DNA from: Lytechinus pictus | Taxonomy: Eukaryota | NCBI RefSeq assembly: GCF_037042905.1 | Contig: NC_087250.1 | Coordinates: 22,632,001-22,696,000, forward strand | Direction of reading: 5' to 3' | Length of the DNA: 64,000 nt | Part shown: in pieces, positions 1 through 64,000 of the stretch | How the letters are laid out: every line of letters starts with the position of its first letter | Numbering within the stretch: position 1 is the first letter of the stretch | Made by a program: the position numbers and the translations under genes | The notes under the pieces: generated by a model | Database searches by the model: none | Seen by the model: the letters and a program-made list of their open reading frames with translations, nothing else | Told to the model about the DNA's origin: nothing

Positions 1-840
1 TTGGTATTAGACCAATTGAAAATAAACCGGTTAGAGTGCCTCTCCGGTATGTTGGTACAGAAATGACAGTTTTCAGCACTACAGATAAATGTTATGATAG
101 GAGTTTAATAATATTATGCATGCAATACACATTGTACTGTGTACACTGCATACTCTTCCTGTACTAGCCTGGTAATGTAAACTATGAGGAGGACCATGGA
201 TGGAAATAAGAAAAAAAAGTGATTTTCCATACCCTCTCTTAGCCCCATGACATTAAAGCTTGATGTTTCGTACAGCTTTTACCCCCCATCAAATTACCTA
301 TACAGATGCCTCAAGGAAGTAATATTAAACACAGTCAGCTATTTAGCCAATAGGAGGATTCCTGTTGTAGGGAATAGTGAAAACGATGTCAGTTTTGAAG
401 TTACTTTCAAGATATTACTTGTAGGCAGATAAATGGTCTGTGAAAAGGTTTGTTCTTCAGAGGCTCAATTTGCTAGTAGGTCCATGATTGTAGTCAATTC
501 AATGAACTGTACATATGGACGGATGAAATTCATGTAAATGTACAGTACATGTATTTGGGCTGAACAGTTGCGTGTAGTCCTATTTGTAGGTTTTTGTGTA
601 GTGCATGTGACTTTACAGCCCCCAAGTAGTTTATTTCTCATCATTTTGGTGATTTCAGAATACTCCAGTGTGTATTATCACGGGAATTTTTAAATTTTTA
701 TCTAACCTGCATTTCCTCATAACTTTTTACTGTAATTTCGATCTCGTGACGAGACATTGCATAAATTTCTTTTGGAATAGGTACATGTAATTGTCAAGAT
801 CTACAGTATGAGTTTAGACAGGCTGTGATCTTTCTGAAAT

Positions 841-1233
841 TTAAAGATAAATGCCAGTTGTGGTAACGATCTCAAAATGAGTTCAAATAGAATCCAATAA
901 AATGACCACCCAGGTGTTTGTATGTAAATAAAGAATATGTGCCAAATACCTCTGGAAAAAATTCTGTAATTGCTGAGAAATGAGCAAAATAAGTACGGAA
1001 TTCCGTAAAACGTCAGGTATTTTTCCAAGCAATATTAATACACTGTCCCACGTATGCCTTTTTGTGTTAGTGATCATCAGAATTATTGGTTTTCAGCTAA
1101 GATTTCATAAAGAAGAGGTGATTTTTAATGTACCAGATCTAGATTTATGATAATATAGTGGCAATTAACCGTGATTTTAAAGACTTTCTCATGAAATAAT
1201 TGTTTGCTGCAACTTCTTTCTTTCACCTTTAAT
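841..1233. mobile_element. Non-autonomous DNA element, TTAA-flanked (Kolobok-like) family A, diverged copy
   Basis: Similar to 2601-3000 and 60027-60429; begins ttaaagataaatgccagttgtggtaacgatctc, ends cacctttaa. Confidence 0.7.
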
Positions 1234-2159
1234 GCTTCTTCCTCCCACCTGAAGAGTCAAGAAGTTTGAAGTGCAGGTTGGGACCTTCTTGAAATTTAAT
1301 ACTTGTTTCTTGAACCTGAAGAAGTCGAGACGTTTGAAGTACATATCCGTAATGAAAGCACTTTCACAGTGCTACATGATCTCAAGAATCATTATTAAGT
1401 GTAGGCTACTCATTGAATTTTTGGCATTAGTTACATTGCATCATTATCACAGTCTGAAAATATTCATTCATAATATAGATTCTTATTAAAAAGGCTCCAC
1501 ACTATTAAACTTCTTTTCTTGGTGGCCCGATCATTCCACAAAAATCATCAATTTTATATTTTTGGTGGCCCGCAAAGCAAATATGGTGGCCCTAAAAGTA
1601 AAACAATAGAAAACACTACAATTAATCAAAACTTTGGTAGCCCCACTGGGCCACCAAGTGTGGGCTTTTACAGAAGCTTGGTGGCTCGACTCTATTTTTT
1701 GGTTGCCCCGGGCCACTGATAATGTCGAGCCCTGCTTAATACATGTAGCTCAGATTTTATTCATATAATTTTTTTCTGTGCTAATAGTCATCAAGGAATA
1801 TTGTTTGAATCTTTTATTACTCTCAAAATATGAAAAGTTCCACACATACACACACAGTGCATTTATCTTCATCATTTTGAAGCAGCACTTTACTCTGGAA
1901 GAAGACGACGAAAATAATATCCCTCGCCCACTTTTTTTAAATTTCCTTCTTTATTCTTGCTTCTCTTTTCTGATGGGGCAGATGTTTGGCAATATGAACG
2001 TATATATATATAAACTCAACAAGTGTGGTGTAATTGGATTGAAGTTTATAAAGTGCAGGACCAGGTAACACAAAACTTAGTGATTGATTGTATGTCTGAT
2101 TTCTACGATTGATTGCATTGGACATTGTGTTTGATCAATCACAACAATCACCTCAATGA

Positions 2160-2350
2160 TCAATCGCCAAGCGTTGTGATACAGGGTCCAGAACTTCTTT
2201 TGTCCTTTTGTGAGGTGCAAGCCATCCCCTGTCAAGCAGAGCTGCCGCCAATTGTACGTTTTGTGTACGTTTGTGAAGAAATCCAATGTTTGCTTGTTTG
2301 ATCTTTACTGTATTGAGCCTGGGAGGCACGTTCAGACATGCCACTTAACC
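2160..2350 (-). pseudogene. Decayed SGNH/GDSL esterase-like fragment, probably a LINE ORF1 remnant
   Basis: Across a frameshift: ACLNVPPRLNTVKIKQAN...NWRQLCLTGDGLHLTKG (DGLH block-V-like motif). Confidence 0.4.
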
Positions 2351-2600
2351 TTGAAGATGATGAAGTCTGTTTTCTGGAGTAGGGGATAGAATCCTAACAA
2401 ATCACTTGTTTTCTTGGTGCATGTACACAGGCCTCTAGACCTTGTTTAAAATTCTTTATAAAAGATTCCAAGGAAAAATATCTTCTTGTTATTGGAATTG
2501 TCTATTCTTTTTGGTAAATGGTGAGAATGGATTTTTTTTTTAAAGCCATGAGGCGTTTTTGTCCTTGTATTTTTACGGGGGGGGGGGGGGGGGGGGGGGA

Positions 2601-3000
2601 TTAAGGTAAATGCCAGTTGTGGTAACGATCTCAAATGACTTTACAGAATCCAATATAATGACCACCCAAGTGTCTGTTTATATGAATAAAAATTATGTGC
2701 CAAAGGATTCTGGAAGAAATTGTGTAATTGCTGAGAAATAAGCAAAATAAGCGCGGATTCTGGCACTTCCGTCAGGTCTTTATTCCAGCAATATAATATA
2801 CACTGTCCCATGTGTGCCTATCTGTGTTGGCGATCTTCAGTGTGATTGTTTTTCAGCTTAGATTTGATGATTTCACAAAGTTCAGTTTATGTAACTGTAC
2901 CAGATCTAGATCGACGATGATATAGTAATACTTAACCTTGGTTTCACAGACTTTCTCACGAAATCAGTGTTTTACTGCAACTACTGTAATTTAGCTTTAA
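2601..3000. mobile_element. TTAA-flanked non-autonomous DNA element family A
   Basis: Near-identical to 60027-60429; TTAA at both ends, imperfect TIRs. Confidence 0.8.
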
Positions 3001-3334
3001 CTCGAGTGAAGGGTTTGCACAGCAGACTAGGACAAACCTATAGAACTTCATTTAATTAACTTGCAGGAATTAAAAGCGTGTTTGAATGTGCCTTGTGAAC
3101 ACACCACTTCTTAATAGCACCAGGTGGCAGCCTATGACGACACTGGGACAATAGATGTCATATTTTCACCTTCAATATCTCTATCAATCTTACCAATGTT
3201 TATTACCCATTAAACCAGCAATCTTCTGTTTGCTACGTTCACACGTGACTGGTCAAAGTTTATGAGTCTAGTCAAAGTCTGGGAAAACTATTCAATTGGA
3301 ACGTTGGGCCATCATACATGTATGTAGCCTACAT

Positions 3335-6154
3335 TAGTCTGGTCTGTTAGCGGATTTATGTGGACACGGTGGACAAAAGCATGATTTTTTCTCCAGACCT
3401 TTGTTTATGTATAAGAATTAAAAATGGGGTATGCTCCAAAAAATCTGGCTGCAGGAACAGAGAAAAAATGGGTGAAAATGTCAGAATTTATGAGTTTAGA
3501 TTGGTCTGATATATAGACTAGCGCCAGTGCAAAACTCAATAGCAGTGCATTATTTTACATTGGTTTAGTTCTTGAATTCAGACCCTTTTTGAACAGATGT
3601 TGTTTGTCCTCACATCTCAATGCACCAAATATCTGAATGCAGATGCTAAACAAGCCGAAGGGTGGCGGTGGAGGGGGTTGAATGTTGGTGTGTATGTACA
3701 TATTTTGGTCTTGGGGTAAAGATGTGCAAAACACATTTTTTGTATGTGTTGGAATTGGTGTTGCCATGGTAACAGTGTATTATGGCAAAAATAAGGTAAA
3801 AATCTTGCAGTTAGAACTACTTCCTCTGTTTTCATCCGATTCTCATGAAATTTGGCACACACATTGGTATTGAAGTAAAGATGTACAAGGCACTTTTTGT
3901 GTGTGTTTCAGAAATTGTGTTGCCATGGTAACAACATATTATATGGCAAGATTTAGGTAAAAACCTTGTAATTTGAACTACTTCATCAGTTTTGAACCAA
4001 TTCTCATGAAATTTGGCTCACATATTTGCTTGGGGTAAAGATGACTGTGCAAGAACCATTTTTTGTGCATTTGTCAGAGAGTGCATTGCCATGGTAACCA
4101 CATATGATAGCCAGAAATGCAGGAAAACTCATTGTGGATCAAACTACTTCCCCTGATTTTAGTCAGTGCTCATAAAAGTTGGAAGAAATATTCATCTTGG
4201 GGTAAAGATTCATATTAAATTCTAAATGTCTTCACTGCATTAAAATGTTCACGCCAGAGTGTGGGGGTATGAATCACCTTCAGTAATATTTCTAGGTTTT
4301 GGGGGGAGGGGCGGGATTGGTCCTTAAAATCTGACATCAAAATAAAGAAGGTTAAAGGCGGTGGCCATTAGGAACATAAAAACGATAAACACTCTTAAAA
4401 TAAGCATCCCCTCAATGGCATAGGCTGGGGGTACACTGGGTGAATGTGAAACCTTCCGCTGAGGCAGAGGAGTTCCAACACTGGCAAGCAAAAGGAAAAT
4501 GTGTACCCCTTCTACTTTCAACAGCTGATTTTCCAAACCTTAGTTCCACCTCCCCAAGATGTGCACCCCTCCCCATACCACTTTTAGTTCTACCTCCCCA
4601 TGCTCAAACCAGTCTACGCCTTTGCCCCTCAGGGGTCTTTGCATTATTAAAGCGAGACATTACTCCTTTTTTTTTTTGGGGGGGGGGTCTTTAGAAAATG
4701 ACCTCGTAAAAGTAAAAGGATTTTGACTAGGAACTTAACCCCCTCCCCCCCCCAAAAAAAAATATAGGGGGCAGATATATTTTTTGAGCAGAAAAATGCC
4801 CCCCCCCCACCTTAAAAGGCAAGAAGAGTCCTTTGCACTTCAGATCATTCATTTGAAGTTTAATGCATTCTGATTTGATAAAAATTGTTTACGTACCCAA
4901 TTAATCATTGTTTATTTATATTCTCCTACTCAGTCTTTTTAACTTTATCACATCACTCTTGATTTTGAGCTTCACCATACCATCATCTCCTTCTGTTTCC
5001 TCTCTCCCTTTTTACTCTCTCTCCAAGTATATATTTTCTGACATATTTTTAAGTGTACCTTTAATCATGCAACTAATTATAGAAATATAAATATATACAA
5101 AAATCTCTGCACTTGTTTTAGAAATTCACTTGCAAATCCATGACTCAAAATAAACCATATCAAAAATATACATATGTGTGCAATAGATTTTAGCCTTCTA
5201 TTTTCTTTCATTTCATTTTTTCAGTATATTTCAGTGACAGCCCCTGCTTTATACATCCTACATGTACATCTCCCATTGTCAAAAAATGAATATTATGTTT
5301 CAGTAGCAAAATTGTCGGATGCAAACTCTGACTGTCATAAAAAAAATGCAAATAATTTTCCATTGGAGTAAAGACAAACTTATTCACTGTTCATTGAGCA
5401 AAGATTTAATGATGACTTTTATTTCTCTACATATAATCATATTCTAGTCATATCCCTTTCAGATGGTGGTAACTGCAGGAATGGGAAAACTCAGTGATAA
5501 ACTAAAATTTTCACAGAGGATTTTCGGAAAATAACTAAATCCATTTTTTCAAGCAACAGTTATTCCATTCTGGATGCTGCAACCTTGTTAATATGAATTT
5601 GATGCACCTTTACCAAAATATAATATATCATGACAGTCATTTCTTCAATTCTTTATACTAGACATTAAATATTGCTAATAGTATTATTCAGGACAAAGTC
5701 TAGCCAAAATAGAGTTTAAAAGATTATGAAAAAAATGAATGTCATGGTATTATATTTCGGTGTAGGTGTAAGCATTCAAAATGGAATAATTGTTGCTAGA
5801 TAATAATGGATTAAAATAGCAAATAAAAATGTACTTAGAGAAGGAGACAAAGAGGGGGAGAGAGGAAACAAAACAAGAAGGTATGGAAAGATCAAAAGTG
5901 CAAAAAGTGATGTAAGATAGTCAGAGTAGGAACTGAAATGAACAAAAACTGAGTAGAAGCAAAAATAAAACATTGATTAATAATTGGGCACCGGGAACGA
6001 TCTTCTATCAAAGCAGAATGTTTTAGGCTTTAAATTAATACGCTGAAGTGTAAAAGATTTTTCTCCCCCTTTTTTTTTTGGGGGGGGGGTTAAGTTCCTA
6101 GTCGTAATAATTTCCTTTTACTCTTTATGTGGCAATTTTCTAAAGCCCCCCCCC

Positions 6155-6186
<32 letters not shown>

Positions 6187-7992
6187 AGGGGTGCTTTTTT
6201 TAATAAGAGTGTTTAAGTTCCTAACGGTCATGGCCTTTAACCTTCTATATCTTTATGTTGTCAGTTTTTAATTACCTCCTCCGCCCCCCCCAAAAAAAAA
6301 GAACCTATATTATTCAAAGTGATTAATACCCTGCGCTATCACATGACATTAAAGGGGAATCCAACCCAAATAAACACTTGTTTTTAGAGGAAAAATCAGA
6401 CAGGTTTATAGGTCAAAGTTTGAACAATATCGGACAAACCATTAGAAAGTTGTGAATATATAAAAGTTGTAAACATTGGTAATCACTATACCCATGAAGA
6501 CTTCAAATTGGCGACATATGTGATGTCATAGTGATGTAAGGCAAGGACTACTCTTCCATGTACTGGAATAATTAATTGGCTAAAATGTCTTTTTCAAAAG
6601 TTTTACAAATTATATCATTCTTTCATGAGGACATAAAACAATACACTACCAGGTTCATATTACGGCCCCAATGGAATAGGGATTTAGGAGAGAACCAAAA
6701 ATCCTGATAATTAAGTACAAGGCCTATGGGAAAGTTGTTCTTGCGGCCTCGCCCCTTGTCATAATATACTTACCCAGTTGCCAATTTGAAATCTACATAC
6801 TAGTAGTCTTAGGGATCTTAATTTTAAAGCAACCATAAATTTTGCTTGTCCGATTTCTTTCAAACTTTCACCATTTATATTTTTCTCCTTTTCCACACAA
6901 TATTTTATGACCAAGGCTGGATTCCCCTTTAACACTGAATATGAATCTTTACCCCAAGATGAATATTTCTTCCAACATTTATGAGCACTGACTAAAATCA
7001 GGGGAAGTAGTTTGATCCACAATGAGTTTTCCTGCATTTCTGGCTATCATATGTGGTTACCATGGCAATGCACTCTCTGACAAATGCACAAAAAAATGGT
7101 TCTTGCACAGTCATCTTTACCCCAAGGCAAATGTGTGAGCCAAATTTCATGAGAATTGGTTCAAAACTGATGAAGTAGTTCAAATTACAAGGTTTTTACC
7201 TAAATCTTGCCATATAATATGTTGTTACCATGGCAACACAATTTCTGAAACACACACAAAAAGTGCCTTGTACATCTTTACTTCAATACCAATGTGTGTG
7301 CCGAATTTCATGTGAATTGATTGAAAACTGATGAAGCAGTTTGAATTGTAAGTTTTTTCCCAATTTTTACCATATAATATGTTGTTACCATGGTAACGAG
7401 ATTTCTGAAAGACACACAAAAATGTGTCTAAGACATCTTCACCTCAAGACCAATGTGTGTGCCAAATTTCATGAGAATCGGATGAAAACAGAGGAAGGAG
7501 TTCTAACTGCAAGATTTTTACCTTATTTTTACCATAATACACTGTTACCATGGCAACACCAATTCCAACGCATACAAAAAATGTGTTTTGCACATCTTTA
7601 CCCCAAGACCAAAATATGTACATACACACCAACATTCAACCCCCTCCACCGCCACCCTTCGGCTTGTTTAGCATCTGCATTCAGATATTTGGTGCATTGA
7701 GATGTGAGGACAAACAACATCTGTTCAAAAAGGGTCTGAATTCAAGAACTAAACCAATGCAAAATAATGCACTGCTATTGAGTTTTGCACTGGCGCTAGT
7801 CTATATATCAGACCAATCTAAACTCATAAATTCTGACATTTTCACCCATTTTTTCTCTGTTCCTGCAGCCAGATTTTTTGGAGCATACCCCATTTTTAAT
7901 TCTTATACATAAACAAAGGTCTGGAGAAAAAATCATGCTTTTGTCCACCGTGTCCACAAGTAGGGTATTTTTGACGCTAACAGACCGGACTA
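3335..7992. mobile_element. ~4.6 kb fold-back (long inverted repeat) element
   Basis: 3360-4216 is the near-perfect reverse complement of 6938-7957 (mirror ORFs in the track). Termini are tagtctggtctgttagcg / cgctaacagaccggacta; more diverged inverted matches continue inward to about 5700. Confidence 0.85.
6353..6928. mobile_element. TTAA-flanked MITE inserted in the right arm of the fold-back
   Basis: TTAA-aggggaatccaacc ... ggctggattcccct-TTAA; absent from the left arm. Confidence 0.8.
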
Positions 7993-8419
7993 CATGTACT
8001 GTTCAATACAGAATGCATTTGATTTGGGGAATTGCCTCTACGTCCGATGCCATTTCGTTCAGTGACTATGTCGTCTAATGCTTTTTGGTCCATTATTATA
8101 ATTTTGTTTAATAGCCAGTTAGTCTTTTAAGAGCCACTTCGTCCAAAAGCCACTTCGTCTGTTAAAGAGCCATTTTTTTCCAATAGCCACTTTGTCTATT
8201 AAAAGTTTTGAAATTTAAACTGTCGGAAATAAAATATGTACATGTAGGCCTATAAGACAGAATAATATTTTGTAACATTATATCATGCCATGGCCAGGCC
8301 ACTTCTCCATCATGGTACCGTTTTACCTCCAGAAATGGGAAAAAATAAGAAAAGTGCAACAAATCAAGGTCTAGTCATCAGGCCTATGATGGATTTGGAT
8401 AGCTTTAGGCCTGGTGAAA

Positions 8420-8690
8420 AGATGATGGTGTTGATGATGATGGTGTTGATGATGGTGATGGTGGTGATGGTGATGATGGTGATGGTGATAATGATGATGT
8501 AATGATGATGGTGTTGATGATGATGATTAGGATGATGATGGGGTTGTTGATGAGGATGATGATGGTGATGGTGGTGATGATGATGGTGATGGTGGTGATG
8601 ATTATGAGGGCGGTGGTGATGATGATGGTGATGATGGTAATGGTGATGATGAGAATGATGACGATGGTGATGATAATGACGCTGGTGATT
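8420..8690. repeat. (GAT/GGT)n trinucleotide microsatellite
   Basis: Imperfect gatgatggtgatg run that generates spurious Met/Val ORFs. Confidence 0.95.
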
Positions 8691-9054
8691 ATAGCCTACA
8701 TGTACATTGTATACTGTGCATGTACAGTACGTGTACGTGTACTGTAAAGCCTTCTGTACCAGAAGTGATGATCTTGATTAATATAGTAAAAATAATAATG
8801 ATAATAAAAACAAAACAAAAACATAATGAAAATGATAATACATGCATGACAGTGATAAGTATGATAACCATGGTGGTTGGATCAACCCTAGACAATAGAT
8901 ACCATAATGTACATACGTTTCTCACGGAAACAGATTATTTTAAAACATTGTACATTTCGTATGCAGCTACGCGTAGCATTCATGAATGAGCAAAAAATCA
9001 CAATGTCTATGATGGTTATCGATCGTTAGTTCAGCCAGTCACCCGTACATTTAA

Positions 9055-9626
9055 AGGAGAATGAAACTCTAAGAGCAAGTTAGCTTTTGTGAAAGCAGAA
9101 AAATCAAAGAATAAGATCAACAAAAGTTTGAGTAAAATAGGACTAGCAATAGAAGAGTTATGAGCATTTGAATGTCGAGATCACTAATGCTATGGAGATC
9201 CTCCCATCGGCAATGCGACCAAGATCTATGATGTCACAGATGAACAACTCTCCCCTTTTGGACACTGAAAATATACCCCAAAACATCTCTTTTTGCTCAT
9301 TCTAATCATATGACAAACGATTCATCAATGATATAATGTTGTGAAACCTCTGTACTTGTCCTCTCATAAAGAGAACACCTCACCTTGTGATAGACTCTAT
9401 AAAAGTGAGAATATAAGTGAAATAAGTACTAAAGTAATGAGGGAGTTGTACATGTGTGACATCACAGATCTTGGTCGCATTCCCAATGTGAGGAACTACA
9501 TGGCATTAGTGATCTCAATATTCAAATGCTCATAACTTTCTTATTATTCATTCAATCTTCCTCTAAACTTTCAACAATATGTTTCTTTGATATGGATTCA
9601 GCTGGTTTCAAGGGTTTCATTCTCCT
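9055..9626. mobile_element. TTAA-flanked MITE family B (Kolobok-like)
   Basis: TIR aggagaatgaaac...gtttcattctcct with TTAA on both sides; inverted near-identical copy at 17129-17712. Confidence 0.88.
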
Positions 9627-10920
9627 TTAACTGTATGTTTTACACAATCAGTTCAAAGTGCACATCATCATAGTCACACAATATGCACAATGTTGTATGT
9701 AAAAAAGACCTTGATCCTGTTAAACAAAGGTTACCAATTAATAATACGCTTGATTTTCATGACTAATTGTACATTGTAATCAATGCAATCAATCGTAGGA
9801 AGATTCTCTACGATGATTGCTATACCTTTGTGTTACGAGCCCGGCCTTAGTAGCGGTTCATTGAGGGGTGGGTGGGGGTGAGTTGACCCCTGACGTCATT
9901 TTTGGGGGGATATTGTTTGTGTCAGTTCAGATATCGTGGTTAATACCTCTAACCTATTTTGTATTTTTTGTTTGGTACAAATTCTACAGCATAATTGCTT
10001 GTTGAGTGAAAAAAAATATGTGAAATAAAAGAAAGCCCCCTAAAAAGTGATGCTCAATGTACTGTATGAACCATGGATCCAGTTAGGGGCACATCTGGCC
10101 TGTGCCCCCCTTTTGAGAGCCATAACAAATATTTGTTTAATATGTTATGAATACGCAAACAAGGACCTTGTTTTTGCTTGTCAAATTCTTCCCGATATAT
10201 CTAACTCCCCATTATTTAGGAGTGAAGAACTCTTTTGGGAGGCTTTTTATTTTTTGGGGGGTAAAAAATGCCCCCTTCCCCCTTTTGGAAAATCCTTGAA
10301 CCGCCCCTAGTATGAGTAGTCTTGTTTACTGTACATGTATTCTTGTGTTGAGGGGACTGATTAAATTATCACTGCATGTATTATTGACTCTGTCATGATG
10401 TGTCTATATCATGTTCGACTTCTCCTTGTATTCCAAAATTCAATGATGACTCATGCGTGCTTGTAGTACAGAGAACTGCAAAAGGGGTAAAAAAAATCAT
10501 GCTAGCGATCAAGACAAGGGGTGGGAATATGTGAAGAAAAGCGCCAGATTCCAGTCGTTAACGACCCAAAATTAGGCGTGCAAATTACCCACGCTTTTCA
10601 CTCAAAATGTTCGACACTGTTGGCGGTGTTTTCCCTGGAGTGAGATTTGTGACGGAATGACCCGATAAGTATGGAAATAGCTTTGCATACAGTCTGTCTG
10701 AAAATTTGGTGATCTCAATTTCTCAAGTACATGTATATTGTTGGTGGTTGGTGTTTGGGGAAGACTACAAATACATGAACCACCATATATAATACCAAAT
10801 CTAGAATTTTGTTTGATACAGTCAGATACATTTTCATTGCTGGGCTGATAAAAAATTTTGAGGGCAGCTTTAATAGAAAAGGCTGTTTTTCAAAAATAAA
10901 GCAATGGTGGCAGTCTCAAA

Positions 10921-11371
10921 GAGGCTGTTCTCACTACGTTCCTAAAACTAGTTTACTGGAAACTAGTTTAGTGGAAACTAGTTTCACGCATAGTGAGAAC
11001 GGTCAAAGCGGTCTTGGAAGCGATCTTCCAAACCAGTTTGGAAAACCACCTCGCGATGTAGTTTTCAAGATCGCTTTGCCTCGTTAAACTGGTTTTAGCG
11101 TAAGTGAGGACACAACCGTTCTTCGGGAAGCGATCTTCGCACATTTTGAGCGCGCTACTCCACACGACAGGTGTAGAATGCCTATGCTGCGGTTTCGAAT
11201 TTCGCGCGAAACGTGTCACCCCACTGAGAGCGTTTCCATAGCAACAAGAGCACTTTACGTGAAGTGATTTTGAAAACCACTTTCGTGTGATCAAGTGGGA
11301 ACGCTAGCAAAGCGATCTTCCAAAGTGGTTTCCAGTAAACTAGTTTTAGAAAGCGTAATGAGAACGGCCTC
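10921..11371. mobile_element. MITE with TIR gaggctgttctcactacg / cgtaatgagaacggcctc
   Basis: Terminal inverted repeats; second diverged copy at 15223-15671. Confidence 0.8.
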
Positions 11372-11529
11372 ATATTGTCTGAAAACAGTCTCCTGATACC
11401 TGTGACAAACTCTTTCAAGGCAAAAGAAGGTTTGCTACCCATGTTATTTATCTAACTTATTCTGAGCTGTCATCGAAATATTCAAATTTTGAGATATGAG
11501 GTTTAACTAGCCCAGCCATGTTATACTGA

Positions 11530-11599
11530 TTCATGAAATTTACAGAATTTCATTCATGAAATTTACAGAATTTCATTCATGAAATTTACAGAATTTCAC
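11530..11599. repeat. 23-bp tandem repeat x3
   Basis: ttcatgaaatttacagaatttca repeated. Confidence 0.9.
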
Positions 11600-13077
11600 A
11601 GAAAAGCCCCTTTTTAAAATTTGGGTGGGGGGGGGGGGTTGAGACATGCAGGGTTAAAGTGAAATCGTCAAAACAATGCATTTCAGTGAAGAAAAATCAA
11701 CATTAACATTTTGATTTTATTAGTTACACCCTGCTTGGTCATGTAATACGGGAAATATCTACGTTCTGAACGTAGATATTTCACGTATTTCGTAAGTACA
11801 AGCAGGGTGTGAGGATTTTTATCTCTTTAAAGTCTATCCTTATATTATTGCAGAATAGGGGAAATTAATAGAATAGAACTAAAAAAATGCAAAAATGCAT
11901 TCTTTTTACACCACAATGATCATAGTAAAAGAATGCGCACTTTGCTATTGAAATTGATGCGCAGATAGTAGTGTGCAGCGCGATGCTTGAATGCGCACAT
12001 AAAAATTGGTAAATACAGGTTTGTCTTTAGTACAAACTAATCGACCAATCAGATTACAGAATTCACCCGAAATATGGTCCCATTAGATATAAAGCATCTG
12101 ATTCTAAACATAGAATTTTCTTTTTAGAAATCAGAAAACTGGGGACAAGCCTGTATGTGATCATGTACAGGTACATGTATTTTCTTCATGACCCAACTTG
12201 GATTCATAGAATTTCTGAAAATGAAAACCCTTGAGAATGTGACATTCTTGCACGTAGGAAGCAGGTGATCTGTTCATACTAATTCTTTAATCACAAACGT
12301 ATCATGTTTAATGACACAAATACTTTGCCCCCACCCCGATAAATTGTTTGAACAAAACTTATTTGTTGTTAAAGAGGAATTAGGGGTATAAATTCTTATT
12401 TGACCTTTATAGCCATCAAAGGCCATTCCAGTGATGATTTTGATTTTTAATCATTAATGGAATAATTTTCCTGGTATTTGCATTGCAATTTGCTCCACAT
12501 TTTTGAAAGACTGCTATGCATAAAGTCTTTTGTATAGCATATTTTTACATAGGACTGACTGTACATTAATAGTTTATAGCTTTTCTCTTATGACCAAAAA
12601 TGTTTTTCAAATTTGTAAAGCAAAATTATTCCCTGATTAATCTACTTATGTCTTTGAAAATTATTACTTACGTTTACTTTTGACTTCAAATTATTATATG
12701 AACTCAACATGAACTAAAAGAGGAATTAGGAAGATAATAATTCATAATTCCAGCTTGAAGTGAGATACATGTTCTTTCAAAGGTCATATCAATAATGAAA
12801 TGAATTTTCAATCATTAATCCAGTGTGATGATAACAAAAGCTTGTTTTCTCATACAATTCTTTTTATAAATCCCCTTTATGTTGGGGGAAAATCATGGTA
12901 AATCATGGTGAACTTCGGGTGCGTTTATGCGCCACTTTTTTACCCTATAATCATGATTAGAAAGACGTTTCTGCAGAATCACATCGGAAATTGGGCGCAT
13001 AAACATACATTTAATAGCACTATATTAACAGTGATTTGAATCATGATTCTGTGACATCAGTGTATAGAAGATCAAAT

Positions 13078-13757
13078 ACCAAGTAGACCCAGAAAAGTGG
13101 TTGCCAAAAGGATCCTGATGCATGCTGGGTACCTTATCCCGCTTGCCGTAATTCTGGTAGTGGTAATAGGAGTTCTAAGTGTTAACAGTTCACTGCCCTT
13201 TCAAAAGCACAGTAAATATGAAATCAGAGCAAGAGAAAATATTTTGACGAGGAAATTAAGATATTATTGAGCCATGACATATGTAATGTACAAGTACTGA
13301 ACATCCAAGTAGACCCAGAAAAGTGGTTGCCAAAAGGATCCTGATGCATGCTGGGTACCTGATCTCACTTGCTCTAATTCTGGTAGTGGTAATAGGAATT
13401 TTAAGCGTTAACAGTTCACTGCCCTTTCTGTAAAGCACAGTAATATGAAATCAGAGCAAGAGAAAATATTTTGACGAGGAAATTAAGATATTATTGAGCC
13501 ATGACATATGTAATGTACAAGTACTGAACATCCAAGTAGACCCAGAAAAGTGGTTGCCAAAAGGATCCTGATGCATGCTGGGTACCTGATCTCACTTGCT
13601 CTAATTCTGGTAGTGGTAATAGGAATTTTAAGCGTTAACAGTTCACTGCCCTTTCTGTAAAGCACAGTAATATGAAATCAGAGCAAGAGAAAATATTTTG
13701 ACGAGGAAATTAAGATATTATTGAGCCATGACATACAGTATGTAATGTACAAGTTAC
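13078..13757. repeat. 227-bp tandem repeat, about 3 copies
   Basis: Identical 60-aa ORFs 227 bp apart (13256, 13483); the first copy is more diverged. Confidence 0.92.
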
Positions 13758-14900
13758 ATCCTTCCTTTCCCCATGAAGCCCCAAAATGTACTTTACATTA
13801 TTTATTTTGACAGTAATTCAATTTAGCTCAGTGCCTACGCAAACCCGGAGATTGTGTCTTGCCCCTGTGGGGAGGAACCTATTCAGGAAACGACAATTCA
13901 AAACACATGAGGGGTATTAACAGGGGCTTTTTGCCTGGAAAATTGAATGAAAATCTGGTTTTCCCAGTAGAAGCTTTTTATAGAGGACTTCAAAGTTCAG
14001 TCAATATATAAATGGAATGTACAACATACAAGTACAGTGTTATGTGCACGCAATCAATGTCTGCTACTTGTTTGTTAGAAATTATGTATTATTATGATAT
14101 TGTTTCTTTGAAATTAAGATTTGTTTCCTGATTGTTATTTGCAAGTGAAACATCAAACTGAAACTAAAAGGAATGTTTTGGTTGTAATAACTGCCAATTT
14201 TGTTGGTGTTTGAATTTTCTTTTTCACTGTTGTTGCTTGTGTGTGTTTAGGCCTATATTTTTTTTTCAGGATTTTTTTTCCTGTATGTAGCCAGGAAAGG
14301 AATTATCCAGTTGTATTCTTGAAGAATTGTAGTCAAAATTATTGTAAAAGCCAAAAAGACCCCCACAACAAGTTGATTTGCAAAATTGCCTATAAAAAAG
14401 TACCACATAGTCAATACATGAATGCTGACCAGTAATTGATTGATATCAAATGTACATGTAAAAAGCTATAGGATTTTGAAGTTTCACAAGATTTGATGAA
14501 ATATGTAGGACCTACATGTATGTAAATTAGGGAGTTGATGGTGATATTTCTTTCATATTTTATCATTTCAAATATTTGATTTTTTATTGCATTGGCAAAA
14601 TTACCAATTTCTGTAGGGCATAGATCAGGGTGAATTTCCTAATAAGAGAATGCCTGGTATTGTCATTTCTTTTCTAGTCCATCTGAAAGCAACACTACTG
14701 TATTTTGCATACTCTCATTGCTGCTTAGATTGTGTGTCAGGTGTGGCATTTTGAAAGAGACAAAGATCAGAAGACCCTGTCTCACAAAGAGTTATAATCT
14801 ATGAGATCAACAGCAACTATGGAAAGCCAACAATGCTACCTCTAAACTGCATGTTTTTCAAACTGTTTTCAAGATATGTATATGTGTTCATCATTCACTG

Positions 14901-15188
14901 TGGAGCGTTTTGGCCCAGTGGATTAGTCTTCTGACTTCGAAACAGAGGGTCGTGGGTTCGAATCCCAGCCATGGCGTAATTTCCTTCAGCAAGAATCTCA
15001 TCCACATTGTGCTGCACTCAACCCAGGTGAGGTGAATGGGTACTCGGTAGGGAGAAATTCCGTCAATGCTTGAGCGCCTAGGCAGCTCAGCTAAAGCCGG
15101 GGTAATGATAATAGCAGGGCCCGCTGGTAGAACAGTTTTCGAAACTGAAGTGGCTACCCTGGGTAAATATACCTATCTTATTATTATT
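14901..15188 (+). mobile_element. tRNA-derived SINE
   Basis: A box tggcccagtgg, B box ggttcgaatcc, shared body (tgtgctgcactcaacccaggtgaggtgaatgggtac), (TTA)n tail. Confidence 0.88.
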
Positions 15189-15222
15189 CACTGTCATGAC
15201 AATTCAGTATGATCCACTTTAT

Positions 15223-15671
15223 GACCCCGTTTTCATTAACATCCTAAAACTAATTTACTGGAAACTAGTTTAACGTGTAATGAGAACAGTCGCATCGGTC
15301 TTGGAAGCAATCTTCTAAAACTGGTTCAGAAAACCACCTCGCGATGTAGTTTTCAAGTTCGTTTTGCATTGTTCAACTGGTTTTAGCGTAAGTGAGGACA
15401 CATCTTCAGGAAGCAATCTTTGCACATTTTGTGCCCGCTACTCCACATACTATGTGTTGAATGTCTATGCTGCGGTTTCAAATTTTGCGGGAATCACGTC
15501 ACCCCACTGAGAGAGTTCCCGTAGCAACAAGACTGCTACATGAAGTGGGTTTTGGAAACCACATACATGTAAGGGTGATCAAATGGGAACGCTAGCAAAG
15601 CGATCTTCCCAACCGATTTTCTGAACCGGTTTCCACTAAACTAGTTTTAGGATTGTAATGAGAACGGTGTC
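15223..15671. mobile_element. MITE, same family as 10921-11371
   Basis: Colinear similarity along the full length. Confidence 0.78.
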
Positions 15672-16039
15672 TATGTTTACTAAAGTGCCTATTTCTTGTG
15701 TACACACTGTAGGAAGAAATTATGACATTTATGGCTTTTCATACAGTTGAATAAGACAGGACCAAGCAGAAGACACTGTCCCCCTTATATTACCTGAGAG
15801 ATCAATATGAATCCTCTATCTATTTTTCATCTGTAGAGCTAGAGATGATTGAATTATATTCCATCGGGTTGACAAATCATCATTCCACGCTAAAAGCCTC
15901 CAATTCTTACCGATTATTTTGATAAATTATCCCGCCATTTAGACCCCTTTCATCTGGAAGTGACACCCATACTTCTTGAAGCGGAGGATCTCATTAATGA
16001 GTTTAGCATCTTGCTAGAGAAACGCATGCACAATTCCAT

Positions 16040-16465
16040 GTGTATTTTTCATATTTATTTTTGGACATGGGTGTATTCATACATGAATTTTAATGCACAT
16101 TTCCCTTTGTTAATGTATTTTCTTGATTCTTCAATATGGGTGTGTTCATACATGTACATGAACTTTAATGCACTCTTTTCTTGATTCTTGGACATGGCTG
16201 TGTTCTGTGTTATATTCTTAATTCTTCGATATGGTTTGTTCTTTCATACTGTACATGAACTTTTAATAATGTACAGTTCCTTGTCTTATGTTCCTGATTC
16301 TTGGATATTTAGGTGTTCATACATGAACTTTACTGCACTCTCCCTGTGTTATTTTCTTGATTCTTGGATATGGCTGTGTTCATACATGATTTTAATGCAC
16401 AGTTTATACCTGTGTTATTTTCTTGATTCTTGGATACGGCTGTGTTTATACATGTACTTTAAATG
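16040..16465. repeat. Degenerate ~60-bp minisatellite
   Basis: Recurring ttttcttgattcttggatatggctgtgttcatacatgaactttaatgca. Confidence 0.85.
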
Positions 16466-16699
16466 CCAATCCCTTTTATTTCCGATTTGTGCAATATTCA
16501 TGGGAGGATTGCACAAATGAACAGTATTACATGTACATGGTGACTGCTCTATCAGTCAGAACACTGCATATTTGGAGCTACTGTTACATACCAATAGACA
16601 TTTTCAGGACTACGAACTTGCCGAAAGGTTTTCATGAATGGATTTCAACTTTGAAATAACATGTAAACCTGTATGTACTTATACCTGTAGGCCTTCATA

Positions 16700-17100
16700 C
16701 AGTTGAGGCCAGAAGTTTACATACACCCAGGAAATTCAAAGAAAAGTTGACACTTGCCAAATTTCCTAAAATTTACTGTATGTTATATAATATTTGTGCT
16801 AACATGACTATAAATGTGATATCAAACAAATGAGTATATCATGCCCCTTTTGCTTTGTCATCAGGAGCTAAACAAAATTTAGGTGTCAATTTCCCCAAAC
16901 ATCTTCATATTTTAGACAAACAAAAATAAAAACTTGACAAAACATTTCATATTTGTGCTACATGTAGTTACTTTACAACAAAAACATTTTAGATAACACT
17001 TTTTTTTCAGTGGTGACATATTAATGATAGAAAATGTATGGATCTGACATTTGTGTATTTCTATTAAAACAATGTTTGAAAATATAATAAACAATAGTTT
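16700..17100 (+). mobile_element. Tc1/mariner left-end remnant
   Basis: TA + CAGTTGAGGCCAGAAGTTTACATACAC, a typical Tc1-type terminus; no right end found, right boundary approximate. Confidence 0.6.
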
Positions 17101-17128
17101 CACCAGTCACTCTTAAAGTCGCTCTTAA

Positions 17129-17712
17129 AGGAGAATGAAACCCTTGAAACCAGCTGAATCCATATCAAAGAGAAAAATCAAAGAAACATATTGTTGAAAG
17201 TTTGAGGAAGATTGAATGAATAATAAGAAAGTTATGAGCATATGAATGTTGAGATCACTAATGCTATGTAGATCCTCCCATTGGCAATGCGACCAAGATC
17301 TGTGATGTCACACACGTACAACTCCCTCATTACTTTAGTACTTATTTCACTTATATTCTCACTTTTATAGATTCTATCACAAGGTGAGGTGTTCTCTTTA
17401 TGAGAGGACAAGTACAGAGGTTTCACAACATTATATCATTGATGAATCGTTTGTCATATGATTAGAATGAGCAAAAAGATATATTTTGGGGTATATTTTC
17501 AGTGTCCAAAAGGGGAGAGTTGTTCATCTGTGACATCATAGATCTTGGTCGCATTGCCAATGGGAGGATCTCCATAGCATTAGTGATCTCGACATTCAAA
17601 TGCTCATAACTCTTCTATTGCTAGTCCTATTTTACTCAAACTTTTGTTGATCTTATTCTTTGATTTTTCTGCTTTCACAAAAGCTAACTTTCTCCAAGAG
17701 TTTCATTCTCCT
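17129..17712. mobile_element. TTAA-flanked MITE family B, nested in another MITE end
   Basis: Reverse complement of 9055-9626; splits aaagtcgctcTTAActtacgaacaactttatgaaacacc. Confidence 0.88.
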
Positions 17713-18488
17713 TTAACTTACGAACAACTTTATGAAACACCCACCTTGCCACCTTGTGAAAGAGTATTCTAGATTGATGCAGATTTCTGATAAACGTTTC
17801 TAAAACTGCCAGAGAATGCTCTAAAAAACGAATTTTACCTGATATGATTTCCATTTTGCTATTATTTTTGAGGAGGGAGCAATCTTGGAGGTTATTAATG
17901 CATTACCCATCTGTCCTGACACTGATGTATATGTTGGTGTCATCTTACATATGCTCCTAAGGCTGATAAGGGTTTATACCCCTAAGCCAATTCATTCACT
18001 TAATGAGGTTGCTAGTCTTGCCACTCCAGACCCAACCATGCACCATGATTATTCATCATGAGCGTTGCTTATAGCCCGGTCACATTTGCTCTACGGCGAG
18101 TCGAAAACAGCCGTTTTAACATTTTTTGCACCAGCTGCATATGCGTGGTGTGAATAAAAATGAATAAAACAGCTGTTTTCGACCTCAGTACCACCGCTGT
18201 AGAGCAAATTGTGACTGAGTAATTAGTCTACAGGCACAGACCCTGATTGTAACTTTTATTAAAAAGTGCCTCTCCACGCAAAGGCTAGCACATACAAAGC
18301 TTGCGCGAGAGGGCCTTCAGCACACAAGGCATTAATAGGCTGCACATTCAGACCCTTAACTCTAGTGGAGGATCTCAGATCTCGGTAAATAGTGTGGGGT
18401 TGAGAAAGACAGTCTGACTCCCTCCTCCTCCTCCTCCATTAAGAAAGAGAAGATAATATAAAGGATAGTTTTGGTTTGGAACAGTTCA

Positions 18489-18762
18489 GGACCCGGTCTT
18501 ACAAAGAGTTATGATTGATCCAATCAATTGTAACTCTATGGAAATCCATCACTGTCATAATTTTTTCTATAGGAACTTGGCACAATGTCCTTTGTATAAA
18601 ACGAAGAGAAGCAAAGTGAATTTTCAAGAAAACAATGAATGCATGAGTATCCGTCATAGTTAACAATATTTTTAACAAACATGCATAATCCATGTTGGAT
18701 GTTGCTGGCCGTCCATAGTTGCGATTGATCAGATCAATCGCAACTCTTTGTAAGACGGGGCT
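18489..18762. mobile_element. MITE family C (gtcttacaaagagtt TIR; Harbinger-like 3-bp TSD)
   Basis: TIRs; further copies at 34106, 34579, 51280, 51877 and 52421. Confidence 0.85.
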
Positions 18763-19588
18763 CAGTGTTAGTCTGAAAAGCATAAAAGAATGAAAGTCTT
18801 TTCAACCGTGTAGAGTCAAGCATGGACCATGAGTCAAGGCAGACGTGTTGAAAATGGTAACGAAGAGTCGGTTCAATCGAACAAGGAAGGAAGGAAAGAA
18901 AAAAAAATGTTTTTTTGCTATTTTAAGCAAACAATGTACAATGATTTAATATTGGAGGTATTTAAAACACAGCCTTTACATGCATTGGATTACTCATCAT
19001 TATTGTTTACATTGAAAATAGGTTTTGATATTCCAATTTACAAAGGGGCGTTGGTAATTACATCATTTGTTTATAATGAAACCAAAATGAAAAGTGTGGT
19101 TTGCAAATACTGTACATGTAGCAAGAAAATTATTCTAAGCACACTGTTTGCAGAAAACGATAAATCTTTTTTTTTGTGGGGGGAGGGGCACACTCTCCTT
19201 GATTCAGATCAAATAATAATGTTTATGATTTAGTATGGATGATCAATTCTATTCTATAGACTTCATGGTACACCATGTATTCTTTTTAATATGGGAATAT
19301 TTCTGATCCTGAAAAGATCACCTTGAAGCCCATCGCTCCACCAAGTACTGTACATGTACGTTTTCATGAGAATGATTCAAAGTGTATTTTGACACGTTTG
19401 TATACCATAGTCAGGACTTCAAAATATGGTCCAGACATCCTTTAAAAAGTTTTGATTAATATGCAAGAACAGATGTGATTTCTTATTTTGAATATTAGAT
19501 GACAAGAAAAAAGAAACATTTAAATGCAAATTTGATACTGGATTTATTGATAGTAATCATCTTTCTTTTTTCTCTTTTTTTTACCCAG

Positions 19589-20280
19589 ATTGTTCCAGTT
19601 TTCTATGGTCAAGAGGCAAATCCTTTGATTATTCCACATCCTTAAATTGGCAACATTCCTATGCGAGTGCATCGTCCATCCAATCTCTGGTAACCTGCGA
19701 AAATGATCACGTAGAGCTACTCGACTAGCACTACAAATTTGGCTTGGAACGTATTCCTGGAGGTGTTTGTGTAACATTCAGTTTGATTTCCTTATGTTGA
19801 CTTGCCAACAGTTGATGGACGGAATAGGCGATATCATTTTAAGCATCAAGAGATAGATTGTTAGAGTGCTACATCCTGCGTTGATTCAGTGTTTAAGCTT
19901 GCATTTCGCCTGAAAAAAACTTGAACACATACTGCATACCTCTTTACCGGGAGTACTGTACAGATTGAAATAGCAGTGTATTTCATGTGTGTTTCCATCA
20001 GGCAACCTCAGTACAGATATCCTTGTTGACTTTGAAGAGGTGCACTCCAGACATCTAGGACACCTGAAATCAGTTAGGACACCTGGAATCAGCTAGGACA
20101 CCTGAAGTCCTCTAGTAAACCTGAAGACATCAAGGACATCTGAAGACATTTAGGACACCCGAAGGATCAGAGAGAACCCTTGATTATGTTCTTGAAGTCG
20201 TTGTGAAACCCTTCCCGTTACCACACCGACCCTTGATGCAGAGCATCTGAGATTGAACCGCTGAGAACGAAAAGAGGACA
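19589..20280 (+). other. Probable 5' UTR part of the first coding exon
   Basis: Strong acceptor (long T/C tract + cag at 19588), followed by non-TE sequence up to the ATG; a second possible acceptor lies at 20001. Confidence 0.5.
20050..20165. repeat. Short ~15-20 bp tandem repeat (taggacacctgaa) in the putative 5' UTR
   Basis: ggacacctgaa / gacatc motif repeated about 6 times. Confidence 0.75.
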
Positions 20281-20497
20281 ATGGCGCGCCAGAAACCAGA
20301 GAAGATTTACCACATAGCCGTGGTCGGGATGTCGGGGACAGAGACCGAGCGTGGTGCTACGGGAGTCGGCAAATCTTGCCTCTGCAACCGCTTCATGAAT
20401 CCCCATCAGGACAAGTATTTTACAGACCACATCTCCGTCATCAGTTCAAGCGATTTCAGCGGGCGCATCGTGAACAATGACCACTTTCTCTACTGGG
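20281..20497 (+). CDS. ARHGAP35: p190 RhoGAP coding exon 1 (N-GTPase P-loop)
   Basis: [38 protein letters not shown]...HFLYW; donor G|gtgagt, phase 1. Confidence 0.95.
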
Positions 20498-20932
20498 GTG
20501 AGTCGATAAATTTCTTCTTTTATTCTTAGGTTAAAACTAATCTTTTAAAATTGGATACAATCATTAATTTTTGTATTTATTTTCATACAGTGCTTTGAAC
20601 AACAAATGTACTGTGAGTCAAAATATTTAACAAATGCCAATTTGAATTTTTAAACTCTTATTTTTCTACATTTTTCATCAGATTGCCAATTTAGAGTTCA
20701 TGCTGGTGTATTTTGCGAAATAGCAACATTTTTACTGTATTCTTGATTATTTCAATTTTTCAGTAAATATACATTAGTTTTCTTTCTTTTTAATTTATTC
20801 TAAGTGTGATTGATAGTACTCAAGAGAAATGTCAATAGTGTCTCCTAAAAATGAAAAATGGTTAAAACTGCTCAAAAGCAAATTGAATTTTGTATCCTTA
20901 CATTTTGATGTCTTTTTATTTGCCTTTTATAG

Positions 20933-21118
20933 GAGAATGCACAAAGAAGTATGATGGTGATACAATGACATTCCGAGTAGTGGAACAGACTGAGTTTATA
21001 GACGATTCATCGTTTTCACCCTTGAGAGGGTCAAACACTCATCCGTACTATAAAAGAGCTGCGGTAACCAAGCTTCAATCGGCAGAAAAGGTCATGTATA
21101 TATGCAAAGATCAAGTGG
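20933..21118 (+). CDS. ARHGAP35: p190 RhoGAP coding exon 2 (N-GTPase)
   Basis: ttttatag acceptor; [24 protein letters not shown]...[16 protein letters not shown]; donor gtaagt; phase 1-1. Confidence 0.95.
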
Positions 21119-21141
21119 GTAAGTGTTATACATTGGGCGAC

Positions 21142-21570
21142 TTCAAGCTTTAAACACTTTTAGTTCTGTGTTAAGGCTTTACACACTTAGGTTTGGTGTT
21201 TTAAGCTTGATACACTTGATGTTGTTGTTTCAAACTTTAAACACTTTTAGTTCTGTGTTAAAGCTTTGCACACTTTAGGTTTGGTGTTTTAAGCTTGATG
21301 CACTTGATGTTGTTGTTTCTAGCTTTAAACACTTTTAGTTCTGTGTTACAGCTTTAATACACACTGAGGTTTGGTGTTTTAAGCTTGATACACTTGATGT
21401 TGTTGTTTCAAGCTTTAAACACTCAAGCTCAGTGTTCAGAGTTTTAAAGAATGAAGTTCAGTGTTTAAGCTTGAAGCACTTACATTTGGTGTTTTAATAT
21501 TCAAAAGATTTGAGTTCAGTGTTTAAAGCTTTAAACATTATATCTGGTGCCTAAAGCTTTAAACACTGAC
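21142..21570. repeat. ~29-bp minisatellite with an ~88-bp higher-order unit, just after the exon 2 donor
   Basis: aagctttaaacacttttagttctgtgtt / ggtttggtgttttaagcttgatacacttgatgttgttg repeated. Confidence 0.88.
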
Positions 21571-21732
21571 ACCATAGACTTTATACACATGACTCGACCC
21601 GAGGCGAAGGCCTTCAAAATGTGACCTTGTGGCTGGCCTTGACTACATCCCTGATAGACAGTCACATAATGTGTGTTCAAGGACAAGGAGGCACAATAAT
21701 GCACAATGGCTCTAAAGTTGGTCAAGTACAGG

Positions 21733-22150
21733 GGTAAACTGCCGATTCGTCTATTGCCAACTCGTCCACTCATCAAGTAGTCTACCTTCATTTAGTCCAA
21801 TGCCATTCCGTCCATCAACATTTCGTCTAACAACCATTTGGTCCAATAACCATTAGGTCAAATAATCACTTTGTCTAATCACCAGTTCGTCTATTACCAT
21901 TTCGTCTAATAACCAGTTGGTCTAATACCCATTTTCTTTTCATTCATTTTGCCCAATTAACACTTATCCAAATTATACCAATTGGTTTATGGACTAAATG
22001 GCTATTGGACCAACTGGTTATTAGACAAAATGGTGAGTGGACGAAATGGCAATTAGACCATGTGGATATAGGACGAACTGATGGTAGACCAAATGGTAGT
22101 AGACGAGTTCGTAATTAGACGAATTGGCTTTAGACCATTGGAAATAAACC
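21733..22150. mobile_element. Interspersed repeat built of ~15-bp sub-repeats with internal symmetry
   Basis: Inverted copy at 42319-42734; terminal fragment at 1-28. Confidence 0.75.
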
Positions 22151-22160
22151 AGTACAGGTT

Positions 22161-22332
22161 GGTGTTTCATAAAGCTGTTTGTAAGTTGTGAGCGACTTTG
22201 TCAGCGACTGGTGATCCTTTCTTGTGGTAAATTATATATTGCAAATTTTAATTGGTTTTGATTTTAAGAAAGGATCACCAGTCATTTGTAAAGTCGCTCG
22301 TAACTTACAAGCAGCTCTGTGAAACAATCACC
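22161..22332. mobile_element. Short palindromic MITE family D (ggtgtttcataaagctg TIR)
   Basis: Related copies at ~24000-24145, 49437-49600, 52275-52418 and 60448-60622. Confidence 0.75.
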
Positions 22333-22669
22333 TGTTCTGGGATATGGAAATCAAGGTTGAAACAAAGTCATGGGGCCATGGACATAATAAATCATGGATG
22401 CTAATTGTCAGGTTCCTCAGTGAGGAAGTAAAACAGTTGGTCTTTTTAGTGTTACTCTATAGCCTATATTTTCAATAGATTATTAACTATTCATTTTTAT
22501 TTTGACTTTTTGAAATTAAAGCAGACTTCTGGTTTCATGGCAAATTGTCATTACCCAAAGTGTATTTATACAAAGGTCTGTTGCATCTCCAGAAGAATAG
22601 CAAGAGAGAGAAAAAAGGCATTTCTATAAATCAAAAATTTGATCTTTATAAATCTTCCTTTCCTTGAAG

Positions 22670-23160
22670 GTGATGAAACTAATTTCCCTCAAAAAATCCT
22701 CCCCGATGGAAAATTCCCCGTGGACGGATACTTGATCATCTACGACGTCTCACGATCACCGGGACATGAGAAACAAATTGATTGGCTCACCAAACTCCAA
22801 GGTCAACTCCACAAGGCGAAGCGGCCAGTCGTCGTCGTCGCGGCCAAGTATGACGAGGCCTGGGACCAGTACGTGCGGGACGCAAAGGCCTTCGCGATGA
22901 AGATCAAAGCCCCGCTCATCGAGACGTCTTCGCAGGAGGGAGTCAATGTAGATCTGGCGTTCGCGACCATCGCGAGCAAGATCGACAAGCGGGGTGGGCC
23001 AAAGGAGCTTCCGTTCACAGCTGGCAACGAACAGCGGCAGAAGTTGATCACGAGAGCAGTGGATGAGTATGAATCGATGCTGAAACTCGAGGTGACCAAC
23101 TACCATGATCTGTGGACGTCAAGGAAGAAACAATACCAGAATAGGGATGTCTTTCGAAAG
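22670..23160 (+). CDS. ARHGAP35: p190 RhoGAP coding exon 3 (end of N-GTPase, start of FF1)
   Basis: DETNFPQKILPDGKFPVDGYLIIYDVS...VVVAAKYD...IETSS...VNVDLAF...DVFRK; phase 1-0. Confidence 0.93.
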
Positions 23161-23317
23161 GTTAGATATACTCTTTAAGCAGCACAACTAAAAATCTATT
23201 CACTGATTTGTTTCATTGGCCCCAATTTCACCAAGGAAGTTTTGAATCTGCGGTTTGAAATTGTGTTTTTTGTTGATTTCATGCCTTGATTATGCTTAAT
23301 TCTAGGGCTGAGTCAAT

Positions 23318-23632
23318 GGCCCGTAGTCTGAAGTCAGGTTTAACTTTAATAGACCCTGGTCTAACTGTGCTAAAATCATGGAAAGCCAAAAATGTCAAAA
23401 TTGTCCTTACATTGTATGTTTCTTATGTTTACTGTGCTCTTTTTTAAACTTCTGAATGGTAAAGAAAGCTATCTTAATTATCCTTCCAAAACAGTTAAGA
23501 ATGATTTGAGAGAAAAAGGAGCTGATACATTGAAATTCTGCTGTTAGAGATTTATGCCACTATTGGCCATCTATACTTAAAGCACAACTTTAAACCTGAG
23601 CTTAACTTAAACCTGACGTCAGAATGCGGGTC
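23318..23632. mobile_element. MITE family E (ggcccgtattctgaagtc TIR), diverged
   Basis: aat target duplication; similar to the 29395, 37461, 40878 and 55167 copies. Confidence 0.8.
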
Positions 23633-24404
23633 AATATGTTTAAATGCCGTTCAAAAAACATATCCCAGGTGGTATTCTGATGATTAACCCTAGTCTAAAC
23701 TAGAATTTTGAACCATACTTCTATGGAATGCTGGGCTTGATAATTTTTTTTCCATATTCATGATAATTAAAAAGTTTCCATTCCTTAAAGTTTATATTTA
23801 TGTATTTTCATATTCTTCCCATTTCACTTCTCAATTATTCATTTTTTTACAACTTTTTGTACCAGGCTAACAATGATTTTAATTGGTGAATGAGTCAACA
23901 ATTGGCACTCCTTAAAAGTGTGGCCTACGTTAACCCGGGTCGTACTAAACCATAGCTACCAGAATACCACTTTCATTATCAATACAGTGAACCTATGCAT
24001 CCAAAGTCACGACTGGTGATCCTTTCTTACGTGTTAAATAATCACCAATTATCATTTGAAAGTTGAATATCATTTACCACAAGAAAGGATCACCAGTCGT
24101 TCTGAAAGTCACTCTTAACTTCCGAACAGCTTTGTGAAACGCCCCCCCTGATATGATAAACAAAAAACTGCATTTGAAAAGTGAGACTCAGTACTTACCA
24201 CAAATATGAAACTTACATGTACAATAACGGGCAACCAAAGCACTTTAATATGCGGTTTATAACAGGTACATATATTTACATGTTCTTTTGTTTTAGTGGG
24301 TAAGCTTTTATGAGCTTCTTCCTATTACGTTTTTATAACAATAATCCATCTGTAGTAGTGAAAGTTGATTTATGAAGGGCATCGTTGACAGCAATCTCTC
24401 TATA

Positions 24405-24746
24405 GGCGGTGCTGCACCATCCCGAGTTTGCTCAATCTCGAGATTTTAGCCCGATCAGCCCTCTTCGCGATTAATCTCGAGATTCAAGAAACCCCGTCTC
24501 CACCATCGCAATAAGAGAGATTCCTGCTTGAGCGAGGCAACAAGCCCAATATTCAGAGCATGCGCACTTTCGGATCTTGGAGTTTCAACGGCCCGCGCTT
24601 TTGAATAACTTCCCGCGATTTCACTAGCACTTTCGCCGAATTCGATCGGTGTTATGCAACAATCCTCTCAGCTCAGCCGCGCTCAGCGTGTGGAGAAGTG
24701 ATGAAGTAATGATATGATGGCCCCGATGGCGGAGAAGGAGGCAACG

Positions 24747-24801
<55 letters not shown>

Positions 24802-26264
24802 AAAGAAATGCTATTTGCTCACATTTTGCGAAGGAATAAGACGACACTGCTGTCAATGTTACTATGACCATCGTCGATAATGAGCGCCTCCCCCATCGGT
24901 CTGGTCTCTCCCAACTATCCTTCACTGGTGGGACACCATCGTTGCTGATTGGGGAATTGATGAACGCTATTCGCGATAATGTATTCGCATGTATAAAGTT
25001 GACTTTCGCACGTGTTTATGTTTTGACCAAGGCGGAAGTGGAACGTGAATTGCATTATGGACTGACGTCATGAATAAATTACCCCGAGTCCAATCTCGAG
25101 TGCGTCTGCACCGACGAATTAGCGGGATAATTCGTGAAATAGCGCGCTATTTTGCAAATAAACCCGAGTTGACTTGGGATTGCAATCTCGAGATTAATCC
25201 TACGAACTAGCGCGATAATTGCGTCTGCACTGCAAACAATCTCGAGATTTTTCTGATCGGGATAATTTGCCGGATCAGAAATAGCGCGCTACCGTAAGTA
25301 ACGGTGTATTAACCGCACCTTTTTCTCGGCGGGATATAAGCAAAAGTCGGGGGTGCGGTTTATACACGGTGACGGGTCTGAGCCCGCCCGCGTAGCCCCT
25401 CCCGAACATGTAAGAAGTCTGCCAGTTCACAACACATCGAGTGGCCGGCCGTAGCCGCCCAGTGCAATGTCGTTTAGAGGGGTATGAGCCGCGGGTAATG
25501 GGTAGCGATTATTATGATCTTATGATCAAATACTGTCGTAACAAATGCACCCACCTTCATGACACTAATTTCGACTTTATTCTCGATTCAAAGCAGCGAA
25601 GTTCCCTGGCTAAGTTCATAGAGACGCCAAGCATTCTCGGTAATAATTTGTCACAGCTGAGCGAGAGCCAAGAGCTAGCTTGCGTTGTATTTTGGTTTTA
25701 GTGCGACTTAAGCTGGCGCTATTCATTTAATTTAACCCCTCAAAGTCCCGTTTCGCGCCAGCTTATTTTTTTCTTTCCCGTTTGATTTTCATAAGATACC
25801 ATGTACACCGTGCACCACGCACGATAGAGACGGCACGAAGCCGTCAAACAACTGGAAAAAATACAAATTTCTTTGTTTCTTGAACCTTCCTGTAATCCCG
25901 TATCCAAAATTCATGCTAAGACATCGAATGCTAGACAAATTCTGAAAGTGATTGTGAGGTTGTGATGCAAGAAATGTGAAAGACACAGATCACAATTTGA
26001 TAAGATGTACTGGTAGTGGTACCGTATCGAAGTTTGAAATGTACATGTACAAGAAAGGCAGTGCTGTGTGTGTTTACACTGTGACTGTGAGGTGAGTGAG
26101 TGTGTAAATTGCCAATATTGGCGGGACCTTTCTTTCTTGCTAACATTTGTAGATGAATTGATCAAGAACAGCAGATTTCTGCATACTGGTAATCTCTTTG
26201 AATACTTTGAAATCTTTAACTTAGTTTTTGTTTCTTCGTACCTCAAATATGCATGTAAATGTGA

Positions 26265-26323
<59 letters not shown>

Positions 26324-26404
26324 TGGGGGTGCGGTTTATACACGGGTGCGGTTAATACACCGTTACTTACGGTAATTTGAAAACTCGGGATGGTGCAGAC
26401 GGCC
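24405..26404. mobile_element. Non-autonomous DNA transposon with a nested insertion; contains (AG)n at 24751-24796
   Basis: TIR ctgcaccatcccgagttt / aaactcgggatggtgcag; CpG-rich interior. Confidence 0.8.
25292..26372. mobile_element. Tc1/mariner (pogo/Tigger-like) non-autonomous element, TA TSD
   Basis: TA-ccgtaagtaacggtgtattaaccgcacc ... ggtgcggttaatacaccgttacttacgg-TA. Confidence 0.85.
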
Positions 26405-26586
26405 TTTATGCCCTTTACAAAGTTAAGAAATTACATACTTTGTGTGTATTAAAAACAAATATTTTCAATTATTACAAAACCAATGTTAAAGGTACAATGT
26501 AGATGATCACTGATGTAGAAATATAATAGAACAAAGGATAATTGAATTCAAGTTCGGTACCCAATGCTGAAACATCTTTAACACCA

Positions 26587-26809
26587 GGGGGGTGTTTCAC
26601 AAAGATTTAAGTACATGTATGACTTATAGTCGCACTTAAATACCGAGTTGCGTGCGGTATGAAAGGCTTGACCGCATTGGTCAGGTCATACCAAGAGGAT
26701 GCGCACTACTGCGTATTGATCAATAAGATCGCGCGTCGCATATCATGTACGCGTCGGCATTTAAGTGCGACTTAAGAAGTCATACTTAAATCTTTGTGAA
26801 ACACCCCCC
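26587..26809. mobile_element. Palindromic MITE
   Basis: ggggggtgtttcacaaagatttaagta / tacttaaatctttgtgaaacacccccc. Confidence 0.85.
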
Positions 26810-27397
26810 ACGGTGTGCGTAACATGATGATCAATGCAATTAAGCATAAAAATCAGCCATCCGATCAATATTTGTGATAATGGGTGTAGGCCATAGATAA
26901 TTTACCAGTTCAATTTATCAATATAATGTATCAATAAAAATCTAGCGTACAAAATTAGCCATCCATTAAATCTCAAAACCTTGTGACAGTAGTGGGCCCA
27001 GACCATAAATACCTTGCCAGAGTGCATTAATTATTCATTGATAGTACTCCATTGTTATGTCCAATTTCATTGTTCTTAGAAAAGGAAACCCAATGTCTGA
27101 TGTTATTGTTCTCAGAATTCTATATCCGATCATATCAATATAAGTTCACCCCTTGGGTACTGTTTATATAATTTCATTCATATTATTTACAATACTGTAA
27201 CATGATAGATGAGTGTACTTTCTGGGTCGTGAATTTCCAGACCGATTAGATGACATCTACCAGCAAAAAAAAAATCGATTTCTGACAGGAATTAAACTCT
27301 CACATTACAAAATCTCATCATTGATAAAAATAGTATCATGGTATGTGCATTATATCTTCTTGTTAATACATGTAGTTTTTTTTTTTTAAAGAATAAA

Positions 27398-27735
27398 GTT
27401 CTTCCTTTTCCTTGTTTTCCTCTCCGTTTTCTTCTCCTTCTTCTTTCTTCTCCTTCTCCCTCTCCTTCTTCTTCTTCTTGTTCTTCTTTCTTATCCTTCT
27501 TCTTCTTCTTTTCTTCTTCTTCTTCTTCTTTTCTTCTTCTTCTTCTTTTTTTCTTCTTCTTCTTTCCTCTCCTTCTTCTTCCTCTCCTCCTTCCTTTTCT
27601 TCTTCTTTCCTCTCCTTCTCCTTCTCCTTCTTCTTCTTCTTTTCTTATTCTTCTTCTTTTCTTCTTCCTTTTGTCTTCTGCTCCTCTTCCTCTCCCTCTT
27701 CCACTCCACTCCATCCCATCTCCTTTTTTTTCTTC
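27398..27735. repeat. (CTT)n-rich polypyrimidine microsatellite
   Basis: Almost pure C/T tract; source of the low-complexity ORFs here. Confidence 0.95.
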
Positions 27736-27962
27736 CAATTTCTTATTTTCTGTAATATTTACTGTAAATTGCACTGTTTGATTGACAGATGCATACAATT
27801 CGGCTGGTCAATTCCTTTTCTATGAAAGCTTCAGCCCACGTGGCCAAGAACCGTTTTTCACTAGTCTTTGTCATATCAATCCTGATATTATCGTGTTAAT
27901 TGTAAAATAACTGACAATAACTCATTTATGTAATCACATATTATCTCTTCACCAAAATTTAG

Positions 27963-28123
27963 GTCGTTGAACTAATTGGCACAAAGAACGCGAAGAACTA
28001 CTTCACTCGGCACACGCAACGTCTTCGCCAAAACCACCAGCAGAATAAGATGAAACTCTACCTAGGAAGGCTTCCAGATGCGCTGGAGAGTACATTCCCA
28101 GATTTAAAGTCCATCAGTGGAAG
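27963..28123 (+). CDS. ARHGAP35: p190 RhoGAP coding exon 4 (FF1)
   Basis: Not in the ORF track; tttag|VVELIGTKNAKNYFTRHTQRLRQNH...LYLGRLPDALESTFPDLKSISG|gtaagc; phase 0-2 fits neighbours. Confidence 0.9.
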
Positions 28124-28542
28124 GTAAGCTTACTCCCCCCATAGCAGCAATGGAATATGCCAAATTTTGACGTATTTGCAATGTAGACAAGACCAGTTCA
28201 TTCGAATTGTAGGGATGTGGATTTTTAAACGAAAGGTAAGGCTACTCCTCCCTGCCTCCACAATGGAATATGCCTCCTTCTGAATTAGGTGCATTGTAAA
28301 GGAGAGCAGTTCATTTAGAATTATAGGGATGCAGAGTTTAAATAGAACAAAATAACATAATACTTCTTTTTTTGTTGTTGAAAGTCTACCATAAATTCTT
28401 TTGGGCCAATGTAGCAGCTTTGAGAAAAGAAAAAATCAAAGAGTACTATTAAAGTGATGCCAGTCATCCTGCTTTACCCCGATTTGAGGCTCTGACAATT
28501 TCACATTTTAGGCTTTATATTATACAGCATACAGTGTATTTT

Positions 28543-28851
28543 GGGGGTGTCATGGTCTAGTGGTCATGACTCATCTTTCAATATGAGGGACGCGGGTTCA
28601 AATCCTAGCCATGGCGTGTTTTCCTTCAGCAAGAAATTTACCCTCATTGTGCTGCTTTCAACCCTGTTAATATGAATGGGTAATTGGGTACCTGGTAGAA
28701 AGAAATTCCTTGAATGCTTGAACGCCTTGTTAGCCAAGATAAAGCCGGGGTATTAATGATAGCAGGGCCCGCTTGGAGAACATTTTTCGGAACTGAAGTG
28801 GCCACCCTGGCTAAATATACCGTTATTAATAATGATAATAATAATAATAAT
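28543..28851 (+). mobile_element. tRNA-derived SINE
   Basis: A/B boxes, same body as the 14901 copy, (AAT)n tail. Confidence 0.85.
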
Positions 28852-28953
28852 GTGACTTGTAAAGCGCCAAATCCACTCTGTAGAGTACTCAAGGTGCAGC
28901 ATTGAGCACTTAATTATTATTTGTTACAGCACTTACATGTATGGGGCTTTTAA

Positions 28954-29365
28954 GGCCACCGCACACCTTACGATCGGTCTGCGACCCGATTTTGAATAAC
29001 ACGTAGTAGCATTTGATGCTAATATTGAGACCTGGAATATCTTACTGTGTAATGTTCGAAATCATTATACGAATACCTATGTTCAAATCTGTGACTAAGC
29101 TATCATCCTTCTTAGAATAAAAGCAAATTTAATATCTAGTCGTAATGACGTCATAGCAATCGTACGATTGGCTACGATTTGAAACTAAATTGGCCTTTAC
29201 TCCAAAATAAAGGCTTGCAATCATTCAAAGTGGTTATATTAGTATTCTTTCAATTAATTTCAACCTCTAATAAAATGATATGTTCCATTCATATTCTCAG
29301 AAAATTAGCAAAATGTGATTTGTTCCAAAATCGGATCGGGAACAGTCGTAAGGTGTGCGGTGGCC
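28954..29365. mobile_element. MITE (ggccaccgcacaccttacga TIR)
   Basis: Perfect 20-bp TIR, TTAA/TTCA flanks. Confidence 0.85.
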
Positions 29366-29394
29366 TTCAGTTGTTGTAACTTTTTAAACGCTAT

Positions 29395-29698
29395 GGCCCG
29401 TATTCTGAAGTCGGGTTTAAGTTAAACTCAGGTTTAAAGTTGTGGTTTAAGTATGGGAAGCCAAAAGTATCAAATTTGTTATTAAGTTGTATGTTTCTTA
29501 TGTTTACTGTGCTCTGTCCTGATTCATCGATGGTGAAGCCAATAATCTTTTTATACTTCCTAGACAATTATGAATGAGCCAAATGAGCTGAAATATGATA
29601 TCTCTACTGTTAGTGATTTATGTAACAATTGGCTCGCCATACTTAAACCACAACTTTAAACCTGAGTTTAAGTTAAACCCGACTTCAGAATACGGGCC
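29395..29698. mobile_element. MITE family E
   Basis: Long TIR (~60 bp), tat TSD. Confidence 0.9.
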
Positions 29699-30009
29699 TA
29701 TGAGTAAAACTTACTGGAATTTACTCTGTTGAAGTGCTTTTATGATGAGCATTTATAGTATTTCAAAATGCGCATTCTTCACAGAAAGCATAAGGAAAAC
29801 CTATCTTGGTCGTTCCCTCCTCCCCAAGCCCCCTATTTAACACATGCTGTCATCTTCCCACACAATGAGTAATATTAATAGTTTAATAACCTCTAGTAAC
29901 CGCTTGAATTGAAACCAAATTACTTTCGAGATAGGATAAAGGGAATTTAATGTGTTTACATAGTGCCTAATAGTACCTATTTATCAGAAGTCTCTACGAA
30001 AAAGGCACT

Positions 30010-30360
30010 GTACAATAAATGCTCAGCATTTCATGGAACGAATTCCTGCCAGGTACCCATTTACATGTACCTCACCTGGGTTGAGTGCAGCACAGTAGGG
30101 ATCAATTTCTTGCTGAAGGAACTTAGGACATGGCTGGGATTCGAACCCACGTCCCTCACATTGATAGATGAGAGTCATGACCACGACGTCCCCACAATAC
30201 ACTGTACGCTGTATGATATAAAGCCTGGAATGTGAAATTGTCAGGGCCTCAAATCGGGCAAATCTGTGGATCAATTTCTTTGCTGAAGGAAATTATGCCT
30301 TGGCTGGGATTTGAACCCATAACCCTATGTTTAAAAGTTGGGAGACTAATCCACTGGACC
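30010..30360 (-). mobile_element. Two tRNA-SINE fragments, minus strand
   Basis: Reverse-complement B boxes (ggattcgaacc, ggatttgaacc) and SINE body. Confidence 0.78.
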
Positions 30361-31234
30361 CTAGTAATCAGTGATCATCGATCCATTATAAGGCTGCGAT
30401 GAATGCAAGGAATGCTCCCCAGAGAGTGGAAATTGTGCACTTTTCGTGCGGGATTGAAATGAATCCAATGACCGGGGTAATAACATGCTGTAAAGCGCTT
30501 TGGGCCATTACGGGAAAAGTGCTATAGAAAAACTAGCTATTATTATTTATTCAAGACCATAGTGGTTTAATGTTTGAAAAGTATTCATTTAGTCCAGCAA
30601 AAATCTGTGGGCTTTGTTGTGATTTAAAGGAAGTAGTAGTGATTTTTGGTGTGTGTGGTGAAAGAGATGATGAACTGCACTTCAGAAACAATAGACAGAT
30701 TTACCTTCATGAATGGCAGACACTGCATAACGATAGAATCTCTTTGGGGCAAGATCCTGGTGGGTCTATTAATGACAGGAGGTGATGTTGTGTTTGAATA
30801 AAAACCACTACTCAACCACAATCAAAACCCCACTAATCCTTGCTGTAATCCGCAACATGTACCTTTCTCCAAGTGCTCTTTTTGTGGTCAGAGGAAGTGC
30901 GTTAAAGACTATCTAAAAATTTCCCTAAAGTGATGTGGCATAAACCCTGACACCTGGAAGGAATTAACCAAGGACCGTTCTGCCTGGTGCACCATGGTAA
31001 GGGCTGGTATGTCGGGCTAGGAGTCAAGACGTGTGGGCAAGCTAGAACAAAAACGGCAGTGTCGAAAAGACAGAGCAAGTACCACCGCTGTGCCTGCCCC
31101 ACTGCCGCCTTTTGTTTGCCCACTCTACCAGATTTTTTGGGCAAAGATTGGTCTATTTAGTAATCTTTGAACCCACAGGGATATTGTGGTTGTCTTCGCT
31201 AGCGGAGGACGAACATCATCCATTCTTACACTGA

Positions 31235-31630
31235 AGCCCTGCACACACTATGCAACGCGATCGCACCAAGTCTGATTGCAACAAAGTCACAGAGTGTGCG
31301 TCAACCTACAACGCGCTGCAACTGTGACCGGCTTTGTTGCAGTAGGATTGCAGACCAGATCTCAGACTTTTGGCATGTCAGATCTTGCTGCGATTTCTCT
31401 GCGATTTTGCTTATTCCAGCCAATCAGATTTGTCCTAGATGATGATGTCATGGCCAATTTTCTGCACTGCTCCAGCGCAGACAACATACTCGCCAAAGAT
31501 GAGGCACCATGAGAAGCAGAGTGCTGCAGAGCTGTTGCAATGCGTGGCCTGCGATTGCACTAAGACTCGCTTGGCAACTAGTAGCGATCATATCTCGGTG
31601 CAATCTCATCACATAGTGTGCGCTGGGTTT
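31235..31630. mobile_element. MITE-like element
   Basis: Imperfect TIR aagccctgcacacactatg / catagtgtgcgctgggttt; CpG-rich interior. Confidence 0.6.
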
Positions 31631-34105
31631 AGGATGGCTGGTTCTCAACAAAAGCATGGAAGGAATATTTGACATCAAAGCTGAAGTACCATTTTCCATG
31701 CTACACCACAAAAACCCCACAGATAATTTTATACCAAATTAACACCTTTTAAACAGTCAAATCACTGTGAATGCGGTTGAGAGTGAAACAGTTATGATTT
31801 ATCTTGAAGTGAGCAATATGATATGCTCAACATTAATCCATTAGTTTTTATTGACCATAAACCACTTCAATGCTCCTGGACGGTAATCAATCATCTGGAA
31901 ATTGAAACAAGGAGTCAAGATTTTGGATTTATATTTTGAAGAGTCTCAACTTTATTTTTGTTCTGGAGAAAGAATAGTTCCTGGAAAAAAATGTTCAAAA
32001 TTAAATGTAGATTTTAGGGAGGCAATTGCTTGTTTTTATTGTAATCTAGAAACATGACCTTGGTGGGAAAATACATTATGTGGGGTAAAGGGTTGTTATT
32101 CTGTGAAGGGTAATCCCACTCCTCCCTTGAGTCACAATGGAATATTCCTGCTTTTTAAGCAGTTGGAGTGTAGAGGAGACCATTCCATTAGAATTGTAGG
32201 GATATTTAGTTTAATTTTAGTTAGGGGGGAGGGGGGGGGGTCCTCCCTATAGTCTTAATGGACTATGCCTGCTTGTGAAGCAGTTGCTGTGTAGAGGAGA
32301 TCATTCCATTATAATATGTAGGGGTGTTGAGTTTTATTTGCTTGTAATTTGCAAGAGAGCCCCTGTCATAGCTTTATTTTCGGATTGAATATTTTTATAT
32401 GAAATCTTGTGACCCCAGTTACGCAAAGCTAACAGAAATTCAAAAAATTCAGTCAAAATATGGATTTTCGAGAAATCCACAGAAAACTCAATTGTTTTAA
32501 TGCCCAAATATTTGAATTATAAAAATAGAGTGAAAATCACATGAAAATAAAAGAATAATGCATGTCAATAAACCATGCTTATTAGTATTGTGTTGGCACG
32601 TTGATGGATAAAATACGAAAAATGAAATGTGTCTCATAAATTCATTGATTTATCACAAACATAACTTCATAGATGTTCAAATATTATAAAGGTCTTAAAA
32701 CTAATAATGATTGTTTTTGGTTTCACTGATTTCTTTGAGATCTCAAAGCATCAATAAAATTACACAGTATGTGGAACTGTAATAATGAATAATGAATCGG
32801 TCTCTAGTGTAGTCCCTCACATCCTCTTTTTTGTTAGTCCATGTGAATTTCAGCATATCCAAACCACTATGCTACAAACCACTTTAAGACAAATTCCTTC
32901 ACTAATCCATCCATTTCATAAACCTGTTAAAATAACAATTTAACAATAACAGCTATAAGCTACTGAAATCATTCTGATTGGCTGATAGTAAAGTTTGTTT
33001 ATAGAAATGCATATTATAAATCACGCTTTTATAAAACCGGACCGAGAACCTATTTTATCTTTAAAAACCAATTGACTATATGATATCATGCCAATAACTA
33101 CCCACCTGACTTTTAACTTGTATTTAATTGATTATTTCATCATATGAGGAAGTGTAATACTCAAATATCAGTTTTGCATACCACTTTAATATCATCTTGA
33201 GACATGAAAACACTTAGATAGGAAATACACTCTTGACTGATGTTTACACCAGGACAAGTTGTCTTTATAACAAAACTATAAGATTGTTTCTACAGTGTGA
33301 GCACACACTTCCTTGTCAGCCATAGCTTTCCTCCTATAACTAGGGATATAATGTGGACTATTGTCCTGATGCTGGAAAAACATGACTTTTTCGTTTTCAG
33401 GGGCTACCTTTCAGGTGACACAACATTTTCTCCTGCAACTTGTAATTTTGTCTAAGATGTAGGGTTAGGGTTGCCATAGGGTTGTATTAAAGTTAAGGGT
33501 TAGGTTAAGGGTAGGGTATAGTGTTAAACTCAGGGTTGAAGCCCCTGCCCCCATGTAACTATTCCCTGCCCTCATGTACTAAAGATGATGATATTATACC
33601 AAATTGATATACATGTAGCACTCTGAAATGACACATGTACATGTAGGTTTTCATTTTTAGATTTAAAGTATTCTGATAGTAAACTGAAATTAATATGAAC
33701 GTTCGAGTTGATAATGAAAATCTGAAAATCTTATGTCTTGATATCATTTGGTAGAAAAGGTGGATAGAGATACATGTAGAAGTGAAACGGTAAGGTGGGA
33801 AAGTAGAGGTTGGGAAGTAGAGTATTCTTTCGAAATGAGTATAGTCCTTAAAAGGACTGTAAATTAGGTTATCAGAAGGAGTAGAAAGCTGAGTACATGT
33901 AGTAGGTACAGTAGGGTGAGAGGCTTGAGCCTTCTACTGAAGCCTTGTGATCAAGCTTTCCACTCCTTCCGGTTTACAGTCCTTTTAAGGACTACTCTCA
34001 TTCCAAAAAGAATAGTCTACTTTCAAACCTCCACTTTCTTGTCTTTCCGATTTCTCTTCCATCTCTGTTCACTTTTGTTTCGGTCTTTTCAGGACTTTAC
34101 ACATG

Positions 34106-34360
34106 GGCCCCGTCCTACAAAGAGTTACATCGTAACTCTATGGAAATCCATCAGTGTCATAATTCTTTTCTACAGGAAATTTGCAAAATTTCCTTTTTAA
34201 ACAAAGGAGAACACATCAAATTGTCAAGAAATCAATGAATTTATGATACATTCATAACTAGAATTTTTTTTGAACAAACATGCATTTTATATGTTGACTT
34301 TGCTGGCTTTCCATAGTTGCGATTGATCGGATCAATCACAACTCTTTGTAAGATGGGCCC
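34106..34360. mobile_element. MITE family C
   Basis: TIR, atg target duplication. Confidence 0.82.
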
Positions 34361-34542
34361 CATGGTGTATACCGTAAACCACTTCTTCAATTGTTCACCA
34401 TGCAAACCTTCAAGCATCACCCAGTTTGAAATACTTTTAAATAGAGTTCATTTTGAGACAACAATTAAGAAAAATATTATTCTGTTTAAACTTCTGGTTC
34501 CTGTTAAGTTTGTCTTCAATTTCCTTGTCAGATTGTATTCTT

Positions 34543-35540
34543 TGGCTCGTATTCTGAACTTGGGTTTTTTTAAACTCTGGGCCCTGTCTTACAAAGAGTT
34601 GCGATTGATCCGATCAACCACAACTATGGAAAGCCAGCAACATCAACATCTGAAATGCATGTTTGTTCGTAATATTTTCTAGATATGATGTATATTCATG
34701 ATACATGTTCATAATTTCTTTGAGAATTCAGTGTGCTTCTCTTTGTTTATAAAGGACATTGCGCAAATCTTTTGTCGAAAAAATTATGACATCATTGATG
34801 GATTTCGATATAGTTGATGTTGATTGATCATTCATAACTCTCTGATAGATTGGTCCCAGGTCTAAGGGTTATGATTTAGTTATGGAAAGTCAACTGTGAC
34901 ATACAGGCTCTATTCATTAACTAAATTTTCATATTATTCATTCATAATTGTCTAGGAACCTGAATTAGTTTTCCTCACTTTTCATAAAACATCAGAAAAG
35001 AGCACAGTTCAGGGTTCCCAGCCCATCAGGGAATTCAGGGAAAATCATTTTACAATGTACTTTTTTCCAGTCAAGGAAATATCAGGGAATTTGATATAAA
35101 AATACCTCATATCAGGGAAAAATGCCTCAAATGAGGGAAATATCAGGGAATTTTGATCGGCCCAAAAGTCGAAAGCACGGTAGTCAGTCAGACTCTGTTA
35201 TATTTTGTTGCATATCAAAACAACATCCATTGAATGACTGGATATGGTGGTACTAATTAGTTTTACATTATTTTTATACTGAAATACTGAAATACAAAAT
35301 ACAAGTAATTCACTGCAACAACTTATAAAACATGCGAAACTGGGAATAGGTTTAAATAATTATCAGGGAGTTTTTAAACTTCATCAGGAAAAAATCAGGG
35401 AAGTTTGTTTTCTTGAAAAGCTGGGAACCCTGGCAGTTGACATATAAATAACTACATGTATATGCTTTTAAAATGTTGTTACGAGTTTTAGGCTTTTATA
35501 ATTTCAGCACAGTTAGACCATAATCTAAAAAAAACTGGCC
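34543..35540. mobile_element. Old family-E MITE interrupted by a family-C MITE (34579-34858) and a hAT-like element (35010-35432)
   Basis: Family-E segments resume after each insertion; inner TIR cagggttcccagc / gctgggaaccctg. Confidence 0.7.
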
Positions 35541-36025
35541 TTCATTATATGAGCCTATTAAAGAATAGTATAATAAAAATTGTGTAAAAATTAAAATCCA
35601 ACAAGTCTTGTTCAGTAATATCAGGAAGTATTCTATGATACTGAAAAACTCAAAATTCTTGAAAATTATTACAATCATTGCTTCTAATGAATATATTAAA
35701 TGCACTTTCATGATGGGAATATATTCTCAACATTTGTTATCTACCCAAAGTTAGGTTTTTATTTATTTATTATTAATTCATTGTTATTTTTGAGGGGGTT
35801 AGTTTCTATTTTGGTAAACATATCAAAATAAACATGAACAATTTTTCCCTAGAAACATAGATTTAAAATCTGGTATTTGATCACATAGCTGATACTATTA
35901 ATAACTGTATCTTCTCTCATCATCGTCTCTTTGTCTCTCTTTCTCTCTGTTCATCTGCCTCTCATTATTTTTTGTGTCTTCACCCCTCTCTCATCTATCA
36001 TTCTCTGTCTTCATCTCTCTGTCAG

Positions 36026-36241
36026 GGACTGGACCGAGTGTCGTATGCTACTGCCTCAGATGGCCCACTTTGAGGAGTGGTTCATCATCCTACCCCAAGA
36101 TCAAACCTGGAGGGAGAGCGAGTACATCGATACGGACGAGCTCCGCATCCCTTACGACCTTCTCGAAGGCTACGAAGTCGAGTGTGAGAATTGCTTCCAG
36201 GATCACGTCAATAGGCTCAATGCTGCGAAGAGGAAAGAGAG
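36026..36241 (+). CDS. ARHGAP35: p190 RhoGAP coding exon 5
   Basis: CT-rich acceptor; DWTECRMLLPQMAHFEEWF...RIPYDLL...FQDHVNRLNAAKRKER; donor gtaagt; phase 2-2. Confidence 0.92.
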
Positions 36242-36800
36242 GTAAGTCTTAGGGGGAAATGCATGTTTAGGGGAAACAGAGATGAGTGGGAGGGGGAGCG
36301 GATACATTGATACGGATGAGCTCCACATCCTGTACGACCTCCTGGAAGGCAACGAGATGGAGTGTGAGAATTGCTTCCAAGATCAAGTCAATAGGCTCAA
36401 TGCTGCGAAGAGGAAAGAGAAATGAGTCTTAGGGAGAAATGTGTGTTTGGGGGGAACAGAGATGAGTGCGAGGGGGAGCCGAGCGGATACATTGATACGG
36501 ATGAGCTCCACATCCTGTATGACCTTCTCGAAGGCTACGAAGTGGAGTGTGAGAATTGCTTCCAGGATCACGTCAATAGGCTCAATGCTGCGAAGAGGAA
36601 ACAGAGGTAAGTCTTAGAGGGAAATGCGTGTTTGGGGGAAACAGAGATGAGTCCGAGCGAATACATTGATACGGATGACCTCCACATCATGTATGACCAC
36701 CTGGAAGGCAACGAGATGGAGTGTGAGAATTGCTTCCAAGATCAAGTCAATAGGCTCAATGCTGCGAAGAGGAAAGAGAAATGAGTCTTAGGGGGAAATG
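36110..36800 (+). repeat. Tandem array (4 units, 174-185 bp) of the exon 5 3' half plus donor region
   Basis: YIDTDEL..YDLLEG.E.ECENCFQD.VNRLNAAKRK coding sequence recurs, ending at 36241, 36421, 36606 and 36780. Confidence 0.95.
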
Positions 36801-37082
36801 CGCGTTAAGGGGAAAGAGTGGTATTTGCTAGGGTCAAATGTAAGTTTTTGGGAACATGGACTGAGTTTTAGGGGGAAATTGAGGTGAGTACAAGGGGTAC
36901 ATGTCTGTAAAGGGATAGACTATTTTTCATTCCGCTAAAAGATGACAAGAACATACTTGCCAAAACAATATTGTATGATCTTTTCCGGGATCAAACATAT
37001 GCCCTTGGAAGAAACATGGACATACCACAAAATCTCTACATTGATTCATTGAACATTTTCACCCAATTTCATCTCATTTCAG

Positions 37083-37382
37083 AATGAAAGCGGAATTCAA
37101 GAAGCTCTTGGAATCTCTCCCAAACATCGTCCTCCCTTTCCGTTCCATGGATGAAGACGTTGTCATGGAAGCGATCTCCAACCATGAAAGCTACAAGGAG
37201 CTGGACGAAAGCACGAAGATAGCCATTTATAATGTACATCAAGAGGACATTCAAGCGAGAGCTCAGTCTGACTTTATTGAACTACTCATAGAGAAATACG
37301 CTCTCCTTGCGAGAGTGGATATCACACAAAAACCAAGCAAAGAGGTGGAGAAATTGGTCAAACAACTGGAGCATGAGCCTAG
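37083..37382 (+). CDS. ARHGAP35: p190 RhoGAP coding exon 6 (FF domains)
   Basis: MKAEFKKLLE...IYNVHQEDIQARAQSDFIELLIE...LEHEPR; phase 2-2. Confidence 0.92.
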
Positions 37383-37460
37383 GTGAGATAATGAGTTGAA
37401 TCTTAATTGATAGTATGGAGTTTTCACTTCATGGCGTATGGAGGAATCAAAGACACAGTA

Positions 37461-37770
37461 GGCCTTTTTCTGAAGTCGGGTTTAACTTAAACTCGGGTTT
37501 AAAGTTGTGGTTTAAGTATGGATAGCCAATTGTTACATAAATCACTAACAGTAGAGATATCATATTTCAGCTCATTTGGCTCTCAAATCATTCATAATTG
37601 TCTAGGAAGTATAAATAGATGATTGTCTTCACCATCGATGAATCAGGAAAGAGCACAGTAAACATAAGAAACATACAACTTGATAATAAGTTTGACACTT
37701 TTGGCTTCCCATAATTTTAGCACAGAGTTAGACCATAGTCTAAGTTAAACTTGACTTTAGAATATGGGCC
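37461..37770. mobile_element. MITE family E, opposite orientation to the 29395/40878/55167 copies
   Basis: TIRs; interior is the reverse complement of the other copies. Confidence 0.88.
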
Positions 37771-37978
37771 AGTAAATATATTGCAAATACCTGTCAAGTG
37801 ACAAAGAACAGCTGGGAGGTCTTTGTCGAAAATCGGTGAACCGGAGCAGCAGTTTCATCTTATGTTTCGGAGCTGACAAAAAATTACAAATATGTCGTTT
37901 GTCCAGAGTCATGGACTAAACCACTGTTTTGATTCACCAATTTTTGACAAAGACTTCTTGGTTGTTCTTTGTCATGAG

Positions 37979-38341
37979 GGGCATTCTCCGTTCTGGCTCA
38001 CAAAATCTTCTTTCTGAAATTACTGTCAAGACCAAATCATATGGGGATCGGGCTTTCCAAAAAGCTGCACCAGCACAATGGAATTCTCTACCACCAACAT
38101 TAAGAAATATTACCCAGCTTGAGAAATTCAAAGTACAATTAAAAACCCACCTCTTTCAGAATGTTTAACTTAGTCACATGTAGGTCCAATCCATGTTTAA
38201 TATTCTTTGATCTTATGTATAATTATTTGATGTCTAATTTTTAAATTTACAATTCTCACCACATTTCTTGCTTTCCTCACGCATAGAGACCTGTAGGTGT
38301 TACGTGTATTTAAGAACTGTACTATTATTATTATTATTATT
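37979..38341 (+). mobile_element. 5'-truncated LINE (L2/CR1 group) 3' end
   Basis: GDRAFQKAAPAQWNSLPPTLRN...FKVQLKTHLF is a typical ORF2 C-terminus; followed by a 3' UTR and (TTA)n tail. Confidence 0.82.
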
Positions 38342-38687
38342 TGACAATACATTTTTCTACGTTGTTGAATCCTTCCTACCTTGCTGTGTGTAAACTCCCT
38401 AATTGTAAGGAGTAATACCACTGCAGTAGTATTTTAAAATAGAGAAATACATATGGATTGATTTTTATCAATTGAAAACTGATAATTATCTTCTTCTGTT
38501 GATTTCCTCCAGTCCTGGATCCAGTGGATACGCAGAAAAAGTGCTTTGATAAAAATATAGAGAGACAAAAGAGCAAGGCTCAGGAGGAGGGTGGGATATC
38601 ATTGTCTATTTACTCACAAGAATGTGTCCTTTATTGCTCTCACTTTGAAATGTTTACAAGTAGTTTAACTGCTTTTCTTCTAAACTA

Positions 38688-38960
38688 TGGAAGAGTTGTG
38701 GTGTAGTGGTTCAGACTTTCAGCTTGTAAACAGAGGGTCGTGTGTTCGAATCCCACCATGGTCTAGTGTCCTTTGGCAAGGCGTTAATCCACACTTGCCA
38801 CTCTCGACCCAGGTGCCAAATGGGTACTCAGTAGGACATAAAAGTCATTGTAGCTGGTCCAGTACTGTGTGTGCATCACCGGTGGCTAACTAGAAAACTC
38901 CCCAGGGAGTGGAGGATGTGCACACATTGTGTGCGGAAATGACTGATTGAATCTGATGTA
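38688..38960 (+). mobile_element. tRNA-derived SINE (related subfamily)
   Basis: tggtgtagtgg A box, gttcgaatcc B box, cactctcgacccaggtg core. Confidence 0.75.
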
Positions 38961-39175
38961 AATATATTTGGAAGGGCTTAGACATAATAATCATAATAAT
39001 GATGATAGGCTATAGGTATATTTACCCAGAAAAGCCACTTCAGTTCTGAAAACTGTTCTCCCAGCAGGCCCTGCTATTATTACACGTTGACATGTTGTTC
39101 TGATTTATTAAGCGCTATTATAAAGCGGAATTTTATTATCAAACTTCATCAATTTTTCTCCCCTTTCTCTTCCAG

Positions 39176-39328
39176 ATGGCAGAAGCTATCGGAGATGAGT
39201 CTAGAGCGATACATCATGTTGATAAAGCAACTTGCTTTTGTACATAATCCTACCACAGACAGCTGCTACTATGGAGAGAAGTGTATGGAAAAACTAACCC
39301 AGTGCTGTATAGAACGAACAGTACAAAA
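39176..39328 (+). CDS. ARHGAP35: p190 RhoGAP coding exon 7
   Basis: ttccag|WQKLSEMSLERYIMLIKQLAFVHNPTTDSCYYGEKCME...TVQK|gtgaga; phase 2-2. Confidence 0.92.
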
Positions 39329-39740
39329 GTGAGATTATTTCAACTTTCATTTGAAGCCTCCTTTAGTATAGCTTTAAATAGTAGTTTCATTATTTTAAGA
39401 AGTGTTTGGAAATACTGACTCAATGCTGTATAGAACGAACAGTACAAAAGTGAGATTATTTCAACTTTAATTTGAAGCCTCCTTTAATATAGCTTTAAAT
39501 AGTAGTCTCATTATTTTAAGAAGTGTTTGGAAATACTGACTCAATGCTGTATAGAACGAACAGTACAAAAGTGAGATTATTTCAACTTTTATTTGAAGCC
39601 TCCTTTAATATAGCTTTAAATAGTAGTCTCATTATTTTAAGAAGTGTTTGGAAATACTAACTCAATGTTGTATAGAACGAACAGTACAAAAGTGAGATTA
39701 TTTCAACTTTCATTTGAAGACTCCTTAATATAGCTTTAAA
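39276..39740 (+). repeat. 121-bp tandem repeat x4 containing the exon 7 3' end and donor
   Basis: gtacaaaa|gtgaga donors at 39329, 39450, 39571 and 39692. Confidence 0.95.
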
Positions 39741-40144
39741 TCTAAGTCTCAGGTTTAAAGGGGGAGTGAACTGCGTGTGGTCTCTTATTAACTGTGTGTT
39801 ATAAATACACAGTCTTAAAATATACGTTTTCAGATATCTCCTAATACTACAGAGACTGAATTGACCTATAACTTTATTTGTATAGAGAAACTAATATGAT
39901 TTTAGAGGAAAAGTAATTGTTTTGCTACTTGGTAACATAATTATAAATGTATGGAATAGATGATTAACATGTTATCATTCAAGCGGGTCTATATTACTAG
40001 ACTACACTAGCATTATGGGTCAGGAAACTGGCCAGGTATGAGTAGTTGAGGACTGGAGATGGCGCTATTGATTCGTATCTGCTTTAAGGTCATCTCAAAG
40101 GGACCAGAGATCTTCAACCATGTATATTTTTCTTTTCTTCGCAG

Positions 40145-40250
40145 GTCACCAATCAAAGAACTGGGGACATGGGATGACTCAAGTAACCGACTTAATATAG
40201 TGGTGATAGGCGAAGATGGGTTAGCTGATGAGCTTGACACAGAAATCAAG
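40145..40250 (+). CDS. ARHGAP35: p190 RhoGAP coding exon 8 (start of pG1)
   Basis: SPIKELGTWDDSSNRLNIVVIGEDGLADELDTEIK|gtatgg; phase 2-0. Confidence 0.92.
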
Positions 40251-40877
40251 GTATGGGACTGCACATTAACTGTATAGACAATGTATAGGTTTGCACCCTA
40301 CGTGGTAAAATAGACCTTTTGTTAATAAAACCCAATGTACTATGGAATGTTTGTTTCTAACTCATCAGAAAAATGAAAGATCACGAAGACTGTATCATAT
40401 TAAGCGATAATAACAATAACAATAGGCATTTATATATCCAAGTGAAATTTTGAAGGAATAACTGGCAAAGGTAATGTTTTTATGAAGCTTTGATTTTTTG
40501 AGAGATTTGGAATCTGAAACTGGATTGTGGTCAATTGCTCCATGTAGGCAAAAACCAAATGAATCAATTTCAAACAATTCAACTTTTTGTGCTACTAAGT
40601 TCATGAAGGTTATATGTAAATGTTTTGGGGAGTGAAATTATATCGCGGCAATAAACCTATATTAAATGGGATAGTCTTCCTCTTCAGATAGGAAACTTGG
40701 ATTACAGAGGATATATGACTTAACTGATTACCTTGTACATGTAATCAACCCAATAAAAATTCAAATAAAGAATGACAACTACATTTATATATCATTATTC
40801 CTTCAACCAAATTTTTGTTCAAACAGATCAGTTATTTTTTGTTTTATTTCATTCAGTTTTCTTTATAAAGATACAAA

Positions 40878-41188
40878 GGCCCGTATTCTGAAGTCGGGTT
40901 TAACTTAAACTCAGGTTTAAAGTTGTGGTTTAAGTATGGGAAGCCAAAAGTATCAATTTTTTTTATTAAGTTGTATGTTTCTTCTGTTTACTGTGCTCTT
41001 TCCTGATTCATCGATGGTGAAGACAATAATTTTTCATACTTCCTAGACAATTATGAATGATTTGAGAGCCAAATGAGCTGAAATATGATATATCTATTGT
41101 TAGTGATTTATGTAACAATTGGCTGTCCATACTTAAACCACAACTTTAAACCTTAGTCTAACTTAAACCCGACTTCAGAATACGGCCC
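40878..41188. mobile_element. MITE family E
   Basis: TIRs, aaa flanks. Confidence 0.9.
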
Positions 41189-42318
41189 AAAGTGTTTCTT
41201 GTTCTTCATAAATATTTATCTGTATTGCAATCTTTTCTGGCTTTTCTATACTGTATGAAATTCGGAATCTTACATGACTTTTGTAGAATTCGCAGGCTAA
41301 ACAGGGCAGCGGAAGAAGTTTGTCCCAGGTATGCGTATGATGCACACCCTCAAGAATTTGCTAACAGATTTCATTAATATTCACCAATATTCTATCATAT
41401 TTCATGGTATAAACTGACTGATTATGCTATCTACACCGTATTTGATGAATTTACTCATAATTCCACATTATTTATTTATTTTCCATAATAATATTCTTTA
41501 ACAATTTCATTTGAATAATAATTTGAATAATTTAAAAATTGACAATGTATGGGATATATAACTCATCATATTAAATAGTTGAAATATTTTTGGAATAAAT
41601 ATTAAATGGAAACTCAACTCGAGTAGCAGTGAATATTCATAACATGAAATGATAATATCAACATAGGAAATAAACAGTGTGTGTTTGTGATTTGTTGCAT
41701 ATATATCTTCTTATTTTCAAAAAATGAGTTTATTTTTTGTTTTTCTGAATCACCAAGATCAAAAAATTTAATTCAGATTTGCTGTGAGTCACACGCACTG
41801 CACACACCAATATTTGGCACAAGCATTTTAACCTATTTTATGTTTGTCCTATTTTATGTCAGGGAATTTAGGGAAATTAAGGAATCTTAGTAAAAGATAC
41901 AAGATATTTTATTTTGTCTTCGCAACATGATAATTACAAATCAATTTGTTTTCCCATGGTATATTGTAAGATTATAGACATACTTGAACAAAACAAATCA
42001 CACAAATAAGTTACTCAGGTATGAGTAAATCAAGCAGATATTATGATGTTACATCTATGAAAGTTTGAGTTGTCCAATATACTTATTATTATTAACATCA
42101 TTTTTATTTATCAAGCCTTGAATACCCTTATAGCAAAGGAGACTTCCCTGCAAAAGCAGGGATCCCGTCAAAAAGTGACCAGCTACTTGTCGACCAAGTA
42201 AAAATGAACCATACAATGACAATGATTTTATTTCTTTGACGGCCACTCTTGGGGGCATAGAAGAAATATAAGAAGCTATAACAATGGCAATGATAGGCAT
42301 AAGAAAAATACTAAGACT

Positions 42319-42734
42319 GGTTTATTTTCAATTGGGCTACTCGTAATTCCAATTGCCAGCTTGTCTACTATCATTTGGTCTACCATCAGTTGGTCCACTA
42401 TCCCCATCCACATGGTCTAATTGCCATTACGACCACTCACCATTTCATCTAATAATCAGTTGGTCCAATAGCCATTTAGTCCACATACCATTTGGTCTAA
42501 TTGGACAAAGTGTTAATTGGGCAAAATGAATGAAAGTAAATAGATATTAGACCAACGCATAATGAGACGAAATGGTCAAAGACGAACTTGTGATTAGACG
42601 AAGTGATGATTGGACCAAATGGTCATTGGATGGTTGTTAGACGCAGTGTTGATGGACGGAATGGTATTAGACTAAATGAAGTTTGACCATTTGGGGACTG
42701 GACGAGTTAGCAGTAGATGAATTGGCAATTTACC
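42319..42734. mobile_element. Interspersed repeat, inverted relative to 21733-22150
   Basis: ggtttattttcaattgg ... gcaatttacc termini match the reverse complement. Confidence 0.75.
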
Positions 42735-44477
42735 CTAAAACCCTTTTCTAGTAATGAAAATATGCAGTGATGTGTTTGCACCTGTTTGCATCTTAAATAT
42801 AATATCAACTGTCATCTTTATATTGAATCCACTCTTTCCAGCCAATAATTTTATATGGTCCATAACAACAATGTATTTTTTTATTTTCTAATATGTCATG
42901 CATGTACACAAATATTGTTTAAAACATCAACTTAATTAAAATTCATACAATTCAATTTTTTGTAAAGTCAAATACTAAAATTTTATTTAATTAGTTATTC
43001 AATTTCAAAATTGATTAATTTTTATCATTCATATTCCCACTCCATGATGGCCAAGTAATATTTCTAAATTAACATTCATACTGTTTTCAGTTCTACAGTT
43101 TTAAGTAATAGCAATATTTCTGTTTCTTCATTATCAGATATACAGTGTACAGGGAATAATTTTCCTGGTATCGCATCGCAATTTGCTCCATATTTTTGAA
43201 AGTCTGCTATGCATAAAGTCTTTTGTATAGCCTGTTTTTACATAGGACTGTACATTACTTAGTTGAGAGCTTTTTTACTTAGTTGAGAGCTTTTCTCTTA
43301 TGACCAAAAATGCTATTCAAATTTGTAAATCAAAATTTTTACCGAGTGTGCTTTAAGCTCTTCATAAAATAAATTTTGCTTTATTTATATTCAATGTCAA
43401 AAGAAATAGATATAATAAAGGATGGTGGGACATGGGCGATGTTTCATCAAACCCTTTTAACCCATTCAACACTATTTCAAATTATGATTTAGCCAGTCTG
43501 ATGCAAGGAGTTCATTATGGGGAGGGTGTCATTAGCATGATGTCAGGGACTTTTGCTGACAAATTGTTTCTAAGCCAATCACATGCAAGGATTTTAGTAT
43601 GGGGGAAGGTTTCATAAAGCATCATGCGAAATGATTTTCACAGACACACCGTTTCTAAGCCAAACAGATACAGTGATTTCAATGTAGAGGAGGGTTTCAC
43701 GAGGAATCGCATCTGGGAATTTCCCCCAAAAAATTGTTTCTCAACTGATTTAAAGGATAACATTGGGAAAATTACTAATAAAAAGTTTGATGAAATAATG
43801 TGCAGATCATTTGTTTCATGACGGCAAGACCCCTGAGACATGAAAAAAAAAACTGTGGGTTACTGTCAGAAAAGGAAGAATTAGTGCAGTCCCTCCAGCA
43901 AACTGCAAAGTGGTGGCAATTGACTCCTAAAATGTACTATAAGTATTAAGCTCTCTCAACCGTTCTTGTTGTCCAACGATATTCACTTGAGAATCACGAT
44001 CAGGAACTCAATAGATACAGATATAGAGCGATTCCGTACGTGTCGTACGGGACATTTGCATTTTGACAACAATGTCTAGTTTCCTAGCCGAATGCTTGAG
44101 CAATAAAATATTCTTTTTTATCAATGATAAAGCTATAGTGGGTAGTCATGTGAAAAACTAATAACCAACACAAAAAAAATTGATTATGGGTGAAGGTGAA
44201 TTATAGGTGGAAATGTTGTGTCGTACGGGACACAGAAATGTCTTATACGACACTTAACATTCTAAGCTCTAATTCACCAATGTACAACATATTTTTGTTG
44301 GTTGTCAGTTTTTTGCATGTCTACCCAGTAGTACTTTGATATCACCACAAAGCAAATTGAAGTTCTTCGTTCATTTGGACAGCAGATTAAAGAATGTGAA
44401 AATGGCTGATTTTTCTAGCATGGAATAGCACTATATAGGATTGGGTCTAATCTTGTATATCTTCCCATCCTTTGCAG

Positions 44478-44601
44478 TCGCAATCATATGACGGGGACTA
44501 CACGTTGGATAAGGTATTATACAGTCTTGAGCTGAAGACTATAGAGGGCAACATAACTCATCCTGGTAATCAACTCCAAACGGAAAGCTTCACTCCGCAA
44601 G
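44478..44601 (+). CDS. ARHGAP35: p190 RhoGAP coding exon 9 (pG1)
   Basis: tttgcag|SQSYDGDYTLDKVLYSLELKTIEGNI...SFTPQ|gtaaga; phase 0-1. Confidence 0.92.
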
Positions 44602-45047
44602 GTAAGAAAAGTGGCTTGTCATTGGGCGATTTCAAGTCCGGTGTTGGTTTTGGAAGCACAATTGGGTTTGCATTTCCTGCATGTAGCTCTAAAACCTATC
44701 CTGAGTTTACACATATAATCTTGATCACAATATTGACAGCTCAACACCTAATGAGTGACTTTACAGGACCAAATTAATTTTATGACTGGTACTATACTCG
44801 TGTGAAAATTGACATACATGTAATACCAACACCAAAAGGTCAAGACTGAACATGAAATCGCTCAATTTGTCCTGTGATATTTACTTACATGTATAATCTT
44901 TGACAATTCCATTGCATCTGTAAGAAATAGGATAACGATTGTATAATTGTGTGTAACCGTAAGTCTATGGAAAGCCATATACGAAAAATATACAGTCAGT
45001 CATAACTATCAATCGCATCTCTTTGTGTTACCCCCCCCCCCCCCCAG

Positions 45048-45246
45048 GTTGCATATGTGTCTTCACGTCGCTCGAGGGTTTCCAGTACGTCAGAGATTGC
45101 CTGGAACGTACCATTCTCTCCGATAGGGAGGAGTACAACTCATCTACCCTGAGGGACCTGGCCGTGGTGCTAATGTTCGGTCGGAGTACCAGTCCGGAGG
45201 CTGACACGGCCCAAGTCAGGGAGCAGGCCGACAAGTTATGTAGCAG
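45048..45246 (+). CDS. ARHGAP35: p190 RhoGAP coding exon 10 (pG1)
   Basis: GCICVFTSLEGFQYVRDCLE...ADKLCS|gtatgg; phase 1-2. Confidence 0.92.
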
Positions 45247-45861
45247 GTATGGTGTCTTTAAAATGCCTCAAGTAAAATTTGAAAATAAAGTTATCATATC
45301 ATGGGCTAAGAAAAATTGAAATTAATATATGGAAATAATAATGGAAAAATTCTACTGTTATAGTAGAACAATACTGTCACTGCCTGGTAATTTGTAAATA
45401 TGTCATCTCCTATGCTGGCCAGGGGTGGCATTTTAATGCTCTTTGTATCTCACCGAAAAGGTGCTACATAAATATGAACTATAATTATTATTGGAACAAC
45501 GTCGCTAAGCACGTTACAGATATATCATTACCCTGATCATCAGGTTTTGGCATGCGCGTAGGCAATTAATGCACTTTTTCCATTCCCTTGGGTGGATAAG
45601 ATGCGTCTGTGACGTCATAATGGAAAGCAGGTATGACCTCGTCGTCAGTGTGATCCTAGGAAATTTTGAAGAATTCAAGCAAAAAATTCTTTCCACTATA
45701 AATTCATTCTGCCTACCTGCTTTATGAAACAGTTACTGCATACATTTTAAAACTTGTGCTTGTTGCACAGTGTAAATACGTACCCTTGAATGTGCTGCAT
45801 TGCCACCACACACTCTTAAATGTGCATTATTTGTTTTATTTTTATTATTTACTTTCTGTAG

Positions 45862-46044
45862 ATTGAACAACTGTCAAATCGTCAATGTGCCTCCAGACAA
45901 CACCAACCTGTGGCAGGGGAAGAAATTCAGCGAATCTCAGATACAGGACGCCCTCAGGTCGGTGGTGGCCGGTCAGAAATACCGCAGCGGAACCCCCAAC
46001 CAGGCGGAGAGTGACCGAGGCGAGAACGGCGATAATGCTTTCAG
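45862..46044 (+). CDS. ARHGAP35: p190 RhoGAP coding exon 11 (end of pG1)
   Basis: LNNCQIVNVPPDN...KKFSESQIQDALRSVV...DNAF; phase 2-2. Confidence 0.9.
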
Positions 46045-46269
46045 GTTTGGACTTTTAGTTATACGCCAGTTTGCTTGTTGTTAAATGAGCTTAATATTTG
46101 GCCTAGTTTTTAACCTCCTACCACTTAATCTCTGATCTTTTATTCACATTCTATGTTCTTCACATTTTTCAGGTGTTCCACAAAAAGTTAATTTTGGCAT
46201 CAGATCTTGTGTAACTGCCAATGAAGTAGACATGGTTGAAGTCCATCTTACTTTTTGTGAAACACCTGA

Positions 46270-47931
46270 GGATCCTTCCTCCTCTCTTTGTGTTTTCTAC
46301 CTTTTTATCTGTGTCTCTCTGTCCCACTCTGTCTCACTTTTTCTCTTTGTCTCTCTCTTTTGCATTCTCTCTGTCTTTTCCCTGTGTTTCTCTGCCCTAT
46401 ATCTCAGTTTCCCTGTCTTTGTCCTTCTCTTTGTTTCTCAGTCTCCCCTGTCTCACTTTTTCCCCCTTTGTCTCTCTGTCTTGCTGTCTTTGGCATTATT
46501 TGTGGCAGTCGTTATTTTCTAATGTCAGGTTTTTCTGTGTACGAGTACATTAATATGTAGCTCATATAAAGTTGACATGAATATATTTTTCTGCAAAAGC
46601 CTGTTTCATGCCTTCATCCTTTTAATTTTTCCGCCCTTTTCATTTGTTCTCATTATAACTTTCTATCATTTACCCATGTCAATGTTGTATATTTTCCACA
46701 TTTACTTGGTATGGTTAACTATTACATGACCGTATATTATCTTAGTCTTAACCATTGCATCTCCCAACTCTTTGCAAAGATAATTTCATTCTGCAGCAAA
46801 TATTTATTTTATTGTATTCTATTTCTTTCTTGCCTGCTGATTCTTGTATGTTTGTACACGACTTGTAATTTCCATTTGACCACTTTTTGCCTTCTGCTCG
46901 TGTTTATTCAATGTTTTGATTTACCAATTCTTCCTGTTATTATCTCTTTCCCTATCTCCTGTGTCACTCTACTCTTCCACTTCCTCTTCTCTTTGCTTTA
47001 CCTCTTGTTATCACTCTTTGTTTATGATGCTCTTCACAATCTCTTTTCTCCCCCTCTTCCACTTCCTTCCTTTATTTCTTTCTTCCCCTCTATGTCTTTA
47101 TTCTCCTTTCTATCGTTTTGCTTTCCCTTCTCTCGCGTTTTTCACTGTGCCCCCCCCCCTTTTTCAATGACTTTCTTCACAATCTCTTCTCATTCTATTT
47201 TTCTCTCTATGACTCTATATCTCTTTATCATACTCTTACCTTCCTCTTGTATTCTCTCATTTTGTCTCTCTTTCCTTTATTTCTTTCTTCCCCTTCCTAT
47301 GTTATTCACTCTTTCCTTACTCCTTTTTGTTTTCCCTACTTATTCTTTGCTGTGCCCCTTTTTTCTATTTGAGTTCGTTCACAATCTCTTCTCATGCTAT
47401 CTCTCTCTCTCTCTCTCTGACTTTATTTTTCTTTGTCTTACTCTCCTATTCCTCTTGTTTTGCTCTCATTCTTTCTCTCTTAGTATCCCCCTCTCTAACT
47501 TGCTTGTCCTTTGTCATATCTCTTGTATTTTCTTCTTGTATTTTCTCTTCATTCTTCCCTCTCAAATTTGCTATCCTTCTCCAATCTCTTTGTCTCACTC
47601 TCCTTCTCTTCTGCTTGTATTCTCTCATTCTTTCTCTCTTAGTACCCCCTCTCTAACTTGCTTCCCCTTTGTCATATCTCTTCTTGTATTTTCTCTTCAT
47701 TCTCCCCTCTCTCAAATTTGCTATCCTTCTCCAATTTCTTTGTCTCACTCTCCATCTCTTCTCCTTGTGTTCTCTCAATCTTTCTCTCTCTGCCTTTCAT
47801 TGCACCTCACCCTCAATCCCTTCCCATATCATGATGTATATGCTTATCACTGCACCATCTGATCATTTGCATGCTTTTCTCATCTGCTACTTGCACACAC
47901 ACACACTCACCTATTTTCCTTCACCTATGGT
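46270..47931. repeat. Long pyrimidine-rich low-complexity tract with a ~159-bp internal duplication (47464-47790)
   Basis: C/T-dominated; the duplicated unit carries ctctctaac. Confidence 0.85.
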
Positions 47932-47933
47932 AG

Positions 47934-48029
47934 GATTGGCATGTGCATAGCGTGTGGTGATCCCTTCTCACCTGAATTAGTACTGCCTTTTCTCAGGACG
48001 CACAACTGCAGCCTCTCTGCTTTAGATAG
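47934..48029 (+). CDS. ARHGAP35: Candidate alternative (duplicated) exon 12a of p190 RhoGAP; may be a pseudoexon
   Basis: tag|G IGMCIACGDPFSPELVLPFLRTHNCSLSALD, paralogous to the exon 12b start with the same phase; 96 nt if the weak donor AG|gtacac is used. Confidence 0.5.
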
Positions 48030-48994
48030 GTACACCACTCTTACTCATTCATGCCACCTTTTCATTTTGCACACTACCTTATGGTATCCAACAGAATTGA
48101 GCACACTCCTTATTACTGTAACTCTTCACTCAATGATTTTATAGAATTCAAACAGTATGTGAAAATATTTAAAGATGATACACCTTTATGACAGGATACT
48201 TCATATTTTATGACTATGAAGCTTTTGTTTCAAATACAGGTGTATACAAAGCTTAACAACATATCCTTGAGGGATGTACTCACTTCTGTTGGATACTATA
48301 CTGCACATTAAACCTTGCTAAATACCTTATATTGCTATCTTGTATTACTATTCCTATACATTACTTCAATCACATTTATTTTTGGATTGTTTTCAAATAT
48401 ATGATGTTTGGCTTCTAATCATTTTTCCATATTCCATAAGACTAGTATTTTTTTGGTAAATTTCATTTACTTTGAGAACTCTATCATGTGTAGATAAAAT
48501 TCTTCATACATAATATTTTGCCATGTTTAAGTTTTTATCAAGTTGTATAAGATGTATTTTTTAGTAGAAAAATCAAAGATAGTGCAAATAAAAACACTTG
48601 ATTTTTTTCTGATTGTAATGCTGACCTATAAATGTAGCATTTCCTATGGGTTGGTGTCCTCTCTCTAGTGTTGTTATATATGTATAATGTAGAAAGTAGC
48701 AACGTATGTTATTGGCAAGATAAAGAGTGTATAAAATAGGGAAAAGACCTTGATAGAAAACAAATGTTTCTTGACAATTTCATTTTCCAAGGCAGAGGGA
48801 ATACTTAAATACATAAAAAAAACCTTTGTTGAAAAGTATGCGTAGAATTTTGATATGTTGGTATAAAGCAGGTCTGGTCTAAAACGACATTCCTGATTTG
48901 ACCTCATTTTGACCTCATTTGCATAACTCCTCCCCCAATCCACCACCACCACCACCAATATCACCAACACGTTCACCCTTCTCTACCCCATCAG

Positions 48995-49252
48995 GATCGG
49001 CCTATGCATGACTTGCGGTGACCCCTTCCAGCCGGACCTCGTCTTGTCGCCGATCACGAGCCACAACTTCATGGCCACGCCCAACGAGAAGAACTGCATC
49101 ACGAGCGACTTGTTCCTCATCGATACCAAGTGCCGGGTGGACTTTGAGATCTCTTCGTATCATCTCAGTGAGAGCCTACGGGACCAGCGGGTTCACCATG
49201 GCTACATCCTCGTCTATGCAGCTCAACGGAAGGCATCACTGGAGATGCTAAG
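48995..49252 (+). CDS. ARHGAP35: p190 RhoGAP coding exon 12b (pG2)
   Basis: IGLCMTCGDPFQPDLVL...HHGYILVYAAQRKASLEML|gtatgt; phase 2-2. Confidence 0.94.
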
Positions 49253-49829
49253 GTATGTTGAAATACAGTCAACTCTTAGGAGCGTTTCACAAAAGGACTT
49301 GTCGGACATTTCATTTGACAAGTCCATTTTATCCAGCAGTTTCCTTTGTAACCATGCTTCTCAGGCAATCAAAACCAAGGAAAGAAGTCAGATCTGACAT
49401 CTTGTTGGACAGACATTTTGATGAAGGGTTCCCTGATATGTGTTTCATAAAGCTATTCATGATATTACCAAGAACTTTTGGAAGGACTGGAACGTGTTCT
49501 TAGGTGATAATTCAGTTATATATGGATTATCGTGTCGCGTAAGAATGGGTCACAAGTCGTGCGTTTAGTCTTTCATAACTTACGAACAGCTTATGAAAAG
49601 GCCTCTATGTGTGTATAGAAGGTCTAACTTGCGTTTTCCCTCTTCCTGTATAATATTCTTACCTTCAAGCTACAAGAAGTTACAGGGTCACACAAGTATT
49701 AAGTACCCTGAGCTGCTTCCGGGAATTTTTGGTCATTGTCAGTTGTGAGAATTACTACTTCTTCTGTCATACAAATACCTGTACAAGAATGAATAACTAC
49801 AACATGATGATTTTCTTGTCTTATTTCAG

Positions 49830-49990
49830 GTGGTTCATGAAGTTAGTTGAGCCTATACCGACCCTAGTGGTGGCTGTGTGTGAAGACATCAACTCGGCTG
49901 CGGACGGCATAGCGGAGGGCCAACGTCTTGTGGACGGGACAGCCACTGCAAAACTAGTCACAGCCAATTGCTCATCGTTCAGAGAACAAA
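49830..49990 (+). CDS. ARHGAP35: p190 RhoGAP coding exon 13 (pG2)
   Basis: ttcag|WFMKLVEPIPTLVVAV...AEGQRLVD...SFREQ|gtatgt; phase 2-1. Confidence 0.9.
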
Positions 49991-50928
49991 GTATGTATTC
50001 ATTGTGGTGACCTGATGGGAATTTATTCCTTCAATTACAGTGTGTGTATCAGTGGTGATGCGATATTTGCTCTCGCGATAATTGCTCCGGGTTTAATTTC
50101 GTACCTCCCTCAATGGCTAAGCTTTATATTAAGGAGCCCTAGACTTTGTCTCTAGACTTTGTCTATAGACTTTGTCTACCATTTTCAGATGTGTTGCAGT
50201 TTAATTTCACTCTCACAAGTATAAGATAATTATTTCTCCAAATGTAAAAAGGCAATTGTTTTTACTTTAAATCTAAGGATGTATTTGGTGGATTGCTTGG
50301 AAGTGAAACAAAATAATTTTGTTAAGCAGAAAAATAATTTTGTTTAACAGTAATTCCTGAATATGGAGTGATTGATACATGTAGATCTAGGAAAAAACCT
50401 GCAGCTGAACCGACTCCATCTGCTGGTATGTCTTTTCACCGAAGCCAAAGAGTGACCAGAATTGAACTTAAACTGTATCATACCATTACAATGAGGACAA
50501 AGCTTGATGAGGCTCGTTTAACTGAAGATATATTTATATGATTCAGTACATTAGCGAGGTGACACAACATTTGCTTCAGCGACAATTGCTCTGGGCTTAC
50601 TTTCGTCTAATGTGTAGGATTAGGGTTTTAATGAGGTTTGAGGATAGGTTTAGGTTTAGGGTAGGGTGTAGTGTTAAACCCAGGGTTGAAGTTGGTCATT
50701 CGATTAGTGTGTGGAATTTACAGCAGAGCAATTATCGGCGGAGCTAATGTCTTGGAACCGTAACAGCTGCTAGGCAAAAGCCAGTGAGGGTAATTATGTT
50801 GCATCGCGATAATAATGATAATATTCCAACGTCATCCAGCTTTTCATTGTTGTTGATTTGAAAAGTTGAAGGAAGAGTCTCTCTCGTAGCGAATGTGAGG
50901 AGGATGTTTAAAATGTGCCTTAGGAGAG

Positions 50929-51222
50929 TGGAGCGTCGTGGCCCAGTGGATTAGTCTCCGGACTTTGAAACAGAAGGTCGTTGGTTCAAATCCCGGCCAT
51001 GGTGTAATTTCCTTCAGCAAGGAATTCATCCACAGTGTGCTGCACTCGACCCAGGTGAGGTAAATGGGTACCGGCAGGAAGTAATTCTCAAAAAGCTGTG
51101 TGCACCGAATAGGTAGCCTAGCTTAGCCGGGTAATAATAATAGCAGGGCCCGCTGGGAGAACAGTTTTCGGAACTGAAGTGGCTACCTTCGGTAAATATA
51201 CCGTTATTGTTATTATTATTAT
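50929..51222 (+). mobile_element. tRNA-derived SINE
   Basis: Close match to the 14901 copy; (TTA)n tail. Confidence 0.88.
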
Positions 51223-51279
51223 TAAGAGTTTATTTCAATATGACTCTTTCATATTCAACTCTTTGTGAATCACCCACCA

Positions 51280-51604
51280 GGGCCCTGTCTTACAAAGAGT
51301 TAAGATTGATCTGATCAACCTCAAGTATATGGAAATCCATCAACGTCATAATTTTTTCTTCAGGAAATTTGCACAATGTCTTTTTCTTCAGGAAATTTGC
51401 ACAATGTCTTTTTATTCAGGAAATTTGCACAATGTCCTTTGAAACAAAGAGAATCACACTGAATTATAAAAAAATAGTGAATGTATGAATATACGTCATA
51501 TCTAGAAATATTTTGAAGAAACATGTATTTTAGATGTTGACGTTGCTGGCTGTCCATAGTTGTGATTGATTCGATCAATCGTAAATCTTTGTAAGACGGG
51601 GCCC
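51280..51604. mobile_element. MITE family C with an internal triplication
   Basis: cag TSD; ttcaggaaatttgcacaatgtc x3. Confidence 0.85.
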
Positions 51605-51688
51605 AGGTGTACTTGTGAGCAATATAAAAAACACAATGTTATTTTTATTTCATTTTCTTTCTTTGTTGTTTAATTTTCTTTCTCTCAG

Positions 51689-51803
51689 CTGTGATCTACA
51701 ACAGTTTCTTGAAGGAAGCCCACAGGAAGAGGAAAGAAACAGAGAAGCTTTACAAGGCAGATGAGATCACTAACAGACCTCCAATGGAGTTACCCTCTCC
51801 AAG
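51689..51803 (+). CDS. ARHGAP35: p190 RhoGAP coding exon 14 (end of pG2)
   Basis: Long pyrimidine tract, cag|(T)VIYNSFLKEAHRKRKETEKLYKADEITNRPPMELPSP|gtaagt; phase 1-2. Confidence 0.88.
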
Positions 51804-51876
51804 GTAAGTCTTTTTATAAAATCAAAGTTGAAGTCAAATTATCAAACAAATATTATCATAATTACCACACACCACA

Positions 51877-52689
51877 GCTCCGTCTTACAAAGAGTTACAA
51901 TTGATCCAATCAATCTCAACTGTATGGAAATCCATCCTTACCAGAATTTTTTCTACAGGAAATTTGCAAAATCTCCATGGTAAACAAAGAGAATCACACT
52001 GAATCTTCAAGAGAATGAGGAATGTATGAAAATACAATCTATCTAGAAAATATTTTGAACAAATTTGCATTTTAGATGTTGATGATGCTGGCCATCCATA
52101 GTTGTGGTTGATCGGATCAATTATAACTCTTTGTAACACGGGTCCCTGGGGCCGTAACACAAAGCTTAGCAATGACCGTAGAACGGTTTTCTACGATTGA
52201 TTCCATTGACTACAATGTACAATCGTACAAATCAAGCGTACGATTAATCGCTAACCTTTGTGTTACGGGACCCTGGTGGGTGTTTCATAAAGCTGATCGT
52301 AATCAACGAACGACTGGTGACCCATTCTTGTGCTACATAATATATCCCTATGTAACTGACTTAGCACTAGAACATGTTCCAGTCGAGCTTTTTACGAAAA
52401 GCTTGATGAAACACCCACCAGGGCCCCATCTTACAAAGAGTTACGATCGATCCAATCAATCGTGACTATGGAAATCCATCAGTGTCATAATTTTTCTACA
52501 GGAAATTTGCAAACGTCCTTTGTAAAAAAAGGAGATCACACCAAATTGTCAAGAAATCAATGAATTTATGGATATACATTCATATCGAGATTTGTTTTTG
52601 ATCCAACATGCATTTTATATGTTGACTTTGCTGGCTTTCTATAGTTGCGATTGATCGGATCAATCGCAACTCTTTGTAAGACAGGCCCC
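51877..52689. mobile_element. Cluster of four abutting MITEs (C, gggccgtaacacaaag-type, D, C)
   Basis: Four TIR pairs joined by single CTG/CAG triplets. Confidence 0.82.
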
Positions 52690-53010
52690 AGGCAATGCTG
52701 TATGAAAAACTGATAGATGAGAAATCACATGAGCTTGTAAATAGACGTTAAAAGATGGGCGTTTCTGCAACCCTGTTTGGCGTTCAACGATGTATTGGAT
52801 AGAGCTACGTCGATATTGTGCTGCTCAGTGGCTGCCGTGCCCACGATCAAATGGGCAAAACTAATTTCTGAGTATTTCTATTTCTATTATATATTAGATA
52901 TCTATTTTGAACAATAAAATATGGATTTTCATTTTTTTCATTTTCATTAAGCCATCCATCCATAGATCAGCTGTAATTCATTTCAATATTTTTCTCTTCT
53001 TGTTTTTTAG

Positions 53011-53051
53011 TCGAGATGTCTCTGTAGATGATGCCCAAACACCCACGTCAG
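53011..53051 (+). CDS. ARHGAP35: p190 RhoGAP coding exon 15 (41 nt, linker)
   Basis: ttttttag|(S)RDVSVDDAQTPTS|gtatga; phase 2-1 bridges exons 14 and 16. Confidence 0.75.
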
Positions 53052-54168
53052 GTATGAAACAAACTATCACATTCCCCTTAACACATATATCAGTATCCAT
53101 ACTGCATGGTATGCCCTATTTATATTCTTGCATTTTGTAGTGTCTTTGGTATATTCACATACACCATACTCATTGTTTATATAGTATAGAGCAGCCTAAA
53201 TATATGAAGGCAGAATCGTTGGTGGGCTAATGAAAGGTCGTACCTCAAAATTTGAATAGTTTGAGTCCAGCTCAGATCATTGTCTAATTTAGAATTATGG
53301 TGATGTTGGCAACCTGACACTATCTTAAAATATTCTTCTAATTCTATGCAAAAGGAGGTCACCATAATATGTTCTTACGACAAAATATAACCCTTCTTAA
53401 CTTTTCTCATTTTCTTTTCAAATTTTGAGCAAAACAAGATTTGTGACGGCACAATGACATATGTTTCCAGTCAGTTGATCAGTTGTTGAATTTGTGTTTT
53501 GGGGGCCTACGTCGCCAAAAAAATACTAATGATGTTGATCCTTTATTTGTGGGTCCTAAATTTTTTCTAACGGTTAGGTGAAAGTTTAGTCATAGTAATT
53601 AAATCTAACTGTAATCACAACGTTCCACTTTACCCCCAATTTAGTGACTGTTAATTGTAATTTCGTTGACGAGTTTAGTAATATATATGTATGACTTGAA
53701 AACCTCCGTAATTTTTAGTTACTAGTAACTAGAAATATTGTTTACTGATCTACTATAATTACCACAGCTATCCATGTGTAAAGACAAATGCCTGACTCCA
53801 AGTGAATGAAAACATAAACCCCTTTGTACCATTATAATATACATGTAGTTAATGTACCCATTCCAGACCTACATGTACATGTAGCACAATACAATGGTTT
53901 AATATATACATGTGTACATATGTAAGTGGCATGGATGTGATATGAATTAGAGGAAAATTGTCTAAAATGATAATAATGATTTTCCACCTCCATATGGCAT
54001 GGACCGATTATTCCAAGCTGTCTTAGACTATACATGTAGATCCAACAAATTAATTTCTTTTAGTGTTATCAATTTCCTGTTTCTTGTGCATTTTTTTAAT
54101 GCAAGTCTAGGACAGTGAAGTTGCCTTGGGCATTTTGTCAAAAGTCTGTGCCACAAATCGTGCTTTAA

Positions 54169-54964
54169 CCCTTAATAAACTGGGGAGGGGGGGGTCAACC
54201 CCCCCCTCTACAAATTTCGTCACTACGCCGCTGCGCGAAGTTTTGGACCGCGCCGCTCTCTGAATTTTTACTTTCAAGTCTTGCGCATCTTTTGAGACCA
54301 AATTTGCGACGCCCGGGTATGCGGTTTTGAAATTACGCAACATTTTGTAAGTGCATGTCAGACCCGAAATTGCTCAAAAACGTGATTCCGTGTACAAAGT
54401 CAATGCAAATTGTGTTTTTCAACCAAAAATCATAAATGTATGATTATTTTTACTTTTGTTGGTTTAAATGGATTTATTTTAGGCTATTTATGATCGCAAA
54501 AGTGTCCCAAACAAAGTTCATCGGGATAATAACAAAGGCTTGAAAAAACTAAGAAATACATAAGAATTTTAGAAAACAATAAAATACATAAGAAATTAAT
54601 TATTTACACATGCATTAATTTTTGCAATTTTTTGTAGATATTTGTTAGAAATGTAATAATTGATACTCCCACCAAAAATTAGCATTCTACTAGCTATATA
54701 AATTGAGTTAAAGGCAAAAACATACACAAAAAACAAAATTTAGGGCAAATTTCATACCCTTATTTGCTTAATTAATTAATAAAAAAATTTAAACAATTAA
54801 TTTTTTGAAGATTTTACCATATAGTCTTGTAGTTTACATCCGGCTCTACGCGCGTGCGAATTTTCACGCCGATCGCGCAATCAGCGGCAGAGATCTGAGG
54901 GGAGGGGGTCAAATTAACCCCCCCCCAGTATATTCTGGTCCGAAATAGCCCAGTTTAGATAGGG
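54169..54964. mobile_element. piggyBac-like non-autonomous element
   Basis: TTAA-CCCTtaataaactggg ... cccagtttagatAGGG-TTAA. Confidence 0.82.
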
Positions 54965-55166
54965 TTAAAATTCTATCGGCATTTTTTCAGAGCCACTTTC
55001 CTACATCCACCATCATGACATGCCGGTTTCCTGTGTGAAAGAAGCCGCTTTGACTTTTAATGCAGTGCCTTACGCTCTGTCTAGAAAAAAAAACTTTCTC
55101 AACGAAACAATAGTTAAGATTCACATGTATGATATACTTCCTGTATACACTGTACTCCAAGACTAT

Positions 55167-55477
55167 GGCCTGTATTCTGAAGTCAAGTTTAACTTAGACC
55201 ATGGTCTAACTCTGTGCTAAAATTATTGGAAGCCAAAAGTATCAAAATATTTATTAAGTTGCATGTTTCTTATGTTTACTGTGCTCTTTCCCGATTCATC
55301 GATGGTGAAGACAATCATTTATTTATACTTCCTACACAATTATGAATGATTTGAGAGCCAAATGAGCTGAAATATTATATATCTACTGTTAGTGATTTAT
55401 GTAGCAATTGGCTTTCCATACTTAAACCACAACTTTAAACCTGAGTTTAAGTTAAACTCGACTTCAGAATATGGGCC
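55167..55477. mobile_element. MITE family E
   Basis: TIRs and interior match the 40878 copy. Confidence 0.88.
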
Positions 55478-57870
55478 TACGTATGCATGTTAAGTATGGT
55501 AATGGTAATCTGTATACCAGTATGTATGTGGGAATCGCTTTTCATGTTTAGCAGTGGGAAAAAGTAAAAAGGTATAAATTTTGGATATTTAGGAATGTAA
55601 ATAAATTATTTATGAATCTAGGAGTGAAATTACAAGAGTAGTTCAGTCTGTATTGGATGGGTAATAGAATTTAGCTTGCTTTTACCGCTTCATGGATGTA
55701 AATTTGCTCCCAGTTAAAAGTTGCCCAGTCTGGGCCCTCTTGTATGAAAGTTACTGGTAACTTCACCATACAATTGCAATTGCCATGGTAACAATGCTCA
55801 ACAGCCAATCAAAATCAAGGATTTTATGGAAATAACCAATGGATGGTAAGGTTACAATAGAGGTAACTTTCGGGCAATTCCATAAAATGATCAACCTTTT
55901 TTTTACGTCCTACGCCCATTTTTCTCAGGTTTTGCTTCACTTCATAAACTGACAAAGTCATGATCCATTGAAAACATAACAGACTGTCAAAAGAACAAGA
56001 AATCAGAGACAGAAATTTCATGACGTACATATTTTATGGAATTGCTCTTACATGTAATTGCAATAGGGCCATCTGAAGTACTTTGAATCCATAGTAGTGG
56101 TATTATGATGAAATAACCTATATACCACGCATACCCAATTAGATATTCTATTCAAGCTCTATGAGAGTAAAAAGAGCGTAGTATTTGATTACCTTTAATT
56201 GCCTTGAATGGCAATTAATTTTGAGATTTCAATCTTGAATTTTAAACAAAAGGGAAATTTATCAACAATTATATATGATGAAGGGAATTATGATTATGAT
56301 TCAGAGGAAACACAAAAATAAGTGATACTGGCCCAGAATCTGTTTATGATGTCTGAATCATTTTAATTAATATCATCCTCCATCTTGGCTTAATAATGAT
56401 GAAGTCTTGCCTTCGTTTCTTTCATACACCTATTGTTATAATGATTCAACCATCAGCATTAATTTATCTGATGTTGATTATTTCCTTTCAAAGCTGAGTG
56501 AAATTCATTTAGAAAAACAGTTAAAAGTTTGCTCATTTAGATTATGTCCTTTCAGAGCATAGTGAATTTCATTAAAAAAAACGAAATAAAAAAATGGAAT
56601 TGGTGAAAGTGCATTAACTTTCCTGACTCTTGTTCTAATTTATCCTTTCTTCATTTTCCACCCTTCCACCCCTCACATGTTGGCTTCCTATTCCTCTCCT
56701 CAACCCCCTATTCAATTAATGGTATCTCCCTATTAATGCAATGTGTGTTCCTTTTTTTGTATTGTAATGAATTGTGTTTTTTTTTGCTTTAACTTCCCGT
56801 ACATGCAAACGTGTTGTTCCTATGGTGTAAATATACTGTATTTTTTATCCTTGTAATTGTTGGCACATCAAGTGTTATTTTCCTTTCCTTTTTTCATTGT
56901 ACTTTCCTCTTTCTTTATTGCCTCCATAAACTGTCTTTGTCTTCAATTGACTGTTGATTTTATATCTGTTATTGTGTTATTTTTTGGTCTCACAATTTTT
57001 TTTGTCTTTTGTCTGCATCTTTGCCTTTATATGGCTTACTAATTTGGTGTCTGTATTTCTTTTGGGTTAAATCATATTAATATATTCATTTATTGCTACT
57101 TCAAATGTTCATCTCAACAATATTTGTGTGTCACCATAATTTCTTCTGGATATTGATTGATTTTTTATTTCATTTTCATTTCATTTGTTCAATGTTACAA
57201 ATAATGAAAATTACCAAATTCTTTTTCCATTATTTCTCATGAATTGGAACCTTGGTATTTCTTTTATGTTTGCCCACTGGATTTGATTTTCAAATTCTTT
57301 GGTTTCAAATTTGAATCAAACTTCAACATTTTGTGTTATTTACACATCTTGCACTTTCCCCCTTTTCTCATTTGGAAAAAAAATGATGAACAAATCCTCT
57401 ATTTTAATAATTATTTCATTTTATTATTATATGGTCCCACATGCTCTGTTTTATGTTGTCTATGTCTCATAACGCTTTTGCATCCCTACGATTTTATGTA
57501 TATTAATCATCATGGCTTGCGTAATATATTCAAATATTGCTATATTGTATAAATTCCTCTTGATGCATACAAATTTCCCATTATTGTATGAGTTGGTAAT
57601 AATCTCTTGCCTTGCATCTGATTCAAGTTGCCCCCCTCTATTTATTGATACCTTTCAATTCTATCCCTTTTCTACTCTGAATACATCTTGATAATTTGCA
57701 TAAAAATGGAATACCTTCACTTTGATTTGATGATATCCGAACGGTCTGCATGATGTGGTTGGTCTCAATATCTATATATGCATACGTGTTGCATGATGCA
57801 CCGTGCCCCGCCCTGCCCATCCCCACCCCCATTACCAATGATGCCACCCCACCCACCCCCCTTCCAATAG

Positions 57871-58002
57871 GCTTCACCCCTGAGTTTGTACCCCGCCAGA
57901 GATCCGTTTCTTCGGAAGCGGTGGTCCACGATCCCCTGGTTAAGCCCAGTGAAATACGCAACCGCATGAGGCTACAGCAGCAGTCCCATATTAGCTTCCG
58001 AG
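57871..58002 (+). CDS. ARHGAP35: p190 RhoGAP coding exon 16 (linker, phase 1-1, possibly cassette)
   Basis: caatag|GFTPEFVPRQRSVSSEAVVHDPLVKPSEIRNRMRLQQQSHISFR|gtaaaa; GC-richer than flanks; 132 nt. Confidence 0.75.
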
Positions 58003-58042
58003 GTAAAAGAATGAACGTCTCGTTTTAGTATAAAATATTTAA

Positions 58043-58622
58043 ACGGATGGTCCGGGCTGAAAATATTTATATCTTAATACATAGAGTAGAATTCATTGAG
58101 CAAAATGCCGAAAATTTCATCAAAATCGGATAACAAATAATAAAGTTATTGAAGTTTAAAGTTTAGCAATATTTTGTGAAAACAGTTGTCATGAATATTC
58201 ATTAGGTGGGCTGATGATGTCACATCTCCACTTTCCGTTTTCTTATGTTATTACATAAAATCATATTTTTTTCATTATTTCATACTTGTGTGAATAATAT
58301 GTCTCTCATATAATGAAATAAGTTGCAGCAATAAATATCTAATGCACTAAATCAATTGTCAATCCAATTTTTTTAGTTCTTGGAGGAAAAAATTGAATAA
58401 ACCTAATTTCATATAATAAAATACAAAAGAACAAGTGGAGATGTGACATCATCTGCCCACCTAATAAATATTCATGACGACTGTTTTCACAAAATATTGC
58501 TAAACTTTAAAATTCAATAACTTTGTTATTTTTTATCAAATTTTCATGAAATTTCGGCATTTTGCTCAGTGAATTCTACTCTGTTTGTTAAGCTATAAAT
58601 ACTTTCAGCCCGGACCATCCCT
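58043..58622. mobile_element. TTAA-flanked MITE with ~200-bp TIRs, 40 nt after the exon 16 donor
   Basis: ggatggtccgggctgaaa / tttcagcccggaccatcc plus long subterminal symmetry. Confidence 0.85.
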
Positions 58623-60026
58623 TTAAACGGATAAATATTGCGAATAAACCCTTTGTTGAATGTTGAGTGTTTTTTGTGAAATTATAGCGTCCAGAGCGTC
58701 ATGCCTGACTGATGTGTACGCTCTGGAAGAATCCTCTGATTATTAATAATTTGACCAAATTTGTCATTTTTTCATATTTTCTGAGTACACAGTAGTGTTC
58801 TTGAAATTTGAACAAATTAAATCAGTGAATAAAGCCTTTGTGAATGCAGAATATTGTGCGATTCAGGAACTCTCTGTTTCGATGAAGAAATGGAGGGACA
58901 AGCATCATATACCTGTAATGCTTTGCCCCTCTAATATTTTTGTCTGCTCAGTAAGTTCTGTCGCCATTAAATTGAAGGCACTCTAGCCCTTAAATTATGC
59001 CTTTAAAATGTCCCTAAACCGAGTCATTTAGGTTTCTGGGCATATACCTATCATTTAATACTTATTCAGTTATAAAAGTAATTATGAGATATATTGCGTA
59101 CAGGTTTGATGTAAGCATAATTCTTTATACCTACATGTATCTAGTATCATGAATATTACCTTTTGTTGTATTATTACCCATTCTTCATTCAATGTTTAAT
59201 CACTCTCCCCTTCAATAGTAATGAACTTGTGATAAACATGTTTTGAATATTTATTCAATTGAGTGCAGATAGTCTGTTAATCTTAACCAGGCTATTACAT
59301 GTATTTCATTACTCATTTAAATCGTCCATTCAAAATCTCCAAAATATAAGTACACATGTTGGTGCCCATAATGTGTATCGCATTTCATTTGACTGTGGTA
59401 TGAGAGCAGTATACATGCAGATAAAATGCCTTTACTGAATAAAGCATAAGTGCTAGGCTGGGGATTGAACCCTGGACCTTTTTATTGGTTGAGTTGGTGC
59501 CCAAGGTTACTTGACCACTTCACCATTGTAGATGTTTGTTCATATTCAGCAAGAATTGGGGATCAGTGATCTTTTGGAGAAAGATTTGCGTTTAAATATC
59601 AAGCGCAAATCCATGAGCACTTTTGATTGGTTAAAAAAACCAAGTTGCGTTTGATTTTCTGAGTTGCGTTTGATTGTAACTTGTTCTGAGGTTCTGCAGC
59701 GGGCCCCAAGGTTTTGTTCAAATTAAAGTGTTGTGCAAAGAGGTGTGATGAATTCAAGGCAAACTCACAATGACATTGGTGTTACTATAAATATAAAAGA
59801 AAAAAAAAATGAATCAATTGAATCTATTTGAGAGAAAGGTTCCTAAGAGTTTAGATCCTTCAAATTTTATTCAGGTTTGGATTAATTGCAAGTTTTCGTG
59901 AGGCTGTCTCCTTGGCCCTCTAACGCAAACCTTAGCGATCGATTATGGATCTGATTAATGATACATTGCAATGATCATTATATACAAATCAATCTTACCA
60001 ATCAATTATATGATCAATTGCTAAGC

Positions 60027-60429
60027 TTAAAGGTAAATTCCAGTTCTGGTAACGATCTCAAAATGACTTTTTACAGAATCTAATATAATGACCACCCAAG
60101 TGTCTGTTTGTATGAATAAAAAATATGTGCCAAAGGATTCTGGAAGAAATTGTGTAATTGCTGAGAAATAAGCAAAATAAGCACGGATTCGGTCACTTCC
60201 GTCGGGTCTTTATTCCAGCAATAATAATACACTGTCCCACGTGTGCCTATCTGTGTTGGCGATCTTCAGTGTGATCGTATTTCAGCTTAGATTTTATGAT
60301 TTCACAAAGTTCAGTTTATGTAACTGTACCAGATCTAGATCCACGATGATATAGTCATACTTAACCTTGGTTTTACAGACTTTCTCACGAAATCAGTGTT
60401 TTACTGCAACTACTGTAATTTAGCTTTAA
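60027..60429. mobile_element. TTAA-flanked element family A
   Basis: Near-identical to 2601-3000. Confidence 0.82.
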
Positions 60430-60834
60430 TATCATTGGCCCTTGGTAGGTGTTTCATAAAGCTGTTGGGAAGTTACAAGCAAACAAATGAATAGTTACCC
60501 TTTCTTGTGGTAGATAATAGACACTAGATTTTCATTGGTGTTGATGTAGTTCCTAAGAAAGGGTCACCAGTCGTTTGTAAAGTCACTCGTAACTTATAAA
60601 CAGCTTTTTGAAATGACCACCTGAACTTCTTAAATTTATGTTTAAAATGGCTTTCCTCATAAAGAAAAAAAAAAAAGAAAGACCGAATTCATATGAAAAA
60701 ACCTTACGTAAAATGAATAGCACCCTGTCAAGTTCAAAATAAAGAAGTTTCTGTTATTTTCTGCAGAAAAGTTAACCAGTTTTCTTATCATTTGTAATAA
60801 TATTTATTATTATGTATCTGTTTTATTATGTCAG

Positions 60835-60906
60835 GTGTGGAAGACCAGTTATATGATGAGATTGGTCATCAGCAATCTAGATGGGCACCAAAACCCAGTA
60901 ATGAAG
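60835..60906 (+). CDS. ARHGAP35: p190 RhoGAP coding exon 17 (linker, phase 1-1)
   Basis: gtcag|GVEDQLYDEIGHQQSRWAPKPSNE|gtgaat; 72 nt, open frame. Confidence 0.72.
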
Positions 60907-60939
60907 GTGAATATACATATATACTTCCTCAAAGATCAA

Positions 60940-61650
60940 TGAAAATGATACCCCTCATTGTGATAGAAATATACCTGTCATTATGATGAAGAAAAATAAT
61001 TTACATGAGTCCATATTCCTATGATACACCTCAACCTTATGAAAATAAAGTTTACAAACTGGTTTACAACATTATTCCATATTTCCTCCACGATTATTAA
61101 GATGAAGATACATGTAATGTTGATTTCCAATATTCCAAATTCCTTCTGATATTATCGATTATAATACCCCTCTTTATGGCTTGAATGTCATCCCTCTCAT
61201 GATAAAGATTACAAATAATTTACAGAATTATTCCATATCCCTATGACTGAAAAATATGTTTCTCCCAAAATGATAAGATTAATTCTTTTTTTTTGTTTAT
61301 AATTGAGTGATAAAGATTAGTAATTGAGTTACACCATTAATCCACATTCCTTCTGAGATGCAAGACTATTTTACCCCTCTTTATGAGACAAATATCATAC
61401 CCCTCTCTATGATAGCAATATCATACCCCTTGTGATAAAGATTGCAAATAATTTACACCATTATTTTGTAATATGACTGAAAAATATGTTACCCCTAATA
61501 AAAAATGGAATAGCGTTCCCATCATTGTGATAACGATAACATATTGATTTACAGCATTATTCCACCTCCCCTCTCAGACAAAGATTACAATTGAATTTCC
61601 ATTAATTGAGTAATGAAGATCACAAATTGATTTACAGCATAATTCCATTT
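60940..61650. repeat. Degenerate tandem repeat downstream of exon 17
   Basis: Recurring tgataaagattacaaataatttacaccattattcca / cataccccctc motifs. Confidence 0.65.
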
Positions 61651-63321
61651 TCCATATTATGTTAACTGTTATCATTGGCTTTGCTTCAGAGGGAAAATGG
61701 CAATTGTTTTAAATATTGATATCACTTGCAAATTGGTGCTCATGTACATGTATAGCAGACATTGAATGAAAAGCTTCTCATTGCGATATTTCGTGGTTCG
61801 AATTGATACATAACACTTGCTATGGATATTACATAGCTTACAGTATTTACATCTGCCAATTGATAATTTTCTCATCCCTTTTCAAGTCATGATAAAAACC
61901 ACATGTACCATCTTAGTCCCAGGTAAACTCTTTTTTTTTTTGCCTGGAGTCCAGAGTGCGTGCCTGGTTGCGTTTAGCCTTTTGCTTGATCACGTTTTAA
62001 CAAGCGTTTGTTTAATGATTGCCGGACCATGCCGTCATTTTCATGCTAGTACATTCATTCTGCTTTAATAGTGTAGTTATGAATAAAAGAAAATTGAGGG
62101 TAACTTTGCTCAAAGTTTTATTTTGAATTAATCTTATAAACACATCATTCTCATGGCACTGCGCAGAGAGTTCATGCGATTTGATTAACCATGTGGGGTA
62201 GATCATTAATTCCATCATGACTTTGCATTAATTGCTACTTGTCTTCTCAAGTGTTTGTTTATTACTCTGGGTCTGGGAGGGGCCTTGTGAAGTGGTTTTT
62301 AGGGTTGATTTGCCCTGCATGCTACATTTTAAAGCAAAATTCTGTTCTGGGATTAGGTTTGCAGTGTTGATATGCCTGGAAAGAGGGAAATCAATAAGAT
62401 TTTAATCTTCTTTTCCCTTTCATTTTTAAAAGTTGTCTTGAAGATTCAATTTTTTTCTGAAATCAAAGAAGCTTCTTCATGATTAAGAGGATTTTATTCA
62501 CGTGCAGTTCGGCATAAGATTAAGTTTTTCTGCTCATAATTGGCATTTAAGCATTGTGAAACTTATTGATACAATATTGCACTGTGTATCATTGATGAGC
62601 AAATCAGGGTTTTAGAGGTTTGCTGTGTTTGAGATTTTTATTTTTATTTTTTGTTTGGTGTAAAAGAGGGAAAACCAACTTTTTTGATTCTGCAAAATGA
62701 TACGGGCAAAGTATGACAGTCACTGTTCTCTTTTCCATTAATGTAACAAAGTATGGAAATTTCTGTTTCTTTATGGTTTTATTGATGTGAGGATTTATTT
62801 TGTACTATCATTTCTTTTTTATTACCTTTTCTTTTCCCCACCTGCTTGCCGATCTGTGCTTCAATATTGCATTATCCTACCCTATAAAATTACCTTGTGT
62901 ACATGTTTGTCCCCCCATGGCTTTTTCCTCTCCCTATAAAATCCCATTAAACCATTACCATAAACCACATCTCCTATGACTTTTCTTCCCTCCCTATACA
63001 ATTTCATTATACCATTACCTTGTATGTATGTCCCCCATATGACTTTTCCCCCTCTCCTTATACGATCCCATCATGCACCTCATTTAATATCTCTTCCTTT
63101 TGCACTGAATAACTTAAAACCCCATCCCTTATATAATCATGTTATCGTACTTCCTTACATCACTTATTTCTCTTATGTAATTCCTGTCCTTGTCTTTGCC
63201 CCATGCATTTTGTCCCATGCATTTCTTAATAACCCTACTGATCGTATTACTCCTCCTGATACAAACCCATTACACTCCCATTATTTCCTCATCATTCTGA
63301 TGAATTAAAATATACTCTCTC

Positions 63322-63560
63322 TTTTACCACTCCTTATACCACTCCTACCACTTTTTATACCACCCCTTATACCACTCCTTATACCAATGCTTGTACCACT
63401 CCTTGCACCAATCCTTCACCACTCCTTATACCAATCCTTATAATGTACTCCCCTTTTACCATATCTTATACCTATCCTCATACCATCCTTTATCCTTACA
63501 CCAATCCTTTTACTAATCCATATACTACCTCTTATACTAATCCTTATACCATCCCTCATA
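63322..63560. repeat. 12-bp minisatellite (ccactccttata)
   Basis: Degenerate tandem copies. Confidence 0.85.
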
Positions 63561-63712
63561 TTTCTGTTATATCACATGGTGTCTTGTACTACATTATTTC
63601 ACTTCCAAAACCCATTTTTATACATAATTTTCCATCATACTTTCAATTTCCCATGACCAATACCAAACCCTTATGCAAACCCAATGTCTTATACCCCTTC
63701 CCCGGTAAGCAG

Positions 63713-63826
63713 CTCGTATGTACCACACAGCCAACTATGAATCCAGGCAGCGGCGATGGGGCTCTGAGGTGAGGCGAAAGCCTAATTTACCGTTGCCCTC
63801 GACACCACAGAGCACTGGGACAGAAG
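63713..63826 (+). CDS. ARHGAP35: p190 RhoGAP coding exon 18 (linker, phase 1-1; NAGNAG acceptor 63710/63713)
   Basis: aag cag|(A)RMYHTANYESRQRRWGSEVRRKPNLPLPSTPQSTGTE|gtatag. Confidence 0.68.
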
Positions 63827-64000
63827 GTATAGGTTTGGTTGATGAATATTTCTCTGTCTCTGTATTTGTGCATCGTTCGTACATGTACCTGTTCCTGTAT
63901 TGTGCATTGTGTTGCCTTAGTCTATCAAACCAATATACCTTATACTCTCTTAATATCTTATACTGTAAAAGTGGGACAAAGGGTTAAGCTTTCATTAATA

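What the first reader, a model, noticed from the sequence alone, without database searches (positions are those of the whole stretch)
46797..47933. Polypyrimidine/AG-poor kilobase with a distant branch-point consensus ahead of exon 12a
Seen: only three AGs (47372, 47482, 47641) in 1135 nt, and none in the last 289 nt. CTCTAAC at ~47651 (duplicated at ~47493) is followed by a long CU-rich tract, with TGCATG at 47868. Established: a distant branch point with a long CU tract (PTB sites) is the layout of classic mutually exclusive exons. This independently supports 47934 as a real or formerly real acceptor.
Basis: partly seen in the sequence, partly recalled or inferred. Interest (0 to 1): 0.7.

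Follow-up and report, generated by a model that had tools for sequence, protein, structure and literature searches.

The report
AG-free zone before silent duplicate exon
In a sea urchin p190RhoGAP gene, a pyrimidine-rich, AG-poor kilobase of intron ends exactly at a conserved partial copy of the next exon and likely guards a rarely used splice acceptor, a known layout, but no RNA examined was spliced there and it is not the classic mutually exclusive arrangement.

Summary
Observation confirmed: 3 AGs in 1135 nt, none in the last 289, CTCTAAC twice, one TGCATG. The gene is a Lytechinus-type p190RhoGAP. Only three kilobases of the window are this AG-poor, all on the sense strand, and each ends at an acceptor: 47934 and two exons that RefSeq isoforms skip. 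47934 scores as a strong acceptor and opens 12a, a copy of the first 32 codons of exon 12b that fits the Pfam profile as well as 12b and is almost unchanged in a close relative. No junction at 47934 appeared in 7 runs, 0 of 48 related proteins contain 12a, and contigs of four studies cross 47934 unspliced. Verdict: a likely real, rarely used acceptor behind a known kind of AG-exclusion zone; branch point unproven. The scan noted such zones before in this gene and genome.

The parts
45862..46044 (+). Exon 11 of the p190RhoGAP gene; donor CAG|GTTTGG
   Evidence: tblastn of RefSeq proteins; spliced contig joins it to 12b
46797..47931 (+). Pyrimidine-rich, AG-poor tract (3 AG in 1135 nt)
46953..47558 (+). 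606-nt part of the tract missing from contigs of organism A in 3 of 4 runs; ends TA..CC, so read as a genomic indel, not a splice; it holds the AGs 47372 and 47482 and the first CTCTAAC
   Evidence: joint 46952-47559
47409..47800 (+). About 2.6 copies of a ~150-158-nt CT-rich unit; each full copy carries TAG followed by CTCTAAC; copy number differs in run X4
   Evidence: joint going back 140 nt
47641..47642 (+). Last upstream AG; itself a strong acceptor mimic (10.9; its twin at 47482 scores 11.1). Use would add a 387-nt exon with an in-frame stop
47651..47657 (+). CTCTAAC, candidate distant branch point (A at 47656, 278 nt before the acceptor, 14 nt after the last AG); use not shown
   Evidence: heuristic in PMC1431707
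47643..47931 (+). Strict AG-exclusion zone, 289 nt; second longest of 19 acceptors examined
47868..47873 (+). TGCATG (Rbfox-type motif, name recalled); at chance level, 27 copies on + in the window
47906..47910 (+). CTCAC, proximal branch-point candidate at -25; changed in organism A, where the listed differences give CTTAT at -21 instead
47934..48029 (+). Candidate exon 12a, 96 nt, phase 2-2, paralog of the first 32 codons of 12b (start of the pG2 pseudoGTPase domain); strong acceptor, very weak donor TAG|GTACAC
48030..48144 (+). Open frame continuing past the weak donor to a stop at 48142-48144; faint in-frame similarity to exon 12b up to about codon 47
48080..48300 (.). TA-flanked element with 31-nt inverted ends (MITE-like; family resemblance to Tc1/mariner recalled, not tested) that interrupts the 12a frame at codon 49; no remainder of exon 12 found behind it
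   Evidence: right arm drew contigs from other loci
48995..49252 (+). Exon 12b, 258 nt, the form in the database proteins and in the spliced RNA
56610..57868 (+). Comparator: AG-poor zone before exon 16 (in 27 of 42 proteins spanning the region)
62792..63707 (+). Comparator: 916-nt AG-free zone before exon 18 (in 35 of 42 proteins spanning the region)

Best explanation
The tract is an AG-poor, pyrimidine-rich intron segment that ends exactly at a strong acceptor-like site opening a conserved 96-nt duplicate (12a) of the start of p190RhoGAP exon 12, and it likely acts as an AG-exclusion zone for a rarely used acceptor that would be reached by scanning from a branch point predicted at 47656. Shown: the zone, its end point, the duplicate, its conservation, and skipping (11 joined to 12b) as the only splice seen. 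Inferred: selection keeps the last 289 nt free of AG; the kilobase length is largely an expansion of a variable CT-rich repeat; the very weak donor and the long pyrimidine tract keep 12a silent in most cells; in some unsampled tissue or stage it would be included in frame, adding 32 residues at the start of the pG2 domain. It is not held mutually exclusive with 12b by steric or frame mechanisms.
For: Only 3 AG-poor kilobases in 64 kb, all sense, each ending at an acceptor; 2-3 AG in the kilobase before 12a, exon 16 and exon 18 against 25-92 for the other 16 acceptors; exons 16 and 18 are skipped in some RefSeq proteins. Acceptor score 12.6, or 12.8 without 12b in training; leave-one-out range of real sites 1.4-14.5. 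12a differs from 12b at 26 of 72 nt (8/4/14 by codon position) yet scores 22.1 bits on PF19518 against 17.0 for the matching part of 12b. In organism A at most 1 difference in 47912-48042 in run X13 and in 47912-48027 in run X1, against 45 of 517 in nearby intron (P about 9e-5) and 35 of 1043 in coding exons. CTCTAAC sits at the 5' end of the strict zone, as in the verified case of AGEZ 287 and branch point -275 (PMC1431707 passage).
Against: No joint at 47934 or 48029 in 4 contig runs and 3 raw-read runs; contigs of four studies cross 47934 unspliced, and three also cross 48029. 0 of 48 related proteins carry 12a (45 carry 12b). Donor score 2.3, below all 19 real donors (6.6-12.1). AG depletion here is only modest (P=0.008) and partly due to repeats; motifs are at chance level. 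A proximal branch candidate exists. No obvious reason why a 32-residue insert would keep the family consensus. The conservation figure comes by subtraction of listed differences, runs X4 and X5 have 3 and 6 unlocated differences, and the runs were found with this very stretch.
Confidence: 0.45

Rival explanations
1. 12a is an alternative last exon or a splicing decoy: the acceptor is engaged but there is no working donor, so RNA ends shortly after it (intronic polyadenylation, protein cut before most of pG2 and the GAP domain) or stalls unspliced, possibly as a polyadenylated lariat intermediate.
For: Donor far below all real ones; contigs of four studies cover 46490-46952 and 47559-48042 unspliced, joined neither to exon 11 nor to 12b, and stop at or about 20 letters beyond 48042; the frame runs on to a stop at 48142.
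Against: No AATAAA or ATTAAA before 48307 in the window; contigs give no strand or end; the 21-23 loose letters were not displayed; no lariat-type joint seen; protein-level constraint on a cut-off domain start is hard to explain. A library artefact at T-rich introns is possible (internal priming is described in bioRxiv 10.1101/2022.08.01.502392, passages; the antisense mechanism itself is recalled).
Confidence: 0.2
2. Relic: 12a was once a full-length mutually exclusive partner of 12b, lost its 3' two-thirds (element insertion at codon 49, deletion), and the tract is a left-over zone since expanded by a simple repeat.
For: Family-level constraint on 12a makes most sense inside a whole pG2 domain; in-frame similarity runs past the weak donor (best shuffle P=0.006 against the Diadema exon, 1 of 9 comparisons); element at 48080-48300 and no remainder behind it; no use in RNA or proteins.
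Against: 12a and its flanks are far less changed in organism A than neighbouring intron, which decay does not predict; the acceptor is still strong and the last 289 nt still AG-free.
Confidence: 0.2
3. The tract is only a low-complexity CT minisatellite, perhaps part of an intronic or antisense transcript, and its AG-poverty has no splicing role.
For: ~150-nt unit with variable copy number and a 606-nt indel; G is preceded by T in 69 of 79 cases, and GG and CG are as depleted as AG; motifs at chance level.
Against: A comparable CT-rich stretch at 27399-27960 is not AG-depleted (5 vs 4.2) and GA is not depleted in the tract; the zone ends exactly at the duplicate's AG, followed by 7 AGs in 100 nt; the tract is shared with organism A.
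Confidence: 0.1
4. One reading: a distant branch point enforcing classic mutually exclusive splicing of 12a and 12b under PTB/Rbfox control.
For: 12a and 12b are homologous, adjacent and in the same phase; long CU tract present.
Against: Candidate branch point is in the wrong intron and 1612 nt from the nearest donor; the intervening intron has 39 AGs and a 121-nt zone; lengths 96 vs 258, both multiples of 3; no pairing of 12a with nearby intron beyond background; 12a never seen used.
Confidence: 0.05

Closest known systems
Distant-branch-point exons with AG-exclusion zones (PTB exon 11, GABBR1 exon 23; Gooding et al. 2006, PMC1431707, passages read)
   Same: Strict zone of 289 nt with a YNYURAY heptamer at its 5' end and a pyrimidine tract behind it, nearly the geometry of GABBR1 exon 23 (287 nt, -275).
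   Different: Invertebrate; branch use and exon inclusion not shown; the motif lies in a variable repeat unit that also makes strong acceptor mimics; a proximal candidate exists. That paper estimates only one-half to one-fifth of zones of 100 nt or more mark a distant branch point.
Sterically enforced mutually exclusive exons (OGDH 4a/4b, PMC7969005 passages read; alpha-tropomyosin 2/3 and alpha-actinin, layout recalled)
   Same: Tandem homologous exons in the same phase and a long pyrimidine tract.
   Different: Tract and candidate branch point precede the first exon, not the second; 1612 nt from a donor instead of under 50; unequal lengths; only one exon seen in RNA.
Decoy exons that promote intron retention (PMC6097662, PMC7373989; search listing and start of abstract only)
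   Same: Conserved cryptic exon inside a long intron, seen in unspliced RNA.
   Different: 12a is a coding-exon duplicate, and cover spans only part of the intron rather than a whole retained intron.
p190RhoGAP pG2 pseudoGTPase domain (PF19518; PMC5593906 passages read)
   Same: 12a and 12b both match profile positions from 228-229 on.
   Different: No splice variant of this domain start turned up in the paper listings.

Membership tests
Distant-branch-point / AG-exclusion-zone exons | AG-free zone of 150 nt or more before the acceptor | tested here: met
   289 nt
Distant-branch-point / AG-exclusion-zone exons | Branch consensus near the 5' end of the zone with an adjacent pyrimidine tract | tested here: met
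   CTCTAAC, A at 47656, 14 nt after the last AG; 5% chance within the zone
Distant-branch-point / AG-exclusion-zone exons | The acceptor is used in spliced RNA | tested here: inconclusive
   No joint in 7 runs, 0 of 48 proteins; only 10 raw reads lay on 12b at 49028
Distant-branch-point / AG-exclusion-zone exons | The distal adenosine is the branch actually used | not testable with these tools
   Needs lariat reads or RT-PCR; a proximal CTCAC at -25 is an alternative
Distant-branch-point / AG-exclusion-zone exons | Zone kept in orthologous genes | tested here: inconclusive
   Present in organism A, and none of the 14 listed differences in 47748-47911 makes an AG; no distant urchin genome on hand
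Sterically enforced mutually exclusive exons | Branch point in the intervening intron, under about 50 nt from the first exon's donor | tested here: not met
   Candidate lies before 12a, 1612 nt from the exon 11 donor; 39 AGs in the 965-nt intervening intron
Mutually exclusive exons from tandem duplication | Sequence similarity and same reading frame | tested here: met
   14 of 24 residues identical, E=2e-10 pairwise; both phase 2-2
Mutually exclusive exons from tandem duplication | Similar length | tested here: not met
   96 vs 258 nt; read-through frame stops at 48142; no remainder behind the element
Mutually exclusive exons from tandem duplication | Each exon seen in transcripts, never both | tested here: inconclusive
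   Only 11-12b seen
PTB/Rbfox-regulated exons | Binding or knockdown effect | not testable with these tools
   TGCATG at chance level; TCTT/CTCT 107 vs 89 expected over 1135 nt, 18 vs 17 in the last 289 nt
Decoy exons | Retention of the whole host intron depending on the cryptic exon | tested here: inconclusive
   Unspliced cover only over part of the intron; contigs cannot show absence

The most novel reading that the evidence does not exclude
An orphaned half-copy of a coding exon has been re-used as a regulatory trap: a distant branch point commits splicing to its strong acceptor, no donor follows, and a stand-alone unspliced or lariat-type polyadenylated RNA builds up, diverting p190RhoGAP transcripts from making the GAP-bearing protein.
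Probability: 0.1. Interest if true: 0.62.

Novelty: new member of a known kind. Interest (0 to 1): 0.3.

Why it matters
If the acceptor is live, it adds an unannotated, conserved exon at the start of the pG2 domain of sea urchin p190RhoGAP, a region whose removal lowers GAP activity in the mammalian protein (PMC5593906 passage). It also adds one more case that this genome marks optional exons with very long AG-poor zones, which makes invertebrate distant branch points easy to test by lariat RT-PCR. On its own this zone is the weakest of the three in the gene and of ordinary vertebrate length (289 nt strict), so it is a modest finding.

Tried and rejected
No whole genome is held. Protein searches with the 69-residue 12a frame found nothing among longer or similar-length proteins; the scan of 1.84 billion representatives gave one repetitive, unrelated-looking hit. 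These blanks are weak, and three numbered RefSeq isoforms (L. variegatus X12, S. purpuratus X8 and X9) were not among the 48 proteins retrieved. The run search listed no holder on record as RNA: no evidence either way; spliced contigs later showed mRNA in X1 and X4. The first lay was swamped by repeats at 50868-52925. Stretches without cover (46046-46490, 48043-48991) prove nothing by themselves. The metagenome scan gave 11 loci with short matches, none matching full-length p190. PDB search with 12b found no relative. Rejected: similarity between the introns before 12a and 12b (shuffle P=0.62); RNA pairing of 12a with nearby intron (best -40.8 against a background median of -39.5); a remainder of exon 12 behind the element (0 of 9 comparisons significant); a matching four-residue stretch near 48097-48108, which lies inside the element's inverted end; an in-phase internal acceptor in 12b (the only suitable AG, 49104-49105, is changed in X1). 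One acceptor was mis-numbered (47998) and rescored as 47997. The top listings of paper searches showed nothing on this exon or on long AG-free zones in sea urchins; only 10-20 titles per search were seen. No supplements were read.

Full report
Observation. The tract is 80% pyrimidine, so few AGs are expected anyway: 3 seen against 10.3 (P=0.008), while GA is at expectation (11 vs 10.3). GG and CG are as depleted as AG. CTAAC (2 vs 0.88) and TGCATG (present in 23% of 1000 shuffles) are at chance level, and the two CTCTAAC copies belong to a ~150-158-nt unit repeated about 2.6 times. What is beyond chance is the placement. Only three stretches of the window have 4 or fewer AG per kilobase, all on the + strand (lowest on - strand: 26), and they end at 47934, 57871 and 63710.

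The gene. The window holds a sea urchin p190RhoGAP (ARHGAP35/5-like) gene on the + strand. Exon 12b (48995-49252) is 100% identical to Lytechinus pictus RefSeq proteins, 99% to L. variegatus, 87% to Strongylocentrotus purpuratus and 67% to Diadema, and tblastn places the exons. Of 19 acceptors examined, 12a, exon 16 and exon 18 have 2-3 AGs in the kilobase upstream; the other 16 have 25-92. Exons 16 and 18 are optional in the database proteins (27 and 35 of 42 that span the region, one of which is a fragment). So in this gene an AG-poor kilobase goes with optional exons, though the optional 42-nt exon at 41287 has none. Earlier notes of this scan describe the exon 16 and 18 zones and several others in this genome; I re-measured the two in this window and not the others.

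The candidate exon. 47934-48029 is 96 nt, phase 2-2, and encodes a paralog of the first 32 codons of 12b (14 of 24 residues identical), the start of the pG2 pseudoGTPase domain. The copy is old: 26 of 72 nt differ, 8/4/14 by codon position. Yet it fits Pfam PF19518 at least as well as the same part of 12b (22.1 vs 17.0 bits; 19.7 vs 16.3 for 25 residues), which implies long purifying selection (inference). Its acceptor scores 12.6 on a matrix from the gene's 18 other acceptors, in the top 0.5% of 2206 AGs. Its donor scores 2.3, below all 19 real donors (6.6-12.1). Read through, the frame continues to a stop at 48142, with faint in-frame similarity to 12b up to about codon 47 (best P=0.006 in 1 of 9 comparisons), and is interrupted at codon 49 by a TA-flanked element with inverted ends (48080-48300). 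No remainder of exon 12 was found behind it.

RNA and relatives. None of 48 related proteins contains 12a; 45 contain 12b. Fifteen of 24 listed runs held 0.12-0.18 of the words of 47870-48260. Seven runs were laid; six are labelled organism A, a close relative (35 of 1043 coding letters differ in X1), and X13 has no organism on record but shares listed differences with them. In three raw-read runs 12a had no depth, but only 10 reads lay on 12b at 49028, so inclusion up to about a quarter is not excluded (hand calculation). In four contig runs from four studies the only splice joint inside 45800-49262 was exon 11 to 12b (X1, depth 19.2); there was none at 47934 or 48029. Instead contigs cross 47934 unspliced: 47840-48027 (X1), 47784-48042 (X4), 47748-48042 (X5), 47894-48042 (X13); three also cross 48029, and two carry 21-23 further letters that were not displayed. 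Cover also lies on 46490-46952. A 606-nt part of the tract (46953-47558) is missing in 3 of 4 runs with non-splice ends, and X4 shows an extra repeat copy, so the tract is shared with the relative but variable in length. 12a and its flanks show at most 1 difference over 47912-48042 in X13 and over 47912-48027 in X1, against 45 of 517 in nearby intron (P about 9e-5) and 3.4% in coding exons (P=0.06). Caveats: the count is by subtraction, X4 and X5 have 3 and 6 unlocated differences, and the runs were found with this stretch. Contigs give no strand, end or level and drop rare forms, so the unspliced island may be a sense RNA ending just past 12a, an antisense RNA, or a priming artefact at a T-rich intron; it stays unexplained.

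How it most likely works. Shown: the zone, its end at a strong acceptor, the conserved duplicate, and skipping as the only splice seen. From established splicing knowledge (PMC1431707, passages): the first AG more than about 12-15 nt after the branch point is taken as acceptor, so a branch far upstream needs an AG-free path. The A at 47656 lies 14 nt after the last AG and 278 nt before 47934, the only distal position that fits. Inferred: selection keeps those 289 nt clear; the further 846 nt are not needed for this and are largely repeat expansion, with two strong acceptor mimics (47484, 47643; scores 11.1 and 10.9) whose use at 47643 would bring an in-frame stop; the weak donor keeps 12a silent in the sampled material; where included it would add 32 residues in frame. 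A proximal candidate (CTCAC, -25) means the distal branch is not required. I put this reading at 0.45, a last-exon or decoy role at 0.2, a relic of a former full-length partner at 0.2, a mere repeat at 0.1 and classic mutual exclusion at 0.05.

Comparison with known systems. It works like a distant-branch-point exon and meets the two sequence criteria, with nearly the geometry of GABBR1 exon 23; use of the acceptor and of the branch is untested, and the same paper estimates that only one-half to one-fifth of long zones mark such a branch. It is not a member of the sterically enforced mutually exclusive class: there the branch lies in the intervening intron within about 50 nt of the first exon's donor (PMC7969005 and PMC5740500, passages), whereas here it precedes the first exon, 1612 nt from a donor, and the 965-nt intervening intron holds 39 AGs. 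The exons differ in length (96 vs 258 nt), both are multiples of three, and no RNA pairing above background was found. Avoidance of AG in pyrimidine tracts is already reported for short sea urchin introns (PMC10946897, passages). The top listings of searches showed no paper on this exon or on long zones in urchins.

Verdict. Observation confirmed; interpretation partly supported. A likely real but rarely used acceptor behind a known kind of AG-exclusion zone, the weakest of three in this gene; branch point and inclusion unproven; not the classic mutually exclusive layout. New member of a known kind; interest 0.3. The boldest open reading, a duplicate exon turned into a splicing trap that yields a stand-alone unspliced RNA, has probability about 0.1.

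Noticed in passing
window 46490-48042: Unspliced contigs from four studies cover this part of the intron, joined neither to exon 11 nor to 12b, and stop at or just beyond 48042; strand and nature unknown.
   Followed up: partly
window 47997-48029: An internal acceptor-like site (score 8.4) inside 12a would give a 33-nt in-frame microexon in the same frame.
   Followed up: partly
window 63702-63712 and 47927-47935: Two of the three acceptors behind AG-poor kilobases overlap a donor-like motif (CCG|GTAAGC at exon 18, ATG|GTAGGA at 12a); exon 18 also has a NAGNAG, with both forms in RefSeq proteins.
   Followed up: no
window 36242-36815: Three extra tandem copies of the 3' part of exon 5 (about 180-nt unit, 80-90% protein identity), some with the donor kept and some without.
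   Followed up: no
window 39277-39741: A 121-nt unit repeated 3.9 times that copies the 3' end of exon 7 with its donor.
   Followed up: no
window 46169-46269: Inverted repeat with 20-nt arms whose left end coincides with an acceptor-like site at 46173 (score 11.2).
   Followed up: no
window 41287-41328: A 42-nt optional exon (in 9 of 16 L. pictus proteins) without a long AG-free zone.
   Followed up: partly
window 56608-56645: A cluster of branch-like motifs (TTAAC, CTGAC, CTAAT) right after the AG that opens the exon 16 zone, about 1250 nt before its acceptor.
   Followed up: no

Follow-up and report, generated by a model that had tools for sequence, protein, structure and literature searches.

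A probable relic pseudoexon, copied from the pG2 exon, in a p190RhoGAP gene of Lytechinus pictus

Introduction

The 64-kb stretch of Lytechinus pictus DNA analysed here (the window) corresponds to the p190RhoGAP (ARHGAP35/5-like) gene, and it raises the question of whether a sequence in the intron preceding the pG2 exon, which in translation resembles the start of that exon, provides the gene with a second version of it. Tandem exon duplication is a known origin of mutually exclusive exon pairs. A first-pass annotation of the window proposed that the intronic sequence (12a) and the established exon (12b) form such a pair and encode two versions of the pG2 pseudoGTPase domain, with a short live exon, an alternative last exon and a decayed pseudoexon as fall-back options for 12a. 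pG2 has been described as residues 766–958 of rat p190A, with degraded G motifs (Stiegler and Boggon 2017, PMC5593906), in a paper whose text mentions neither splicing nor isoforms. A literature search, within the portions of the sources that it returned, yielded nothing on mutually exclusive exons in ARHGAP35 or on exon duplication in p190RhoGAP, and a search of PDB sequences with 12b as the query recovered no p190 structure.

Results

Constitutive exons of the pG2 region

Exon 11 (45861–46044, forward strand), which encodes the end of pG1 and the linker, was placed by protein-to-genome mapping and by an RNA-seq junction connecting its donor (46044|46045) to position 48995, supported by 11, 18 and 7 reads in the three runs, respectively. 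A loose end of the RNA-seq alignments at 45860 matches upstream exon sequence. The constitutive pG2 exon 12b (48995–49252, forward strand) consists of 86 codons, is 100% identical to the L. pictus p190 isoforms and begins with the first strand of pG2, matching positions 229–315 of the Pfam profile PF19518 with 75.1 bits. The RNA depth over 12b was 8–21 and junctions were detected on both of its flanks, the downstream one (49252>49830; 10, 20 and 1 reads, 31 in total) joining it to exon 13 (49830–49990, forward strand), which was also located by mapping.

12a is homologous to the start of exon 12b

12a (47934–48029, forward strand) holds a copy of the 5' portion of the pG2 exon, and its acceptor lies 1,061 nt upstream of the 12b acceptor. 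The clear homology covers codons 1–24 (47935–48006), over which IGMCIACGDPFSPELVLPFLRTHN in 12a and IGLCMTCGDPFQPDLVLSPITSHN in 12b are identical at 14 of 24 residues without gaps; 7 of these 14 are encoded by different synonymous codons. At the nucleotide level 47/73 positions agree, and identity by codon position is 16/24, 20/24 and 10/24 for positions 1, 2 and 3. For comparison, the runner-up 24-mers across all six reading frames of the window matched the exon start at 8/24 residues, and the chance maxima in 30 block-shuffled windows were 7–10/24. In a whole-genome six-frame search, 12a was the sole other significant match to the pG2 exon (E 0.0015).

The local alignment scores of 12a were 92 against the L. 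pictus, 107 against the S. purpuratus and 87 against the Diadema 12b sequence. Its residues 1–35 align with positions 228–263 of PF19518 with 20.7 bits (E 1.5e-4), a score under the curated 27-bit cut-off, and the starting positions of 228 for 12a and 229 for 12b show that both begin at one point of the family profile. In a phylogenetic tree, 12a was nested in the clade of echinoid exons with support values of 98/97. These results support the view that 12a is a genuine copy of the start of the pG2 exon that arose within the lineage. The counts of identical residues and of synonymous differences in the first-pass annotation were both reproduced, and its proposal of an internal exon duplication is supported by the clade placement and the genome-wide search.

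A profile of orthologs aligned residues 1–32 of 12a, in which codon 25 encodes the Cys found in other urchins, and judged from the sequence it is plausible that the homology extends as far as codon 32. A further extension to codons 33–47, where SCHLFILHT in 12a faces SCHMFLVDT in Diadema and 9/9 second codon positions equal those of L. pictus 12b, was rejected as unproven because 22–30% of 4,000 random intronic tails raised the profile score equally; DNA local alignment over this extension was no better than for shuffled sequences (p 0.38). Upstream of the two acceptors, intron homology was likewise not above that of shuffles (p 0.27). The remaining intron between the repeat described below and 12b (48301–48994, forward strand) contains no detectable remnant of the other ~54 codons of 12b, as three-frame local alignment against residues 41–86 gave best scores of 21–28, which is noise level. 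Comparison of the 69-residue 12a frame with longer proteins gave 29 candidates, none with E≤10, and comparison with proteins of similar length gave one candidate and no match, while a degenerate 12a pattern had 0 matches in one metagenome scan. A protein that matched the exon in several stretches (P0072) was discarded as an unrelated EF-hand repeat protein.

Two further tandem duplications, both unused, lie across exon 3' ends elsewhere in the same gene (36109–36815 and 39277–39741), indicating that partial exon duplications are frequent in it.

A MITE-like repeat follows 12a

A MITE-like dispersed repeat of 221 bp (48080–48300, no strand assigned) was recognised downstream of 12a from its inverted ends, its dispersed copies and the alignment of its family. 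The terminal inverted repeats of 31 nt (48080–48110 and 48270–48300) are 84% complementary, and partial copies are present elsewhere in this genome on at least five further contigs (C2, C3, C5, C8 and C15), a count that is a lower bound from six scored candidates. In the family alignment the ends are conserved and an internal GYFIFY-coding stretch is common to the copies. TAT, a possible target-site duplication, adjoins both ends, although the exact boundaries of the element are uncertain. The element is short and non-coding, with inverted ends and multiple dispersed copies, as in a MITE.

The repeat accounts for the features that had been read as the 3' part of 12a. The unspliced 12a frame does stop at 48142–48144, as described in the first-pass annotation, but the stop codon sits in the MITE. 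Similarly, GYFIFYDYEAFVS (48194–48232) and the following CAG|GT (48239|48240) are present, but their interpretation as a 12b-like 3' end did not stand: the stretch is identical to its 12b counterpart at 4/13 residues and lies 259 nt from the exon start compared with 204 nt in 12b. Because GYFIFYDYEAFVS lies inside the MITE and the same sequence recurs in other genomic copies, it is repeat sequence rather than a product of the exon, and its likeness to 12b is coincidental. When the MITE was deleted in silico, the 12a frame still closed after 51–56 codons, with scores of 10–12.

12a has a good acceptor and a poor donor

The AG of the 12a acceptor (47932–47933, forward strand) is in the same phase as that of 12b and opens the frame at 47934, as first annotated. 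With a crude position weight matrix (PWM) derived from just 11 confirmed junctions of this gene, it scored 10.8 and ranked 2 of 68 intron AGs, within the leave-one-out range of the true acceptors (4.5–15.0). Directly upstream, ~1.8 kb of CT-rich low-complexity intron (46136–47930, forward strand) forms a long pyrimidine-rich run ahead of the acceptor; the GC and AT skews are −0.44 and −0.49 in 46001–48000, and the CT-rich stop-free frames reach 428 codons. A reading of 12a as a recursive splice site was rejected because no GT directly follows the acceptor.

The proposed donor GT (TAG|GTACACC; 48030–48031, forward strand), which yields a unit of 96 nt and had already been called weak, scored −0.8 with the PWM and ranked 42 of 142 intronic GTs, compared with 3.4–10.5 for the 11 true donors in leave-one-out scoring. 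By this measure, position 48030 is not credible as a donor. In phase terms alone, a swap of 12a for 12b would keep the reading frame, as the two share their acceptor phase and each has a length divisible by three (96 and 258 nt). The best of the 142 GTs is the donor-like CAG|GT of the MITE (48239|48240; PWM 7.2).

12a is absent from the sampled transcripts and from annotated proteins

The RNA data comprised three rRNA-depleted RNA-seq runs from one study of unknown tissue, of which ~6% of each run was read. All 36 exon 11 junction reads led to 12b (36/36), with 0/36 for the junction 46044>47934, and no junction reads were found at the 12a donor (48030) in the three runs. The first-pass annotation had named 46044>47934, 48029>48995 and 48029>49830 as the junctions by which 12a could be recognised, and none of them had a read in this sample. 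Depth was zero over 47905–48345 and in all 19 bins spanning 46141–48933 in all three runs, against 8–32 in the flanking exons, which leaves an alternative last exon likewise unsupported by reads. With 0 of 36 junction reads, inclusion of 12a is bounded only below ~8%, and an exon that is rare, restricted to a stage or tissue or degraded by NMD would be missed by this sampling. The contigs of one further data set match just CT-rich or repeat parts of the region, at 90–95% identity, and carry no information on 12a.

Among the annotated proteins that span this part of the gene, 46 of 46 have exon 11 followed immediately by 12b (16 from L. pictus, including isoforms X1–X15, 12 from L. variegatus, 15 from S. 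purpuratus and 3 from Diadema), and 12a is found in none of these 46 proteins from four species. Six 5-mers specific to 12a were absent from all 49 fetched proteins.

The substitutions in 12a suggest a coding past

Comparison of 12a with 12b (NG86) gave a dN of 0.31, a dS of 2.35 and a dN/dS ratio of 0.13, values that rest on only 24 codons and on a saturated dS. With a profile built from 47 non-echinoid orthologs, 12a scored 24.1 bits, compared with 8.6 ± 5.0 bits for simulated neutral descendants of 12b carrying as many replacements; 7 of 5,000 such simulations, and 2 of 5,000 under uniform mutation, attained the 12a score. The BLOSUM score of 12a (88) was reached by 44/5,000 simulations, and C4 together with CGDPF was retained in 1.7% of them. 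The signal of selection is uneven, as a permutation test on which columns had changed was not significant (p 0.16). Third-position G+C has drifted, with 21/24 in 12b and 12/24 in 12a, and the protein branch of 12a in the tree is 1.23 long compared with 0–0.15 for the 12b sequences. The substitution pattern supports the view that 12a does not look like a young or purely neutral copy, in agreement with the protein-level selection perceived in the first-pass annotation, and suggests that 12a was translated under such selection for part of its history. Approximately unbiased (AU) tests rejected none of the origins considered (Lytechinus-specific, p 0.31; camarodont, p 0.40; before the echinoid crown, p 0.36), and the polarisation of individual residues by comparison with Patiria, Anneissia and Ptychodera was too noisy for dating 12a.

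Discussion

12a is probably a relic pseudoexon of a partial tandem exon duplication and not part of a live mutually exclusive pair. It lies on the same strand as the neighbouring exon to which it is homologous, it is absent from mRNA within the three libraries and from public gene models, and its disabling lesions are the lack of a credible donor, the MITE insertion at 48080–48300 and a frame that closes after 51–56 codons even with the MITE removed. The decayed pseudoexon is the best fit of the three fall-back options. In this reading, tandem duplication placed a second acceptor and a copy of the start of the pG2 exon in the preceding intron, where, as we infer from the saturated silent sites, the fall in third-position G+C and the replacements that fit the family profile, the copy was translated and selected at the protein level for a period, later losing its 3' part or its use. 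What remains is a good same-phase acceptor with 24–32 homologous codons, without a credible donor or a counterpart for ~54 codons, and the MITE-like repeat directly after it contributes the stop codon, the GYFIFY-like stretch and the cag|gt that had been taken for the 3' end of the exon. In the sampled RNA the spliceosome skips 12a and joins exon 11 directly to 12b, which would make 12a a pseudoexon rather than one half of a mutually exclusive pair. A strong acceptor and non-neutral substitutions would also be expected of an exon that is still used.

Readings in which 12a is still spliced differ in how they meet this evidence. The working pair with two pG2 versions, as first annotated, has in its favour the tandem position, the shared strand and acceptor phase and the similarity at the protein level, but it is already contradicted by the anatomy and is very improbable, since at most 32 homologous codons (24 of them clear) face 86, the 3' end proposed for 12a is a MITE and no other matches, position 48030 is a poor donor, and neither transcripts nor an annotated isoform in four species contain 12a. 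That 12a is a live cassette, used rarely or in particular tissues or stages, is unlikely, although less so. Such a cassette could take the form of a 96-nt in-frame exon (47934–48029), whose 32 residues would either duplicate the first strand and the degenerate P-loop region of pG2 or stand in for a skipped 12b, or of a 306-nt 'poison' exon (47934–48239) using the MITE donor, whose stop codon at 48142–48144 would lead to NMD or to a protein without the GAP domain. The acceptor in the range of true sites, the pyrimidine-rich tract, the lengths of 96, 258 and 306 nt that are all multiples of three, the best-ranked intronic donor at 48239, the constraint suggested by the substitutions and the loose bound on inclusion all agree with such a cassette. 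Against it stand the zero depth and the lack of junction reads in three runs, the 46 annotated proteins without 12a, a donor at 48030 that is at the level of random GTs, the inability of 32 residues to substitute for the 86 that 12b contributes to a folded domain, and the lack of precedent, among the orthologs inspected, for a first strand repeated in tandem. In one of these orthologs (P0085) a later stretch occurs five times, a lone exception that may be an assembly artefact. It is more doubtful still that 12a has been a conditional functional exon, selected since before Cys25 became Phe in Lytechinus 12b and spliced in cell types or stages outside the present sample; if so, it would reshape the first strand of pG2 together with its degenerate P-loop or, with the MITE donor, act as a stop cassette that switches off the GAP-bearing isoform.

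The opposite reading holds that 12a never functioned, only the acceptor and ~75–100 nt having been copied and left to neutral drift ever since. Its coding appearance would then be due to silent changes in 12b that inflate the third-position differences, together with a bias towards noticing conserved-looking copies. The homology that ends within ~100 nt with nothing detectable beyond, the other unused partial exon duplications in the gene, the very long protein branch of 12a, the non-significant column permutation and the shift of third-position G+C towards intron composition are all consistent with it. However, with the number of replacements fixed, neutral simulations rarely reached the profile score of 12a or kept C4 plus CGDPF; the dN/dS of 0.13 compares with ~0.5 that we would expect with one neutral branch; and with saturated silent sites, first and second codon positions should be far more degraded than the observed 36/48 identities. 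We therefore consider an always neutral copy quite unlikely and favour the pseudoexon with a coding past.

For annotation and for scans of exon duplications, the locus is a caution that a translated look-alike with an acceptor in perfect phase need not be an alternative exon, and that part of an apparent exon, as here, can be a transposon. It also documents that this urchin p190RhoGAP gene has repeatedly gained duplicates of exon pieces within its introns, three sites being affected in 64 kb. If past coding selection on 12a holds in other urchins, it would provide a dated case of an alternative exon that arose and was lost in a pseudoGTPase domain, and the first hint that splicing ever produced variants of pG2.

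In the SCN-alpha sodium-channel genes, the duplicated exon 5a/5b is described as mutually exclusive and as derived from tandem exon duplication (PMC12772994). Like the members of such pairs, 12a occupies an intron next to its homologous exon, shares the strand with it, has a same-phase acceptor and is more alike in protein than at silent sites; unlike them, it has no more than 32 homologous codons against 86, lacks a credible donor and a transcript, and in a swap would remove over half of the exon's share of the folded domain. It also differs from the p190RhoGAP pG2 domain itself in that its ~35 residues score 20.7 against the required 27 bits and cannot form a domain alone. Cryptic and poison exons of transposon origin arise through exonisation of splice sites carried by MITEs or SINEs. 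The MITE donor at 48239|48240 and the in-frame stop 3' of a good acceptor create a possible 306-nt cassette of this type, but no reads support it and the 12a acceptor stems from an exon duplicate and not from a transposon. With the decayed exon copies left by intragenic tandem duplication, 12a shares its intronic location, its translated similarity, its absence from gene models and mRNA, its truncation and its later insertions, and unlike copies that were dead on arrival it keeps a strong acceptor and substitutions that suggest a past coding phase.

A partial copy of exon 12b in the upstream intron

Exon 12b (48995–49252, +) of the p190RhoGAP gene encodes 86 residues with 100% identity to L. 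pictus rho GTPase-activating protein 35/5-like (p190RhoGAP) isoforms, and with 99, 86 and 67% protein identity in L. variegatus, Strongylocentrotus purpuratus and Diadema setosum, respectively. It corresponds to positions 229–315 of the Pfam family PF19518 (p190RhoGAP pG1 and pG2 domains; 75.1 bits); a passage of PMC5593906 places pG2 of rat p190A at residues 766–958. Mapping of protein isoform X1 to the window yielded 11 exact GT..AG junctions, including 46044>48995 and 49252>49830, and the exon numbering and boundaries of the first-pass annotation are therefore sound. Within the 258 nt of exon 12b, seven positions vary among RNA-seq reads (49044, 49049, 49056, 49118, 49169, 49217 and 49241), which points to a high level of polymorphism between the assembly and the animals that were sequenced.

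The intron between exons 11 and 12b contains 12a (47934–48029, +), which the first-pass annotation had proposed as a candidate mutually exclusive partner of 12b in the pG2 pseudoGTPase domain. Its first block is as described there: an AG at 47932–47933, with a spacing of 1,061 nt between the two acceptors, opens a frame at 47934 that encodes IGMCIACGDPFSPELVLPFLRTHN against IGLCMTCGDPFQPDLVLSPITSHN in 12b, with 14/24 residues identical and different synonymous codons in seven of those shared. The GT at 48030 delimits a 96-nt unit, and without splicing the frame stops at 48142–48144. At the nucleotide level, 47 of 73 positions are identical (16, 20 and 10 of 24 at codon positions 1, 2 and 3). 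This similarity is far above chance, as the runner-up 24-mers, over all six reading frames of the window, reach 8/24 and the maxima in 30 block-shuffled windows are 7–10/24. When the 86-residue exon was searched against the whole genome in six frames, only 12b, 12a (E 0.0015) and one weak stop-containing match (E 0.21) were returned. Residues 1–35 of 12a align to positions 228–263 of PF19518 (20.7 bits, below the 27-bit cut-off), a start point shared with 12b (228 and 229, respectively). The duplication is genuine, and it is not a recent one.

The 12a frame gave local protein alignment scores of 92 with the L. pictus exon, 107 with S. purpuratus and 87 with Diadema (other frames, 21–27), and the ortholog profile aligns its residues 1–32. 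Codon 25 specifies Cys in 12a, S. purpuratus and Diadema, and Phe in 12b of both Lytechinus species. On the 3′ side of a MITE-like repeat (48080–48300), no match to exon residues 41–86 was found, the best three-frame alignments scoring 21–28, which is noise. By these alignments and the profile, 12a has a counterpart for at most 32 of the 86 exon codons. When the repeat was deleted in silico, the 12a frame ended after 51–56 codons with no similarity to the exon, and the intron sequences 5′ of the two acceptors resemble each other no better than shuffles do. After a gap of 2–3 codons, the 12a frame reads SCHLFILHT (Diadema, SCHMFLVDT), with second codon positions identical to L. pictus 12b in 9/9 cases; this block was not counted as an extension of the homology because 22–30% of 4,000 random intronic tails raise the profile score equally.

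A second block had been read as matching the spacing of a stretch of 12b. GYFIFYDYEAFVS is indeed present at 48194 (+), followed by CAG/GT at 48239/48240 (+), but it shares only 4/13 residues with 12b, and its distance from the exon start is 259 vs 204 nt. Its BLOSUM score of 19 is unusual, being reached by 1 of 13,249 stop-free intronic 13-mers, of which 43 reach four identities. Both this stretch and the stop at 48144 lie within the 221-bp MITE-like repeat, whose 31-nt inverted ends (48080–48110 and 48270–48300) are 84% complementary. The window is part of contig C6 (22632001–22696000) of the 812-Mb assembly, and parts of the repeat recur on contigs C2, C3, C5, C8 and C15, with both arms matched and in both orientations. 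Alignment with five of its copies revealed conservation of the ends and of one internal stretch, which encodes YFIFYDYEAF. Given the inverted ends and the dispersed copies sharing this stretch, the second block is a MITE-like repeat and its likeness to the 12b end is coincidental.

Splice sites and transcripts

Splice sites were scored with a crude weight matrix built from the 11 confirmed junctions of the gene. The acceptor at 47934 scored 10.8 (true sites, leave-one-out, 4.5–15.0) and ranked 2 of the 68 AGs in the intron. The donor at 48030 (TAG/GTACACC) scored −0.8 and the GT at 48084 (ATG/GTATCCA) −0.9, ranking 42 and 43 of 142 GTs, with true sites at 3.4–10.5; rank 1 (7.2) fell to the donor-like site 48239/48240 within the MITE. 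A hypothetical exon 47934–48239 would span 306 nt with an in-frame stop. Directly 5′ of the 12a acceptor, ~1.8 kb of the intron (46136–47930) is low in complexity and strongly CT-rich (GC skew −0.44, AT skew −0.49); frames there stay free of stops for up to 428 codons.

Expression was assessed over 45700–50100 from the raw reads of three rRNA-depleted RNA-seq runs that carry this species label, ~6% of each run being read. Exons 11 (45861–46044), 12b and 13 (49830–49990) showed a depth of 8–32 in the orientation expected of + strand mRNA. The 46044>48995 junction was supported by 36 reads (11 + 18 + 7) and 49252>49830 by 31 (10 + 20 + 1); these reads contained no further joint in the interval, and depth over 46141–48933 was zero in all 19 bins of all three runs. 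None of the 36 exon-11 junction reads led into 12a, placing its inclusion below ~8% in these samples, a bound with which a rare or restricted use would be compatible. In intron 12, a 33-nt stretch (49279–49311) is matched by a very large number of reads and contigs, with loose ends to either side (word depth ~2,000 in run X1), and presumably belongs to a repeat, or a small RNA-like sequence, that is abundant elsewhere in the genome.

Among the gene models, we inspected 49 proteins: the 20 matched by 12b, and another 29 from five of the clusters to which those belong. The region is spanned by 46 of them (16 from L. pictus, including isoforms X1–X15, 12 from L. variegatus, 15 from S. purpuratus and three from Diadema), and in all of these the end of exon 11 runs straight into 12b and CGDPF occurs a single time. 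Six 12a-specific 5-mers were each absent from all 49 proteins, and the 69-residue 12a frame found no match as a protein search query.

History and status of 12a

In a tree of 50 exon-equivalent segments, 12a falls within the echinoid clade (support 98/97) on an end branch of 1.23, compared with 0–0.15 for the four 12b sequences. AU tests favoured none of a Lytechinus-specific (p 0.31), camarodont (p 0.40) or older (p 0.36) origin. Pairwise dN and dS between 12a and 12b were 0.31 and 2.35, from 24 codons only and with dS saturated. Third positions carry G or C in 12/24 codons of 12a and 21/24 of 12b, while first and second positions remain identical at 36/48. On a profile of 47 non-echinoid orthologs, 12a scored 24.1 bits and 12b 28.0, and sequences derived neutrally from 12b, with ten replacements as in 12a, scored 8.6 ± 5.0; 12a's 24.1 bits were attained in 7/5,000 simulations under an AT-biased model and 2/5,000 under a uniform one. 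In line with these simulations, 12a outscores 12b over the first 25 residues in comparisons with 23 of 73 sequences (orthologs or fragments) of other animals (hagfish ARHGAP5, 95 vs 79). Among the first 17 columns, permuting which ones had changed gave no significant result (p 0.16).

Our best reading is that 12a is a pseudoexon. It is a truncated duplicate that has preserved its acceptor, without a usable donor and with a MITE on its 3′ side, and in all data at hand the spliceosome passes over it. The dN and dS, the drift of third positions beside largely retained first and second positions, the profile simulations and the ortholog scores are evidence against pure neutral decay, although the permutation result, the 24 codons and the saturated dS call for caution. 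A copy that was never functional is improbable, and 12a was probably translated during part of its history, at odds from about even to slightly better. Present use as a rare cassette or poison exon is unlikely, if somewhat less so, as 0/36 reads limit inclusion only to below ~8% in these samples. A true exclusive pair is very improbable: at most 32/86 codons are matched, the donor at 48030 is weak, the 3′ block is a MITE, and 12a appears in 0/36 reads and 0/46 proteins. A listing-level search of the p190RhoGAP literature found no report of exon duplication or exclusive exons.

Other duplications in the gene

A tandem array at 36109–36815 (180-nt unit, 3.9 copies, 85% matches) extends from the 3′ part of exon 5 (…YIDTDEL…NAAKRKER) across the donor into the first part of the intron; each extra copy has an open frame of 57–71 codons, and only the first copy is used in all 16 L. 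pictus proteins. Another, at 39277–39741 (121-nt unit, 3.9 copies, 95% matches), covers the exon 7 3′ end and donor, and contains three extra 21-residue look-alikes (39388–39450, 39509–39571 and 39630–39692). In the intron after exon 13, 50353–50421 encodes a 23-residue match (87%) to residues 1175–1195 of protein isoform X1, out of order; the true exon for these residues must lie beyond the window, and this stretch may be another displaced exon fragment. Elsewhere, both strands of a microsatellite-like region at 8364–8990 contain long open frames, up to 152 codons and rich in His, Asp or Met, which are probably simple repeats and not genes. Partial exon duplications unused in mRNA are common in the p190RhoGAP gene, and one more such relic is therefore unsurprising.

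Follow-up and report, generated by a model that had tools for sequence, protein, structure and literature searches.

Introduction

Extended AG-free zones upstream of exons have been described as marks of distant branch points and skipped exons (PMC1431707, PMC5378181). According to the accessible text of Gooding et al. 2006 (Genome Biol 7:R1, PMC1431707), such zones lie before alternative exons and carry a branch site and tract at their 5′ end. The distant branch points mapped there fall in the 100–400 nt range, and the kilobase-scale cases given in that text include human PTPRS, whose zone of 1126 nt has its candidate branch sites at −1079, −829 and −288. Fugu PTB exon 11 is listed with a zone of 590 nt. 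Using lariat reads, Taggart et al. 2017 (Genome Res 27:639, PMC5378181) mapped distal branch points before skipped vertebrate exons, where, as the accessible text has it, they usually occur together with a proximal one. Short introns, including those of sea urchins, have also been reported to avoid AG in their 3′ pyrimidine tract (J Evol Biol 2023, PMC10946897); the accessible part of that study ascribes a strand-asymmetric scarcity of AG-containing words before acceptors to selection against spurious 3′ splice signals. A literature search for long AG-free zones in echinoderms found no description of them, and pairing the term AGEZ with sea urchin returned mammalian splice-site work only.

Here, we describe an AG-depleted zone upstream of a cassette exon, exon 16, in a gene of the sea urchin Lytechinus pictus. 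Like the AG exclusion zones in the accessible text of Gooding et al., it combines an AG-free stretch extending up from the acceptor, branch-site and tract motifs at the 5′ end and an alternative exon downstream. It differs from them in that its strict AG-free stretch measures 243 nt (57626 to 57869), whereas the kilobase scale belongs to a CAG/TAG-free run that is broken by three AAG or GAG trinucleotides. It also differs in coming from an echinoderm, in being known here from sequence, and in that the feature recurs at four or more annotated alternative exons within a single gene. In the terms of Gooding et al., as far as the accessible text defines them, exon 16 is an intermediate case, since branch-site candidates in the conventional window separate intermediate from clear cases. 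With the exons in the accessible text of Taggart et al. it shares skipping and the pairing of distal and proximal branch sites, in that exon 16 has candidates for both and is mostly skipped; their sites were mapped by lariats and binned at >100 nt, whereas those of exon 16 are motifs, up to 1.25 kb away. The avoidance described in PMC10946897 concerns, in its accessible text, the last tens of bases of short introns, whereas the depletion here extends over 1.3 kb of a 4.8-kb intron. There is a further likeness, one of motifs, to Rbfox-regulated cassette exons: two TGCATG copies stand within 125 nt upstream of an optional exon. The architecture is thus not new. It is of the AG exclusion zone or distant-branch-point type and represents a long, clustered echinoderm example without a new mechanism. 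What is unusual is its length, that base composition fails to account for it, and that at least four such cases cluster in a single gene.

The host gene and its optional exon 16

The N-terminal exon in the window, the 64,000-nt stretch of L. pictus DNA analysed here, is 100% identical to L. pictus rho GTPase-activating protein 35-like/5-like (isoforms X1–X15), and the host gene is a sea urchin p190RhoGAP gene (rho GTPase-activating protein 35/5-like). We mapped the gene by placing 16 L. pictus protein models on the window plus 80 kb downstream (144 kb), where the main models have 45 exons. The features discussed below are collected in Table 1.

Table 1. Features of the L. pictus p190RhoGAP gene around exon 16 and of similar zones elsewhere in the gene. 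Positions count from the first letter of the window; AG-free runs are those of at least 500 nt on the sense strand of the 144 kb.
Feature	Position	Strand	Details
Zone 1, pyrimidine-rich, AG-poor	46797–47931	+	3 AG versus 10.3 expected; ends at an unannotated 96-nt segment flanked by AG and GT (47934–48029)
AG-free run, 577 nt	46795–47372	+	
Exon 15, constitutive, 41 nt	53011–53051	+	upstream of exon 16; donor for the skipping junction 53051>60835
CAG/TAG-free run, 1308 nt	56560–57868	+	longest in the sense direction of the 144 kb; stops at the exon 16 acceptor (TAG)
Zone 2, AG-depleted	56610–57870	+	3 internal AGs versus 34.4 expected; single-copy, not low-complexity
Candidate branch-site cluster CATTAAC, TCCTGAC, TTCTAAT	56612–56639	+	A at 56617, 56626 and 56638; each followed by ≥80% pyrimidine
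Pyrimidine tract adjoining the distal branch-site cluster	56640–56700	+	
Leftover AG, AAG context	56871–56872	+	followed by a relaxed branch-site and tract candidate (TTTTCAT, 56891)
AG-free run, 720 nt	56871–57591	+	
Leftover AG, GAG context	57591–57592	+	followed by a relaxed branch-site and tract candidate (TGGTAAT, 57594–57600)
Leftover AG, AAG context	57626–57627	+	5 nt 3′ of CTGAT (A at 57621); 5′ edge of the strict 243-nt AG-free zone
TGCATG, copy 1	57747–57752	+	124 nt upstream of exon 16
TGCATG, copy 2	57790–57795	+	81 nt upstream of exon 16
C-rich pyrimidine tract near the exon 16 acceptor	57800–57866	+	read directly
Branch-site candidates at conventional position	57833–57842	+	TACCAAT (A at −33, no U at −2), CAATGAT (A at −30)
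Exon 16 acceptor AG (TAG/G)	57869–57870	+	
Exon 16, cassette	57871–58002	+	132 nt, phase 1-1; borders TAG/G and GAG/GTAAAA; encodes G-FTPEFVPRQRSVSSEAVVHDPLVKPSEIRNRMRLQQQSHISFR
Exon 17, constitutive, 72 nt	60835–60906	+	downstream of exon 16
Zone 3, AG-free, 918 nt	62790–63709	+	0 AG versus 12.6 expected; ends at the acceptor of cassette exon 18 (63710–63826)
AG-free run, 918 nt	62790–63708	+	
AG-free run, 647 nt	68097–68744	+	
AG-free run, 518 nt	108622–109140	+	

A reading of the window made without database searches (hereafter the sequence-only reading) had proposed a symmetric, regulated exon downstream of the zone, and the exon proves to be symmetric and of optional use. Exon 16 is flanked by AG and GT and has phase 1-1; all 15 current L. 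pictus isoforms lack it, and a single older model (XP_054757541) contains it. All 15 current isoforms read ...TPTSGVEDQLYDE at this place, which is the junction of exon 15 to exon 17 that the same reading had named as the product of skipping. The peptide encoded by exon 16 was found in all 13 fetched L. variegatus isoforms (97.7% identity), in all 14 fetched full-length S. purpuratus isoforms (90.7% identity) and in one Diadema setosum protein (86% identity). Every fetched isoform of L. variegatus and S. purpuratus thus includes the exon, and its skipping is documented in the L. pictus annotation only. Exon 16 is therefore an old, constrained coding exon that the current L. pictus annotation always skips.

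Among the sequence sets listed as containing exon 16, none was on record as RNA, and all were contig sets that could only be presumed to derive from RNA. Positions 44400–64000 were covered with one such contig set (run X1) and three rRNA-depleted raw-read runs (X18–X20), all with the same organism label. Exons of the gene reached a depth of about 17–27 in the raw-read runs, and the AG-poor zones were at about zero depth. The depth bin over exon 16 in these runs also includes a repeat starting near 58030. Run X1 contained a spliced 4489-nt contig at depth 64.3, and the sole piece of this run with exon 16 was another contig, of 165 nt and depth 2.95, that extends 15 nt into the downstream intron. 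The piece at depth 64.3 that covers 60863 begins five letters before exon 17, and the letters at 60830–60834 match the end of exon 15, not that of exon 16. We infer that this piece represents the skipping junction 53051>60835, the same junction as in the annotated isoforms.

Size and specificity of the AG depletion

By direct count, the only AGs between 56610 and 57870 are those at 56871, 57591 and 57626, plus the acceptor AG of exon 16. The three positions agree to the base with those given by the sequence-only reading, and the AG-free tail, which it gave as the last 241 nt, corresponds to the 243-nt gap before the acceptor AG, longer than the 100–150 nt asked of an AG exclusion zone. With a base composition of A.23, C.21, G.12 and T.44 (65% pyrimidines), 34.4 AGs would be expected, so that observing three has a Poisson probability of 8.5 × 10−12. 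Mononucleotide shuffling gave the same picture, as none of 20,000 shuffles had three or fewer AGs (mean 34.4, minimum 15). A dinucleotide-preserving shuffle is unusable as a null for AG because the AG count stays fixed under it. As a second null we used a Markov expectation in which P(G|A) was taken from the remainder of the gene and scaled to the G content of the zone, and this predicted 32 AGs.

The depletion is specific to AG. GA occurs 31 times against 34.4 expected, which is normal, and CT (92 versus 116.7 expected) and TC (101 versus 116.7) were likewise graded normal, as was the opposite strand. To place the zone on a wider scale, we computed the observed to expected AG ratio in 12,710 windows of 1259 nt with a step of 50, comprising 2855 sense and 2855 antisense windows of the gene and 7000 windows of random genome. 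The lowest ratio of all, 0.11, belongs to the window at 56601, while the minimum is 0.64 among the 2855 windows on the antisense strand of the gene and 0.45 among the 7000 windows on both strands of 200 kb of random genome. The strand-specificity that the sequence-only reading had asserted is borne out by these minima and by the 92 CT dinucleotides. The remainder of the intron has a normal AG content, and the depletion stops precisely where exon 16, symmetric and optional, has its acceptor.

Low complexity and transposon insertions, both of which the sequence-only reading had discounted, do not account for the zone. Its zlib ratio is 0.327, compared with 0.259–0.350 in six control windows (five of them at 0.328–0.350), and TRF found no tandem array inside it. 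A search of the 811.7-Mb genome returned the self-hit only, so the zone is single-copy, and an origin from a transposon or repeat was rejected on these grounds.

The zone also shows an excess of TG, with 115 of its 151 G residues preceded by T. We rejected this excess as a separate signal because it is explained by AG avoidance plus CpG depletion.

Folding of positions 56600–57880 gave a minimum free energy of −202.7, compared with −192.0 ± 8.1 in 30 dinucleotide shuffles (z = −1.3). The predicted fold is thus not extra stable and lends no support to a distance-shortening structure.

Which AGs survive is informative as well. All three are in AAG or GAG context. CAG and TAG together occur zero times in the zone against 22.4 expected, and AAG and GAG occur three times against 12.0.

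Candidate branch sites

Branch-site candidates were called with a strict rule that had been set beforehand. It required a heptamer with A at position 6, T at position 4 and at least six of seven matches to the TACTAAC classes, with pyrimidines making up at least 80% of the next 40 nt. The 144 kb contained 15 such sites on the sense strand and five on the antisense strand, and 0.6% of 80-nt windows held any strict site. Three of the 15 sense sites form the cluster at the 5′ edge of the zone, 1232–1253 nt upstream of the acceptor and directly after the boundary AG at 56608, and the zone has no strict site besides them. When the thresholds were relaxed, the only other candidates in the zone were directly after internal AGs (56891 after 56871; 57594 after 57591). 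This pattern, together with the CTGAT located 5 nt before the AAG at 57626, was spotted post hoc. Weaker candidate modules lie at about −974, −271 and −249 from the exon 16 acceptor.

The interval from −18 to −40 is not free of good branch sites at exon 16, as it holds the candidates at −33 and −30. A different arrangement was found before the exon at 68746. Its zone opens about 610–620 nt upstream with two strict sites, a TACTAAC that matches perfectly and a TACTAAA, together with a long tract, and the last 60 nt upstream of this exon are A-rich, with no pyrimidine tract found in them. Two further strict sites are located 120–123 nt upstream of the exon at 36026. From a branch at 56626, scanning for the first AG would reach the AAG at 56871 before the true acceptor. 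The motifs make it plausible, at slightly less than an even chance, that exon 16 uses one or more branch points located over 200 nt upstream.

TGCATG motifs

Both TGCATG copies are located where the sequence-only reading had placed them, at 57747 and 57790, and thus inside the roughly 300 nt around an exon in which (U)GCAUG is expected if Rbfox regulates it. Upstream (U)GCAUG sites of Rbfox usually repress inclusion of an exon. Having two copies in one 125-nt window has a nominal P of 0.0026, and a copy was found within 150 nt of four of the five zone-preceded exons (−66; −124 and −81; +12; −146), a window that was picked post hoc. The alternative, that the copies are due to chance and Rbfox plays no role in the regulation of exon 16, is set against both observations and is nonetheless the somewhat favoured one: the 108-kb gene has 64 sense-strand copies of TGCATG, or 0.59 per kb, and over the 44 acceptors examined a two-copy window is unremarkable (44 × 0.0026, approximately 0.11). 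The Fox-1 C-terminal family (PF12414) had no match in the genome, but the named control genomes were silent too, so this result counts neither for nor against an Rbfox role. That the two copies add Rbfox-type repression is a tentative suggestion from the motifs, and Rbfox involvement, for which these two copies are the sole basis, may be taken as a lead rather than a finding.

Words of the PTB type are not enriched in the zone, where TCTT occurs 17 times and TTCT 13 times, compared with 22.6 each in shuffles.

Similar zones in the gene and their base rate in the genome

We next listed long AG-free runs on the sense strand of the 144 kb, and five reached at least 500 nt (Table 1). The longest CT-free run in the same 144 kb, which corresponds to AG on the opposite strand, measures 271 nt, and GA is missing over at most 414 nt. 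AG is absent from the zone before the exon at 68746 (4.0 expected) and from the zone before the exon at 109142 (15.0 expected). Composition accounts for part of the AG absence in the sister zones and for none of it in zone 2.

Four of the five longest CAG/TAG-free runs in the 144 kb end at annotated alternative acceptors, namely those of exon 16, exon 18 and the exons at 68746 and 109142. Exon 18 is skipped in isoforms X5 and X10; of the 16 models, 10 contain the exon at 68746 and 14 contain that at 109142. The 44 acceptors comprise 16 alternative and 28 constitutive ones, and an AG-free zone of at least 200 nt lies before four of the former and none of the latter (Fisher one-sided p = 0.013). 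The difference is confined to this tail, as overall AG-free zone length did not differ between alternative and constitutive acceptors (Mann–Whitney p = 0.42) and 12 of the 16 alternative exons have ordinary zones of 22–148 nt. Against the possibility, raised in the sequence-only reading, that such deserts are random with respect to exons and strand stand the alternative acceptors that end four of the five longest CAG/TAG-free runs and the modest length of the longest CT-free run; this holds within the gene.

No AG- or CT-free run of at least 500 nt was found in 200 kb of random genome (20 × 10 kb), so such zones are rare. The same sample contained four runs of at least 400 nt, all of them simple repeats or low-complexity T-rich sequence. 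The proposal of a recurrent kilobase-scale splicing architecture stands for the gene, where both other zones of the window are confirmed and a further two follow downstream of it; the random 200 kb, with nothing comparable in it, lends no support to a genome-wide pattern.

Discussion

The zone upstream of exon 16 is probably an extended AG exclusion zone of the 3′ splice site of a regulated cassette exon, in which selection and distant branching are combined. Its two components differ in strength. That selection acting via 3′ splice-site choice keeps AG out of the zone is very likely, while the distant branching is the more tentative part, as set out above. Under the proposed mechanism, once a branch point is chosen, the spliceosome would take the nearest usable AG on its 3′ side and would favour CAG or UAG. 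Any new CAG or TAG arising between the branch site or sites and the true acceptor would then become a false acceptor and be removed by selection. CAG and TAG would be purged from the zone because each would serve as such a false acceptor, and the AGs that survive in the 1.26 kb would be expected to be those in weak context, here AAG, GAG and AAG. The modules of branch site and pyrimidine tract far upstream, strongest at −1232 to −1253, would correspond to the layout of a distant-branch-point exon. Slow or inefficient use of the acceptor in such exons would favour skipping.

A by-product of composition or mutation would be the simplest alternative, with AG rare in T-rich, G-poor sequence even if no selection acted on it. 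The zone is indeed only 12% G and 65% pyrimidine, composition explains much of the AG absence in two sister zones (zone 1 and the zone before the exon at 68746), and the AG-free runs of at least 400 nt in random genome are repeats or low-complexity T-rich sequence. For zone 2, this explanation is nevertheless highly improbable. Its composition predicts 34.4 AGs, GA is at its expectation and no shuffle came down to three, CT is present in numbers that exclude a strand-symmetric mutation process, and the rest of the same intron is normal in AG while the zone itself is not repetitive.

Selection could also act without distant branching. AG would then be purged since any AG behind a pyrimidine tract resembles an acceptor, a conventional branch point at about −30 would serve exon 16, the distant one would be unused, and the upstream region would be a platform for proteins that bind pyrimidine tracts, C tracts or UGCAUG. 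The candidates at −33 and −30, followed by the C-rich tract, fit this well, and with them distant branching is not required. The TGCATG copies at −124 and −81 fit as well, and so does the AAG at 56871, at which a first-AG scan from the far-upstream cluster would stop. In human minigenes, as reported in the accessible text of PMC5378181, distal branch sites add modestly beside proximal ones. The distribution of motifs argues the other way. The strongest modules of branch site and tract lie exactly at the 5′ edge of the zone and are not scattered within it, the lack of enrichment of PTB-type motifs is at odds with a binding platform, and the sister zone before the exon at 68746 lacks a pyrimidine tract near the acceptor but has its perfect TACTAAC 620 nt away. 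On balance, we consider decoy avoidance on its own unlikely as a full account, and retain the combination of selection with distant branching.

A stronger version of the distant-branching component, in which the branch points 1.2 kb upstream of exon 16, 0.9 kb upstream of exon 18 and 0.6 and 0.5 kb upstream of the other exons are really used, is more doubtful still. If it were true, linker-region cassette exons of sea urchin p190RhoGAP would be co-regulated via a kilobase-range acceptor search, far past the 100–400 nt range of mapped branch points in the accessible text of Gooding et al. (PMC1431707). The second-step search for the 3′ splice site would then be able to cross over 1 kb of RNA, pyrimidine-rich and unstructured, and bypass AAG and GAG on its way.

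Unlike most long AG-free stretches, the zone before exon 16 is not explained by its composition, and it is therefore a clean case of selection on a single dinucleotide. With at least four zones, the gene offers one locus for putative distant branch points of 0.5–1.25 kb in an embryo system that can be injected and is amenable to knock-down. Long AG-free zones could also be of use in annotation, where they could flag optional exons missed by RNA-based gene models. For L. pictus itself, the zone predicts that the splicing of a 44-residue, deeply conserved insert of a Rho regulator is under control, although the exon encoding this insert is wholly left out of the current annotation of this species.

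AG-free and AG-depleted stretches

The AG-depleted zone upstream of the 132-nt cassette exon (56610-57870) sits in a repeat-free gap separating two of the high-depth segments listed in the table, all four of which behave as dispersed repeats. The tract lying directly 5' of the exon (57800-57866) is rich in C, with CCCC and CCCCC runs, and not in T; poly(C)-binding proteins are possible ligands of tracts of this kind. Beyond the window, the 647-nt zone begins at its 5' end with a perfect TACTAAC, followed by TACTAAA and an extended pyrimidine tract; at its acceptor there is no pyrimidine tract. The CT-rich stretch within the window has no acceptor at its end, and its lack of AG is fully explained by composition (0.5 AG expected).

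Features in the window and in the 80 kb downstream of it (L003-L007, pieces of that region; G000:C6, contig coordinates)
Feature	Position	Size or spacing	Remark
CT-rich low-complexity stretch	window 27340-27800	390 nt AG-free	
Tandem copies of 3' part of exon 36026-36241	window 35889-36781	~185 nt spacing	4 copies
Unannotated segment	window 47934-48029	96 nt	AG and GT flanks; frame open in the next exon's phase
High-depth segments	window 50286-52901, 54210-56171, 58030-58787, 59442-60749		very high contig and read depth, both strands, RNA runs
NAGNAG tandem acceptor, exon 18	window 63707-63712		AAG/CAG
AG-free zone	L003 4097-4744 = G000:C6:22700097-22700744	647 nt	ends at annotated alternative exon
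Small exons	G000:C6:22707606-22739385 (L004-L007)	39-152 nt	~17 exons
AG-free zone	L007 4622-5140 = G000:C6:22740622-22741140	518 nt	ends at annotated alternative exon

Duplicated and alternative coding segments

The peptide of the unannotated segment shares 58% identity with residues 1-24 of exon 48995-49252, of which the segment is a partial tandem duplicate. A pyrimidine-rich, AG-poor zone (46797-47931) lies 5' of it, with TGCATG at -66. Raw-read depth over the segment is ~0, and its peptide was found in none of the 44 proteins compared. The tandem copies further upstream encode YIDTDELHILYDLLEG...NRLNAAKRKE[RK], with open frames in all four; annotated proteins match copy 1 only, and the copies are possibly duplicate exons, either alternatively used or decayed.

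At exon 18 the annotation uses both acceptors, isoform X2 gaining one alanine. The tyrosine motif encoded by every one of the small downstream exons follows the pattern x-Y-G-V-V-[DN]-[KR], and these exons are skipped block-wise, in combinations that vary among isoforms X1-X15.

Follow-up and report, generated by a model that had tools for sequence, protein, structure and literature searches.

A 916-nt AG-free tract that ends at a tandem acceptor in a Lytechinus pictus p190-RhoGAP-like gene: a probable AG-exclusion zone

AG-exclusion zones are a known safeguard of splicing. One intron of the sea urchin Lytechinus pictus carries 916 nt without a single AG, and this tract stops exactly at the acceptor of a cassette exon. 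The locus raises the question whether the tract is an AG-exclusion zone, possibly with a branch point far upstream, or a G-poor repeat lying beside an ordinary acceptor. If selection keeps AG out of the tract, almost 1 kb of this intron is exposed to single base changes that could make a new acceptor and damage the protein; if the tract is merely a repeat, it amounts to no more than ordinary intron sequence of low complexity.

Coordinates given here are those of the window, by which we mean the whole 64-kb stretch of DNA that was analysed, and are continued past its end for features farther downstream. Protein matches of its open reading frames identify the gene as L. pictus rho GTPase-activating protein 35/5-like (p190-RhoGAP-like), on the + strand, with identities to predicted isoforms of 100% in L. 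pictus, 98% in L. variegatus and 88% in Strongylocentrotus purpuratus. Exons were placed by tblastn of the proteins onto the window and 46.7 kb of downstream sequence, which yielded 37 acceptors in the range 20932–109141. The tract makes up the C/T/A-rich and G-poor 3′ third of an intron 2,806 nt long (60907–63712). The features at this intron are:

60835–60906, + strand: upstream exon, 72 nt, which provides the donor of the tract-bearing intron and ends ...VEDQLYDEIGHQQSRWAPKPSNE
62792–63707, + strand: AG-free tract, 916 nt
63670–63709, + strand: conventional 3′ splice-site region, with CTTAT motifs whose candidate branch A lies at 63673 (−40) and 63691 (−22), and a pyrimidine run CCCCTTCCCC at 63694–63703
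63707–63712, + strand: tandem NAGNAG acceptor AAGCAG, in which AAG ends at 63709 and CAG, the main site, at 63712
63713–63826, + strand: target cassette exon, 114 nt, phase 1-1, 38 aa (ARMYHTANYESRQRRWGSEVRRKPNLPLPSTPQSTGTE), donor AAG/GTATAG

The target exon preserves the reading frame and is conserved in L. variegatus and S. purpuratus, its peptide being near-identical in the latter species (ARIYHTANYESRPRRWG...). The first-pass annotation of this DNA had taken the aagcag acceptor to hold the first AGs after the tract, and this is borne out: AAG comes first, then CAG, and both are used by predicted isoforms. The AAG serves L. pictus predicted isoform X2 (P0023), which reads ...SNE/AARMYH, so that the AG which immediately follows the tract is already an acceptor in the annotation. 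The CAG serves the other exon-containing predicted isoforms, which read ...NEARMYH in L. pictus and L. variegatus or NEARIYH in S. purpuratus. The proximal AAG also belongs to a 5′-splice-site-like GGTAAG.

As the same annotation had claimed, positions 62792–63707 read on the + strand contain no AG over 916 nt; the AGs that bound them lie at 62790–62791 and 63708–63709. No AG-free run of the window is longer, the runners-up measuring 720, 577 and 390 nt. The tract consists of 38.4% T, 31.2% C, 24.8% A and 5.6% G. The annotation had added the caveat that scarce G might account for part of the deficit, and a count of AG against GA speaks against it. The expected number is 12.6 for either dinucleotide, and the observed numbers are 0 AG and 11 GA, so that GA is not equally absent; scarcity of G fails to explain the absence of AG because 12.6 AG are expected and GA still reaches 11. 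AG is the sole missing member of the 16 dinucleotides, the remaining ones with G being TG (42), CG (5) and GG (3). The TG excess would fit CpG decay together with A-to-G change in the abundant TA, which occurs 101 times. Among 20,000 mononucleotide shuffles of the tract the mean was 12.7 AG and the minimum 2, and none had 0. Even the distal part taken alone (−921 to −203) has 0 AG vs 9.7 expected, with 10 GA. The part of the same intron that lies 5′ of the tract is of ordinary composition and holds 82 AG in 1,886 nt, which gives the tract a sharp edge. The AG deficit is thus confirmed as AG-specific, far beyond chance and not a by-product of G depletion.

A second source of such a deficit could be the copying of an AG-free repeat unit. 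The tract is a mosaic of decayed tandem repeats, the copies overall being 64–83% alike:

62883–63049, + strand: decayed direct repeats of 60 nt and of 121–125 nt, 73–83% alike
63310–63560 (approximate), + strand: degenerate 12-nt tandem array with a unit of about CTTATACCACTC, copies 64–81% alike

Because the copies are merely 64–83% alike, the repeats are old; their divergence of 17–36% means that many substitutions have accumulated, yet none of them made an AG. Copying of repeat units fails to explain the absence of AG because the 51 G of the tract sit in 47 distinct 7-mer contexts, never after A, and thus arose almost independently of one another; they lie mostly outside the 12-nt array.

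Several further readings of the tract were tried and given up. A dispersed repeat or transposon was dropped, as a search of the 811.7-Mb assembly that skips simple repeats returned no match other than the tract itself. Rfam, run on 56000–64000, gave just a sub-threshold match to MIR2646 (25 bits vs a gathering score of 245, E = 0.031). Long open reading frames such as 63260–63772 are expected in the tract because TAG and TGA are rare there, and a coding role was rejected on these grounds and on the finding of zero RNA reads there. The predicted fold of the tract closes with a long-range helix of 10 bp (62842–62851 with 63703–63712, −17.9 kcal/mol). This helix was discounted: a 10-bp partner is present in 31 of 1000 dinucleotide shuffles, the acceptor region finds better partners (−22 kcal/mol) in G-rich intron segments that lie farther upstream, and the other long zones of the gene have no analogous helix.

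Similar zones were sought at all acceptors of the gene. The zone of an acceptor was defined as the AG-free length upstream of it, AGs within 12 nt being ignored. By that rule the zone of the target exon is 921 nt, above a threshold of at least 100 AG-free nt upstream of a used 3′ splice site, and the median of the 37 acceptors is 53 nt. Five acceptor zones reach at least 243 nt (921, 647, 518, 291 and 243 nt), so that the exon-abutting arrangement of the target exon recurs at four other exons of the gene. These four zones, and the longest run of the gene that ends at no known exon, are:

47643–47931, + strand: run of about 289–291 nt, up to the TAG that precedes an exon-like paralogue of exon 12 (47934)
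56873–57590, + strand: run of 718–720 nt, expected AG 18.9, GA 16, ending at GAG, 280 nt upstream of cassette 57871–58002 and at no known exon
57628–57868, + strand: second AG-exclusion zone within the window, 243 nt, bounded 3′ by the TAG acceptor of cassette 57871–58002 (132 nt)
68746–68823 (window-equivalent): next cassette exon after the target exon, preceded by the 647-nt zone, which spans contig positions 22700099–22700743
109142: exon preceded by the 518-nt zone

The cassette exon at 57871–58002 is missing from 15 of 16 L. pictus predicted isoforms, and no isoform among the 41 examined includes the exon-like paralogue of exon 12.

The ten longest sense AG-free runs between 20281 and 110700 measure 918, 720, 647, 577, 518, 390, 291, 263, 243 and 214 nt. 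Half of them end exactly at acceptors, of which there are 37 among 4,492 AGs (hypergeometric P = 7e-9; leaving out the unverified alternative exon 12, 7e-7), and the other five (720, 577, 390, 263 and 214 nt) end at no known exon. Pooled, the ten runs would be expected to hold 76 AG and have 0, with 68 GA. The longest antisense (CT-free) run across the gene span is 219 nt. As a background, 200 kb of nearby genome was scanned on both strands and contained 19 AG-free runs of at least 199 nt. The longest of these (701, 700 and 526 nt) have an expected AG of at most 3.8 each, and the sole background run with an expected AG above 10 is 229 nt long. Long pyrimidine-rich AG-free runs are therefore not rare in this genome, and runs that would be expected to hold 12–19 AG are rare.

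Usage of the target exon was followed in predicted isoforms and in RNA. Comparison of 41 full-length predicted isoforms (the short or partial P0018, P0042 and P0043 being set aside) showed the exon in 14 of 16 from L. pictus, 9 of 12 from L. variegatus and 12 of 13 from S. purpuratus; it is skipped in two, three and one of them, respectively. In the two L. pictus isoforms without it, X5 and X10, the upstream exon is joined to the next cassette. The RNA consisted of two rRNA-depleted stranded runs with the same species label, of which ~6% each was read, and all reads had the first mate on the − strand. Mean depth by bin was 4.23 and 4.67 at the upstream exon and 8.39 and 7.34 at the target exon; scaled by exon length, both exons are covered ~20–25-fold in both runs. 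With the two exons covered to a similar depth, the target exon is mostly included in both RNA samples. No reads fell in the three depth bins that span the tract except for its first 13 nt and its last nt, which share bins with flanking sequence. The first-pass annotation had proposed a regulated cassette exon. Its cassette nature holds for the predicted isoforms of three species, as for the alternatively spliced exons of Gooding et al. discussed below; its regulation finds no counterpart in the RNA, where the exon is mostly included and no difference was seen between the two runs.

Where the branch point lies was considered from motifs. The candidates, apart from the two CTTAT motifs listed above, are:

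62803–62809, + strand: candidate distal branch site TACTATC, 13 nt past the opening AG, a motif picked post hoc
62810–62839, + strand: T/C-rich tract of 30 nt, directly 3′ of TACTATC
63511–63517 and 63535–63541, + strand: two TACTAAT motifs, branch A at −197 and −173, within the 12-nt repeat array

The first-pass annotation had pointed to TACTAAT near 63511 and 63535 as branch-like. Both motifs are present, and they are no more frequent than chance, ACTAAY numbering 2 in the tract vs 1.0 expected from dinucleotide shuffles. A search of 943 nt for the looser YTNAY gave 41 occurrences, and the tract itself has 38 vs 42 expected from shuffles. The 170 nt before the target acceptor contain no CTRAY; it was rejected as a discriminating motif, few ordinary introns of the gene having one where expected. 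Because these ordinary introns also rely on weak YTNAY, motifs cannot discriminate between branch points here. The YTNAY branch A nearest to the acceptor are those at −22 and −40, beside the 10-nt pyrimidine run CCCCTTCCCC, and because of them a branch point within 40 nt is still a candidate for the target exon. Candidate elements are thus found at both ends of the zone, TACTATC with its T/C-rich tract distally and CTTAT with CCCCTTCCCC proximally. A distant branch point for the target exon is plausible. That a major one lies more than 100 nt upstream of the acceptor we put at slightly below an even chance, and a position where the tract begins, around −900, appears unlikely. We favour mixed use, in which one or more far-upstream branch points would act, possibly together with the conventional one at −22/−40.

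Taking this evidence together, we consider it probable that the tract is a genuine AG-exclusion zone, which protects the NAGNAG acceptor of a conserved and occasionally skipped exon. Its history may have been as follows. The tract would have begun as tandem repeats rich in C, T and A, which later decayed. As RNA it would form one very long pyrimidine-rich stretch with many degenerate motifs resembling branch sites. Working downstream from a branch point, the spliceosome would accept the first AG that suits it; an AG newly formed behind a tract of this kind would, in addition, compete strongly as an acceptor. An AG arising in the tract would extend or disrupt the exon, and we propose that it would therefore be removed by selection. 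At the end of the tract AAG and CAG would compete as a NAGNAG pair, with both being used. That selection keeps the tract AG-free is suggested by the single L. pictus sequence; of the DNA contigs of two other organisms compared with this locus, those of one gave no match of at least 85% likeness in the central depth bin of the tract.

The absence of AG might alternatively be a neutral by-product, with a G-poor tandem repeat having expanded beside an ordinary acceptor with its branch point at −22/−40, such that composition, inheritance between repeat units and the pick of an extreme case together leave no AG. The 12-nt array and the 60/121-nt repeats, a G content of 5.6% and the YTNAY motifs and pyrimidine run adjoining the acceptor are all as this reading would have them; pyrimidine-rich AG-free runs with no exon at their end do occur in the gene and in the 200-kb background; and there is a published precedent in a 369-nt zone that is a repeat with its branch site at −17 (PMC1431707). 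The count of AG against GA, the many distinct contexts of G (mostly outside the 12-nt array) and the divergence of the repeat copies without any AG nevertheless argue against it. So do the background runs, for which the expected AG is at most 3.8 with the exception of one 229-nt run, and the runs of the gene, which end at acceptors far too frequently and are long on the sense strand only. We regard a neutral origin as rather improbable.

The tract might also serve mainly as a platform for a splicing regulator (PTB-like, Nova-like through YCAY, or QKI-like through ACUAAY), the absence of AG being secondary. The target exon is a cassette in the predicted isoforms of three species, vertebrate pyrimidine tracts between a distal branch point and its acceptor are described as carrying regulator sites (PMC1431707), and the neighbouring 647-nt zone looks rich in TCTT and CTCTCT by eye. 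The target tract itself shows no enrichment of any motif looked for (YCAY, TCTT, CTCTCT, YTNAY, ACTAAY, TGCATG and YGCY). YCAY occurs 42 times vs 38.7 expected from dinucleotide shuffles, which is not significant, nor is the excess of ACTAAY given above. The UCUU and CUCUCU motifs of PTB are likewise not enriched, TCTT counting 12 vs 9.5 expected, a number reached by 122 of 500 dinucleotide shuffles, and CTCTCT 2 vs 0.5, reached by 52 of 500. The two RNA runs gave no sign of regulation, and binding of a regulator would by itself leave the complete lack of AG unexplained. A platform role as the main explanation is the least likely of the readings weighed here.

The AG-exclusion zone that we prefer has counterparts in vertebrates. 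Gooding et al. (2006; PMC1431707) describe exons with distant branch points that are marked by AG-exclusion zones, with mapped distances of 100–400 nt; in rat alpha-tropomyosin exon 3, for example, the branch point is at −175. The zone of Fugu PTB exon 11 is predicted at 590 nt and that of human PTPRS at 1126 nt (PMC1431707). The first-pass annotation had spoken of an unusually long scanning zone: the AG deficit is real and ends at a used acceptor, but given the 1126-nt PTPRS zone a length of 916 nt is not unprecedented. The zone of the target exon is a very long case of a known class, one of five such zones in a single gene.

Like the exons of Gooding et al., the target exon is alternatively skipped (in predicted isoforms) and lies directly behind a long, AG-free and pyrimidine-rich intron tail that runs exactly up to an acceptor in use, with a candidate motif resembling a branch site and an adjoining pyrimidine tract shortly after the zone begins. 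Unlike them, it resides in an echinoderm, in a gene where five exons share the arrangement; its zone of 921 nt exceeds the mapped range, its branch sites are sequence candidates of which one is conventional, and its tract, with 25% A and decayed repeats, is not a clean polypyrimidine stretch. The same paper warns that some long zones are merely repeats with a normal branch site, the 369-nt example shrinking to a zone of 31 nt in its mouse orthologue (PMC1431707). The target zone resembles this example in being made of repeats and in having a plausible conventional branch site by the acceptor; it differs in that its repeats are old and diverged, its 51 G never follow A and GA is at the expected level.

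Scanning from the branch point, and a link of long zones to distal branch points and exon skipping, are put forward in PMC1431707 and PMC5378181. According to the latter (Taggart et al. [quoted passage not shown] As in the NAGNAG tandem acceptors of PMC3250501, the target intron ends in AAGCAG and the isoforms differ by one codon; unlike those described there, this acceptor ends a 916-nt AG-free tract and its AAG lies within the 5′-splice-site-like GGTAAG. In the literature collection searched, no paper joined distant branch points and sea urchins.

If selection does keep the tract AG-free, this gene, with its five exons of the kind, would offer a compact natural setting in which to ask over what distance the spliceosome can look for a 3′ splice site. 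The three longest exon-abutting zones (921, 647 and 518 nt) have a TACTAW 9–36 nt past their opening AG, and the other seven of the ten longest runs have none near theirs. TACTAW occurs 61 times in 110.7 kb, by which ~2% of 40-nt windows are expected to contain it, both the motif and the size of window being picked post hoc. One may conceive of a common design in which TACTAW, 9–36 nt from the opening AG, would be followed by 0.5–0.9 kb of G-poor AG-free RNA and then by the acceptor, the target exon branching ~900 nt upstream at TACTATC and its pyrimidine tract, and the 647- and 518-nt zones being built alike. We hold this combined proposal to be doubtful. Were it true, the AG for the second catalytic step would be reached over 2–3× the longest mapped distance, and sea urchin genes would use such tails systematically, perhaps delaying splicing where there are many combinable cassettes.

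The 647-nt and 921-nt zones are direct candidates for the longest branch-to-acceptor distance known. To judge by its motifs, the 647-nt zone is the gene's best candidate for a distant branch point and has the classical layout for one: it begins with an exact TACTAAC, a sequence that occurs just 3 times in 110.7 kb of this strand, and only 8 of the 20 nt before its acceptor are pyrimidines, the poorest figure among the 37 acceptors.

The cassette exon that follows the target exon (63713-63826), and a more distant exon, are likewise preceded by long AG-free zones; both lie past the window, in the genome stretches L002 and L006.

L002:7399-8123 (window-equivalent 68099-68823, G000:C6:22700099-22700823): next cassette exon with its AG-free zone
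L006:7924-8441 (window-equivalent 108624-109141): 518-nt AG-free zone before the exon at 109142, stopping at its CAG acceptor

The next cassette exon is 78 nt long (AHYTQVERRGSEPVRPTVALTARSHQ). At the start of its 647-nt zone, 22 nt past the last AG, stands a perfect TACTAAC; ∼600 nt of T/C-rich sequence and then an A-rich end follow, with pyrimidines at only 8 of the 20 positions just before the TAG acceptor. This arrangement is the textbook layout for a distant branch point. In the 518-nt zone a TACTAT lies 9 nt past the opening AG; at 31% A and 9% G, 15.1 AGs are expected there versus none present, while GA occurs 11 times.

Upstream of the cassette exon at 57871-58002, a region of ∼1.26 kb (56610-57868) contains only three AGs (56871, 57591 and 57626), and a 718-nt AG-free run within it terminates at GAG. 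GAG is a poor acceptor, so this exon may have an effective zone of far more than 243 nt. The GAG closing the run is followed by GGTAAT (57591-57599), which resembles a GGTAAG at the target acceptor. The latter (63704-63709), like a 5′ splice site, includes the first AG past the 916-nt tract, 3 nt ahead of the main acceptor.

Positions 62842-62851 and 63703-63712 are complementary over 10 bp (CTGCTTGCCG with CGGTAAGCAG, -17.9 kcal/mol), a helix that would join the target acceptor to a site just past the zone's first pyrimidine tract. Since 31 of 1000 shuffles equal this pairing, it is marginal.

Pyrimidine-rich sequence was also found at three other places, two of them in L020, nearby background genome.

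L020:3113-3812 (-) and L020:4853-5553 (+): T-rich AG-free runs, ∼700 nt each
27399-27786, sense strand: TTC/CTT-type microsatellite, 388 nt, 92% pyrimidine

Located ∼500 kb upstream of the window, the L020 runs are on opposite strands and separated by 1 kb, arranged like a divergent or inverted pair; the microsatellite is 175 nt 5′ of exon 4.

The locus further carries exon-like and repeated sequences.

47934-48126: exon-like ORF (IGMCIACGDPFSPELVLPFLRTHNCSLSALD...), after a 289-nt AG-free run
36109-36815: tandem repeat, unit 180-185 nt, 3.9 copies, 85% alike
39277-39741: tandem repeat, unit 121 nt, 3.9 copies, 95% alike
L002:3675-5344, 5679-7014 and 8017-9352: dispersed repeats, intron downstream of the target exon

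The ORF, 32–36% identical to exon 12 (48995-49256) and present in none of the 41 isoforms examined, may be a duplicated exon, possibly mutually exclusive or dead. The first tandem repeat is a reiteration of exon 5 coding-like sequence (EYIDTDELHILYDLLEGYEVECENCFQDHVNRLNAAKRKER), with four copies by tblastn at 75–90% identity to the annotated protein; the second comprises the exon 7 3′ end and the beginning of its intron, in three extra copies. The dispersed repeats, at very high depth in a related species' DNA contigs and in RNA reads of both strands, are probably transposable elements.
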